A DNA stretch of 64,000 nucleotides from assembly GCF_037042905.1 (NCBI RefSeq), contig NC_087245.1, positions 9,612,001 to 9,676,000 of the forward strand. Reading direction: 5' to 3'. This DNA is from Lytechinus pictus (lineage: Eukaryota). The notes beneath the pieces were generated by a model. The model was not told where the DNA came from. It ran no database searches and was given only the letters and a program-made list of their open reading frames with translations. Shown here in pieces: positions 1 to 64,000 of the stretch. The translations under genes were made by a program, and so were the position numbers. The stretch's first letter is position 1. The number at the start of each line of letters is the position of its first letter.

Positions 1-101
1 AACTTTGTAATTTTTTTTCATATTTTGATGAAATTTTCAGCATTTATTTGCTTTTTTTATCTAGATATATATTTATTATCAGCCTGGAGTACCCCTTTTA
101 A
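1..101. mobile_element. Right end of a TTAA-flanked Kolobok/T2-like MITE (truncated by window edge)
   Basis: Homologous to 51780-51872 (aactttgt...ttctgatgaaatttccagcattt...cctttaa). Confidence 0.6.
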
Positions 102-443
102 ATCAAAGTTTGATTACATTTGTACAATATTGATGGCAGATGAATTCCTAATGACTTGCAAATCAATGTTCTGCTATTACATATGATTTTAAAAAATGAA
201 TTACTTATCTCAGTTTTATTTTTCATTTTGAGAGCTGTACATGATTTTTTTTCAAATTTCCATTGTTGGACAAGATGAAACAGCAACAAATAAGTGGGAT
301 TATAATAAAGCTGGTGTCATTTTCTTCCCAGTTATTTTGTCCTAATTCACACTTCATTTATGTTCCGAAATTTATAACATACTCAAATAATTCCAGTTTC
401 TACAATAAAGAGGAATGTCTTTGAAACCTTTCTGTCTTTGCAG

Positions 444-591
444 CTACGTGATCGCTTGAAGAGAGCTGGCAAGGGTCATTTGTTGGAGTTTGTGACCCTA
501 CCTGGAACAGGTCATTTTTTGGAGGTCCCTTATCAACCTATCAACCTGGTTTCAAGTCTCTATGACCCAACTGTACTCCAAACTCCTAAAT
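444..591 (+). CDS. Acyl-CoA thioesterase / BAAT-family gene, penultimate coding exon (gene begins upstream of window)
   Basis: tttgcag acceptor; LRDRLKRAGKGHLLEFVTLPGTGHFLEVPYQP matches the BAAT/ACOT C-terminal PGAGHxxEPPY catalytic-His region; gtaagt donor at 592, phase 1. Confidence 0.85.
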
Positions 592-1052
592 GTAAGTATA
601 TGATTTCTTTCATTTTTCTGTGGCATGGACCTGGCCACTGAGGATTGTGTATTGTCACTGGGGTTGCTGTGACAATACTCAACACCCCCAGTAACAATAG
701 AATAATCCTCCATGGACAGAGCCCTGCTCTGTTGGTGAGATTTGTTTGCTCGAAGGAAAGGAGGCAAATAAAATGTAATGAGAAAAATCTTTAAATCCCT
801 CTGATGTTAACACAAATTCAAGTTTTATTTTTTCATTAGTTCTCAAGACAAATAGCAATAAATAGCATTTGTGTGAAATCGGAAATGTTTGCTGCGTGGG
901 CAATGTCATAGGCTTCATTGATTTGTTCAATACTGGCACATCCTCTTGCATTGGAAATGACATCAAATTTTCCTTATTTTTTTTCTTATCATATTTTATG
1001 CATAGTTGCTAGCATTCAGTGTTAAAAGCTACTGCAAAAGAATATCGTTTAA

Positions 1053-1384
1053 CCCTAAAAGGACTGGGGGGGGGGGGCCCGATTACAATAAATCCGCCGC
1101 ACGGAATTTTTCAACCGTGCCGCTCGCTTACTTTTTACTTTCAAATCTCGCACAACTTTTGAGACAGAATTTGCAATGCCCGGTTACGGGGTTACGAAAT
1201 TCTGCAACATTATGTAATTGCATGTCAGACTCAAAACTGCTCAAAAACGTTAATTTATGTACAAATCCAATGCAAATTGTGTATTTAGCCAAAATTCAAA
1301 AACGTATCATTATTTCTACTTCTACTGATTAAACTTAAACCCCCCGGCTGTTAGATTGGTCCAAATAACCCGGCTCTTTTAGGG
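1053..1384. mobile_element. piggyBac-like MITE in the ACOT intron
   Basis: TTAA|CCCTAAAAG ... CTTTTAGGG|TTAA. Confidence 0.8.
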
Positions 1385-2911
1385 TTAAAATGTACCGCAC
1401 ATATGCCTTGTTGTTTCTTCAGGGGGGTATAGCATAAAGTCGAGCTGTGACTTTGGACGACTAGTTATAAATATCTTGACGCAGATAAATCATGAGCCAG
1501 TTACTAGACGAGTTGCTGTTTGACCAACCAACTGTTCAATCTGAATTTAATAAAGAAATCAAACATAAACGTACCAATACCCAATGAATGTAAACATCAC
1601 CGATGTCAGTATTACATGAAACAAATTTCTTGCAAGATGTAATTAAATGTATAAATCCTTATCTTTGATCTGTTTTTTAAGCTCATTTTAATTATCAAGG
1701 AATCTGCATAAATTTTCTGAACTGTTCATAAAAACAGCAATCAACAAAACAAATTATTGTAGGGCTCTAATTCTCCCACACACAATCAATGTCACTATTT
1801 ACATCTAACTAATTACATGTATATAGAGAAAGATAGCATGAAGTTTTCAACAATTATTGTTTAGCCTATCAATAAAAAATCATAGATCTACATCAGCTTT
1901 ATCTTTCATTTAGTGTACCAAACACTCCCTTCAGCACTTTCAGTGTAAATATAGTAATTAAAACACCTTTGCATTAAACACAGAACTAATTCTTAACCTA
2001 AATTTCTCATTTCTATTTGTTTACTTTGTATTTACGCCTCAAATTTGACCTGACATATGCCTGACTAGTTTGGGTTTCTATGACCCTTTCTCCAATAATA
2101 TCAAACCCGTCCATAAAGTACTCAAACCCAAAACTATGTGTAATTCCTTAAATTCCTCATCATTCTTTCAATATGATAACACAACATGTATCCCTAATAT
2201 TGACTTTCTTTTCACAGAATCCCACTGACCCTTCAAACTTTGAAAAATCACATCAATTCACACATCCGCACAGCTATCGAAGTTTTACATTTCATTACGT
2301 TACACTGCGTAAGCCCGAAAAGCAAAGCAAAATCTGCGCTGAGAGGAATCCAATCTATAAAATCGTACATGCACTTGCTAAGCTATTTGGTTCATATTAT
2401 TCTTTGAACATTAAATAATATATGACATAAAGCATAAATACTCACGACATTGGCTTTTCAAAAAATCTAACAAAACATCTCAATGACACAGCTATAAATC
2501 TACCGATTCACAACATATTTGTTTCCCTACGAAGTCGCCCTCTGTTGGCCAACTTGTTGCAAGGCAAATCCGATACTTTGCTTATGACGTCACCTAAACT
2601 TTCCTAACGGGGAGGGGGGTTATTTCTTTTCTAGGTATTTTATTTTTCCATTTGACCCTTACTCTCTTTCCTCAACTTTATCATTGGAAAGGTACAAGTT
2701 TTTATTTTAAGCCACTTTAATCCAATTTAATTGGGTAAGAGGAAATATATAATATTGAATGTTATTTTACTAAAAAATTTCATGAACTAATGCCCTGTCA
2801 TTAATTAGGACTTTGTAGAAGGTCACCCACTCTTGCCTTTGAAAAAAGAACAGCTTTTATGTTTAATGAGATATTGATTTCTTTCCTTTGTCTAACCTTA
2901 AATTTTCACAG

Positions 2912-3051
2912 TACACTTTACGTTTTACGGTGGCACTGACACTAAGCAGGGAGTCAAGGATCAAGTCTATGCCTGGGGGAAAATTGTGAATTTCTTCCGG
3001 AAACATCTTGATGTCAAAGAAATGTATCGCAGTGATTGGATCTCATCCTGA
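2912..3051 (+). CDS. Acyl-CoA thioesterase / BAAT-family gene, last coding exon
   Basis: ttttcacag acceptor; phase-1 join gives LHFTFYGGTDTKQGVKDQVYAWGKIVNFFRKHLDVKEMYRSDWISS*, matching the ACOT C-terminal GG...Q..AW..I..FF.KHL pattern. Confidence 0.85.
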
Positions 3052-3332
3052 ACTATCTTTTCATTCCACTAGTGAGGCGGGAAATAGATAAACTGATCTT
3101 TGGAGTGATAACTGTCACTTGGATTAAATGCCAAGCAGTGCCTATTCCATGTTTATACACTGTACATGTATCTGTGTGTGGTAATATCATATTGGAGGAT
3201 TTTATTAGTACTGTGCATGTTGAAACAAGAATGTACTTAAAAAAAGACATGATACCAATTTATATATATATATATATAATGTGATGACAAGTTTACTTGT
3301 ACCAAACGCTCTTGAGGTGTGAGTATGAAACA

Positions 3333-3574
3333 TATTGTGATGAGGCCAACTCAAAAGATGACGCAGGACACCATTTTAGCTTTAGCTTTCGTCTTTAATA
3401 AGACTTCGTCAAAAGCGTCTGTAATTACAGACTATTTTGGTCAGGATGCCTACCGTATTATCCTGACCATAATAGTCTGTAATTACAGACGCTTCTGACG
3501 AAGTCTTACAAAAGACGAAAGCTAAAGCTAAAATGGTGTCCTGCATCATCTTTTGAGTTGGCCTCATCACAATA
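3333..3574. mobile_element. Foldback MITE (near-perfect palindrome) downstream of the ACOT stop
   Basis: Arms of ~115 bp, tattgtgatgaggccaactcaaaagatg / catcttttgagttggcctcatcacaata; short loop near 3450; abuts a (TA)n tract. Confidence 0.8.
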
Positions 3575-4188
3575 TATATATATATATATATATGCATAAA
3601 AACTACCTAAAGGAGACAAGGAAAATTATTGTTATATGGGTAAGTAGATGCTCTAAAATGATATTAAGCTATTTCTGACAGGTGAATTGTAGATATTGTC
3701 ACTTTATTCGGTGATTTGAAAAGTCAATCATTATTTGGGTGATGTAGGATATATTTTATTATCATCTATATACAGTGTTTTAGGGATACATTAAAAATGT
3801 GTATTTTGGTCTGCATCAATTGCCTGTGCACTTTCAGAGCGTATTCTTAAAAAGGACCGAAATCCGACAAATATCCTGTACAAAATTTGACTTTGAATAT
3901 GAGACTTTATTCAACAGTCTAATGCGCACGTGTGAGTGCGTGAAATATACAATACGTAGAACAATGAAAGCAATGTGATGCGCAGCATAGAGCACAATTA
4001 CGCTCGAAGACGTCATAATGAACTACATGCAAGTCGCATGTCAACCACCAAATTTGATCCTATGAAGTGATGATGCCATAATGTGATAAGTGATATGACT
4101 TGTTCAATCAAATTTCTCCCTCTTTTTTTTTTAGGGGGGGGGATGGAGTGGGATAGATGATAATAATTATATTGGATGGCTTTATTTC

Positions 4189-4265
4189 ATGGAATACCAG
4201 AAATATTCCACTCTTAAACTCTTGGAATATTCCAAGAGTTGAGTGGAATATTTCTGGTATTCCAT
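4189..4265. repeat. 77-bp palindrome
   Basis: 25-bp perfect outer stem, 3-nt bulge, 12-bp inner stem centred on ggaatattcc. Confidence 0.85.
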
Positions 4266-4620
4266 TCTGAGCCACCCAATATGCTATAAGTATCAAAGTC
4301 ACATCCTTCAATCTTCATTAGTTTTGCCACATTCTGAATTTTCTCACTGGCTTCTCTGATCCTCCATTGGATAGGAAAATAAAGGACAAGATGCTGGGCT
4401 CTAGTAAAGTTGTGATAATAGTGTGGTGTGATTAATCTTAAGATGATCATCATCTTCAGCATATAGTTTCAAGTTACTGAATTCATGTTAATGTTAATTT
4501 GATAAGAGGTATGGATTTATATTGGTCTGTAAATATGATATGAAATCATGAATTATTTCTGTGACAGGAAGTATCTACTAAATATCAATGTCAATGTACA
4601 AAATTGTATGCAGCTTATAA

Positions 4621-5300
4621 TTATACCCCCGCCAAACGAAGTTTGAAGGGGTACATGTATATAGGAATCAGCATATAGTCGGTCCGTTGCAAATCTTGCG
4701 CATCGAACTACTTCGATTCTCATGAAACTTGGAACACATATTGGTGTTGGGGTGAAGATGTGCAAGATGCACTTTTCGCATGTGTCAGCAATTGTGTGGC
4801 CATGTTAACGGTATATTTTGGAAAAAGTAAGGTACAAGTCTTGCAGTTCAAATGACTTCCTAAATTTTTAACCAATTCTCATGAAATTTGTTATACATAT
4901 TGATATTGATGTAAAGATGTACAACATACTAGTAGTACATGTATAGGCCCTAAATTAGGTAAGAATCTATCGGTTTGAACTACTTGATTAGTTTTCAACC
5001 AATTCTCATGAAAATTGGCTCACACATTGGTCTTGAGGTTAAGATGCACAGGACATATTTTTGCATGTGTCGGAAATCGTGTTGCCATGGTAACAATACA
5101 TATGTAAAAAAAAAATAGGCAAAAATCTTGCAGTTCGAACTACATCATCAGTATTGAATCAATTCTCATGATATTTTGCTCACACATAGGGCTTGGGATA
5201 AAGATGGGCAAGACGTATTTTTTTTCCATGTGTTGGAAACTGTTGCCATGGTAATGGCGTAGGTTGGGGGTATTAATCACCTTCAGTGATAGTTCTAGTT
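4621..5300 (+). mobile_element. Helentron-associated (HINE/DINE-1-like) element with internal ~160-bp tandem repeats
   Basis: 5' ttatacccccg...gggg(tacatg)tata short inverted repeat; ttctcatga repeat units at 4717, 4876, 5003, 5163; 3' gggggtat plus atcac-cttca-gtgat hairpin and ctagtt end. Confidence 0.7.
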
Positions 5301-8300
5301 TAAGCAGCTCCATTTTGCAATAAAATAATATTGAAATTGTTTTGCTTTACTACAATAATTCACTTTCCTTGCTGTTGTAATTCTAGCAGCTATTTGTCTA
5401 GAAAGACAAAGACTTGAAGCAGCTGTTGATGTGTTATTGTTTAAATGTGAAGTATTTATGCAGACATATTTGAAGATCTATCCAAATGAAGTAATATTTG
5501 CTGGGGTTTCTTATCAATTGTTTGGAATGATTGGAGTTTAGTGCTGTCTGTTTAATAGCTTGCTTCTCAGTTCTGTTTCACTTGCAGGCCTGTATAATTA
5601 TCAATAATGGAATTATAAAAGCTATTACATGATTCACGGTGAAGAGCATTACTGAAAGTGTCCAAATTCATCAAATTTGATTGCCCTGACTGTGTACTAA
5701 GGATGTTCATCAGTTATGTTTATGTGCATGTGCCCTGTGGTAGGATATTGGGTTTACATTTGGAATTTTCCTACCTCTTCTGAATACTAATATATTGGAT
5801 GAAAATGACATGGATTGAGAATATATGGGAGCGTGAAAGTGCATTCCTTTCTCACTAAGAATGCATTCCCAGCCTTTTGGGGTGCTTTTTTGTGTGTGGA
5901 TTACAAGCCAATTTACAAATATGAGGGTGCTGATAATTGGAAAACAAGTTAATATTTATCTACCTCTGTACATGTAGTACAGTTCCTACCTTCAACCATG
6001 CCAGTGTTATGAATGTGACATGGAATTTGAAAGTATAAGTAATTTTTTAAAATGTAAATTGCAAGTTCTTAGAGTAAAATTGTTTACACTCCTTTTCTCA
6101 TATCAGACAGCTATTGCAAGCTCTAAAACGAACTAGATCAGGAACTTTCTACAGCTTTCAGTATCCATTAATGTACTTACCTGAAAAGATTATGAGTCTT
6201 GACACTTTTATTTGGATTTGTGGGACTCAATGTGGGATGAGGCCTAATTGAGGGTTACTATCTTTTGATTTTATCAGTCTTTTTGATATCCAATCATGGT
6301 CCCATTGAACAAATGAACAGACACTGGTGGTTTTTTTTCTTCATATTTCACCTTCAGCTGGTCTTAGCTTTAATATCCTTTGCAAAGATACTTGGAAATG
6401 AAGAACTGAGGGATTCCACTTATTACTCTACTTCTCAATTGCCTCTTGAATTTGTATATGAGTATGTCATTTCAATAAATGGATATTTGATACTTAGCTT
6501 TAATTTGGTCACCAAATTAAGTTTTGGTAAGAAGTAATATTTGTTGAAATATTTCATTGAATTGTTCTCTCCCCTTAGGTCATTGTTGATAGATACTGGT
6601 ATTATTCTACAGCTCACCCAAGCACACTGGGTTTGGTTTATCTGGTATCCCTACCATGCCATGGGTGACCAATCCTGCCCTCATGATTTATTTTGAATAA
6701 TTTTATCTTTTGTATGGGAAAGAATATTTGTTTAGGATTATTTAGATGGGAAAATATACTGAAGCTTTCCTGCATACTTATTTTTATATAATTTATAGCA
6801 TTTTTTGAAAATTGATTTGCATTGTATTTTTAATTTGAGCAAAAAAGTCAGTCAAGAATTTTTCAGGATAGTGGAAAATCATAAATCAATTTTATAATTA
6901 AAACTGTTACATTTTGGCTGACTGGAAACGACCTATGGCCCTAAAATTAACTTCAAAGGCCTCATTTTGAATGAGTATGCCATCATACTTTCATGCTTGG
7001 TAGTTACACTAGGTGACTTAGGATTTATGAAAGTATATGCTTGGGGTTATTTTTTTTTCTTCTTCTTCTTCTTCTTTTTCCTTTATCTTTCACACGTCAT
7101 TAGATTTCCACTTTGCAAAGTAGGACAAGTGGAATGTCTTTTAAAAATAAAGTCATTTAAAGTCAGTGAATTTTGACAAGCTTTCATCGATTTAACCCTG
7201 TAGTAAATGTAACATATATTGAAGCTCTATCCGGAATTGGTAAGGTTACATCTCTGAAAAATAATATTTGTTTTATTTGTAATTTACATGTTTATTTTTG
7301 TGAAAAAAATTATTGGAATATTATGTAATAAATATATTTGATATTTAAAATTGATTAGCAATAGTCATTTATTTTACGAATCCGAATAAATGCTGTGTAT
7401 TTGCAAGTTGTGTTTGCAATCATTATTTTAATTGGTTTGAAAAGCTTGGACAATTTACAAACTTTATAACTAAAGGAACATCAATACCCTCAAAATTCAT
7501 TGTTGTCACATAAGTTAAAGAAAAAGGGTGATATTATAACCTTGGTTATCCTTCAATTGCAATTGTTGATGTCATGTTAAGAGTGTATTTAATGCACAGG
7601 CAGTATAATTCACCATGTTAATTCCTTTGTTAATCATTAAAAATATATTATTTTATCCTCAATCATGTGATCATATCTGTATAAAGAGGCAACCATAAGT
7701 CCAAGTAGAATTGAGAGGAGAAAACGAGAAAGAAGATAAAGAGAAGGACATGAGACGGAGAGTGATAGACAAATGTTGAGAGAAAGACGGTTTGGTTTAA
7801 AGAGAATAGAATGAAAGAACGGGTTAAGCTAATAATGAAAACATTGAAGGAAGTTAAAAAGTGTTTAGACAGGCCTATACGTATTTAAAAACTCATTGTA
7901 CAGGACTTGGATGTTCTCAAAGAGCGTCGATGTTTTCTAAAATAGCGCCCCCAACGTATCTATCTTTTTTTTCTTTCCATTTTTTTTTGGGGGGGGGGGT
8001 AAATTTCGATATCACTTTCGATAATAGGCCTTGTAATTCATGCTGAATATTTTCTACCAAAGATACTATAAGGATGTCTTTGTCTTTGGTAATGATATTT
8101 GTTATAAATTACAATGAATTCATATCATATGCATTTTTAGCAACATGCCAACATTCATCGATGCCTTGGCCAAAAATTTAACCTGCATGCATGTCATGAT
8201 TACGAGTTCCATCTAAGAAGAGGGATGCGATTGGGTTTTTTTTTTCTTTCTTTTTTTTTCTTTAGTATTCTCTAAAACGGTCCCAACACCTGTCAAAATG

Positions 8301-8434
8301 TATTATGGTTATAAAATGTATATAATTTTGAGGGGTTCAAATAATATTCAATAACTTCGATAAAAAATACATGCTAGAATAATGAAGTTATTTTCTCCTT
8401 TATTTTAAAAGTGGCTTGAACAGAGTGGTCTAGT

Positions 8435-9395
8435 GGAGGTGCCGTCACCGAGTGATATACAGTGCGTCCCACAAAAAACGAAACCGAGATTTAGCGATGA
8501 TTTATCATAACTTAATCACAAATAAAATAGACAAATTACGTACCTACCAATGTAAAGCTTAGAATCTCCTCTTTCATCTGATATTAATTAGATTATTTCT
8601 CCTTTACGCATGAGTGAGCAAAAACAATTTGAAGAGGGGATACCAAAAAGTCATTTGGCGGGTTGTATCTAGCTTATTTCAAAAGGAAAACCACATTTTT
8701 AAAAAGTTCAATATATCTGCTTTTTGATTTGATACGTCAATTACAGAAAATGGTCAAGAAATAACAAAGTTCTGGTTATTTGAAATAATTAAGGCTTGAA
8801 TTTAATAATTTCATAACTAAATGAAGAGGTTTTACAGGCTAGCGTTCAAACTCACTCGACACTCCGTTTTGTTTACGATCAGCCATGTATTAAGTCTTTT
8901 GTTAACCATGCGATAGCTTCTGTGAAAAACCGGTGAAAACAGTTTATCTAATGAAATTATGGAAATTCAAGCCTTATTTCAAATAACCAGAACTTTGTTA
9001 TTTCTTGATCATTTTCTGTAATTGAGGTATCAAATTAAAGAGCAGATATTGAACTTTTAAGACATGTGATTTTCTTTTTGAAATTCATATATCCCCCGCC
9101 AAATTAGTTTTTGGTATCCTTCCTTCCAATTGTTTTTGCTCACTCATGCGTGAATGGTGAATAATCTAAGTAATATCAGATGAAAGAGGAGATTCTAAGC
9201 TTTACATTGGTAGGTCATTTGTCTATTTTATTTTTGATTAAGTTATGATAAATCATCGCTAAATCTCGGTTTCGTTTTTTCTGGGACGCATTGTATAGGG
9301 CGTTTGATTAGACATTATTTTGAAAGTCCGAGCTAGGTGGCCCCGCGGCCACGGCACCAGTATGCCCGTGAGCCAAGGCATAATGCTCACATTGC
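8435..9395 (+). mobile_element. Degenerate tRNA-derived SINE interrupted by a Tc1-like MITE
   Basis: ggaggtgccgtcaccgagtgata|MITE|tagggcg...aaagtccg...gccacggcaccagtatgcccgtgagc aligns with the SINE at 58421-58627. Confidence 0.6.
8460..9293. mobile_element. Tc1/mariner-like MITE with long TIRs
   Basis: TA|CAGTGCGTCCCACAAAAAACGAAACCGAG ... CTCGGTTTCGTTTTTTCTGGGACGCATTG|TA; arms pair over ~350 bp. Confidence 0.9.
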
Positions 9396-11199
9396 ATAAA
9401 ATAAATGGAAATGCTATATGCATTCTTAGTAACTAGGTGTGCACGTACTTTCTGTTTATTCTGATTGGCTAAAAATCACAGTAACGCTAGGTTTGATTTT
9501 TAGAGTTGCGTTTTAATGCTATATATTCCCACTCCCCTTGTTTGTTTGCATGCTTGCTTTATTTCTGTGTTCAAAATAGATTAATCAATCAATATAAATG
9601 AAAATAATCCATTATACAAAATATAATCATAATTCATTAAATGAATGTGAAATATCGATGTGAGCATATCACTTTTATATGATTATATAACAAAACAAAA
9701 ACATGTATTATTAATGAACGCATTCAGGAGACCGTGAGCGGTACGGCTTTCAGCTTGATATTTTTTTTTTTAAAGAAACCCCCTTTTTTTGGGGGGGGGG
9801 ACTTTTCAAATTTATTACTAAGGCGCCAGCACCCGCAGTAAAAAAAACCTTCCATCTTAACATAAGTAATTTTTTAAGCCACACTATACAGCCATAACAA
9901 TAATATTAATTACAAAACGATCAAATGAGCTTTCACAGAGTCAGTATATAGAGCTATACCAATTTCCTCGGCAAACACACATTGATGTGATTTTGATGTC
10001 AATTTTGCCAGCGATCAAAGCAAAACCTTTGCAATAGATGGCAGAGGTAATGATAACGTATAAAGAAAATGGCAAAGGAAACTACATACAGACCTGCCAA
10101 TTTGTGCCTCTATACCATTTTTACATTAGCCACATAGGCCTGCTGGCATCAAGCGGAAGTGATAGCACGTACCTCCCAAAATTTCCTTGGGGGTGCTGCG
10201 TGTATTATTCTCCATAGACAGCACCCCCAGGTATTTTGGAACGTGTGAAAATTGAAAGATGTAACCAAAATAACCTTCATTTTGGGGTTAAAACCTTTTT
10301 TTTTCCTTCAAATTTTCAGGACAGCACGGGACAGCACCTAGCTCCAGTAAGAAAAAAATCGTTTCCAGGGGCCTGCTTTGTCGTTTTATCCACCTCTGCG
10401 AGTTTTTACACCATACCGGCCCCAGTCCCAGTCCAAGGATTTATTTGTCCCTCTGCATAATTATCAAATTATAAAGCGCATGAAAAAAGCGCATGAACTC
10501 GTAAATTTAGCATAGACGTCATTAAATATGATAAACACAATGCTACGTCACACGAAAATCTTCCATTGCATGCAATAAACATTTACCCGGCTTTTCACAA
10601 ACAGCTTATGAACAAAATATACAATTTAAGGTTTTGTGGTCAAAATGTCCAAGAGAAATGTATTCTTTTTATTACAATAAAATGTAGAAAATATAAAGTT
10701 CAAAAGATATCGTGTACTTAACATATCCAAATGCGATTTTATTTTAATTTCAGGAAAATTACAGAGGGAGGTTTTTAATGTTGGAATATATCCATAGTAC
10801 TTTCGGAGAAATCATAGTTCTAGGCATCTCCTCCAACATCAATTTCGTACGTGCAAATTCGTCTCAGTCACAGTATCACATGACTTGTGCCTATTGTATA
10901 AGACTCGTGAGAATCTCATGAAAGGCCTAATTTTGCGAAAAAGACCAGTGGCGACCGCACAGAAGTAACAGAACGCTAACATTAGGGCCAGTCACACCTT
11001 TCACGGGTGACCACCGCCTTGACCCCGCCTTGACGCATTGTTTTCACTAACAGAGCACTAACAGTAGGCTTACTGGTATCGATAAACCCACAGAAGCTTA
11101 GCCGAATTCCTAATAATCCATAAAAGGCTTAGTAGAATTAACTAACAGTGGCGCTAATGCGGGCGCTAATGTTAATACTAATCACTAACAGTGCCAACA

Positions 11200-11830
11200 G
11201 GACATCTACCCCCCGGACATCTACCCCCGGACATCTACCCCCCGGACATCTACCCCCCGGACAATTACCCCCCGGACATCTACCCCCTAGGACAAGTACC
11301 CCCCGGACATTTACCCCCCGGACATTTACCCCCCGGACATCTACCCCCCGGACATTTACCCCCCCCCCAGACAGGCTACCCCCGGGCATCTACTCACGGA
11401 TATTTTGGATATGGGGGGGTAAATGTCCGGGGGGTAGATGTCCGGGGGGTAGATGTCCGGGGGTAGATGTCCGGAGGGTAGATGTCCGGGGGGTACTTGT
11501 CCTAGGGGGTAGATGTCCGGAGGGTAGATGTCCGGGGGGTAGATGTCCGGGGGGTAGATGTCCGGGGGGTAATTGTCCGGGGGGTAATTGTCCGGGGGGT
11601 GGATGTCCGGGGGGTGGATGTCCAGGGGGTGGATGTCCGGGGGGTGGATGTCCGGGGGGGGGTGGATGTCCGGGTGGTGGATGTCCGGGGGGTAAATGTC
11701 CGGGGGGTAGATGTCCTAGGGGGTACTTGTCCTAGGGGGTAGATGTCCTAAGGGGGTGGATGTCCGGGGGGTGGATGTCCGGGTGGTGGATGTCCGGGGG
11801 TGGATGTCCAGGGGGTAGCTAGATGTCCGG
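11200..11830. repeat. Foldback-type element: inverted arrays of a ~15-bp repeat (GGACATCTACCCCCC)
   Basis: C-rich array 11200-11390, short spacer, then the reverse-complement G-rich array 11414-11830; resembles the modular inverted repeats of foldback (TU-like/Mutator) elements. Confidence 0.85.
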
Positions 11831-11964
11831 ATACGCACCTGGCCATGCCACGTTTCAAACATGGGGAGGGGGTTGTGGTTAGACTAGTACCCCCTCTCCT
11901 TTTTTAGCCCAAGGGTTGGGTTTAAACCACCCTCAAACACGGGTCTCCATATATAATTATACAT

Positions 11965-12123
11965 GGGGGGCGTTTCATGAAAGGACTTGTCGGACGATTT
12001 ATCCGACAAGTCCAATTTTATCCGACAGTCGCCATAGGAACAGTGCCTCTCAGCCAATCAAAATCATGGAAAGATGTCAGATCTGACAACTTGTCGGATG
12101 AAAATATTGATGAAACGTTCCCC
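11965..12123. mobile_element. Small Harbinger-like MITE
   Basis: ggggcgtttcatgaa ... ttgatgaaacgttcccc termini; internal ggacttgtcgga/tccgacaagtcc hairpin. Confidence 0.6.
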
Positions 12124-12209
12124 AAAGACACACGACAATATAAATTATGTCAAAGTTTATTTGTAGATCTATGCGAGTCTTTTGTTGGGCGAATGTCACA
12201 AGATACATA

Positions 12210-12424
12210 ATACACGTACCGGTACGCCGGTACGGTACGCGGTACGCGGACGGACGCCACAGATGAATGGGATTGAACCGGCCGCGCCGCGGGCATAGAG
12301 TAGTAGGAAGTACAACTACAAGTGTATCGACGAAATGGAGAGGGAAAGAGAATCACCATAACGTTTATTTTGTTTGGTTTTGATAGTGTGTTTAGGTAGT
12401 CGACTCATTCCTCACAAAATTAAG
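12210..12424 (+). promoter_or_regulatory. Candidate promoter and non-coding first exon, probably of MAP3K13
   Basis: Local CpG-rich patch ending in a strong donor aag|gtaaga at 12424/12425; no other + strand coding gene recognised before 35677. Confidence 0.4.
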
Positions 12425-12846
12425 GTAAGATTTCCAAGGAGAGATATATTATTAGTTATTACAGTCAGTGAGTATGATAATTTGTGCTGTGAATAGTGTG
12501 ATAGTGAGTGTGAGTGAGCTGAGTGGTGCTTGATGACATCGCTGGATGCATGCCTAGCTAGCCCGATGGCCAGCGGTACGCAATGAGATGTGCTTGCACT
12601 GACTGTTTTGTTTATCGTGTTGTTGGTGCGTTTACTACATTACAATTTACATGAACCAAGTTAAAACTGGCACTGATGATTGATGGCATGCTAAAAAAAT
12701 ATAAAAAATAGGATTGATTAGAAATTAGACTTGACTTAATGTGTATGATTGTTGTATTTTTTTTGTATATTTGATAATGCTATTACAATGTAGGGACAGT
12801 GAATTTTTTATTTAAAAAATTTGCCTTTCCTGTTTCTGAAGACCTG

Positions 12847-13495
12847 TATGATGGGGTGTCCAAACTTCGCGCACTTTTCAAAAATATTCATCAGGCTTAA
12901 TTTTTAATTTTGTTCACAAAATATTCATAATTTATACAAAACCAATTCAAGAAATAGTTACCACATTGACGGCAAGATCGTAAACTATAAAATCATGGAC
13001 GAAAATGTAAAGTAGGTCAAGGGGTTTCGCCGGTATCGCGATCTCAAAATTCTATTCCGATCGGCGAATGCGGGCTGTGCTGGAAAACCGTTCAGAAAAG
13101 TGTGACCTAACTTCGCGCACCAAAGCTTTTGTGGAGATTTATACAAAAACTCAAGTTCAAAAAGTGAAAAATTAAATCAGATTGATGGCAAAATGCTATG
13201 GAATCGGTTAGTACCACATTTAACTCACATTTTTGATGATTTTTGCTTGCAAAATGGTGATATCGTGATGCTTGTGATTTCTTCAAAACGGGCGCTAGCG
13301 CCGGTGACAAATTTGCCGATCTTTTGCCAATATTTTCATGAATACTGAACTCATCCTAAAGAAATTTTCATTAAACGGTAATTTTAGGTCGCTTTTCACG
13401 TTGATGATGTCAGATTTTAAGGATATTGGCTAGTTTTTGAGATAAGGACCGTCCGCGAAGTATGGACACGCGCGAAGTTTGGACACACTGCCATA
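12847..13495. mobile_element. Unclassified DNA MITE (TATGATGG...GCCATA termini)
   Basis: tatgatggggtgtccaaacttcgcg / cgcgaagtttggacacactgccata imperfect TIR; subterminal cgcgaag repeats. Confidence 0.75.
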
Positions 13496-15299
13496 CATGT
13501 AATTCCGTTAAACTTGATCTAAAAATAAAATGGAAATTCTGTTTTGTCATAGGAAATGTACGGAGAAAAAAAATCATACATGAAAAGTAAAGAACCAAAA
13601 CAGATTTTCTGTTTTGATTCACCAGTAAACAAAAAATTACAGGTCGCAATATAAGGGAGATACATGTACATGTACCTGTAAACTGATGAAAACACATCTA
13701 TTGTGGATATTTATTTTTTTATCAGTTTGGGATACTCTTTTGGGGCCATTCATATATTTTTGTGCTCTTGGACTTAATAACTTGAAAATTATGGTTTACT
13801 TGAAGGCATCTGTACAGTACATGTGCATGTCTTCAAGTAAACCATAAAAGCTGTTCTTTATTGATGAAAAGCTAATCTTTTTCTTTTTACCTTCATTTTT
13901 CTTTTACCTTTTAATACCTTAAAAACAATAAGAAATAAAGATATAAGAAATGAATGAGTTCTTGTTAATACAATGTACATTTTTACTCTGATAATCTGAT
14001 AGTCTACTGTTATATCGTTGTGAAAACAGTTTGAATTTGATATAAAGTGAATTGATGAGTCTCTGATCATATCATTAAGATGGCGTAATGGATTGTCTAT
14101 CTAGAACTCATGTGTTTATGTTTATGTAGGGTTCATAAGGTCTATGGCTCAGCTGTTTATGTCTATCATAGTATCAATAAAGCTGTGAATTCAGTGATCA
14201 TGTTTACCCGATTGATATGACAGCGAAGGTGATTAGTCATTCTCAGAAAGGTTTATTCAACTCGTCTTTCACTTCCGTAGATCATCACCTCCACCGGATA
14301 CATGTACCAGTTGTCTTGTCTTCTCATCTCTCTGAAATACTTGTTTGCTATTATAATTGAAGTGATTAAGATTACAGATTCCGAATTTCATTCATGAAAA
14401 TGAATCATGTGACTCTTCCATGAGTTTCAGGAGCCTTGGTGTTGTGGATGAACTCATTGAATCAACATCAAGATATTGAAGAAATTGGAAAGAGAAGAAC
14501 AGGTCTGCTGATATAATTTCAATAGTTTCTAAATTTCAATATGTTGTTTATCTAATGAAAAAAAATCCCAACAGAGAATTTGTTGAATTTGACTTATTTT
14601 GGATATACATGTGTAAGTGGAAGTGGAACTTTCTTGTTTTCATTTTTGTTGAAACTGGTTTGTGAAGGAGATATAATTGAGATAATAATTGAAAGAATGT
14701 ACACGTATCTTGAAGGATATGGGGCCTTTATGAAAAAATGTTGTTGATTTCATGACCTGCTCTGGCAACAATTGCTCCAAAAGAAAATATTCAGCTAAAC
14801 ATGAAAGCAAACCCCTATCTTAAATCCTAATGTTCACATTAGCTCACCTCATCAGGATTCAGAACCTTAAAACCCTGATCCGACAAGTACAGTATGTCTT
14901 CAAAGAAATTAAAGACAGGAGCAACTGTGGATCACTGCATCAATCACCTGAACAGGTATTGTGTCCAATGGAATGATATCACCACATGAAACGGCCAAAG
15001 AGACAAGCGGAAGTCTACCCCCTTCCGGATGTTGGTCTTAATTACAGAGCATTTGAGAAGTGGGTCATGAAAAACAGATATGGTTACATAGCAGTGGGTT
15101 ATTAGTTCCTACCAGTGAGCATGTTGGAAGCCTATTCACACTTTAACCTTCTCCAGGCTAAACTATAGCCTTCACCAAGGGCTGATTTAAGGTATACATT
15201 GTATGTACATAGCACGCCTCCATGTACATGGAGTGTTGTAGAGCTCTGAATCAACTTCTGATCGTTGACATTTCTAATGTAATTGTAAAAGTGCAACAT

Positions 15300-15346
<47 letters not shown>

Positions 15347-17784
15347 ACTTGGTATGGGTGGAAGTTGCATGTAGTGTTCATTATTTGTTCAATCCAGTAT
15401 ATACAGTAATATGAACCATAGAACCATACAGGTGTACCTTGCAAAATACATGTACATGTATGTATTTCACATGAAAGTGGAATATGGCTTTCAGCCTTGC
15501 ACTTTATTCAAAAGAAAATTGCAATGTGTCAGACTGTGCAGTACATTGTTCAGTCTGACAAACATACATTATTAAGTAGATACATGTATAGTCAAATTCA
15601 TTTTGAGCTGATTGTGTTTACAGGAAAACATTTATGCATCAAGAATGTGACTTGAACTCTTCTCTGAGGGACTTGGTATTGTGTCAGAAGACATTTCTTT
15701 CGTTTCAACTTCAGATCATAATGTAGTCTTGGGTTTTAGATGATTACTTCAACCAACTGATACAATATACCAAACTGAGGTTATTCTTTTTTCTCAGAGG
15801 TTTAAATCAAAGCATAATTTCCAGTTTCATGTGTACAGTATTTAACACAGTACTGATTCTGTTTTTGTTTTGACCTGAAGGATATAATTCACAGGTGCAA
15901 AAGAACATGACTGAATTTTGAAATGTGAATAGAGCTTCATGACAGGTTCTTGCAACAGCAAGCCATTCCAGTTTACAAGACTTGATGGATGAGGAACATT
16001 AGCCACTTGGTATCATTAGTCTTCAGGCTTTACACTTGGGTTTCTTGTTCCTTTATGTGTTAAAGCTTCCTTATTCATCATGTGTGCCTATCGGTCTCTT
16101 TAATAGCCGGTAGACCTCACTGATATCCTGCCAGACCAAGGAGGTATACATGTACCTCCTTGGCCAGAGTGGTCAAGCTTCATGTTCGTGGTACATGTGT
16201 ATGTACAATAAAACATGCATATACATGTTTCATGTACATGTAGTATATATGTTTCTGTATTGGAATCATACATTTCCATTTTGCTTTATATTTTGATATA
16301 ATCATTTCATTTGTTTGATGATTGATAATGATAAAATGAAAAGATCATGAATTCATGAGGGTAATGATGGTTCACTGCATTCTATGGTGCTGTACATACC
16401 CTGTTGATCTGTAATACACAACAATCAAATTTTATGACAGGAATGAGAGATATCAGTTAGGCTACAATGTATGTTGCATTCAAGTTTCATATGTAGTTAA
16501 TTAAAATTAATGAGCACAGATGAAATGGACAATTTGACTCGGGTCTACCTTCTTCCACTTAAATAAATCTTTGTCTTTCATCTACCCCCCCCCCTCTCTC
16601 TCTTTCTCTCTCTGTGTACTGAAAAGGTATCTTCTTTCTTCCTTTCTTTTTCTTCGTATTTTTTATGTCATTTTTGTTTGAATTATCATTTAGTTTTTTT
16701 AAATGAAAGTTTGTTCTATTAAACAAAATTATCAACTCAATACTCAGTTAAATGCGTATTGCAATGTTGTAATAAATGCAACTGCTTTTGCAATGAATAC
16801 AAATCAAAACAATAGACAAAAAGAGAAACCAAAACTTGTGTACCGGTAGTTGTAGACGACTACACAGCCATAGCATGGATAAATATTGTTCATGAAGTTG
16901 AATGTCTTCCCCTCAAAAAATTAAATCCTCAGATTCTTGTCTGAGAATAAAATCTCAAGAAATACATCATCTTGATACACTAATCCATTGTGGAATCGGC
17001 ATGTGTGTCCCTAATCCCATCCAGGTCCATCTGTTCATCTTAGGTAGATGTGAACATTTTACGACCCATTTTTCTCTCTGACTCACCAAGTACTCTGTAT
17101 ATTAAGCCTTAATAGCTTAATTTGATTCTATCCATGTTCATTACAAAGAGGGGATAGAGAGTCGATGTGACATCCCGTAGACTTAATATGCGAATTTGCT
17201 CAGCATGTGCGTAGCTCATCACTCCTGTGACATTTCAGGAAAACAGCGGCCGAAGACAGAGACCAATGAATCATCCATTTTTAGCAATATATTTTCATAT
17301 CTCCTTATCAAAGTTGAATCAAAACTAGAAGTGAATAGCAATAAGTATATCCTATGAATTCCAATGCAATTAGACTTTGATGGCCTCATTATATTCTGTG
17401 ATTTAAATAGAATGTTTGTCTTTGTACTACGTTATGATTTATGGTACCCTGCAGATGTAAAGTTGGGTCAAATCTGAAGTGAGTCATGATGTAATTGACG
17501 ACCATAGTTGCTTTGTTTGTTTACTTTTGTAGTATGGTAATTGATGAGACCCCCTCTTAGAGCAACGCAGATTTGTTGTGTTATCGTACACGTACATGTA
17601 CATTGTAAGCTCAGTATTAAATACAATACCATTTATTTTCAGTAACTTCATGATGGGATGGCATGTACATGGACATTAGCTTTCAAGTTTTATAAAGCTC
17701 TTTTAATAGTTTCATTTTATTCTTTATTTTTTTACTAAGTCATATTCAATTCATGTACATGTACATACCTTTATAGGCCTGCTG

Positions 17785-17952
17785 GGTGTTTCATAAAGCT
17801 GTTCGTAAGTTAAGAGCGACTTTAAGAACAAATGGTGATCCTTTCTTATGGTAAATGGTATTTTCATTGGCAATGCTTTAGCGCGTAAGAAAGGATCACC
17901 AGTCGTTCTTAAAGTCACTCTTAACTTACGAACAGCTTTATGAAACGGCCCC
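17785..17952. mobile_element. Harbinger-like MITE
   Basis: ~45-bp TIR gtttcataaagctgttcgtaagttaagag / ctcttaacttacgaacagctttatgaaac; CTG on both flanks. Confidence 0.8.
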
Positions 17953-19165
17953 CTGGTCTGATAAATATTGACTTTTTTAAGGTCAGTTAAAGTAGAAGTT
18001 TGTTGTAATTTTTTCTTGTAAAAGAATACTGCCAAGTACGTTGGGCCTTTTTACATCAAATGTGTACATGTATGTAGGTCAACATTATATGTTTTCCTTC
18101 TGAGATTTACAACATGTAAGTTAACGTTAATCATTTTTTTTGGCAGGAGGAAACCTTGTGTAACATTTATTAAAAATGATGGGAGGTTAGAAGTACATGT
18201 ACATGTAGATAATGTATGTGTGCATGATAGAAAAGGAGGAACATTGCCAAAAGAAAGAGACAAAAACCTCTGCTGTGCGAGCGGAAGGTATGAGGTGGCA
18301 TAATTAGTTTCATATCTGTGTGTATTGCCACTATGCAGGCTTTGTTAATCCAGTTTGTTATCCATTCACGAGGTGATTGAATTATAATGCTCGGTAGATA
18401 AGCACTCTAAATCTACTTTCCTGCACGCAAGGCCTCAAGGAGGAAAGCACCAGTCTTCCAGTCCACCCTCTCCAGTGAATTGGATTAATGATCGGAGCAC
18501 ATACTCAAGCACATGTATGCATTCATAAGCAGTGGTGGATTAGGTGTAGAGAGGGATGGGAGGAAGGAAAAGGGATGGAGGGCATGGGATTAGACTGTAT
18601 TACAGGCATGCTCCGTGGCATGGATGGAAACGGGATATACAATTTACTTTTCTTTCCTCCATACTCGTGTCGTGCTCCTGGAAATGTACAGTTGTTTACT
18701 CCAGAATCCAGATGGAAGAAATGCATGCTTGATGTGAATGTATAGCTGCTGAAAACAGTGCCCCCGCCCCTCCCTTAAAGTAGAAAATAAAAATGAATAG
18801 TAATGAAATTGGAATTATTAATTTTTTGTTATGCATATTTATTGTCACTAATCGATGATAAAGAAATAATTTGAGTACATCTGCTTGCAATCAAAGTTAT
18901 TACACATACATAGTGGTAAAAGGATATGAATTTAAATAGCTGATTAAAGTGTTTGAGTTCCATGGAAATATCCATTGGGGATATGATTTGTTATTTCGCT
19001 CAAATAGCTGAATTGACTTTTTGTAAGATAATTTAAATATATTCATTTATTTTACTTGCATAAAAGAACATGAACATGTATTCCCTATGTAAGGAAAGTG
19101 ATTTTCTGTTTTACCGATATACATTTATCAAAAAGGAAAATCCATTTTGGTTCTTTGCATACTTA

Positions 19166-19664
19166 TATGCTTTTCACACTGTACTTTTTTCCTTAACCCC
19201 GGGAAATTGGTGGGGCTAAGGGGGGGGGGCCTTAGCCCCACCAATTTCCTGGGGTTAAGCTTAGCCCACTTCGTTTTCACGCTACGTTTTAGCAAATGGG
19301 CTAGCACGGTAAATAGTACGGTACTATCTGGCCCTGCAAAAAAGCAGGGTTAGCCGGCTTATTGTGGTGCTAGAATTGCGGTGCTAAGAGATGCAGTGTG
19401 AAACGAAACCGGGCTAAGGAAAAGTGGGGCTAAGCAATAGCCAATCACAGAAGTCGAAATTGCACGTTAATCACGGTCTGTATGGTAAAGTCATCAATAT
19501 TCATGAGCTGTGGGATAGTCCGGGGTTAAGGCGTTAACCCCGGCTAAGCAGATAGTATGGGGTTAAGAAAGACAGTGTGAATCCAAAAAAAGATAGTATG
19601 GGGTTAAGGATAGTCCGGGTTTAAGGATAGTATGGGGTTAAGATATTGCAATGTGAAAAGCATA
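19166..19664. mobile_element. DNA MITE with many GGGGYTAAG subterminal repeats
   Basis: tatgcttttcaca / tgtgaaaagcata TIR; repeated ggggctaag/ggggttaag. Confidence 0.75.
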
Positions 19665-20146
19665 TGATGGTGGGCCCCAAGTCTGCGCACCTAACAATTT
19701 GAGTTAAGATTTAACATGAATTTCTTCTTATTTCACAAAATCTTTCAATTAATAATGTTCCTTACATTATTAAGAGTAAGTGTACCAAATTTCTCATTAA
19801 AAAATGAAAGAAAATATAGGATTTTCTTGAAAAAACCTCGGGCAGTCATTTTCAGATTGAAAAAAATGATACCCCATGTCTGGGCACGCATTTACTTTGC
19901 ACACGATTCAGGGATTTTGATGAGAAAGGCTGCATTTTGAGGCCGTCACATGAAATGCACTAAATTCATTATTTTTCCACCATTTTGAGTCAGATTTTTT
20001 TATGAATACCTGTCTATAGATGTATTACATGTTTAAAGTTCGTGCTCGTTGCGTATCTTCTTTTATTAGAATCGCGCAGATACGCATGTGCGGCTGTGCG
20101 CTGCGCAGACAAGGGGGACTGCGCAGACTTGGGGGAACTTGCCATA
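19663..20146. mobile_element. Unclassified DNA MITE (TATGATGG...GCCATA termini), related to 12847-13495
   Basis: tatgatggtgggccccaagtctgcgca / tgcgcagacttgggggaacttgccata. Confidence 0.75.
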
Positions 20147-21061
20147 CTAGTCAACTTAGGGGCAGTTCACCCTACAAAAAGTTTATTGTAAAAATAGAAA
20201 AATAAAAATATTGGTGAACGAGTACTGAAGGTTTGAGGAAAATTGATCAAAGATTAAAAAGATTATGTTTTTCTGATTTGTGATGTCAAACATGTATGCG
20301 ACCAGCTTCCCCATATATTGTGTAACAAAAAAAATAAATGAAATGTCTTTTTCTCAAAAATTAGAAATGGTTTTGCTTGTATCTTCAGTATTTATCAAAT
20401 TTCACACCAGCCCCTGAAAGAATTTTCTTTAGTCATCATTAAATTTGTGGTATAGGCAACTATCATTTATATTCATGGTAGTGATGACATTTTATGTTCA
20501 TTATTGATTTGTATCTTAGCACTGGAAAGAAAAGAGACAATGTTTGTCATTCATTACTCTTAACATGGCCTACAATGTAGTCACAAATCAGTATGAAGGT
20601 GGTCTCCATACAATCAATTATTTGTCTTCACACTGATTCTGTGTGCGGTCTTGACCTAACAGTGGCTATATGTATGTGTGGTCAGCGTCTCAGAGACTAG
20701 TTGCCATATATTTACCCCTTTTTGGAGGTTTGGAAGAAGCAGAAATCAATATCATATTGAGCTGTTTGAGGTTTGGCTTCTTGGGTGGCTAGCTAGATTG
20801 CCTGACCTCTGCAACACCCCCCCCCCCTTCCCCCTGCCCCCTTGAGGAGTGAATCAGTATCTAGGTTAATGCTAAAATACCCCTTTCTTTTTATAATCAG
20901 TATTGTAGATGTGAATAAGAAAAGATTAAAAGACATGCTCACATCTAGAGAGAGAGCAAGAGACAATTTTTTACCCATATTTTCCCGATTGGCTGCTCAA
21001 AGTTGATTTATGTTTCTTTCTTTGAACTGATAGCCCCAAGAGTCACTTCTTAGCTTTATTC

Positions 21062-21610
21062 CCCGGGGGGGGGGGGGGGCACTCAGTATATAATGCATAG
21101 TGGGTATGTGCCGCGGAGGGGACCCCCATTTTTACTCTCAAATTTCCGTTCCAAGGCATATCATTTTTTGTCTTATTGAGAAAAAGAACAAAGAAAGCCG
21201 CTCCAAAGCATAGCATTTTCTTCTTATCGAGAAAAAGAAGAAATAAATCCGCTCCAAGGCTTCGCATATTTTCCGTTACGCCGTTCTGGTCGCATTTTTC
21301 TGCTACAATGAGCCGCAATTTTGGTGAAAAGCGGCTGCAGAGCGCTGTCCGACCATCGCCACTGCGCTTGCGCACCCGGCGCCCGTGCTGCTGGGCTACT
21401 TTAGCTGCATGCACGTTCCATGGGGATGCATACGCACTCACACGCAGGGACCCGTTCCAAGGACCCCCGTTTTCACAAACATTTGTAGTTCCGAAGCCCG
21501 TTCCGAGGACCCTCCTTTTTACAATAAGCCCGCTCCGAGGCCCCCGTTTTTTGTCTTGCCCGCGGCACATACCCACTACTTTTTTGGTCGAGTGCCCCCC
21601 CCCCCCCGGG
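21062..21610. mobile_element. DNA MITE with CCCG(n) termini and 8-bp TSD
   Basis: CTTTATTC|cccggggg...cactc...tagtgggtatgtgccgcgg ... ccgcggcacatacccacta...gagtgccc...ccggg|CTTTATTC. Confidence 0.9.
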
Positions 21611-24600
21611 CTTTATTCTTACAAAACATAAATTATCTCATATAAGCCCTAATCGAATAGTGTGAGCGTGAAGCACAAGCTATTTTTTTTTCATGTATTA
21701 TGTCCTGAAAATTGAACATTCTGAGCAATGTTTGATCATGAACAAGATGTGTATGTAATTAAATAATTGCTGCTGGAAAAAAAAGAGATTTGACCTAAAA
21801 TGGGACACTCTATTCATCTTTTGTAAATCATGAAAAAGATGAGTAATTGGGTATCTTCCTACATAAATAAATTAACTCTTTTTTTTGGTTGCCCCAAAAT
21901 AGAGGGGCCGGGACCGGCTCACCCCCCCCCCCCCCTCCTTGGATCTGCGCCTGAAGAGAGAAAAGGGGAAAGCAGGGAGGAGGACAGAAAGAAATATTAG
22001 GGGGTGAGATAATATGGGAAAACTAAGAATATGTACATGTACATGTAGAAGAAAGAACATGCCTTTATTAAGGGGTACGAGCTTCCCATGATCTAAGTCC
22101 GCCTTGGATGCAAGCCCTGAAAGAAGGAAGGACGGTTGAAAAGAGGAATAAAGAAATGGAGAAAGACCTGGGAAGGCTGAGACTGGGAGAGAGAGTGAAA
22201 GATGGAATCTGTTGAGAGGGGGATGATTTGTTCTGATGGATGACAATTTTCCTCAGTATATTAAATCTTAGGTAGATGTTAATGTATCATGAACTTGAAA
22301 TATGGTTAAGAAAAGAAATCCTCAAAAAAGACTTGTTTAAACTGTTTGTCAATACATGGACTTTTTAAAGAGAAAGCAGTCTATGGAAGTGATAGAAATA
22401 TTGTGTACTAAACAACTTTTAGACTTGTCTGATATTTAAATGCGTCATCTGCCATGTATATGTACCTACATGTACACAATCTTACACATTATCTCCATAT
22501 TCTGTTGTATACATTTTTCAACACTCTATTGATATTGTGAAATGTTATTGTTTGGGTTTCAAGGTCACCAATATTGATGTGCATGTAGGGCCTATATTGC
22601 AATTATCCTCAATATATTGTGTGAAACTTGCAAGCCTGAGATCAATCGATTCTGTCCTGATTGTTTTCAAATTCAGGTGTTTGCCAACCTGTACCAGGTT
22701 GTACCAGCTTGCTTTCTTTCATGGAGTACGATAAAAATACTTCTAGGAATTGCAAATGATATTGCAACTGTGTTTACATGTTGGTCAATATTTCGGGGTG
22801 GGGGTTTACCTGTATGGTAAATGTAGGCCAATGCCAGAGTTTGTGCTGTAATATGGAAATATATAATTTAGAGAATTACTAAGAAATTGTTACGCTTTTT
22901 TATCCTTTAAATTTAGTGATTGTACATGTATCTCTTAATATCTAGTTTTTAATTCTTTGACTTCAGTGTTTAGAAACATACTCAGCAAGGAGCAAAATTG
23001 TAATCCTTATTTTGTGACAACACCACATAAATACATACTGCAAAGGCACTACACCAGCATAATACATGTAGTTTGATAATTTTGAAATCATATTTTGCTT
23101 TTATCTCCAAGGCAGCAATTGTACATGTAGCTTGTAAATGCAATATTTGAAAATCCCAACACAGAATCCTATGGGTAGAGGTTGTTACTCCACTAACTCC
23201 AAAATAGAATTAATGGATATTTTATCTGTTCATGTCGTTTTGAGCGGCAAACAAGCATTTACCGGATCTTCCATATGGCTGCGGTAATTGGAATTGAACT
23301 ATGACATTTTAAGGGAGCGGGTTCCATTTGATTTGAATCCATGTAATATTGCTTGAGAAGGACCTTTTGATTCATGAGCATACCCACTTCTCTACATGTT
23401 TTTTCATCCCATCTTTGTTCACAAAGTGATTGGGTAATACGTCATTGCCATCTTTATGTTTTCTTCTGTTTAGATGTGAGCACAAAAGACAAAGCACACC
23501 AAATTTGCTATGCTCTCTCCCCAGGTCAAAATGTATATGTATGACACTCTTGATACTCTTGTGCATATTCAAAGATACTAAAAGTACTTGAAAAATCACC
23601 TTTGTTTCTATGGTAGCTTGTGAAGAGCAGTATGCTTTAAAAAAAAAAATATTGAGAACATACATGTAGGAGGGACATACTGAATTTTTTTTGTGTGTGT
23701 GATACACTTCTGTCATATCTTTCCAATGGTACTATCAAGAATGATATTAAATGATTTCCATTGAATGAAATGTGTAAATTAAAATCATAGATGAGGCAGT
23801 AAAAATGCTGAGAAGATTTATATATATTTTTTTTATTAAATAAAAAAAAATATTGGACACAGTCTCATACATATATACTGTATGCAAGAAAATAATTGAA
23901 GTCACATGCAGTTAAAGACACATTCATGTTATGTTTATGAACAAACAATATGAAAAGGGATTAACATGTACATGCACATGTATCATTAAAATGAATTACA
24001 CAATACAGATACATTACATTTATGTAATGAGACAACATAGACAAAGGCTGACAGTTAATTAGCCAACCTAAATTGGTTGGTTATCAATGTACTGCCACAA
24101 TGTTGGTAGAAAAATTGATTATCACGTCACTTGGGACACAAGTTGACAAGGTTAGATCTATACTGTAACATCAACCTGCTAGGCTTTAGTACAGCTGTTT
24201 TATTTGATTTTTCCAAAGAATAGAATAAAAAGTTTAAACAGTCAGCAGGGAGTTTAGACTTCATTACACAAAATGCATTTATTATCATTGTAGCTCCGGA
24301 CTATACTGTACATGCATTTAACCAGAAGCAAAGCAATGATTGTACATGTACATGTAGTACTGATTGTCATTATTGGTCATATTGATGATAACATGATAAT
24401 AGTTTGCCTCAAAGAAGAGGCAGATAAAGTAATAACAGAAATTAGGTTTTCATCCATTTCAGGTTTCAGCAATAAACATTTCCAATGATTTTTCTGTTAC
24501 AATTCTAAAAATATCAAAATGTAATCTACAAAACAATACATGAGTGCAATAATGCCAATTTTGGAGGCTCATGGATTCAAGTGTTAATTAATTACCATGG

Positions 24601-26028
24601 TAGGCTGTTAAAATGCATTGAATTTCTATTGTCATATTTTGGAGCTTCATAAGCTTTCCATTTCATATTTTTTCAATTATTTTTTTTGCACCCATAAAAG
24701 GGCCTTTGAATATATTAGATGGGATATTTGATGTTCATGTACTATGTAGATTGACTAATGCCAGAGTATGTAAAAGCCCTAGTTGCATACTGATATGAAA
24801 TCCCACATGGATGTATGAAGGCCTACTGTCTTGCAAATAGTGTTGGAAGTAAAGAAGTCTTTGTGATTAGAAATTCTGATTCTTGGAAAATAATTCAAAT
24901 AGATACCGGTATACATTTTCATATTTTTGTAAAAAAAATGTATACATTTTCATATTATTTTAAAGGTAGTTTAGAAAATTTCTGAAAAGTAAAAAAATAC
25001 AAAGTCCTGGAAATTGTTGAAAAGAAATATAATATATTTTCATATTTCTTTGATATCTGGAAAATTCTGTGGTTTGGGAATGATGTTTCCAAACACCTTC
25101 AAAAAAATGTTTTTAGAAAATGTTATGGTAATTTAATATTTTTCTGCCGTAGAACGTCAGGAGAAAATCAGGGTTATACCTAGATGTAAAATACCTTTGT
25201 TAAAATTTTCACCATTTGATACCCAGTTTAGCGTTATCATGATAGGGTCCATGGTGACGGTGTTATGTAGTCTAAATACAGCAATTACCCAGGAGGCATT
25301 ATCATCCTTAACCTGAAATCTGGGTATTCATACTGGTCTCTTTACTTGGCAGTCTGCCAGTCATCAGAGTTGATGTTGAGAATAGTGGGTGTGATATTAT
25401 AAGGGTTGAATTGCTAGAATTGAACAAAAAGATAAAATATTCAAAGTTGGAGACATCTTTTAACATGTTATGATGTGATGAGAGATGCTTCATGCATTGT
25501 TAAATTGTTCAATACATTTACATGTAGGAAAGTCATGAATAAAAAAAATCTGAACTCACTATTAAATAAATATACATGACACCTGATGAAGACGGATGTT
25601 CCTATCAAAACATCTTGGATAGTTATTAATAGTACATATAAGTTCAGATTTTTATTCATGAATTTCCATCTGTTGAACTCAGAAGAAATGACAATCTTCA
25701 TTGCTTTACAATAATACTTTCACTCCTTTCATAGAATATACCAGACATCTGGACATGTATGTAAAATATTATTAAAGTTTTATCAGCAGTACCAGTCTGC
25801 TGTATGGGAGCTTTTTTTTATTAGAAAAAAAACTTGCCTTTTAATTTCAAGTGCTCTCAAGTAAAACTAATTGTATTGGTGGTACAGTACATGTACATGT
25901 ATGTCAATTGGTGGTTAATGTTAGTTTTAATATGTGTATCAGGGTTTGTATCATTGATGCTAATATGCGGAGCTCAGTAAATATCTTCCAGTTTTGATGA
26001 TTACCGTAGCTCACAAATCTATGGTTAA

Positions 26029-27155
26029 AGGAGAAATATATTGATTATGAATATGGTCTTATCAATGGAAAAGGTAATGATGTGGAGATTATCATTAGGT
26101 CATTCCACAAGGTGGAAATCGCCGATTAAAAAGCACTAAAGTGCCTCTCTGAAATATGCCTCGTATCGGTCTCTGAATTGACTCGAATTTGATGACACGT
26201 ATGATAGTACCAGATACGTGCAGCTCTTCTTTAGAAGCTAGCTAGCTGGTTGATCTTTTAGTTTTACATTTCATTTTAATTTATCTCAAATATTTGATTC
26301 AACAAGGTGTAATAATCATGGAAAAAATAATTCTAATCATACATTTATTTTTATATGAAAAAAAATCCCTGAATTCACTTAGTCAGAATAATGATGTCGA
26401 AATTCAAACAAAACGACAGATCGAGTATCCATCCCACAAGTGAAGTTCATTTTCTTGTTGGTGCATATCGTCTGCTGCTACATGTAGTTATCATGAGTTG
26501 ATTTGGATTTGGTTCGGACCCCTGTTTGGAAGTACATGGAATCACTATTTTCAATTATTTTTTTAAAATTGATATATTTCGAAATTGTTAAGTGAGTGAA
26601 GGGACTCTGTCGTGGACTTTTTTTCATTGTTAGGCCTTTGGGTGGTGCACCCAGATACGACAGGGGTTCGCGTTCATTCCACTCTCCATCACCGGCGCAA
26701 TTCCCCTAATTTTCCTTCTTCCATGTTGCTTTGTTGTTCACTAGAGCTAGAATCTTCATCATCAGTATCTTCTTCTTCAACAACATTTGTTTCGAAATCC
26801 AAATCTAGATATAACTTCTGGGTTTTCTTCCATTTCATGATCGAACTACTCAGTGACAGTGTGGAGAAATCGCACGTTCACTAGCATTCGCAAGATAGGT
26901 TTTGCACTCAAGTGGAGCTTGATGTGGGAGAGCCAATCATGTCTCTGGTACCATCATAGATGTCATCAAATTCGAGTCAATTCAGAGACCGATGCGAGGC
27001 ATGTTTCAGAGAGGCATCATAGCTTTTTTAATTGGCGATTTCCACCTTGTGTATTGTTTTCTTTATTTTCAAATGACCTAATGATAATCCCAACATCATT
27101 TCCTTACCATTGATATATAATAAGGCCATATGTTCAAAATCAATATATTTCTCCT
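26029..27155. mobile_element. Kolobok/T2-like MITE with a nested insertion
   Basis: TTAA|AGGAGAAATATATTGATT ... AATCAATATATTTCTCCT|TTAA. Confidence 0.85.
26106..27051. mobile_element. CAC...GTG element (Transib- or Chapaev-like) nested in the Kolobok-like MITE
   Basis: ~110-bp TIR cacaaggtggaaatcgcc..aaaaagc / gctttttt..ggcgatttccaccttgtg; decayed acidic ORF on minus strand near 26680-26840. Confidence 0.7.
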
Positions 27156-30100
27156 TTAAAACTTTCAATTTTTCTTTAAAGTGATGAGTTCATTAAAACT
27201 TATTGTAGTGTTTCTCCAAAAGAAAAAAAAATAGGAGTATCTTCAAAATATGTGATATTGCTAGGTGTTTGTAGTTTCAGATATATAATTGTTTGTTTGA
27301 AATCATTGTAAAATATCCCTTTAGATTTTACTCTTCACACTGCACCCTTTAATAATCTTATTCTTCTGAACTATTCTTTTTCTATAACCTTCACTTACTT
27401 CAAATTTAACAACATTTACAAGTTAATTTCCTGAATTGTGCAATCATTTGTTTTTACTACAGGAAGCAGACTAGTAGTTGTTGACATGACCTTAATTCAT
27501 GACAGATGCTATAACAAAAGGTTTGAAGTTTAAGTCCAAAACGCAACCACAGTTATTCTTCCACTCGAGGTCATGCCCGTATGATTTCTTTATTGTTGGC
27601 TATTCAAACAACTTCCCTCAATCAAAGTCCGATAGAATTCTGATCGAATGAGTCAGACTTGTAACCACATAGGGTGTTCCCCATTTTGAACTTAAGAGTC
27701 AATATAATTTTTGCCACCTGTTTTTATATTGGATATAGAATTTGTAGCATTTGTGGGCAGTGTTTACACATATTGTCTTTATTTTGTCATATTTTTTTAC
27801 CTTACGTAAAATGATAGTACTGGTAGCCATTATTGGCCTACTTGTATCTCTGCACAGCGATATTCACACTGCACCTGTAGATAGATATTTGATGCACATT
27901 TGGAGCTCAATGTAAAGCCTACATGTATATAAAAAGGAGACTTGGTGGTGTAAAGTAGTGTGGTAGACTTCCCATTCAGAGACATGAAGGGTGCTGTTTC
28001 ATTGAATTAAAAATCAATTTCACAATTTTTTTTAGTTGAAGAATCACCCTCCAAAAATGAACTACTATTAGTCATAATGGGGGTATATTGAAGTTCATTA
28101 TATTTTATTTGTTATATGATATAAAGTATTATAAAAGCTTATTGAAGGATACTTGTTCAAAGTATGCTAAACTGGAGACCTTCACTTGTTATTTATGATG
28201 CCTGTTCAGACAAGTTTGTGGTTTTGTATTGTTCTATACAATATTTGTGAAAAGGTTCTGAAACTTTTGTTCACTCCTGTTTATCCATCTCCATGAAAGT
28301 AGTAGGCCTGAAAGCATTGTGAGCTACAATAGTGAAATTGAACAATGAAGCCCTGGCAGCTCATAAGTTTATGGGAATGATGTGGAAAAAAAAAACAAGG
28401 GAGAAACATGTAATGTACAAAAAAGATAGCAAACATGTAATACACATACATGTAGACTGAGATGGGGAGGAAGAAAGAGGAGGGGAGATATAAAGAGAGG
28501 GGGAGAGAGAGGGGGGGAGAGAAAATGAAACTGGCCTGTGTTTGGTTAAGGGGATTAGGAACTGACCTGGTGCATGGCCCTGAGCAATGATTAATCTCCA
28601 CCCCTTTTCTCAATGGAGCAACTTGATTGGTCAATACTTTTAATGAGGTAAGGGGATGCCCCCTTTTTCTATTACATCATCGAGCAACAATTTACAAAGA
28701 AGGATCGGGTGATCTTGTTTGGGTCCACTGTGTTTGTCAAGTCTCTTTGCCAACAAGTGTGTGAGTAGAATACATGTACATACTCCTTTTTGTCTTGTTA
28801 ATAATTTGATTAATAACATCTCAATAAAGCTGAAAGGCATGATTGTTTTTATCAACATACAGACAGTTTTTTTTTTTATGAAAGACTTTTTAGAAACACA
28901 ACAGAATCTGTGAATTTCATTCTTTTGAAATTGCAGAAATTTAATAATGTTTTCTCTTTATAGAAGAAACAAATGATTGTCATAAAGTTATTATTTCATT
29001 TTATAAAGCTCCTAAGTTCTTGTGATTTCAGGTTTTCTAATTGTAAAATCATATTTATTATAATTTGATATTTTGAAGCAAGTTTATTTATGATTGAATA
29101 AAATATTTACTTGGGGAAAAAACCCACTATCTGTCAATAACAGTACACCAACTTAAGAATATAGTCATGCAAACAAAACACTTGAGAACTTTAGAGAGTC
29201 TATCTTTGTGGTATTGCAACAAAGAATAGACACAAATAAGTTAAGTCCTCGTGACATCTATAAATACTAGATCCTAGGGGTCATCAATATATCAGTTCCA
29301 GCAGTATTGATTCATGCAAATGAGTAGGTAAAGTTTTTTTCTGATTGGTCGATTGGTCTGATATTATTTTATTGCCTTGAATAGTTGGGTAGGCTCTATA
29401 GGCTTTACTGATCACATGCTATGTGGACTGTGATGGTGGAGGGGTGTTCTTTGCACCATGTGAATTCTTGAGTGTGTTGAGTGGTGCTCCAAGTCTGGAT
29501 GTTCTTGCTCTTTAGGCATAGGTGAGTTTACAATAAGTAGTCAATATCATTATTATTGCTAGGAAAAGAAGTGTTTGCAAACTTCACGTGTCATAAGTTT
29601 ATTTTAAGTAAAAACTTCTTTCTTTCTTTTTTTTGCTCCTTTTACAATGTAGTCCTATTGTCATCTACTTTGATGGAATTGAAAATGTGGGGAATTTATT
29701 ATCCACAATTAATATGCTTTGATATTGATCTATAGATTTTTAAGGTTTTTAATTTCTCTATTTAAGTTTTGATAAGGTCTTCACCATTCACCCTTTTTCT
29801 TTTTGGTTCACATTTCTTTAATATGTTTTTAACTCTTTTTTTTTAAATTCTAGTCTGCTTTTAATTTAGTTCCTATTAGGTATAATTTTTCAATTAAACA
29901 GTCTCCATTACTGGCCCATCAATAATTTCTATGAAAAACTTTTGGATATGAATACAGATTGACTTTTAATTGCAGACGATTGTAAGGAAATTTATCATTA
30001 TAAACCTAAACATAACACGTATGTGAAAGAACCTATCCATCTATAGACCATTATCATCAGTCCTTTCCTTTGACTTCTTTGTTAGGAATATTGTTTAAAC

Positions 30101-32711
30101 ATCAATGATTTAATCACACTTCATTTCACCAAGGCCTTACCAAAGTTACCAAACAATCCTCAGGGTCAAAGTTGAAAACAAGTCATCTCGGACTCGTGAT
30201 TGCAAATAAATGCACCGCGTTGAGTGGCTGCTCTGGTCAGCTTCCCAGAAAATGATGACATCAAGTAGCATATCGTTACTGTTCCAGTGGGATACCTATC
30301 ATCCTGTCATGGTATACTCATAAATGTCATAGCCAATCTTCACCAAGATTCACTGACTACACAAACTTCAGGGTGGGTCTGAAGGAGGGATAGCTTTTAA
30401 CCCTTTGCCTGTGAGAGCTGTGTGGTCCCTGCATTATTTATAAACCTAAAAGCATTAAAGAAATTGTTAGTATAAAAATGGCTAAATAATATGCTGAATA
30501 AGATTGGTTTTGTATATGAATTTACCTGGAGGCAGATCCAGGCTTTCCTATTGGGGTTGGGTGCACAGTAAATTACCCACATTCAGGGGAAAAAATCCCA
30601 CTACCAAAATAAGCTATACTGTACTTGCTACCTTAAAAAAATGACAAGAATAAAAAGTTATTTTCTCTGAGGTGACAGAAATTGTATTAATAAATTTGAG
30701 GAGGAAAAACTTTACGGCAACATGATATCTTATTTCTTGCTAGTGTTGACCAGCTGAATCTCTAAGGGTGTGTTTATGCTTCCATTGTGTAGACAGAATT
30801 AACGTTTTCAAACATTTCAGAACGCCGATCGTAAACGTGGTCCTGGGAGTGCTGTTTATGCTTAACTTTTCAGAGGCGAAATCACGATCTCTAGCTGGCT
30901 TTGCATCGCAATTTTCGTTGAGCAGGAAAGCGAGGTCAAATTGGGCGCGCCCTTTTTCGAAAGTTTATCTTATCTGAGTGTTGTTATGGTCGACTCCCGG
31001 GGGTCGACTTTTATTTAAACATTGAACAATTTCCAAATAATCGCATGGAGCTAATTGACATAGCCATAGAATTTCCACCAATCCTGGAATAGTCCTCCAT
31101 CGACATTCATGTAGGAAGTAGGAAATACATGTAAGTACCATACAAGTTTGGGGAAAGATAAAAAAGTTTGCAGGTGGGAGATATAAAGCAAATAATACTG
31201 AAGAGAGAGAATTGGAAGGGCAAAATATTATGATGCTATTCAATGTCTGTCTCGGAAATCTTCCTACTCATTGTGCAATTAACAAAGACTAACGCTTGCT
31301 CACTAATGCCATGTGTCTCTTCGATGAGATTTCCCTGAACGGAATAAGCTGATAGCAGATTGATAGTCCATGATGATGGAATATGGCAATTAGACAAAGG
31401 GTATAGGGTCAGAAGTGCAATATGAAATCTGTTTGTTTGAATTTCATAGTATAATGATATTTGATACTGGTAAACATCTCAGATGATGCTCATTCCCATG
31501 TAGTGTTTTTAGAAAAGTCATCCTTATGTATATGAATCTTATTTATTCAGTAAGTCTATGCTCTTCTGGTTTGTGGCCTGTCAGTATAACATGTTCCACA
31601 TGCATGCTATCCATCCATGCAACAGGAAACGTAATTTACAATCGATGTGGCTCTCCATCCTCTCTGATTCCATCTTCACAAGCTCTTTGGAGCAGCGCCC
31701 GGCCGGCAGTAGACAAAACCCTCCAGCTTCCACTCTTATCTTCCGCAAAGGTCGTATTCTCCAGGCCTTGGTGCCGCTATGTCGCGCAAGCCCTCTAATG
31801 TTCAATTCATGAATCTTTGGTTGCGCTTTGCCTCTGCTTACATGATCCTTTTGCTTCACTATGGCAGGATGGGAAAGAGGGAAATTATCCCAATGCCGTC
31901 CAGAGATGGGAGACTTGTATCTGCGCCCTCAATCCATTTTGGGATGGGATTTTAGCAGCTGGAGCCAAATATACTCCTCTTCCTTGATTTAATCAACACT
32001 AAATTTAGGATTTTGCTGGAGAGTTGAGAGAGTGCGATAGTATCTGATACACTAAATTCAATGTTGAATTTTTATTTAGATTCATGAGTTGTCAGCAGTA
32101 CTTCATACTTCATTTTGTGAATTTCAACTGGGGGAAAAAAGGATCATTGATATCTAATTTTAATCATTCATGAATCTATTCAATGTTAAACAATGTACAT
32201 CAGAACCATATTGAAGTACATGTAGATAAAGCCTACATCATGTAGGCTTTATACATGTACTATACACTTGGTTGTATTCATCTCTCTTTCTCTCTCTCTC
32301 TCTCTTTTGTTTTGTCACTTAAAATGGACTATTCCAAAGGTCTTACAATGTAGTTCACAATACAACACATGGCTTTAACATGAAAATATCCATGAACATG
32401 TTAATCTGTATGCATGGTTGTTTGAATGAGAATTAATAATTCATATTTTCTGGAAGGATATCAGTTTCCATAAAAATTCCATGGTATACATGTATGTATA
32501 CATGTTGAGAGAAAAGGGAAAACACACAGAAATTTCCTCATGGGATATTTGGCATTTTTCTACAAAAAAAGTATTTTGTAAAACTGTAATTGTGTTCTAT
32601 GTTTATAGAAAGTCTTGTGATTTTTTCTGCCTATTTGGTAATTTATACAATTAAAAATTATTGTCAAGATCATGGTGATAGTGATAATCATTGTCAACAT
32701 TATGATGATGA

Positions 32712-33440
32712 TTCAATTCAATTCACAATTATTTCATTTTTGGTTAAAAATGTACATAATTCAAAATAAACAAAATTATTAACAAGCTAAAAAGTAGAAA
32801 GTGAAAATGAAATGGGGAACTGCAAAGAGAGCCAAGAGGCCTTGTACATGCACAGTTCCCAGTACATTAAAAGAAATAACAAGATAAAATACATGATATG
32901 AACAAAGTAAACATGAACAAAAGGACAAGAAATTACAATTTTTACAATACAGAAATGACTACACATACTTCAGATAAAGAAACTGCTTCAATTTTTTTAA
33001 GGGAATTAACTGATTTAACACATTGTATCATATCTTTATGGATCAAGTTCCAAATTACAGGGAAATTGTGTCGTACGGATTTCATTACATTATTAGTTTT
33101 AACAGGCCATAAAGTGAAACAAATGTTTAAAACCGGTATTGTGATGGTGGATTTGGTGATTAAGAGCAAACATTTCATGGACATTTTTTAAGAGGTAATT
33201 TATTCTGAAAATAAAGAAAACAATGTAGAGCAATAGAGAAATAGTATAAATCAAAAATAAATTTATTATAAGAGACCTAAGTTTTCTAAACGGTGGGGCA
33301 GAGTGAGCATAATAATGACATCCCATGCAACTACAAAGGGCTTTATTCTGCAATTTAAATATTTTTTATAATTTTTTTCGATTTCAATTTCCCCAAACGG
33401 CAACACAATATTGAAGATATGAGAGCATGAAAGAATTGTA
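32712..33440 (-). mobile_element. Decayed 3' end of an L2/CR1-group LINE
   Basis: Frameshifted QYCVAVWGN, LQNKAL...YYAHSAPPFRKL, FALNHQIHHHNT, PVIWNL...SVNSLKK motifs; short (ATTGA)n tail. Confidence 0.7.
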
Positions 33441-33477
33441 CTGTTGCAGAAGATGGAAGGGAATCATGATAATGATT

Positions 33478-33870
33478 ATGATGATTATGACGATGAAAGT
33501 GATGGTGATTAATTTTGATGGTGATCATCATGATCATGGATGTGATGATGATGATTGTGATGATTATGACGATGAAAGTGATGGTGATTAATTTTGATGG
33601 TGATCATCATGATCATGGATGTGATGATGATGATTGTGATGATTATGACGATGAAAGTGATGGTGATTAATTTTGATGGTGATCATCATGATCATGGATG
33701 TGATGATGATGATTGTGATGATTATGACGATGAAAGTGATGGTGATTAATTTTGATGGTGATCATCATGATCATGGATGTGATGATGATGATTGTGATGA
33801 TTATGACGATGAAAGTGATGGTGATTAATTTTGATGGTGATCATCATGATCATGGATGTGATGATGATGG
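33478..33870. repeat. 79-bp tandem repeat x5 built from degenerate (GAT)n
   Basis: gacgatgaaag recurs at 33489, 33568, 33647, 33726, 33805. Confidence 0.95.
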
Positions 33871-35676
33871 CAATGGTGACGACAGTGGTGGGGATGGGGA
33901 TGATGATGATGATGGTTATGAAGAAAGGAATAATATTACTAAGGTAGATAATGGTGAATAACCAACATATTCTTTGGGTGCAATCTCCCACCAGTTCTTG
34001 TAAAAATGGAGAAAAAAAATTAAGCTTGATAGAAATAGTATAAACTGATCAGCGTTTCATTTTCTTAAAAACCCTAACACATTACGATGAGAGCTTCATC
34101 TATGTAATTTTGATAAGGGCAATCAATGGAGCAGTACGACAGTGCATCGTACTTGCATTTATCCACTCAGCATTAATCTGATTCTTGTATCCAATTTCTC
34201 TTCCATTCCCTCTCATAAAAAGAGAGCAGGCATCGTAATTAAGCTCTGATGTTACACCAGTCCCCATACCCCTTTATCAATTTTCATAAAGCACAACATG
34301 GTAGATAATAATTTGTGTGTATGGGTTGCAAATGCATTTGCCCCACACAATCCAAGTCTCTGGAAGAACACACACACACAGTTCTGCATCTAGTAGCTAT
34401 CGTAATGCCTGCATACAGATCTATGCATCTATTTCAACGCCATTACGTCATATGCCTACTATACACTCGGAGCAGAGCTGAAACGGTGGACCATACTATT
34501 GGTAATCAACATCACAGCGGCATTCTGCGCTACGATTCTTAGCTGTTCGGTTGCGTTATGAGTGTGTTCGCACCCGCTCTGTGAGCATGGAACACTGTAT
34601 AGTAGTAAGCATCTCTCTCTGCAACTATCTGTGTGTATGAGGAGTAGGGCTAATTTATGCAATGACCACTAGGGTGTATGAATGGATGCGTAGAGGCTGC
34701 TTCTATAGATGCGTGTGTAAGGGTGTGTGTATACATACTATTATTCATGGATGGGGAAGCTCTGAAGGCAATAAAATATTGGACCTGCATACTAATGAAC
34801 CTATTCCACTATTTTCTCTTTGAAGGTTGCTGCTTGCGTATAGTAAATTAATTCAATCAAGTAATTATCTACTTGCTCTTTATGTTTTCTATTATTAGGC
34901 CTTTATACACTGCCTCTGGAGTACTGTGTATTTTCTTTTTATTTTGTTTATTTTCTCTCATTTCTGTGACTTCAGAATTTTTATGTGATTCATTGCTGGA
35001 TGCGATCCCCACAGTATTTTTTTTCAACTGACAAGTATTTTTGTAAAGGAAAATTTTGATTTATGAATGTTTTGATTATTCTGTGTGGCTCTTGTCTTGA
35101 GTCATCGGCCCTCGCTTTGCATAAATCTCTGCGATCGTGTGATACACGCACCACTTTGTGGACCCTTTCGCAGAATTTTCCTGTGTTCATGCTTGAATCA
35201 GAATCATCATGTGTTATGATTTCTTCTTTAAGGTGACGCTCTAAATCTGTTTGGACATGAGTATAAATGGAATAAAACTTTGCAGCTGTTCATTTGTTTT
35301 TCTGTTCAGCAACTTTATTGTCTCATAAATTTTTCATGGATTGATATTTCATATTGGAATACTGCTTTTTGAAAGAGTTAGTGATCTTTGGTGTTCTTGA
35401 AGATGGTGTCCTGATAACAATGGCCTCATTTACATGGGAGGATACCCAAGGATATCATTGTGAAATAACTTATCTGTGACTACATGTAATATTTTGCCTT
35501 TGTATTATTCACAGGGTGATAACATGTACTTTGCTACTTTTTATTGTATCTTGCAGAATTAAAAATAAACAACCTCCTCGTGCCTGTTACAAATTGAAAC
35601 TCGCTTATCTTGGCCCTAATCAGCATCAACGACCTGCTATACCGGTGTAACGTGAGGGCGTCCTACCGTTGCCTTC

Positions 35677-45490
<9,814 letters not shown>

Positions 45491-48400
45491 GTGTTTGCAG
45501 ACGAGATTCATTTATTACTTCAGACCTCAACAGATGTGGCAATCTATACTATATTGTGCAGCTTTGTTAAAGTTTATCCTGCAGAAAAGAAGAAAAAAAA
45601 GTATTATTTTATTGTTACTGCAGCTTTTCATGTATATTCAAAACAGACTATTCATATCATTTGCTTCATGTGAATTAATTTAGTACTTGATTTGTTAAGC
45701 TCATGTATTCTAATACATTTCCTCTTTCATTGTTATGATACATTCGGGCATTAGAGTTACTATTGCTTATATGCATGACATAACATTTATGTGCTCTTTT
45801 CATGAAATTCAAAATCATGTACAAAGTGATTGTGAATGATGTATCTGATAATACTTTGATGATGATGTCACTTGTACTTATAAATTTGAAAGGTTTTAAA
45901 AAGTATTATCTGAGAGAGAGAAATGTATTCATTTGAAGAAAAAGTAAACTAATTATTCATTTATCCAGCTTATGGTTTCATATTGATGAGTTCTTTGAGA
46001 AAATATTTGGAGAAATTTTGTTTTAAAGTAACACACTAAAGCATCTGTACAAAGTGAATGGTGCCATATAAAAATCTATAAACACAATCAATTTTTTTTT
46101 CAGTTGAGTTAAGAACATTAATTCGGTTGATGCTACTGACTCCATTGAAGTACAAAAAAGGAAAATATCTATACATTTGGTTGATTATGATATTTTTACT
46201 GACATAGAACAATACCATTTCAAACTTGTCGTGATTTGTTACAAAACCTTTTATATTCAAAGTGTAGCAGGACATCAGAAGTTCCGAGTCCGGAAAAGTG
46301 CAATGATGAAAATATATAATTCATTTGTAAAATGTCATGTATTCTTATTGGTTTTTCATATATATTACAAACTGTTTATCAGTGAATTAATATATCTATT
46401 GAGGAGTAAAGCTCTTTCTTTACAAAAGACATTGAAGCTGCTGTATTTTTTAGTATATAAAAAGATTGTGCAATTATAAAAAAATTTATGAAGAATGAAT
46501 CCTATATTCATATGCTTTTTTGTGGAACATTAAAAGAGAGAAAAAGAAAATGTGAATAACACTCCAAACCTTTTCTTAATTTGAGAATGGGGACGTCATT
46601 CAAGTTCGAATTCATATTTGCCTGTTTGAGAATCGCAGTTGAGTTTTGTTTTAAAGTTTGATTCTTTCATGCATTTGCAATTCATTTTGAGGAATTTCTG
46701 ATCTAATAAAGTCGTAGAAGACATTTAGCAACGCTCTCGATTCAAATGCAACTGCATATGTGACTGTTCTCAGGTATTGCCTCGTGCATCTATAACAAAA
46801 GGAAATGTTTGCTCAGTCTTCGTTTCCCATCAAGAAGTCTTGAAAAAATCATGTCCATTTGATATATACAGATAGGATCATCATTTTTTTATACTGATGA
46901 TGTGGCTGTATCAAGACTAACTTCTAGCTAGACCTATTGATTTGTTGTTGTTTTTGGAAATCATATTGTTGTAGATCACATGATCAGATTTCTGGTGGTT
47001 TGCAACAGTACTGCAATAAATGTGTATTTTCCAGAAATGTTTCTTGATTTAGGAATAATTCAATAATTTATTGATGGGACAGGAGTACTGAATTTACTTT
47101 GACAAAATAAATACCTGATGTACATATTTGTGTTAAATCATAATAACTTCCATACAGTGACAAAGTACTGAAAATATATATTGTTTTCAGTCATGTACGA
47201 ATTACTGAAAGATGTTTTTGGAGATAGTAACGGCAGATGAAAAGAAAGCTCCTCATAAAGATATTATGAATAGTGGACAGTGAGGTTTAATGTTTCTCCT
47301 CAATGGAAATGACTGAGTGTATATTAAATCTTTTTTAAAGTGTAAATTATTGTAAAAAAATGTAAATTAGGTGTTGATTTCTTGGATTTAAAATTGAAGA
47401 AGTCTCCCATAGTCATTCACTGCCATGATCACCCTGTAAATACTTAGTTTATCAATGATAAATGGCTAATTCATCCTTCCATTTTTATCATGCAACATAA
47501 TTCAAAGATCTCTATTAGATAATGTAACGACAGACACGTTAAATAGAATTAAAGCTGAAAAAAAATCACTAGTTATTAAAGTAATTTGTATGAAACTTCA
47601 GTTCTCAGTGATAGTAATATATGAACACCTTGTATTTTTATTTAGCTTACTGACTTCAGTACTGAACAATTTTACCCCATGGCAGCATGGTCATTATTAA
47701 TTTTATCAGTGACTTTACCCCCCCCCCCCCCCGATATGATAACTTTCATTTATGTTTAAAGGCTATTTATCAGTCTCTTTTGTTCTTGCCAGCCAATAAA
47801 GCTTAATGAGTGGTTTTATGATTATGAGTGTTTCTTTGCTAGTCCTTTTCAGGAAAGGACCATTTTTATGTTTGTTTACAGAAGGTAAACCTGAAACCAT
47901 TTTCGCTTTGTATTCTTTTATTATTAATAGCATATACATGTTGTATCTTTCAATACTGTATCACTGCGAACATGAAATATGTTATGTACATGTATATTGT
48001 GTAATAAACATTTTATGAGAGATGTACATTAAAATGCCTACTGGTATTTGTTATTAAAATATTGATAACAATTTATCATATTTGATTTAGTAGCCTATTT
48101 GCATTTTAGCTCTGCCCATTTGAGGCCAAAGCACAAAGTTTTTATGATCGTGCTATTATTTGCAATGTTCAATCTTTCTCAAGACTTTGTTTAACAAGAA
48201 AATGTGCTTTTCTTTGGAAGGTGACCCTATGAAACAGAGTCATTCCTTTGCAAATCATTGTAAAAAAAGAGAGCATTTGTTTATTGATTTTGTTATGCTA
48301 TTTTTCACATCTGCATTGTTTTAAAGATGTATATTTTATGGAATTGTGGTTCTAGTTGATCCTTGGTAAATGACCCAACTATTCATATAAAGGAATAGAT

Positions 48401-49108
48401 TAGAGGATAACTAAAAAAAACAACCTAACATTGGTGTGCTGGTTTATAAATATAGAAGAAAAAGATGCACAAGAATTCTCAAATGTGTGCAATTTCATGA
48501 AAACAATTATTATTTATTACTTAACTTTGTAATATTCACAGGGGTTCCCTAGGATAGCTCCTGAAAGGACACCCCCCCCCCCCCCCACTGGAGTAGCCTG
48601 GGGTATTAAATGCATGTAATATTCTACATTGGAGTTTGGAATTCCTACATTAGCTGTCAATTTTGTAGGATATAATATCAGATTCTTTCAGGATTAGTGT
48701 CCTATTAAAACATCTAATGCTCTTTTCTAATCTCAAAAGTGAAAAACATAACTGAATGGTGATGTCTTAGCCCCATCAAATTAAGATTGAATAGTCCTTT
48801 TACTGAAATGATGAAAATATAATGGCTGATTTTTAACAGCAATCATGTATTCAGATACAGATTGGTATGATTTTAGGCACTGCTTTTACATCATAGATAT
48901 CCTTTGATGTCTATGCATCATGTTTTCAACAGGTCATGTTTTTGTGATTGCTTGTCCACATAATTGCACACAAACTTTTTATGCATGTAACTTATGAAAG
49001 TTTTAAAGGAATGGATTCTTACAGATGTCCTCTCATATATTTCTGCATTGTTTTTAATGCACTATTGCTTTAAGAAGCGAACATCCTATTTTGAAAAGTT
49101 GTATTCAG

Positions 49109-49371
49109 TGTCCTGTCTTACAAAGAGTTACAGTTAATCCAATCAACCTCAATCCTATGGGAATCCATCATTGTAATAATATTTTCTACAAGAACTTTGA
49201 ACAATTTTCCTTGTAACCAAAGAAGCACGCAGAATTTTCAAGAATACAAGGAATGTATAAAGATACATCATAGTTATAAAATATTTTGAACAATCATGCA
49301 TAATGTTGACATTGCTGGCATTCCATAGTTGTGGTTGATTGGATCAATCACAACTCTTTATAAGACATGGC
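49109..49371. mobile_element. Harbinger-like MITE (diverged)
   Basis: tgtcttacaaagagtt / aactctttataagaca TIR; CAG on both flanks. Confidence 0.65.
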
Positions 49372-50889
49372 CAGTAATCCATGAACCTCAAACCCTACAT
49401 TTCCATTGAGAATATAACTTTGATGTTGGCTTGACTTGGATATTCATTAAAAAGGAATTTGCTTTAATTCAGGTACTTAATTAGTGATCAGATTCTAGTT
49501 GTGTTACCACATGATCACTGGAGTTTTTAAGATGATGGTTTATTTTATAGAGATCAAATTGTATTCTTATATAAATGCCCTTGGAATTAATATGTTCTTG
49601 ATTTTCTAGCAATGCTTATCAGTGAAATAGAAATAAACATATCTAAGGAGAGATGATCAAGAAGTGATGAATCCAATACCTTGCCTAACCTATAATGTCA
49701 GAGGATTGCAACAAACCCAGGGTATTTTACCCAACTTATTGGGTACTACTACTGATTGATAATACTGTGTCAGGATGACACATGTATGTTACAGTGTGTT
49801 TGACTGCAGTAGCTCAGTGAATTGATGCTACTTCAAATATGAATTGTTTAAATGTCAATTTGACAGGAAGTCTTTTGATGACCTGCCTGCATGCAGGTTT
49901 ATCATATTTTCTGGCTTCAGAGAATGTGTGGAATGATGAATGTAAAACAACTATCTGAATGTTCAGATTTCTTGAAAGACTGATGATGTGGATCAGAAAG
50001 AAATGTAATGAGGTTTTTTTTGTGTTGTGAAAGTACAAAGTAAGTTTTAAAGTGTAATTGAGATATATCATGTCAAAACAGGTATGTACAATAAATGAAC
50101 ATATGAAAATATACTTAATGAAATGATTGTAACCATTTGCTGATGTAGTGTTAAGGGTAGAGATGAGTAGAGTGAAACGGAAGCAAAAAGCAAGAAAGGG
50201 ATAAATGAGGAAATAGGTGGTAAATTGAGAATTGGGGAAAGGTAGAATTTGCCATACCTAGCAACAGCATGAAATATTTTACAATTCTGATGAGCGAAAT
50301 CACACAAAATGAATTTTTGTTGGTGTTGAAAGAATGACCTGAAAAGGCTGCTTTTAGTAATTTACTGGAGCAAAATATATACAAACAACTTTTAGCATCT
50401 GAAAATGAATTAAGAAAAAACAGTGTATGGATAATCTTATGAGAAAAGGGGTTCAGGGCATGAGCTGGTAAGAGAGTAATTACACTTCAATGGAATGATT
50501 AAGGGGAAAAGTGAATTGAATGGGAGATAGGGTGGGGAAGAAGAGGATATGGAAGGTTTATTGGAGAGGGGGTGATATTGATGGGACAAGAAGATCATCT
50601 TCGGATGTTATAGAGGGTGTAGAACAAAGGAGGAGATAGAGAATATGAGAATAAGAAAGATTTTTTATGAGAAAGTCCTGTCCTCCACAAAAGGGTTAGG
50701 ACATTTTATTTTTTGCTCGTCACAGAATTTTGAAAGAAATAGTGCCCCTCCCCCTCTATTCGATCCGGTCACTGCCAGATCCGCCGCTCAACTCGACTAT
50801 GCAATTTTTATCTTATTCTGCCCTTTCATTTTTTTTCTGAGGTCTTATTGTTCAAAAAAATATTTGCTCTTAACAAAATCAGTCTACTT

Positions 50890-51066
50890 TGGAGATAGAG
50901 GTCATAGGATGAAGTTGGATAAGAATTTTTCTCGACTTGATATTAGCTAGAAGTACTTTTTTAGTAATAGAGTTGTAGATATGTGGAATAATCTTCCTGA
51001 TAATGTTGTTTCAGCTTCTTCGGTCAACTCCTTCAAAATCGCCTGGATACACTGGTCTAAGAATTA
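50890..51066 (+). mobile_element. CR1-type LINE 3' fragment
   Basis: RGHRMKL...KYFFSNRVVDMWNNLPDNVVSASSVNSFK, the typical CR1 ORF2 C-terminus, with a frameshift. Confidence 0.8.
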
Positions 51067-51273
51067 AGACTTGCTTCATGAGCCAGTATAGGCAGTATTG
51101 TCTTTGTTTTATTCGGTTTTAGCATATGTACACATTTTCTGACAGTTCTTTCTTGTGTATAAGTCTATTTATTTGCTCAATATCATGAATACTGTACTAC
51201 TACCAGAGGAGATACTACGATCGATGAACAGGCACTCAACAAAAAGAGTGGGTCTTCATAAACCCGTCATTAA

Positions 51274-51868
51274 AGGGATGGTTCAGGCTGCAGATATTTA
51301 TATTTCAATAAAATTTACAAAGCAAAATGCTGAAAATTTGACAAAACAAATATCGGAGTTATTGAATTTTACAGATTTGCATTATTCTGGTGAAACAGTT
51401 CTAGGCATGTCTTTATGAATATTCATTAGATGGGCTGATGATGTCATATTCCCACTTGTTCTTTTGTTTTTTATTATATGATATTAGGTTTATTCAAATT
51501 TTTTTATATATACCAAGAACTAAAACAATTGCATTGACAACTGATAAAGTGCATTAGTTATTTATTGCCGCAACTCATTTCATCATAATGGAGACACATC
51601 ATTTACACATGTATGAAAAAATGAAACATTTATGATTTCATGTAATAACATAAGAAAAGGAAAAGTGGGGATGTGACATCATCAGCCCACCTAATGAATG
51701 TTCATTATACCGTGACGATCTGCATATAACCGTTTTCACAAAATATTGACAGAATTTAAAATTCAATAACTTTGTTATTTGTTATCCAATTCTGATGAAA
51801 TTTCCAGCATTTTGCTCTGTGAATTTTACTCCATTTATTTAGATATTTTAAGCCCGGACCATATTCCT
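51274..51868. mobile_element. Kolobok/T2-like MITE
   Basis: TTAA|AGGGATGGTTCAGGCT ... AGCCCGGACCATATTCCT|TTAA; internal inverted tgatgtca motifs. Confidence 0.8.
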
Positions 51869-52129
51869 TTAACGTTATACCGGGACGTTATATACCCACA
51901 AATCTAACAAGGAAAGAAAGGAATAATTACTGCATGCAGTAACCAGAAGAATTTCTCATTTTTGCAAAACTACCACCCCCCCCCCCCCCCCCCCTCCGGC
52001 TGCGCTTGTATGGCCCCGTTATTGCCCTGTTTTTACTTTCGGCCCAGCAGGCAGCTGGTCCACTGACAGAATTCAGTGTGCCCCACCCCCTTTTTCTCTG
52101 CTGAGCTGAGCTAGTTGACGAAATGTCAA

Positions 52130-52200
52130 CAATCAACTTCCGGGTAGTGTGTTGTGTGTGGATCAAAAACTGCTTGACGTCACCAGGCCAGTGGATCGTG
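52130..52200 (+). promoter_or_regulatory. Probable PLEKHA promoter: ETS site and CRE
   Basis: acttccgg at ~52136 and TGACGTCA at 52175-52182, 120-165 bp upstream of the ATG. Confidence 0.5.
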
Positions 52201-52301
52201 GGGGATTAGAAGGTAGCAAGGGCAATTTTACGGCAATCATATAACTCTTGTGGTCTGTTTCTTTCACATTTTGTGTCTCGTCAATTACAGTGATATTCAA
52301 G

Positions 52302-52341
52302 ATGGAAGGGATGTTGTACAAGTGGACAAATTACTTAGCAG
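52302..52341 (+). CDS. PLEKHA8: FAPP-type PH-domain protein (PLEKHA3/PLEKHA8-like), exon 1
   Basis: MEGMLYKWTNYLAG matches the FAPP1/FAPP2 N-terminus; g|gtgagc donor, phase 1. PLEKHA3 and PLEKHA8 cannot be told apart from these exons. Confidence 0.85.
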
Positions 52342-52628
52342 GTGAGCATCTGTTACTCCATTATAGAGTGGGAATGGGATGACGGACGGGAATCGTCATC
52401 GCTTGCCTTCACTGAAGGCTTCAGCGTTGGCGGTCTGTCTCGCGGCGCCCGCTCATCGGCCTCATTACGATGGGCGCCGCAAGTCAGCTAGCTATATGAT
52501 TATGAGATATGCTCGTTGCTCTTATCTTACTACTTGTCTTTGGTCATGTTGGTGCTGCAGAGAGCTTAGGCCTTAGCTGAACTAAACTGAGACCTAGCTA
52601 AGTTAGTGAGTCTGAGCTGAGCCTGGCC

Positions 52629-53076
52629 TAGACAGCTGGCAGCCGTCTGTTTCGAGGAGTTTTTTAACATTTTTTTATTTTTTAAATTTCTCCTCATACA
52701 CAGACGGCTCGCTATCGTGCAGCCACCATTAGGGGACTTACAATGCAAAATCCCCCCGTCGGGGCTCTTCAATTTTTGTCTTTAATGAATCAAACTTTTG
52801 AAAATTAACGCGACCGAAATGCAAATTAATATTTCCTCTTGGCATCAATTGCCCAAAAACGGGGAAAATCAAGTTAAAAGGAACAAAAACAGTGACTTAC
52901 CTCGGCTGTCCCGCAACTTCACTGCCCTGTTTTATCCGAACCTAATACACATAAACATATGGCCATTGAGTCCCCTGTACAGATCGCGCTAGAACTTCGG
53001 TCTCTGTATTTGGTGAGTGAAGCCAACGGAGTTCAGCTGAACAACCAACATAACAGAGACCGAAGCTTTTGGTCTA
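52629..53076 (+). mobile_element. TAGAC...GTCTA element, unit 1 (448 bp; 9-bp TSD; possibly AcademH-type)
   Basis: AGCCTGGCC|TAGACAG ... TTGGTCTA|AGCCTGGCC. Confidence 0.85.
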
Positions 53077-53085
53077 AGCCTGGCC

Positions 53086-53492
53086 TAGACAGTCGACTGG
53101 CAGCCGTCTGTTTCGAGGAGTTTTTTAACATTTTTTTGTTTTTTTAATTTCTCCTCATATAGTACCCGGTACCGGTACACAGTCACAGACGGCTCGCTAT
53201 CGTGCAGCCACCATTAGGGGACTTACAATGCAAAATCCCCCCGTCGGGGCTCTTCAATTTTTGTCTTTAATGAATCAAACTTTTGAAATTAACGCAACCG
53301 AAATGCAGTGACTTACCTCGGCTGTCGCGCAACTTCACTGCCCTGTTTTATCCGAACTTAATACACATAAACATATGGCCATTGAGTCCCCTGTACAGAT
53401 CGCGCTAGAACTTCGGTCTCTGTATTTGGTGAGTGAAGCCAACGGAGTTCAGCTGAACAACCAACATAACAGAGACCGAAGCTTTTGGTCTA
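53086..53492 (+). mobile_element. TAGAC...GTCTA element, unit 2 (407 bp)
   Basis: Same family as unit 1 with private indels; AGCCTGGCC on both sides. Confidence 0.85.
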
Positions 53493-54401
53493 AGCCTGGC
53501 CTAGACAGCTGGCAGCCGTCTGTTTCGAGGAGTTTTTTTCCCGGGGGGGCCACTTCCATTGACGAGTGGATACCATGCGCGACCATGGGGTCTCGAAAAG
53601 CACCCTAAACACTAGACAGGAATAACCGTCGTTTCTGGGGATTTATTCAACAATTTCTGACATTTTACTTTAATCCCCATTAACCCTCATTCCCACCCTT
53701 TTGTCAATTCACAGTCCAAAGTTTGATGTAATTTTACACATCGAATTTACAATCTAAGGATGTATAACCAACAAACTTTTAAAACTGGATATTTTGTTAA
53801 CAAAATACTTTAAACGATATAGATGAAAAGGCATGAAAAATGATACTTTACCGATGTTTAATTGGGTTGAACACGATAAAAATGGTCAATATGGCAGCCA
53901 AACTATGATATATTTACAAACGAACGGAGAGGGCGTCAACAATCACGAATGTGATATCGATATTGCTTTCGATATTATACGATCTGCTCCTTATTTGAAT
54001 TCATGAAAAGGATACGTACACTCTACCTCGGTAATCATATAGCGCTTGCTGGTTTTTAAAGATAAAATTATCATCACTATTATTTACTATTATTATATAA
54101 TTATCATTATCGCTAAAATCATTGTGGTTTTTAAATATTATCGTTGTAAGTATTAATATTTGTAGTAGTAATATTTCATTATCATCGTTATTTTGATTAC
54201 TATTATTTCATTATTATCATCATCATCATCATTGTCATTATTTTCATTATATATATTATCACTATGGTTAAGAGATAAAAGAATAATATTTTTCAGATAA
54301 ATGTTATAGTAAACTGGTCGGGTTGATAAAATTTCTTGTTTGAAATTGAATTCCCAATTGGTCATGACCAGTTCCAGTCATTCTCTGATGATGTTGAGTA
54401 C

Positions 54402-55288
54402 CAGTGGCGTACCGTGGGTCACGGCATTGGGGGGGGGGGGGGGCACCAGCAAAAATTTTGAGTCATTTACTGGGCTGGCGAAGCGCGCTCAATTGCCAGG
54501 TACTGACGTAATAGAAGCATTTTAAGGACTGTTTCATTAAACAGATATGTATCTCACTGATTAAATAATGCGAGCGCGAAGCGCGAGCTGAAATTTTTGA
54601 AATTCAGACCTGAAGAGGGGCATTCTTAGGCTTGTTTGTAAAAATTCACTAAGGCCATACGTATTTCACTTACTAAATTATGCGAGCACGAAGCGCGAGC
54701 TGAAAATTTCTGATAGAGTTTTCAGACCAGTAAAGGGAAAATTTTAAGGACTGTTTTCAGGAATTCATGAAGAGCAGACATATCTCACCAGTCCATTGAT
54801 GCGAACGTAAGCACTAACTGGGAATATTTTATATTCAGACTTTAAAAAAGGGGCAGTTTCTTTTAAGTAGTCATGAGTGAGAAGCATGTCACTACATAAA
54901 ACAATAACTCGAAGTGCAAGGAAATACATGTATATGGTGTATATTGACTTGAAAACGGAATTTTTTAGTACAACATATATTTCATCAAACAGAAATTACG
55001 AGCACCAGGAATGATGAACACAATGTCATAGGCCCTTAGCAAAATATGTTTCATAATTAGAGTTATGAAAAAAATATTTATGTAATATAATATATTATAA
55101 TATAATATATATATATATATATATATATAACTTAATATAATAGAATATGCACTAGTTTCTTCTTCCTCTACTACGCCTCTCCTTTTTTTCTCCTTCTTTT
55201 TCTACTTTTCCCCCTTCTTTTTTTTTTTGGCCAGCCGATGGGGGGGGGGGGCACGTGCCCCCCATGCCCCCCCGTAGTTACGCCACTG
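54402..55288. mobile_element. hAT-like MITE nested in element A
   Basis: TTGAGTAC|CAGTGGCGTA ... TACGCCACTG|TTGAGCAC (8-bp TSD, 1 mismatch). Confidence 0.85.
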
Positions 55289-56616
55289 TTGAGCACGTGT
55301 TTTACCTCACTTTACACTTTCTTTCCCTTCGTTTTTTTCAATCCGCGGCAGCTTTGTCGTGTTATTGACTTTTTTCTTGTTCCTTTTCTTCATATTCTGA
55401 TTTTCAAATTCAACCTTTGTCTCTATATACCTTCATTTCGTATCTCTTTTTGTCGATTTCTCTCATTGTCCACCATTCTTGTCCATGCCACTGAGTCTCC
55501 TGCTAAAGACATGTTAAGGCCTCTACTTTCTCGCATGTTCTAATTCTTTCTTTCTTTATTGTTGTCATTTTCCTTTGCTTTTTCACCTTTCCCATTCCTC
55601 CCACCCCGGCCTCTTTCCTCGTTTTCTTTTCTTCATTTTACCTTTTTCTCTTTTCGCCCTTTTCTCGGTGAAATCCGCCAGGGCCGGGGCAGCTCCCCCC
55701 CCCCCCCCCCCCCCCGGCGCCTGTTACGCCAGGAAGACCAAATGAACAGCCGATAAGACCAATAGGGACTACCAGTAAGACCAATTGAGTTCACTCAGTT
55801 GGATACCAACCACTAAGCCAAAACATCAGTAACAGACTCCAGTATAATTAAGACCAGTTTAAAATCCCAGTTACTATAGGCCTATTCAATACCAATGACT
55901 GGAGCAGTATTATTTGTAACTAGAACAGTATTACCAGACCGATAAACCAATACTCCAATTTCCAGAGTTACTGGTCCAACTGGTCAAGTTGATTTTTTTT
56001 TCTTGTGGTTAATTTGATTTTCTATTTTTATCATTTGACAGATTATTGTCTTATCTCTTCATTTTGGGCTCGGTAAAATGTAGTTTAATGTGTCTATGGA
56101 CAATCAAGTCTCGAAATGTGTGATTTAAAGAGAAACTTACCCGCCGTTTTTCTGGCTGTGTTTGTGTCGTCACATCTTTTTTTTGAAGGGGTGTCTGTGC
56201 TTGTGGGCTTGTCAGTCGTCTTCGTTTCTTTCGAAGAAATGGCGAAGCATAGCTGGTCACCTTCACCTTCCTCCCCAAGTAAACATTGATTCTACTAATT
56301 TTCTTTAATTTGGATTTATTTTCAATTACATTTGAATTACTTTCAGATAATTTCAAAATTATTTTGCAACATCTGTCGCAAATGATTTTTTTTTATTTTT
56401 GATCGGGTGTCACTTTAATTCCTAATGATTCGACAGCGTCAGCAGTGGTGTAATCACGGTGATCCATTTTTGCATTCAAAGGTCTTCTTTTATTAGGATG
56501 ATTAGTCAAATTACGGTCACAATTACAACACCAGTAGTCAGACATAATTACTAAAATGAATTAATGAATCAAATAAAATTACCACCAGCAATCAGCACAC
56601 CTACATGGCAATATAC

Positions 56617-58420
56617 TTTTTTTTTTAAAGATGTTTTATTGTTTTTCTCTCAAATCAAATTTCATACAATGCAGTTAACAAAGTAACAATTGTAAATAAT
56701 AATTCAAATAAATTTCTTAAACTAGTATACATTATGCACATCATGAAATAATATTCTAAGACTGCATCGTACCACTACCAGATGAGTTTAACAAACAAAT
56801 ATCAGAGAAAAAACTTATAAAAGTATATGCGTTGCACCTGCCCCCTCCTTGCCCCCCCCCCCTTCCCTCCACAAACCCCCACACTTCACACCCTCAAACA
56901 TTTTTCGTACACCCTTGCATATGATGCCGCGTTCCGTCTGAAATAAGAAAACACCATAATGAACAAACATAATCTCGTGAGCTCTGTCGCCTCTATACTC
57001 TTGTAAGGAAATGTTCCCATTTCCTTATATGGTTTGATAATTTACCCCTTGTTACTGCTAAAATTTTCTCTTCACGTTCATTTTCTAATATCTTCTCTCT
57101 AATTTCGTTGGGACTTGGTGGTCTTTTTAGTCCTGCTGTAAACAAAGATCAGATATTTTATTAAAAGAATAATGTGATTAATTATTTGTTCCTTCCCTAT
57201 ATTAGCATGCTTAACACCAATGTGTATATCCACCCACCTGGCATTTTTTATTTCATACATATTGAATAAGTTACCGCAATCTATCCATAAGTCTCTCGTC
57301 TTTTCACATGAGAAAAACAGATGCTCGTAAGTTTCTTCAGTATTCCCACAAAATGAACATTCACTATCTGAGAAAATTTTGAATAAATGTAAATATTTCT
57401 TCGTGTATATTAACTCATAAAGCATTTTAAATTGAAACTCTCTAAGCCTACTGCTTAGAGTACATTTTCTGGGTCTTGAAAATATAGCACATATATCTTT
57501 TTCGAAGAAATTATATGTCTTATATTATCAAACGCATACGATTTTTCCAATTTAATACTTAAAAGTGCCTTGTATATTTTATTAGATGTCACGTTTGGTA
57601 AACTGTTAATCTTACCATTAAATATAAATTCTAGATTTAGACCAGTGTCTTCACAATTGTCTTTTTTCTTCAATAGGTGTTTCCATGTTGCTGGAATATT
57701 TTCAAAAACTTTATAAACTTTATCTATTTCATTTCCATCTAAACCCATTTTCAGAAAGTCTCTTTGCTTCCACCATATAAATAATTTTTTTTATTTTACT
57801 TAGAATCTATTTGTAATTAACATTTTCCTGAATTTCTACATCTAATGATAAAGTTATTCCTAATATTTTGATAGTTTCAACTAATTTACCAAATGGAACT
57901 TTAATATCTTTTGTAGAAAGAGGACCCAACGCTAATATAAATGTTTTTTCTTTATTCATTTTTAAGCCTGAAATCTTAGCAAAATCTCCAAATATTTTTC
58001 CGATTCTATCAATAGATTGGGAGTCCCTCACAAAAAGTGTCATATCATCCGCATAGAGCGCTTGTTTGACTTCTACATTACCAAAGCTGATTCCGTGGAT
58101 GGATTTATCTTTACGAATGGTATTAGAAAGGACCTCGATACAAAGTATAAACAAATAAGGAGAGAGGGGATCCCCATGTCTCACACCTCTTTCAACACTA
58201 AAGTATCCTGTCGATATACCCCCATTAAATACGCAACTCAGGGCATTTTTGTATAATGTTTTGATCCAGCTGCAAAATGAGGACCCGAAGCCAAAAGAAC
58301 GTAAAACGTTTTGCAAAAAGATGTGCGAGACCGAATCAAACGCTTTTTCAAAATCTATTGCCATTAAGAAACCAGGTGCATTATTTTGTTGTGTGTAGTA
58401 AATCATATCGTCAATCAATC
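56617..58420 (-). mobile_element. 5'-truncated, decayed L1/Tx1-clade LINE (RT and C-terminal CCHC finger)
   Basis: IDFEKAFDSV, RGVRHGDPLSPYLF, LYADD; CSFCGNTEETYEHLFFSC; AATAAA and poly(A) at 56617-56640; break near 57790. Confidence 0.9.
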
Positions 58421-58627
58421 TTTTTTTTTTTTTTTTTTTTTTTTTATACAAGTGCACACCTCGTTACCAATAATGCATATAGCATTTACATTTATTTGAA
58501 AGCAGGATAAAAGAGCATTGAAGATTAAATGCTTTGCTGACGGGCATAGGTGCCGCGGCCGGGGATCGTACCCCGGACTTTTTCATGTATAGCCTGGCGC
58601 CTTAGACCACTCGGCCACGGCACATCC
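58421..58627 (-). mobile_element. tRNA-derived SINE
   Basis: A box TGGCCGAGTGG, B box-like GGTACGATCCC, unrelated tail, 25-nt poly(A). Confidence 0.85.
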
Positions 58628-59072
58628 TAAATCTAATTGATCTAATACGATACGATACACTACACGAAGATAAACGATACTAGTTATAATCGCGATAAAT
58701 CGAGACATGAAAAAGTTAATAACGATAATGACGTCATTCAAGATGGCAACTTCCTAGAAAAACCGTCAGGTCAGGTGAAAATGTCTTAGATGACAGATTT
58801 CTCAATCATCCAGAGGATTTTTTTCAATAACTCCGGCCCAAGGTATGCAATTACTTAAGTTATTTATATTACCCTGATAATGGAAACCATGAAAATGTCA
58901 ATTTTGCCTAAAAAACAGTTTTAAATCGCGATCTATAAAACGCTAGTTCACTATACGTTGGCTGTAGGTAGGGGCCCCCCTCCTCTTCAGTCTATGTATG
59001 GTGAGTGGAGCCAACGCAGTTCAGCGGAACAACCAAAATACAGAGACTGAAGCTTTTGGTCTACCTAAACAC

Positions 59073-59519
59073 TAGACCAAAAGCTTCGGTCTCTGTTATG
59101 TTGGTTGTTCAGCTGAACTCCGTTGGCTTCACTCACCAAATACAGAGACCGAAGTTCTAGCGCGATCTGTACAGGGGACTCAATGGCCATATGTTTATGT
59201 ACTTAAGATCGGATAAAACGGGGAAGTGAATTTGCGCGACAGCCGAGGTAAGTCACTGTTTTTTTTCCTTTTAACTTGATTTTTCTCCGTTTTTTGGCAA
59301 TTAATGCCAAGAGGGAATATTAATTTGCATTTTGGTCGCGTTAATTTTCAAAATTTTTATTCATTAAAGACAAAAATTGAAGAGCCCCGACAGGGGGATT
59401 TTGCATTGCAAGTCCCCTAATGGTGGCTGCACGCTAGCGAGCCGTCTGTGTACGAGGAGAAATTAAAAAAAAAAAAAAGTAAAAAAAACTCCTCGAAACA
59501 GACGGCTGCCAGCTGTCTA
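59073..59519 (-). mobile_element. TAGAC...GTCTA element B (447 bp), inverted relative to units 1-3
   Basis: Reverse complement of unit 1 with few differences; CCTAAACAC on both sides. Confidence 0.9.
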
Positions 59520-61509
59520 CCTAAACACGTATTTTCCATATTCTGAAAATGCACCCCTTAACAAGTATTGGCGTGTGAAACCCAACCCTTAACAAGTATT
59601 GGAAACAAAACGATACTCTTGGCAAGTATTCCCTGAAATGAACCCCTAAACAAGTACAGCGATATTTTATTATGTCACGGGTCCGTCGGTCGTCGGTTTT
59701 ACCTTTACACACCATTTGGTTTAGTACGGCCCCACCTTCCACACCTCGCGCAAATCGGACTCTAAACACGTAGTGTTGGGGCAAAAAGGACATCCTTTAT
59801 AAAACATTTTAATTTTGCTTCATCATCCGCGCAAATTTGACCCTAAACACATAGCTTTCCTAGCGAAATAGATACCCTTTTTTCATTATTTTTGTGTTTT
59901 TGACACCCTTATCACGTTACGTACGTAACGTGCCCTATCTTGAAAAAGACATCCTTTTTACGTGTTTTTTTGGTCGCGCATGGTATCCACTTGTCAATGT
60001 AAGTGGCCCCCCCAGGTTTTTTTTAAACATTTTTTTTTCTCCTCGTTACCGTACACAGACGGCTCGCGATCGACATCGTGCTGCCGCCATAAAAAATTAA
60101 TAGGGGGTTAACAATACAAATTCCTCCCGACGGGGCTCATCAATTTTTGTCTTTATCTCATACAAATATATACAAAGAACTGGACCAAAATAAAGACTAT
60201 TATGTTTTGGCCTGAAATGCACCAAAACAGGAAAAAAATAACCTTAAAAATAAAAGGGGAAAAAAGTGACTTACTTCGCCTTTGGCTGTCGGCAACTCCC
60301 ACGACGTCCGTGGTTTATCCGAACTTCATACATAATCATAGAAGTTGAAATTACATCGCAAAACAAGTGGGATAGATCATTCAATGATAATTGTAATACA
60401 AAGAAACTATAAAAAACTTTTGGTAAAACGCCACAAAACCATTCATTTTGAAATAGTAAATTAAGTGAATCAATAAAGATTTTACCACATCAGGCCATCT
60501 AACACTGGAGTCGTATTTGTTATTTCAGACTCCTATTAACATTCAGATAAATTCTATCTCTACTTTATGCATAGAATTTATCAAATCATATTTTTAGGTA
60601 TCTAAAGATTCAAACAATTTATGTTAAACTATATTTTGATGTTTGGAATCATAAAAAAAACCTATAATTATCATTTTACAAAAAACCCATTATGGTTTAC
60701 TTTTGTCAACTATTACAATTTGATATCCCGAGGGTACCCATCTCAACCTTCATTATTTTGTGACTAAGGCTACGTCTCGTCTGCTCTTTTTACTGATAGT
60801 ATCGATATCGAGTGATTCTAGTTAGGAAGCTTGTTTGATTATCTATTACAGCAGGCAATAATGATAAAAACAACCATCTATGCGGTAGTATGCATTGTAA
60901 ATCTGGTTACTCAATACATTTTTTTTTTTTCAGATCAATCATGAAAGTTTGAAGCACAATTTTTCAGGTTTCCATATATAGACAATATCAAAGACTCCAT
61001 GCAATAAGCATGTAGCACCATATCATTTTCCACTACATTTTACAATATATTATCTCCTCTTCTACTATTTTATTTTGCCTTCAGTCATGAACTGGAAACA
61101 AACTGTATATTTCTAAATCATTATAAAATGTAAATGGATGACAGATATTTCTTCATGTCCAGATGTGACACAGAAATGCAGCATACATGTAGCATTGCAC
61201 TACAATTGTGTATGAAAATCGATCAAAGCTGCATGATTATGTGTGATTGTGATAGAAAATAAATGAATGAATAAATATTGCATCTGCAGGATCAAAACAA
61301 CAATGAAGTTGACAGTATTCGATTGCACCATATAGAATGGAAGTAAAAGAATTTTTGCTCTCTCCATCTTTGGCTCAGGTAAATTTTACCACTCCTCTCA
61401 TTTCTCTGATATAAATCAACATCACTGTTAATTTTCAATGACATGCAGTTCTGTATTACAGTGCATCTATGGGTAAAGAAACATTCGCAGTAACATGATG
61501 ACACTTTCT

Positions 61510-62300
61510 GAATCCATACACGCTTTCTGGAATCTAGCGGTTCTTGTCAAATTCCTCAGCTATCATATGTGGGTCCACTTCTGACACCCACTCCTTGTGG
61601 ATATGATAAATCATTGGATGACTTATTCTTTTCTGTGTCATAATGCTGCTGAGCCATATTTTAATATGCCTGAGGGCACTGAAGGATCACTCTGCCTCTG
61701 AAGATCTTGCAGGGGATACAAGTAACAGTCTATTAAAGTAAGGTTTCCACTTATGAAAACATTCTACAGACTTCAGGGAACAAAGTGCTGAACAGCAGCT
61801 CCCTGTATCTTTTAATAGAAGAGCAGATGAGCTGTTTCCTGAAGACCTGCAATTCTGATTGAATAAGTCTGTCATGTAATTCTGGGAACGCTATGAGATC
61901 TTGGTGGAAGGCACCCTCTAGCAACATGGAAGCCATTTGGGCTTGTCTTTGGAAGTCAGGTGATGTGAAATATGAATTCGAATAGCAAAGAGCACTGTCT
62001 ATAACTTTGAAATATTCTCCTCGATATGATTTCTGATGCATATGAAATTTGCTGATTGCCTTTTTCCAGTTTTTTAATCCAACTGAAATTAATGCTTCAT
62101 TCTTGCATTTTGACATTTATATCCATCAAATATTGTTTTGCTGCTTTTGTGCAAGTGTGGCATGTCTGTATTTGGCGGCACATGCAGCCAAGCATATTCT
62201 TCAAACCATTTCGACTGAAATTTAAGTATTTTGCATTTCAATTTATGTTCGGGTAAATGAGAGATACCAGAATGGTTTTGCTCCTTGGGAAATGAACTTG
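61510..62300 (-). pseudogene. Decayed hAT (ZMYM1/Tip100-like) transposase with the catalytic core deleted
   Basis: TTF-finger remnant FQSKWFEEYAWLH...GLKNWKKAISKFHMHQKS joined directly to YRGEYFKVID; dimerisation domain LLLVSPARSSEAE*SFSALRHIKIWLSSIMTQKR; stops and frameshifts. Confidence 0.8.
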
Positions 62301-63596
62301 AAGGTGCTCCTAGCTTTGAGGCCGAACTACCCAAATGGGCAGGTGTAGAAGCAATGGCATGGGATTGGGTAGCTGAAGGGTCATCTGAACTACAATTTGG
62401 GATTGTTGATGAGAAATCTGGACCTTGCTCTGCTGTAACACATGGGTCAAATTGAATATCATCACAAGAATCTTGGGTATGTACTGGACTATCATAACTT
62501 GCAGCTTAAGTAGAGGCTGGATTACGTGGTGGGTGTGGTTGAAGTCGGAATTTGAACATGGTCATGTTTAGAAACCAGAGAGATTGACGGAAGAGATTGG
62601 TTGATCAGATGTGGCTGCCAAAGTAATGGCTGGTCCATTTAGTGTGGCATGCGAAGGGTTGACTGGATGACCATATGTGACAGTGGAAGGGGAAACCTGA
62701 TGATCAGATGTGGCTGCTGAAGAGGACATTTGGCATCCACAAGTTGCAGCAAAAAAGTGTTGTAGCCGAAGGGGAGACTGGACAAGCAGGGCTATAGAAA
62801 TTGAAACAAAATTTAAATTATTAATCATTTATGCTTATTTGATTTAGTATTTACATGTTTCAAAATGATATGATAGTTTGGGTAAAATAAGTGATACTAC
62901 AATCAGTATGTACTGATGAAGCAGGAAAAATCGATGACATAACTTACGTTGACCCGGAAAAATACTACAATGCCTCTGATAGACTCATTGTGTGGTAAAG
63001 GCCTGGGGCTGTATTCTGAAAACGTTCTATTCTTATATCTTATCTATGTCACAATCTCAAATTAGTTTTCTGAAAACATTGTTATCTTTTTGATGGACAA
63101 CACAAAAACTAAATGCCTAAACCAGACCACTTTGTTGTTAAGGCGCAAAAAAGATGACTTGTACTTTTTGAAACTAGCACTTGAAATAAAGGAATCCAGT
63201 GTCCTTTGCCCTTTTCTGGTTACAGGTGCAGTTGAAGGCTGACTTGATATTCACATCTGTAAAAATGAAATACACTTATTAGGCAGTTGACAAAGTAGAT
63301 GAGTGAAGGCTGGCTTGAGTCGGTGAATGAAGTAGTATCTGTAGCAGGAGAGTAGACTTGATGTTTCGGGCAGTGGTCTATTGTAGGTTTAAACATGCAA
63401 AACAAACAGAAAGACTCTCTCTTACCCTCGATATTTGACTGCACAAGCTTCCTGTATGCTAAGCCTGGAGGATTCAGACTAAAATTAATTTCACAAATGC
63501 AAAGCTTTAATCATGATGAAGCCTCACATCTTATTTAATTGTATTCAAGCCTAAATTTTGCATATATTTCAAAACTATTTTTTTTCTTTTTTTCAG

Positions 63597-63713
63597 GTTG
63601 GCAGCCACGTTGGTTTGTTTTAGACAAGGGTATCTTGACGTATTACAAATCACAAGATGAGATGCAGCAGGGTTGTAAAGGATCTGTCAAGATGGCTTGC
63701 TGTGAAATTCAAG
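63597..63713 (+). CDS. PLEKHA8: FAPP-type PH-domain protein (PLEKHA3/PLEKHA8-like), exon 2; gene continues past the window
   Basis: [39 protein letters not shown]; strong polypyrimidine-cag acceptor, aag|gttagg donor. Confidence 0.88.
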
Positions 63714-64000
63714 GTTAGGAGCACTTGCACTTATTGTGAGGCTAGTGCACTTAACACTGCACAATAAATGTTCTATACCCAGCAATTGAGCTCATTCAAT
63801 TTAGTACACATGCCAAATTTCACCTTAAGCGATACAAATCCCATTTCTTTGGTATGAATTTAAAACTAAACAAATGATAGATTATGTTAGGCCGTGATAA
63901 ATGAAACAAATAATTCATAACAAAATTGATTATGCAATCAATAAAAACAGTTGAAATACATGTATCTTTAATAGAAAATCACTGAAAGCATAATTACTTA

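What the first reader, a model, noticed from the sequence alone, without database searches (positions are those of the whole stretch)
52620..63470. A second array of the same family at an unrelated 9-mer (AGCCTGGCC x3, probably x4)
Seen: AGCCTGGCC at 52620, 53077 and 53493 separates three head-to-tail TAGAC elements. A 7/9 copy (AGCCTGGag, 63462) follows a CTA terminus. Units 1 and 2 differ by several indels, and unit 3 is much longer and more diverged internally. The 9-mer is unrelated to the one at the inner array. Inference: the target is defined by the end of a resident element rather than by sequence, so any first insertion seeds a growing array. Units 1 and 2 alone could be a tandem duplication.
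Basis: partly seen in the sequence, partly recalled or inferred. Interest (0 to 1): 0.75.

Follow-up and report, generated by a model that had tools for sequence, protein, structure and literature searches.

The report
Transposons stacked at one target site
Three copies of a small non-coding jumping-gene family sit head to tail in an intron, each preceded by the same 9-base word, likely because the family's enzyme cut the same spot more than once, a behaviour already known from fruit-fly and bacterial transposons.

Summary
The three exact AGCCTGGCC copies are real; each is followed by a TAGAC-ended, non-coding element. Units 1 and 2 are near-sisters (5 substitutions in 379 columns), so their pairing can be a local duplication. 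Unit 3 is a different subfamily (67% to unit 1) interrupted by a 6.5-kb nest. It is not one 10-kb unit: contigs of a related organism show its multi-copy sequence ending near 60850, with no 9-mer there, then single-copy-like DNA linked across 63462 to exon 2. The 7/9 copy may still be the worn far target duplication of an older, separate element (about 50%). The inner array is a true insertion: 171-202 contigs per run carry the empty site. Best reading: repeated use of one staggered 9-bp cut site by AcademH-like elements, as for P-element dimers. End-directed targeting (IS30-like) is not excluded.

The parts
52302..52341 (+).
   Evidence: ATG to GT donor read from the sequence; the gene name comes from no call
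52620..52628 (+). 9-mer copy 1 (left target duplication)
   Evidence: exact
52629..53076 (+). Unit 1, 448 bases, TAGAC...GTCTA, non-coding, only 5-base perfect inverted ends
   Evidence: 94% to 59073-59519
53077..53085 (+). 9-mer copy 2
   Evidence: exact
53086..53492 (+). Unit 2, 407 bases; four indels relative to unit 1, one of them 8 bases inside the left end
   Evidence: 5 substitutions in 379 columns vs unit 1
53493..53501 (+). 9-mer copy 3
   Evidence: exact
53502..53539 (+). Left 38 bases of unit 3, identical to the family left end
   Evidence: 38 of 38 to the inner copy
53540..60016 (.). Abundant CCC...GG non-autonomous element inserted in the T run of unit 3; carries the inner array
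   Evidence: 46-base inverted ends, 93%; summed contig depth about 1e6
53604..59528 (.). Inner array: CCTAAACAC, 5451-base element (53613-59063), CCTAAACAC, inverted 447-base unit (59073-59519), CCTAAACAC
   Evidence: the right 80 bases of the large element are 88% like the unit 1 right end; the empty site is seen as loose ends before 59520 in 171-202 contigs per run
60017..60845 (+). Remainder of unit 3, a different subfamily; right boundary uncertain, about 60838-60845; not followed by the 9-mer
   Evidence: 67% to unit 1 over 332 columns to 60340, 222 of 289 ungapped columns; depth about 1.7e3-2.2e4 up to the bin ending 60878, then 3-32 in the next bin
60846..63461 (.). Single-copy-like to low-copy DNA shared with organism A: host intron or an older fourth element; holds broken reading frames on the minus strand with hAT-like motifs (recalled, unconfirmed)
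   Evidence: depth 3-95 over 60879-62858 and 94-1057 over 62859-63518; frames; no hAT Pfam family, no homologue, no Atlas hit
63462..63470 (+). 7/9 copy of the 9-mer after CTA; possible worn far target duplication
   Evidence: spanned by organism-A contigs (table 8)
63597..63713 (+). Second exon of the host gene
   Evidence: Pfam PH domain E=2.7e-5 on 63599-63712

Best explanation
Non-coding TAGAC...GTCTA elements are stacked at one 9-base word, likely because a transposase made elsewhere (probably AcademH-type) re-cut the same staggered site at least once, and one further unit likely arose by local copying. Each insertion duplicates the 9-mer and leaves one original host flank beside each copy (shown by the anatomy and by the inner empty site). 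Inferred: the enzyme prefers a motif just outside the 9-mer (AAAAGCAT-like, core GC at -4/-3), so a half site survives insertion and the spot stays attractive; a newcomer then lands flush against the resident with one 9-mer between them. Unit 3, with its nested insertions, is probably older than units 1 and 2. Units 1 and 2 came either as two insertions of one young subfamily or by unequal exchange in the 47 identical bases at the junctions. The far duplication was either lost in a deletion near 60840 or survives, worn, at 63462 behind an older fourth element.
For: All 3 of 3 GTCTA/TAGAC junctions in the window have a 9-base spacer equal to the outer flank. Mixed subfamilies and mixed orientation at one 9-mer in the inner array, whose empty site is in 171-202 contigs per run. 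The loose-end consensus beyond the right end reads AAAAGCAT then 9 bases in 4 of 4 runs (2 samples; 95-110 contigs each; agreement 0.36-0.37). The inner left flank matches it 7 of 8, reached by 0.11% of window 8-mers; the outer left flank matches 3 of 8 with AGC in register. Contigs carrying the inner 9-mer would align on 59064-59072, so the consensus should not come from that site itself (inference). One more dimer junction with a 9-base spacer in organism A (table 5c, read by eye), 6 of 9 like the outer 9-mer in the element's direction. Precedent: P-element dimers carry one target duplication at the junction (10.1101/158386, passages) and the P target motif extends beyond the duplication (PMC2577343, passages). 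AcademH makes 9 or 10 base duplications (PMC10045372, passage).
Against: The motif rests on a majority consensus with low agreement, from two samples that share most loci; I could not see individual flanks (24 rows shown, 4953 hidden). A 3 of 8 match at the outer flank is reached by 41% of window 8-mers, and the inner right flank (4 of 8) by 18%. In the inner array the young-looking unit lies on the weaker flank, unless it came first. The element ends do not restore the motif (1 of 8), unlike P-element ends. Unit 3 has no far 9-mer at its own end, so its left 38 bases and its remainder may come from two insertions. No transposase was found, so AcademH is by termini (recalled) and duplication length only.
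Confidence: 0.5

Rival explanations
1. End-directed targeting: the transposase binds a resident end and inserts the newcomer exactly 9 bases beyond it, re-using the old duplication whatever the flank, like IR-targeting by IS30.
For: All 5 family-like elements found in 52620-60845 lie in arrays; the two 9-mers are unrelated; each of the 3 junctions has a unit-1-type right end facing another element's tip; a further dimer in organism A. IS30 inserts next to its own ends (PMC9333248, passages).
Against: The consensus beyond 95-110 right ends per run reads AGCAT where a neighbour would give GTCTA, so most ends have no neighbour; no right-end to right-end joint is among the 15 best-supported joints (686 hidden; joints at the left end were probably filtered, since 59454-59492 was skipped). 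IS30 targeting gives only left-right junctions with a 2-base spacer; here one junction is right-right. The window was picked for having arrays.
Confidence: 0.25
2. The outer array needs only one insertion: a unit-1-type copy was tripled by slippage or unequal exchange, then recombination in the shared left end with a downstream unit-3-type copy deleted the DNA between, giving a chimeric unit 3 without a far 9-mer.
For: Units 1 and 2 share 16 of the 21 variable sites against the inner copy; the left 38 bases of unit 3 cannot be assigned to a subfamily; no 9-mer follows the unit-3 remainder; organism-A contigs have 83-84 other letters left of 60839 (2 records of one sample).
Against: A first exact duplication of 9-mer plus element has only 9 bases of homology to use; unit 3 is collinear across the CCC insertion; organism A has mosaics between the two subfamilies (joints 59218-60236 and 59396-60126), so shared left ends are expected; this does not explain the head-to-head inner array; the features at 63462 suggest the far site survives.
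Confidence: 0.2
3. Units 1 and 2 are an assembly artefact (two haplotypes or a collapsed repeat written in tandem).
For: Two similar neighbouring copies; no reads of the window's own organism were found (best share 0.05).
Against: They differ by four indels and 5 substitutions and are joined by an exact 9-mer; the mixed-subfamily junctions cannot arise this way.
Confidence: 0.04

Closest known systems
Tandem transposon dimers by double insertion (P element, jockey, hobo; bacterial IS dimers). 10.1101/158386, 12 of 17 passages seen
   Same: Whole elements separated by one copy of the target duplication; mostly head to tail, some head to head; later growth by unequal exchange; junction deletions are common.
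   Different: Here the spacer is 9 bases, the partners are non-autonomous and of different subfamilies, and two arrays are nested within 11 kb. No population data show that the events are recent.
P-element 14-base palindromic target motif. PMC2577343, abstract and passages seen
   Same: Preference extends beyond the duplicated bases; hot spots are hit repeatedly.
   Different: P-element tips restore the motif after insertion; these tips match the candidate motif at only 1 of 8 positions.
AcademH lineage of Academ. Original paper not held, nothing of it seen; duplication length from PMC10045372, passage
   Same: 9-base duplication; TAG...CTA ends (recalled as typical of Academ, from no call).
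   Different: No transposase, helicase or PHD finger found here; perfect inverted ends are only 5 bases. I cannot tell whether that paper or its supplements already describe arrays.
IS30 IR-targeting. PMC9333248, passages seen
   Same: Insertion right beside a resident end makes a new end-to-end junction.
   Different: IS30 gives a 2-base spacer and only left-right junctions, through circular intermediates; here the spacer is the whole 9-base duplication and one junction is right-right.
KolobokP multimers. PMC9587614, passages seen
   Same: Eukaryotic DNA transposons in tandem arrays.
   Different: Neighbours share a long terminal direct repeat, with the target duplication outside the array; here a duplication lies at every junction.

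Membership tests
Double-insertion tandem | One target duplication at each junction, identical to the outer flank | tested here: met
   2 of 2 outer junctions and 1 of 1 inner junction
Double-insertion tandem | Partners of independent origin | tested here: inconclusive
   Met for the inner array (different subfamilies, opposite orientation); likely for unit 2/unit 3; not shown for units 1/2 (5 of 379 differences)
Double-insertion tandem | Empty site with a single 9-mer | tested here: inconclusive
   Met for the inner site (171-202 contigs per run); the outer left flank was not part of the laid stretch, and the listed contigs that span 63462 show no empty site there
Double-insertion tandem | Matching duplication beyond the last unit of the outer array | tested here: inconclusive
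   Absent at the end of unit 3; 7 of 9 copy 2.6 kb further on with post hoc support
AcademH (Academ) | 9 or 10 base target duplication | tested here: met
   criterion from PMC10045372
AcademH (Academ) | TAG...CTA termini, first 11 bases matching a classified family (rule in PMC4455052) | tested here: inconclusive
   TAG...CTA present; the Academ terminus is recalled; no library of transposon consensus sequences was available
AcademH (Academ) | Autonomous partner with DDE transposase and helicase sharing these ends | not testable with these tools
   No genome held; metagenome scans for both ends found 0; the 9 plus 3 frames scanned gave only reverse transcriptase, zf-RVT and PH above Pfam's cut-off
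IS30-type end targeting | Only left-right junctions | tested here: not met
   The inner junction is right-right
IS30-type end targeting | Excess of insertions beside resident ends over motif expectation | tested here: inconclusive
   Most right ends lack a neighbour by consensus; tables truncated and left-end rows probably filtered
hAT (for the relic at 61400-62250) | TTF-type zinc finger and dimerisation domain | tested here: inconclusive
   Motifs recognised by recall; no hAT family in Pfam; none

The most novel reading that the evidence does not exclude
An animal AcademH-type transposase docks on the end of a resident family member and re-cuts the old 9-base duplication, the eukaryotic counterpart of IS30 end targeting. 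At this site it has built a layered stack of four elements from three subfamilies, the oldest (ending at 63461) shared with a related organism and the youngest added on the exon-1 side, so such arrays would be ordered records of successive transposon waves.
Probability: 0.2. Interest if true: 0.65.

Novelty: new member of a known kind. Interest (0 to 1): 0.33.

Why it matters
Stacking at one duplicated site is a known first step from dispersed transposons to tandem arrays. A second animal system with a 9-base cutter, mixed subfamilies and hundreds of copies would let one separate two mechanisms by counting alone: a surviving half site versus attraction to a resident end. It would also give a target motif for a transposon group whose enzyme is little studied (own knowledge). 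As it stands this is a tidy instance of a known behaviour with an unproven mechanism.

Tried and rejected
No own genome, so no copy catalogue or tree. The run search with the left flank found 5 runs, all at share 0.05; 4 of 5 were laid (X5, same size as X4, left out), and only on 59064-64000, so the outer left flank and units 1-2 were not examined in them. Metagenome scans for the two ends: 0 and 0. Homologue search (57 candidates, none at E up to 0.01, longer proteins only) and Atlas search for one relic frame gave nothing. No tRNA gene in 52000-64000. A seventh TAG...CTA pair with a 9-base flank (29513-34871) was dropped as chance: no inverted ends. Candidate unit-3 right ends at 60820 and 60845 both lack the 9-mer. 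A second shared motif near 60722 is not collinear with the 63461 end and was set aside. Look-ups of earlier notes near this place, by sequence and by words across the scan were empty. Eight literature searches listed no paper on Academ arrays; most hits were seen as listings only, and the AcademH paper and its supplements could not be read. PMC10294476 (passages) and PMC12210899 (passages) gave nothing on termini or arrays.
Full report
Setting. The finding lies in an 11.3-kb intron (52342-63596) between a short first coding exon and an exon with a PH-domain match. Earlier notes on this genome call it a sea urchin (unchecked). No whole genome was available.

What is there. AGCCTGGCC occurs exactly three times in 64 kb, at 52620, 53077 and 53493. 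Unit 1 (448 bases) and unit 2 (407) are complete TAGAC...GTCTA elements with the 9-mer on both sides. They differ by 5 substitutions in 379 columns and four indels; the inverted copy at 59073-59519 differs from them by 20 and 18 substitutions in 377 columns, and 16 of 21 variable sites unite units 1 and 2. Unit 3 begins with 38 bases identical to the family left end, is interrupted in its T run by a CCC...GG element (53540-60016), and resumes collinearly at 60017, 67% like unit 1 up to about 60340. The CCC element carries the inner array: 9-mer CCTAAACAC, a 5451-base element whose last 80 bases are 88% like the family right end, the 9-mer, the inverted 447-base unit, the 9-mer.

Evidence from a related organism. 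The run search gave only five weak holders. I laid four of them, contigs of two samples, on 59064-64000 at 80% likeness; single-copy parts are roughly 91-96% alike. Summed depth is not a copy number, but the contrast is large: 2e5-9e5 on the unit-1 family, about 1e6 on the CCC element, 1.7e3-2.2e4 from 60054 to the bin ending 60878, 3-95 over 60879-62858, 142-1057 over 62859-63353 and 94-152 around 63462. So the multi-copy part of unit 3 ends near 60840-60850, and no 9-mer follows it. Among the 32 pieces listed (127340 hidden), one contig runs from 62957 to 63825, one links 62315-63334 to 63488-63715 with the stretch between replaced, two start at 63446, and two records of one sample align from 60839 with 83-84 other letters to the left. 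The DNA left of 63462 is thus shared with organism A and linked to exon 2; it is not the interior of unit 3. Loose ends before 59520 (171-202 contigs per run) continue into the CCC element's left part, which is the empty inner site.

The fourth copy. AGCCTGGAG after CTA has P=0.027 by chance in that stretch, or 0.003 as an exact 10-mer. Two further post hoc features favour it as the far half of the original site: the flank to its right holds a 7-base inverted match to the flank left of 52620, one base off symmetry (145 of 63781 positions do as well), and 11 bases just inside the CTA match 60824-60834 in reverse (68 of 9088 real 40-mers do as well against that bin; P=0.08 against the whole 3.4 kb; the match includes a palindrome). 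Against it: no similarity to the family right end, little repeat depth, no 9-mer between unit 3 and this segment, and organism-A contigs that stop at 60839 rather than 60824. I put it at about even odds. If real, it bounds an older, separate element shared with organism A. Broken frames in that segment look hAT-like to me, but no search confirmed this.

How it most likely works. Shown: one 9-mer at every junction, mixed subfamilies and orientation at the inner site, and an empty inner site. That is the signature of repeated insertion at one staggered cut, described for P-element and bacterial dimers (10.1101/158386, passages). Inferred: why the site is re-used. The consensus beyond the right end of 95-110 contigs per run reads AAAAGCAT and then 9 bases in all four runs, at low agreement (0.36-0.37). 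The inner left flank matches 7 of 8 (0.11% of window 8-mers); the outer left flank 3 of 8 (41%), the inner right flank 4 of 8 (18%), the element tips 1 of 8. A preference outside the duplicated bases would survive on one side of each insertion, so unrelated 9-mers do not exclude sequence targeting; the P element has such a motif (PMC2577343). The same consensus shows that most right ends have no neighbour 9 bases away. Yet one of 12 listed rows of table 5c (354 hidden) is, read by eye, a head-to-tail junction with a third 9-base spacer, 6 of 9 like the outer 9-mer, so arrays recur; another row is an insertion into the body of a copy. Left-end rows were probably lost to the tool's filter, so no dimer frequency can be given. 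End-directed targeting as in IS30 (PMC9333248) remains possible, though IS30 makes only left-right junctions and one here is right-right. The sisterhood of units 1 and 2 fits unequal exchange, local hopping or two insertions from one young subfamily equally.

Family and novelty. A 9-base duplication fits AcademH (PMC10045372); the TAG...CTA link is recalled, the original paper could not be read, and no enzyme was found. The elements work like double-insertion tandems and are AcademH-like, not shown members. Eight searches listed no account of Academ arrays, within the limits of the library. Earlier notes on this genome mention motif-favoured AcademH-like clusters and motif-guided stacking of P-like elements; these are leads only.

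Verdict. Three copies confirmed, unit 3 re-drawn, fourth copy undecided, mechanism a known kind with an open choice between half-site and end targeting. Interest 0.33.

Noticed in passing
window 54402-55288: Element with CAGTG...CACTG ends and an 8-base flank repeat with one mismatch (hAT-like by recall), nested in the large inner element.
   Followed up: partly
window about 56620-58420, minus strand: Truncated LINE fragment (RVT_1 E=5.5e-26, zf-RVT E=1.2e-9) abutting a T-tailed SINE-like piece at 58421 to about 58625 that resembles 9343-9444.
   Followed up: partly
window about 53160-53183 and 60040-60050: Units 2 and 3 each have an extra stretch (24 and 6 bases) at nearly the same internal position; most organism-A copies of the unit-3 type lack the 6 bases. 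Possibly excision footprints.
   Followed up: no
window 61400-62830, minus strand: Broken frames with zinc-finger-like and dimerisation-like motifs recalled from hAT transposases; unconfirmed by four searches.
   Followed up: partly
window 63335-63446: About 110-150 bases that do not align, or align only with many gaps, in the listed organism-A contigs of both samples, right beside the 7/9 copy (table 8).
   Followed up: no
window 59081-59088 and 53594-53603: The family right end contains AAAAGCTT reading inward, close to the flank consensus, but 8 bases out of register when read outward; unexplained.
   Followed up: partly
window 11194-11830: Palindromic element built of 15-base GC-rich tandem units in two opposed arrays.
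   Followed up: no
window 33466-33869: Five near-perfect copies of a 79-base unit, 99% matches.
   Followed up: no
window 8456-9297, 3332-3575, 51270-51872: Long palindromic elements of MITE type.
   Followed up: no
window 56054-56392, minus strand: An exon-like open stretch with a GT donor inside the large inner element; no Pfam family above cut-off.
   Followed up: partly

What the first reader, a model, noticed from the sequence alone, without database searches (positions are those of the whole stretch)
53604..59528. Two different transposons, in opposite orientations, share one triplicated 9-bp target: evidence for self-targeted array building
Seen: CCTAAACAC occurs at 53604, 59064 and 59520, each copy directly abutting a TAGAC or GTCTA terminus. 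Between the copies lie a 5.45-kb element (A) and a 447-bp element (B) that share only their ends and point opposite ways. Tandem duplication cannot produce this. Inference: the second element integrated exactly at the TSD of the first and duplicated the same 9 bp again. This resembles the repeat-spacer-repeat logic of CRISPR spacer acquisition, though no CRISPR machinery is implied. Established: AcademH transposons make 9-10-bp TSDs, so they are the best candidate family. I cannot say whether this stacking is already reported for them. Caveat: CCTAAACAC is also a native motif of the host MITE (59842).
Basis: partly seen in the sequence, partly recalled or inferred. Interest (0 to 1): 0.82.

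Follow-up and report, generated by a model that had tools for sequence, protein, structure and literature searches.

The report
Stacked jumping genes sharing one target
Two small non-coding cut-and-paste transposons of one sea-urchin family landed one after the other on the same nine bases, a kind of double insertion already known from fly P elements and common for this family across the genome.

Summary
CCTAAACAC stands at 53604, 59064 and 59520, and each copy abuts a TAGAC or GTCTA element tip.

A and B are not two different transposons. They are two non-coding subfamilies of one family with unlike ends and 9-bp target duplications.
- A is a copy of an 840-bp element, swollen by about 4.7 kb of nested retroelement debris.
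- B is a young copy of a 447-bp element in the opposite orientation.

A second triple lies just upstream: AGCCTGGCC at 52620, 53077 and 53493.

Genome-wide, an element tip lies exactly 9 bases before 39 of 1448 and 67 of 1291 exact ends, against about 1.3 expected at random. Of 36 such junctions inspected, 26 join two family members, in direct and inverted orientation alike. Stacked neighbours are not each other's closest relatives.

The best explanation is double insertion driven by a strong palindromic target preference, RGCWN-G-N7-C-NWGCY. The duplication recreates the target core, and the TAGAC tip imitates the lost flank.

The same site in the host MITE is empty 1355 times and filled at about 15 other loci. 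Active targeting by the resident element's end is not excluded. The superfamily is unresolved and AcademH is untested.

This scan already found similar stacking in 8-bp P-like families of this genome.

The parts
52620..52628 (.). AGCCTGGCC, copy 1 of the upstream shared target (native left flank AGCTG)
52629..53076 (+). E1: 448-bp copy of the small subfamily (E450), running from end T2 (TAGACAGCTGGCAG...) to end T1 (...AAGCTTTTGGTCTA)
   Evidence: 95.7% identical to the E450 consensus
53077..53085 (.). AGCCTGGCC, copy 2
53086..53492 (+). E2: 407-bp E450 copy with three indels relative to E1, in direct orientation
   Evidence: 97.6% identical to E1; E1 ranks 4th of 33 among its relatives
53493..53501 (.). 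AGCCTGGCC, copy 3
53502..53539 (+). E3, left 38 nt: a third T2 end, 100% complementary to B's T2 end. The body of E3 is split by the host MITE M
   Evidence: (I13)
53540..60016 (.). M: host MITE with 46-nt terminal inverted repeats (CCCGGGGGGGCCACTTCC...), inserted in the T-rich loop of E3. M's own sequence is 53540-53612 plus 59520-60016
   Evidence: I12, 93% complementary; other M copies have unrelated flanks
53604..53612 (.). CCTAAACAC, copy 1 (native left flank AGCAC)
53613..59063 (+). A: copy of the 840-bp subfamily (E840), from end TA (TAGACAGGAATAACCGTCG...) to end T1. Its first 382 bp and last 386 bp match the E840 consensus
   Evidence: 85.6% and 95.1% identity; consensus break at 407/453
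53995..58677 (.). About 4.7 kb of foreign DNA nested inside A: a poly-G/C inverted-repeat element, AT-rich simple repeats, a non-LTR retrotransposon fragment and a tRNA-like SINE
   Evidence: (I18)
57099..58463 (-). Reverse-transcriptase remnants of the nested retrotransposon (RVT_1 E=4.2e-26; zf-RVT E=1.2e-9)
59064..59072 (.). CCTAAACAC, copy 2, between the two facing T1 ends
59073..59519 (-). B: 447-bp E450 copy in inverted orientation (T1 end on the left, T2 end on the right)
   Evidence: I2, I3: 128 nt 100% complementary to E1 and E2; 98.4% identical to consensus
59520..59528 (.). CCTAAACAC, copy 3 (native right flank GTATT)
60017..60332 (+). Remainder of E3, only 60-73% similar to E1 and B. 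No recognisable T1 end and no fourth AGCCTGGCC
   Evidence: (D2, D9, D11, I6)

Best explanation
The locus is a nest of non-autonomous cut-and-paste DNA transposons. An old family member (E3) was hit by the MITE M. M was hit at CCTAAACAC by A, an 840-bp-type element that later filled with retroelement debris. Much later B, a 447-bp-type element of the same family, integrated on the right-hand copy of A's 9-bp duplication and duplicated it again. This is a double insertion. The family's transposase prefers a 19-bp palindromic target, roughly RGCWN | G-N7-C | NWGCY, and makes cuts staggered by 9 bp. After an insertion the central 9 bp exist twice, and each copy keeps one native flank. The element tip TAGAC supplies three of the four specified flank positions (W, G, Y). 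Each insertion therefore leaves two near-targets, so preferred sites are hit again in either orientation and by any subfamily. Shown here: the anatomy, the order A before B, the genome-wide excess of stacks, the independence of stacked neighbours, the target motif, and the hot spot in M. Inferred: that motif preference alone, without help from the resident element, causes re-use. The nature of the transposase is also inferred.
For: Family and duplication length: 41 of 48 paired copies in my loci have perfect 9-bp duplications. The genome-wide counts are as follows.
- GTCTA lies exactly 9 nt before 39 of 1448 exact T2 ends and before 67 of 1291 exact T1 ends.
- About 1.3-1.4 are expected at random, and the reversed-pattern controls gave 0.
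- Among the 77 rows of the spacer scan from 3 to 16 nt, spacer 9 has 38 rows, while spacers 6, 7 and 11 have 0 (my hand count).

Of 36 junctions inspected, 26 have family ends on both sides. Of these 26, 16 show at least 3 copies of the 9-mer abutting element tips, 8 show 2, and 2 show 1. By orientation they are 11 direct and 15 inverted, and 8 mix the two subfamilies. Stacked E450 neighbours rank 2nd to 32nd of 33 among each other's relatives, so they come from different donors.

The target motif comes from 46 native half-sites: G at -13 in 30, C at -12 in 29, A or T at -11 in 43, G at duplication position 1 in 28, and C at position 9 in 26. My hand counts on solo ends give WGY at -14..-12 in 57 of 100 rows and 39 of 100 rows.

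Stack sites fit the motif better than solo sites.
- Position 9 is C in 23 of 39 junction 9-mers against 33 of 100 solo rows.
- Position 1 is G in 55 of 106 junction 9-mers against 38 of 100 solo rows.
- All of these are hand counts. McGurk and Barbash reported the same signature for P-element tandems (PMC5932611, passages read).

A hot spot exists without any resident element. AGCAC-CCTAAACAC-GTAT is empty 1355 times. The same 9-mer is filled at about 15 other loci in three configurations: TA-first, T1-first and T2-first.
Against: A simple position-weight model under-predicts the effect.
- With the frequencies, which come mostly from stack sites and are therefore biased upwards, I estimate 4-20 coincident pairs for 3000-4000 insertions. 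About 60-80 genuine junctions are observed.
- The same model predicts about 0.02% occupancy of the M site, against about 1% observed.
- Part of that 1% may be M+element composites copied later. All 5 TA-first fillings have one orientation.

In the window, B used the duplicate that had lost the good native flank AGCAC and kept the poor flank GTATT. Under the model that copy is about 38 times less favoured.

No autonomous copy or transposase was found, so the cutting chemistry is assumed. The solo-site counts are hand tallies of the first 100 listed rows only, and 8 of those rows are one amplified site.
Confidence: 0.62

Rival explanations
1. Resident-end-directed targeting (true self-targeting). 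Transposase bound to the tip and subterminal hairpin of a resident copy tethers the incoming complex. One strand transfer then falls at the element-flank boundary and the other falls 9 bp away.
For: The motif model under-predicts both the number of stacks and the M hot spot by roughly 5-60 fold (my estimates). B landed on the duplicate next to A's end although that copy kept the weaker native flank. T1 ends sit at junctions more often (67 of 1291) than T2 ends (39 of 1448). Family copies also cluster locally, for example five T2 ends within 11 kb at C1:9795504-9805925. [quoted passage not shown] 1993; I did not read Tower et al.
Against: The same 9-mer in M copies that hold no resident element is hit repeatedly. 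Junction 9-mers fit the target consensus better than solo ones, which tethering alone does not predict (hand counts). 10 of 36 GTCTA-N9 junctions have no family member on the other side, so a GTCTA-like native flank is itself part of the preferred target. A recurrent case in an amplified host repeat shows the same thing.
Confidence: 0.22
2. The stacks arise by recombination, not by insertion: unequal exchange or slippage between the two 9-bp duplicates, or exchange between alleles that carry different insertions at one site.
For: Direct stacks such as E1|E2 (97.6% identical, each other's 4th closest of 33) and L014 (2nd closest) could be tandem duplications.
Against: 15 of 26 inspected junctions are inverted and 8 mix subfamilies, which unequal exchange cannot produce. 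Most neighbours are not close relatives. A and B differ in subfamily, orientation and age.
Confidence: 0.08
3. Assembly artefact, or a fixed composite A+B element that moves as one unit.
For: The region is built of high-copy repeats. The public contigs laid on it are short repeat pieces, and none spans a junction.
Against: An artefact would not triplicate a unique 9-mer exactly, and would not do so at dozens of loci with different 9-mers. The junction GTCTA-CCTAAACAC-TAGAC occurs only in the window: 1 row, and no other coincidence between the places.
Confidence: 0.04

Closest known systems
Double insertion of P and hobo elements in Drosophila (McGurk and Barbash 2018, PMC5932611; passages read)
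   Same: Two elements occupy one target, with a spacer equal in length and sequence to the target duplication. Spacer motifs match the family's target consensus and do so better than solo sites. Both head-to-tail and head-to-head forms exist.
   Different: Here the duplication is 9 bp, not 8. The elements are non-coding MITE-like subfamilies of a sea urchin with only 5-7 bp of terminal inverted repeat. Inverted stacks are at least as common as direct ones (15 against 11 of 26). Stacks of three elements and of mixed subfamilies occur. The idea that the element tip imitates the target flank is mine and is not taken from that paper.
singed-weak double P element (Roiha, Rubin and O'Hare 1988): recalled, and named in earlier scan note e1-7787570; paper not read
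   Same: Two defective elements in inverted orientation at a single target site.
   Different: That case is a single locus found in a mutant. This is a genome-wide habit of a family. I did not check the details of that paper.
Tandem R1 elements in rDNA and tandem bacterial IS dimers that share a target duplication (as cited in PMC5932611)
   Same: The target duplicate is preserved inside the junction as evidence of repeated insertion at one site.
   Different: R1 is a site-specific retrotransposon with a single target. The family here uses many different 9-mers.
AcademH DNA transposons (Kojima 2020; known to me only through a passage in PMC10045372)
   Same: AcademH is stated to make 9- or 10-bp duplications.
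   Different: Nothing else could be compared. No transposase or helicase gene is linked to this family here, and the paper and its end sequences are not held.

Membership tests
TE double insertion (tandem or inverted dimers sharing one target duplication) | The spacer between the two elements equals the flanking duplication in length and sequence | tested here: met
   CCTAAACAC three times and AGCCTGGCC three times in the window. 16 of 26 inspected two-member junctions show at least 3 abutting copies.
TE double insertion (tandem or inverted dimers sharing one target duplication) | The partners are independent insertions, not copies of each other | tested here: met
   Neighbour ranks are 2-32 of 33. 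8 of 26 junctions mix subfamilies. A and B differ in age.
TE double insertion (tandem or inverted dimers sharing one target duplication) | Junction motifs follow the family's target preference, more strictly than solo sites | tested here: met
   Hand counts: position 9 is C in 23 of 39 junctions against 33 of 100 solo rows; position 1 is G in 55 of 106 against 38 of 100. The samples are partial.
MITE / non-autonomous DNA transposon | Small, non-coding, high copy number, defined ends with a target duplication | tested here: met
   447 bp and 840 bp. The longest open frame in the 840-bp consensus is 74 aa. 1448 and 1291 exact ends. 41 of 48 copies have perfect 9-bp duplications.
AcademH | 9- or 10-bp target duplication | tested here: met
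   9 bp. The feature is stated in PMC10045372.
AcademH | Autonomous copies encode an Academ-type transposase plus a helicase | not testable with these tools
   No autonomous copy with these ends was found. End-to-end distances of the pairs on contig C1 that I matched by hand (positions) are about 0.15-1.8 kb.
Mutator-like elements (MULE) | 9-bp duplication and a MULE transposase bounded by the family's ends | tested here: inconclusive
   The 9-bp duplication is met. There are 17 PF10551 matches in the genome. The one locus I fetched (894-aa open frame) has no TAGAC...GTCTA pair with matching 9-mers. The other 16 were not examined.
P superfamily | 7-8-bp duplication (recalled) and a P/THAP9-type transposase | tested here: not met
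   The duplication is 9 bp. The transposase was not tested. Only the GC-rich palindromic target with GTCT/GGCC-like starts resembles the P target GTCTAGAG quoted in PMC5932611.
CRISPR-like repeat-spacer acquisition | A constant repeat duplicated at each acquisition, with new spacers added at a leader end by Cas1-Cas2 | tested here: not met
   The duplicated unit is the target 9-mer, which differs between arrays. The inserts are transposons. It is an analogy of layout only.

The most novel reading that the evidence does not exclude
Resident copies actively recruit further copies. Transposase bound to an element's tip and subterminal hairpin guides incoming elements of any subfamily onto the adjoining 9-bp duplicate. 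The family would then build mixed, two-orientation arrays on itself, a self-homing behaviour that seeds palindromes, composites and perhaps satellites. The shortfall of the motif model, and B's choice of the duplicate with the weaker native flank, leave room for this.
Probability: 0.2. Interest if true: 0.6.

Novelty: new member of a known kind. Interest (0 to 1): 0.36.

Why it matters
The finding shows that double insertion is not a peculiarity of fly P and hobo elements. A 9-bp-duplication MITE family of a sea urchin does it at a rate of a few percent of its ends, in both orientations and across subfamilies. Such stacks are raw material for long palindromes, composite elements and tandem arrays. 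The proposed rule is that the duplication recreates the target core and the element tip imitates the target flank. That rule is a simple, testable reason why some families pile up and others do not. It does not open a new category of system.

Tried and rejected
Assembly check: public runs were found, and four were laid on 58500-60000. Only short contigs of the repeat families were laid, and no listed piece spans a junction, so this says nothing about the assembly.

Autonomous partner:
- ORFs in A give only reverse-transcriptase remnants of a nested retroelement.
- The 840-bp consensus has no frame above 74 aa.
- A MULE Pfam search gave 17 matches. I fetched one, and it has no family ends.

Literature:
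- The AcademH paper could not be opened by DOI or by PMC id.
- The Galileo paper (PMC3573991, passages) does not describe shared-target stacks.
- Two word searches returned no paper on stacking in sea-urchin MITEs or in 9-bp families. That is two searches of one library, not proof of absence.

Earlier-notes look-ups by sequence and by words found nothing on this family.

I considered that M might be an internal part of a larger family member. Other M copies have unrelated flanks, so it is not.

I considered that the C17 locus might be a second A+B composite. It holds a long A copy without B.

I tried to order the insertions in other stacks by divergence, to test flank choice. The differences were too small to use.

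I considered that the 12 identical TCGATCAAC junctions were a mobile stack. The two that I fetched are one small element in an amplified host repeat whose native flank reads GTCTA.
Full report
**Observation**

The three CCTAAACAC copies are at 53604, 59064 and 59520. Two further copies lie at 59842 (native to the host element) and at 12388 on the minus strand. That makes five matches against 0.54 expected. Each of the three abuts a TAGAC or GTCTA tip. Element A is 53613-59063 (5451 bp) and element B is 59073-59519 (447 bp).

AGCCTGGCC stands at 52620, 53077 and 53493, three matches against 0.06 expected. It separates two small elements in direct orientation (E1 52629-53076, E2 53086-53492) from a third element end at 53502.

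**What the elements are**

All these elements belong to one family with unlike ends.
- End T2 begins TAGACAGCTGGCAGCCGTCTG.
- End T1 begins TAGACCAAAAGCTTCGGTCTC.
- Only the first 5-7 bases are inverted repeats. Each end carries a subterminal hairpin.

B, E1 and E2 are copies of a subfamily of about 447 bp, which I call E450. B is inverted relative to E1 and E2, and 128 nt of its T1 side are 100% complementary to both.

A starts with a third end type, TA (TAGACAGGAATAACCGTCG), and finishes with a T1 end. Seven other copies with these ends, from my fetched loci, give an 840-bp consensus and are 95.7-99.4% identical to it.
- A matches consensus positions 1-407 at 85.6% identity and positions 453-840 at 95.1% identity.
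- The 4.7 kb between these two parts is foreign.
- It includes reverse-transcriptase remnants on the minus strand (RVT_1, E=4.2e-26; zf-RVT).
- Neither subfamily codes for protein. The longest frame in the 840-bp consensus is 74 aa.

So A and B are two non-autonomous subfamilies of one family, not two different transposons.

**The host and the order of events**

The 9-mer lies in a MITE, M (53540-60016), which has 46-nt terminal inverted repeats that are 93% complementary. M in turn sits in the T-rich loop of E3. Other M copies have unrelated flanks, so M is an independent element.

A second long A copy lies on contig C17 (L035, 417-6146).
- It has the same consensus break as A.
- It is in another M copy at the same 9-mer, with different outside flanks.
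- It has no B next to it.

B is 98.4% identical to the E450 consensus. The most economical order is therefore A first, and B later on A's right-hand duplicate. The junction GTCTA-CCTAAACAC-TAGAC occurs nowhere else in the genome, so A+B is not a fixed composite.

**Genome-wide frequency**

The window lies in an 811.7-Mb assembly that can be searched but not downloaded.

| Measure | Count |
|---|---|
| Exact T2 words (21 nt) | 1448 |
| Exact T1 words (21 nt) | 1291 |
| GTCTA exactly 9 nt before T2 | 39 |
| GTCTA exactly 9 nt before T1 | 67 |
| GTCTA exactly 9 nt before TA | 38 |

- Uniform chance gives about 1.3-1.4 matches each for the T2 and T1 counts (not computed for TA, whose exact word was not counted), and all reversed-pattern controls gave 0.
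- 12 of the 38 TA rows carry one 9-mer, TCGATCAAC. The two I fetched are a small element in an amplified host repeat whose native flank reads GTCTA, not a stack.
- A scan of spacers from 3 to 16 nt before T2 gave 77 rows. By my hand count, spacer 9 has 38 rows, spacer 3 has 15, spacer 4 has 7, spacer 14 has 5 and spacer 5 has 4. Spacers 8 and 13 have 2 each, spacers 10, 12, 15 and 16 have 1 each, and spacers 6, 7 and 11 have none.

I fetched the T2-anchored junctions and inspected 36, including the three in the window.
- 26 have recognisable family ends on both sides; 10 do not.
- Of the 26, 16 show at least three copies of the 9-mer abutting element tips. Another 8 show two, because the far end lies off the locus or is displaced by filler. 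The remaining 2 show one.
- By orientation, 11 are direct, 14 are T2-type facing T2-type, and 1 is T1 facing T1. The search could not find T1|T1 junctions except in the window. One search shows six palindromic T1|T1 pairs.
- 8 junctions mix the two subfamilies.
- Stacks of three elements with four copies of the 9-mer exist (L006, L009, L023, L024).

Stacked E450 neighbours are not each other's closest relatives. Their ranks are 2 to 32 of 33, and their identities range from 84% to 97.6%. These are independent insertions, not local duplications.

**Why the same nine bases**

The family has a clear target motif. In 46 native half-sites at 31 occupied sites:
- position -13 is G in 30;
- position -12 is C in 29;
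- position -11 is A or T in 43;
- the first duplicated base is G in 28;
- the last duplicated base is C in 26.

This gives roughly RGCWN | G-N7-C | NWGCY. My hand counts on the first 100 listed solo ends agree: WGY at -14..-12 in 57 of 100 T2 flanks and 39 of 100 T1 flanks.

An insertion duplicates the central nine bases and leaves one native flank on each copy. The element tip TAGAC then matches W, G and Y of the missing flank. The target is thus largely rebuilt twice.

Three observations favour target preference as the driver.
1. The M site AGCAC-CCTAAACAC-GTAT is empty 1355 times. It is filled at about 15 other loci in three configurations: TA-first 4 (not counting the window's own A), T1-first 6 (not counting B), and T2-first 2, plus unpaired right-hand junctions. 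The site is therefore hot without any resident family member.
2. Junction 9-mers fit the consensus better than solo duplications. The last base is C in 23 of 39 junctions against 33 of 100 solo rows, and the first base is G in 55 of 106 against 38 of 100. These are hand counts. This is the signature reported for P-element tandems (PMC5932611, passages read).
3. From the frequencies I expect about 8 of 1448 solo T2 ends to have a native flank reading GTCTA. That fits the 10 of 36 one-sided junctions and the TCGATCAAC case.

**What does not fit**

A simple position-weight model falls short.
- With the stack-biased frequencies, I estimate only about 4-20 exact coincidences for 3000-4000 insertions. 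Roughly 60-80 genuine junctions are observed.
- The model predicts about 0.02% occupancy of the M site, against about 1% observed.
- Some M fillings may be copied composites, because all TA-first fillings share one orientation.
- In the window, B took the duplicate that had lost the good flank AGCAC.

So either the real preference is sharper than a mononucleotide model captures, or resident ends add attraction. I keep the second possibility as a rival at about 0.2.

Recombination cannot explain inverted or mixed stacks. It could still explain some direct ones, such as E1|E2. Misassembly is very unlikely given the exact triplication of different 9-mers at dozens of loci. The read test itself was uninformative.

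**Comparison with what is known**

The closest known phenomenon is double insertion of P and hobo elements. There the spacer has the length of the target duplication, follows the target consensus, and fits it more strictly in tandems than in solo sites. Head-to-head forms are reported from local-jump screens (PMC5932611). Earlier notes of this scan describe the same kind of stacking for 8-bp P-like families elsewhere in this genome (e1-7810261, e1-7787570). I did not re-test those notes.

The superfamily of the present family is open.
- The 9-bp duplication fits AcademH (PMC10045372 passage), and, from my own recollection, Mutator-like and Merlin elements as well.
- It does not fit P elements.
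- No autonomous copy was found. The one MULE locus I examined is unrelated.

**Verdict**

The mechanism is a known one, so the finding is a new, well-populated example of a known kind and not a new kind of system.

Noticed in passing
L006:1002-1057 and L009:7337-7951: A second family, with tips TAACCC...GGGTTA (56 bp and 615 bp), sits in the same stacks and is flanked by the same 9-mers (GGTCGAACG, GGCCTAGGC). It probably uses the same or a related transposase.
   Followed up: no
L015:5009-5032; L002:650-672; L019:3675-3697: Footprint-like remnants appear next to stacks. In L015 a 6-bp TAGACA lies between two copies of GGTATCGAT. In L002 a 7-bp filler, and in L019 a 9-bp filler, separates the outer duplicate from the element tip. 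These may be scars of excised stack members.
   Followed up: no
L037:1423-2116 and L038:1441-1592: A mini E840 derivative of about 134 bp, inserted at TCGATCAAC in another repeat, has been copied with its host to at least 12 loci. In L037 the inserted element is interrupted just inside its T1 end by about 540 bp bounded by poly-G and poly-C runs, which look like the ends of an M-like MITE.
   Followed up: partly
genome rows: One site, AGCTC-ATTACGTAT-ATATG, recurs in 8 of the first 100 T2 flank rows. The element was evidently carried along when a larger repeat amplified.
   Followed up: no
L023:5468-6307: An unrelated insertion of about 830 bp splits one of the shared 9-mer spacers (GCTC | ... 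| GCTCCATGC) of a three-element stack.
   Followed up: no
L012:4040-5531: Two stacks lie about 90 bp apart. Their 9-mers (GGAGTCCTC and GCGAGGACT) overlap by 7 bases as reverse complements, which suggests a small inverted duplication of the target region.
   Followed up: no
window 54405-54444 and 55692-55731: Inverted repeats with long poly-G and poly-C runs lie inside A. They look like another nested MITE similar to the host M (I18).
   Followed up: no
genome C1:9795504-9806354 (about 120-130 kb beyond the window): Five T2 ends and three T1 ends cluster within 11 kb. This hints at local hopping or a regional hot zone.
   Followed up: no
window 53502-53539 versus 60017-60332: The left 38 nt of E3 are identical to young copies, while the rest of E3 is only 60-73% similar and has no recognisable T1 end. 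It may be a different subfamily with a conserved tip, or a patched element.
   Followed up: partly
genome rows: GTCTA also occurs in excess 3 and 4 nt before T2 ends (15 and 7 rows against about 1.4 expected). This agrees with a GTCT-like start of the preferred duplication. One 5-nt case (C2:14075454) is an insertion that overlaps 4 bases of a resident tip.
   Followed up: partly
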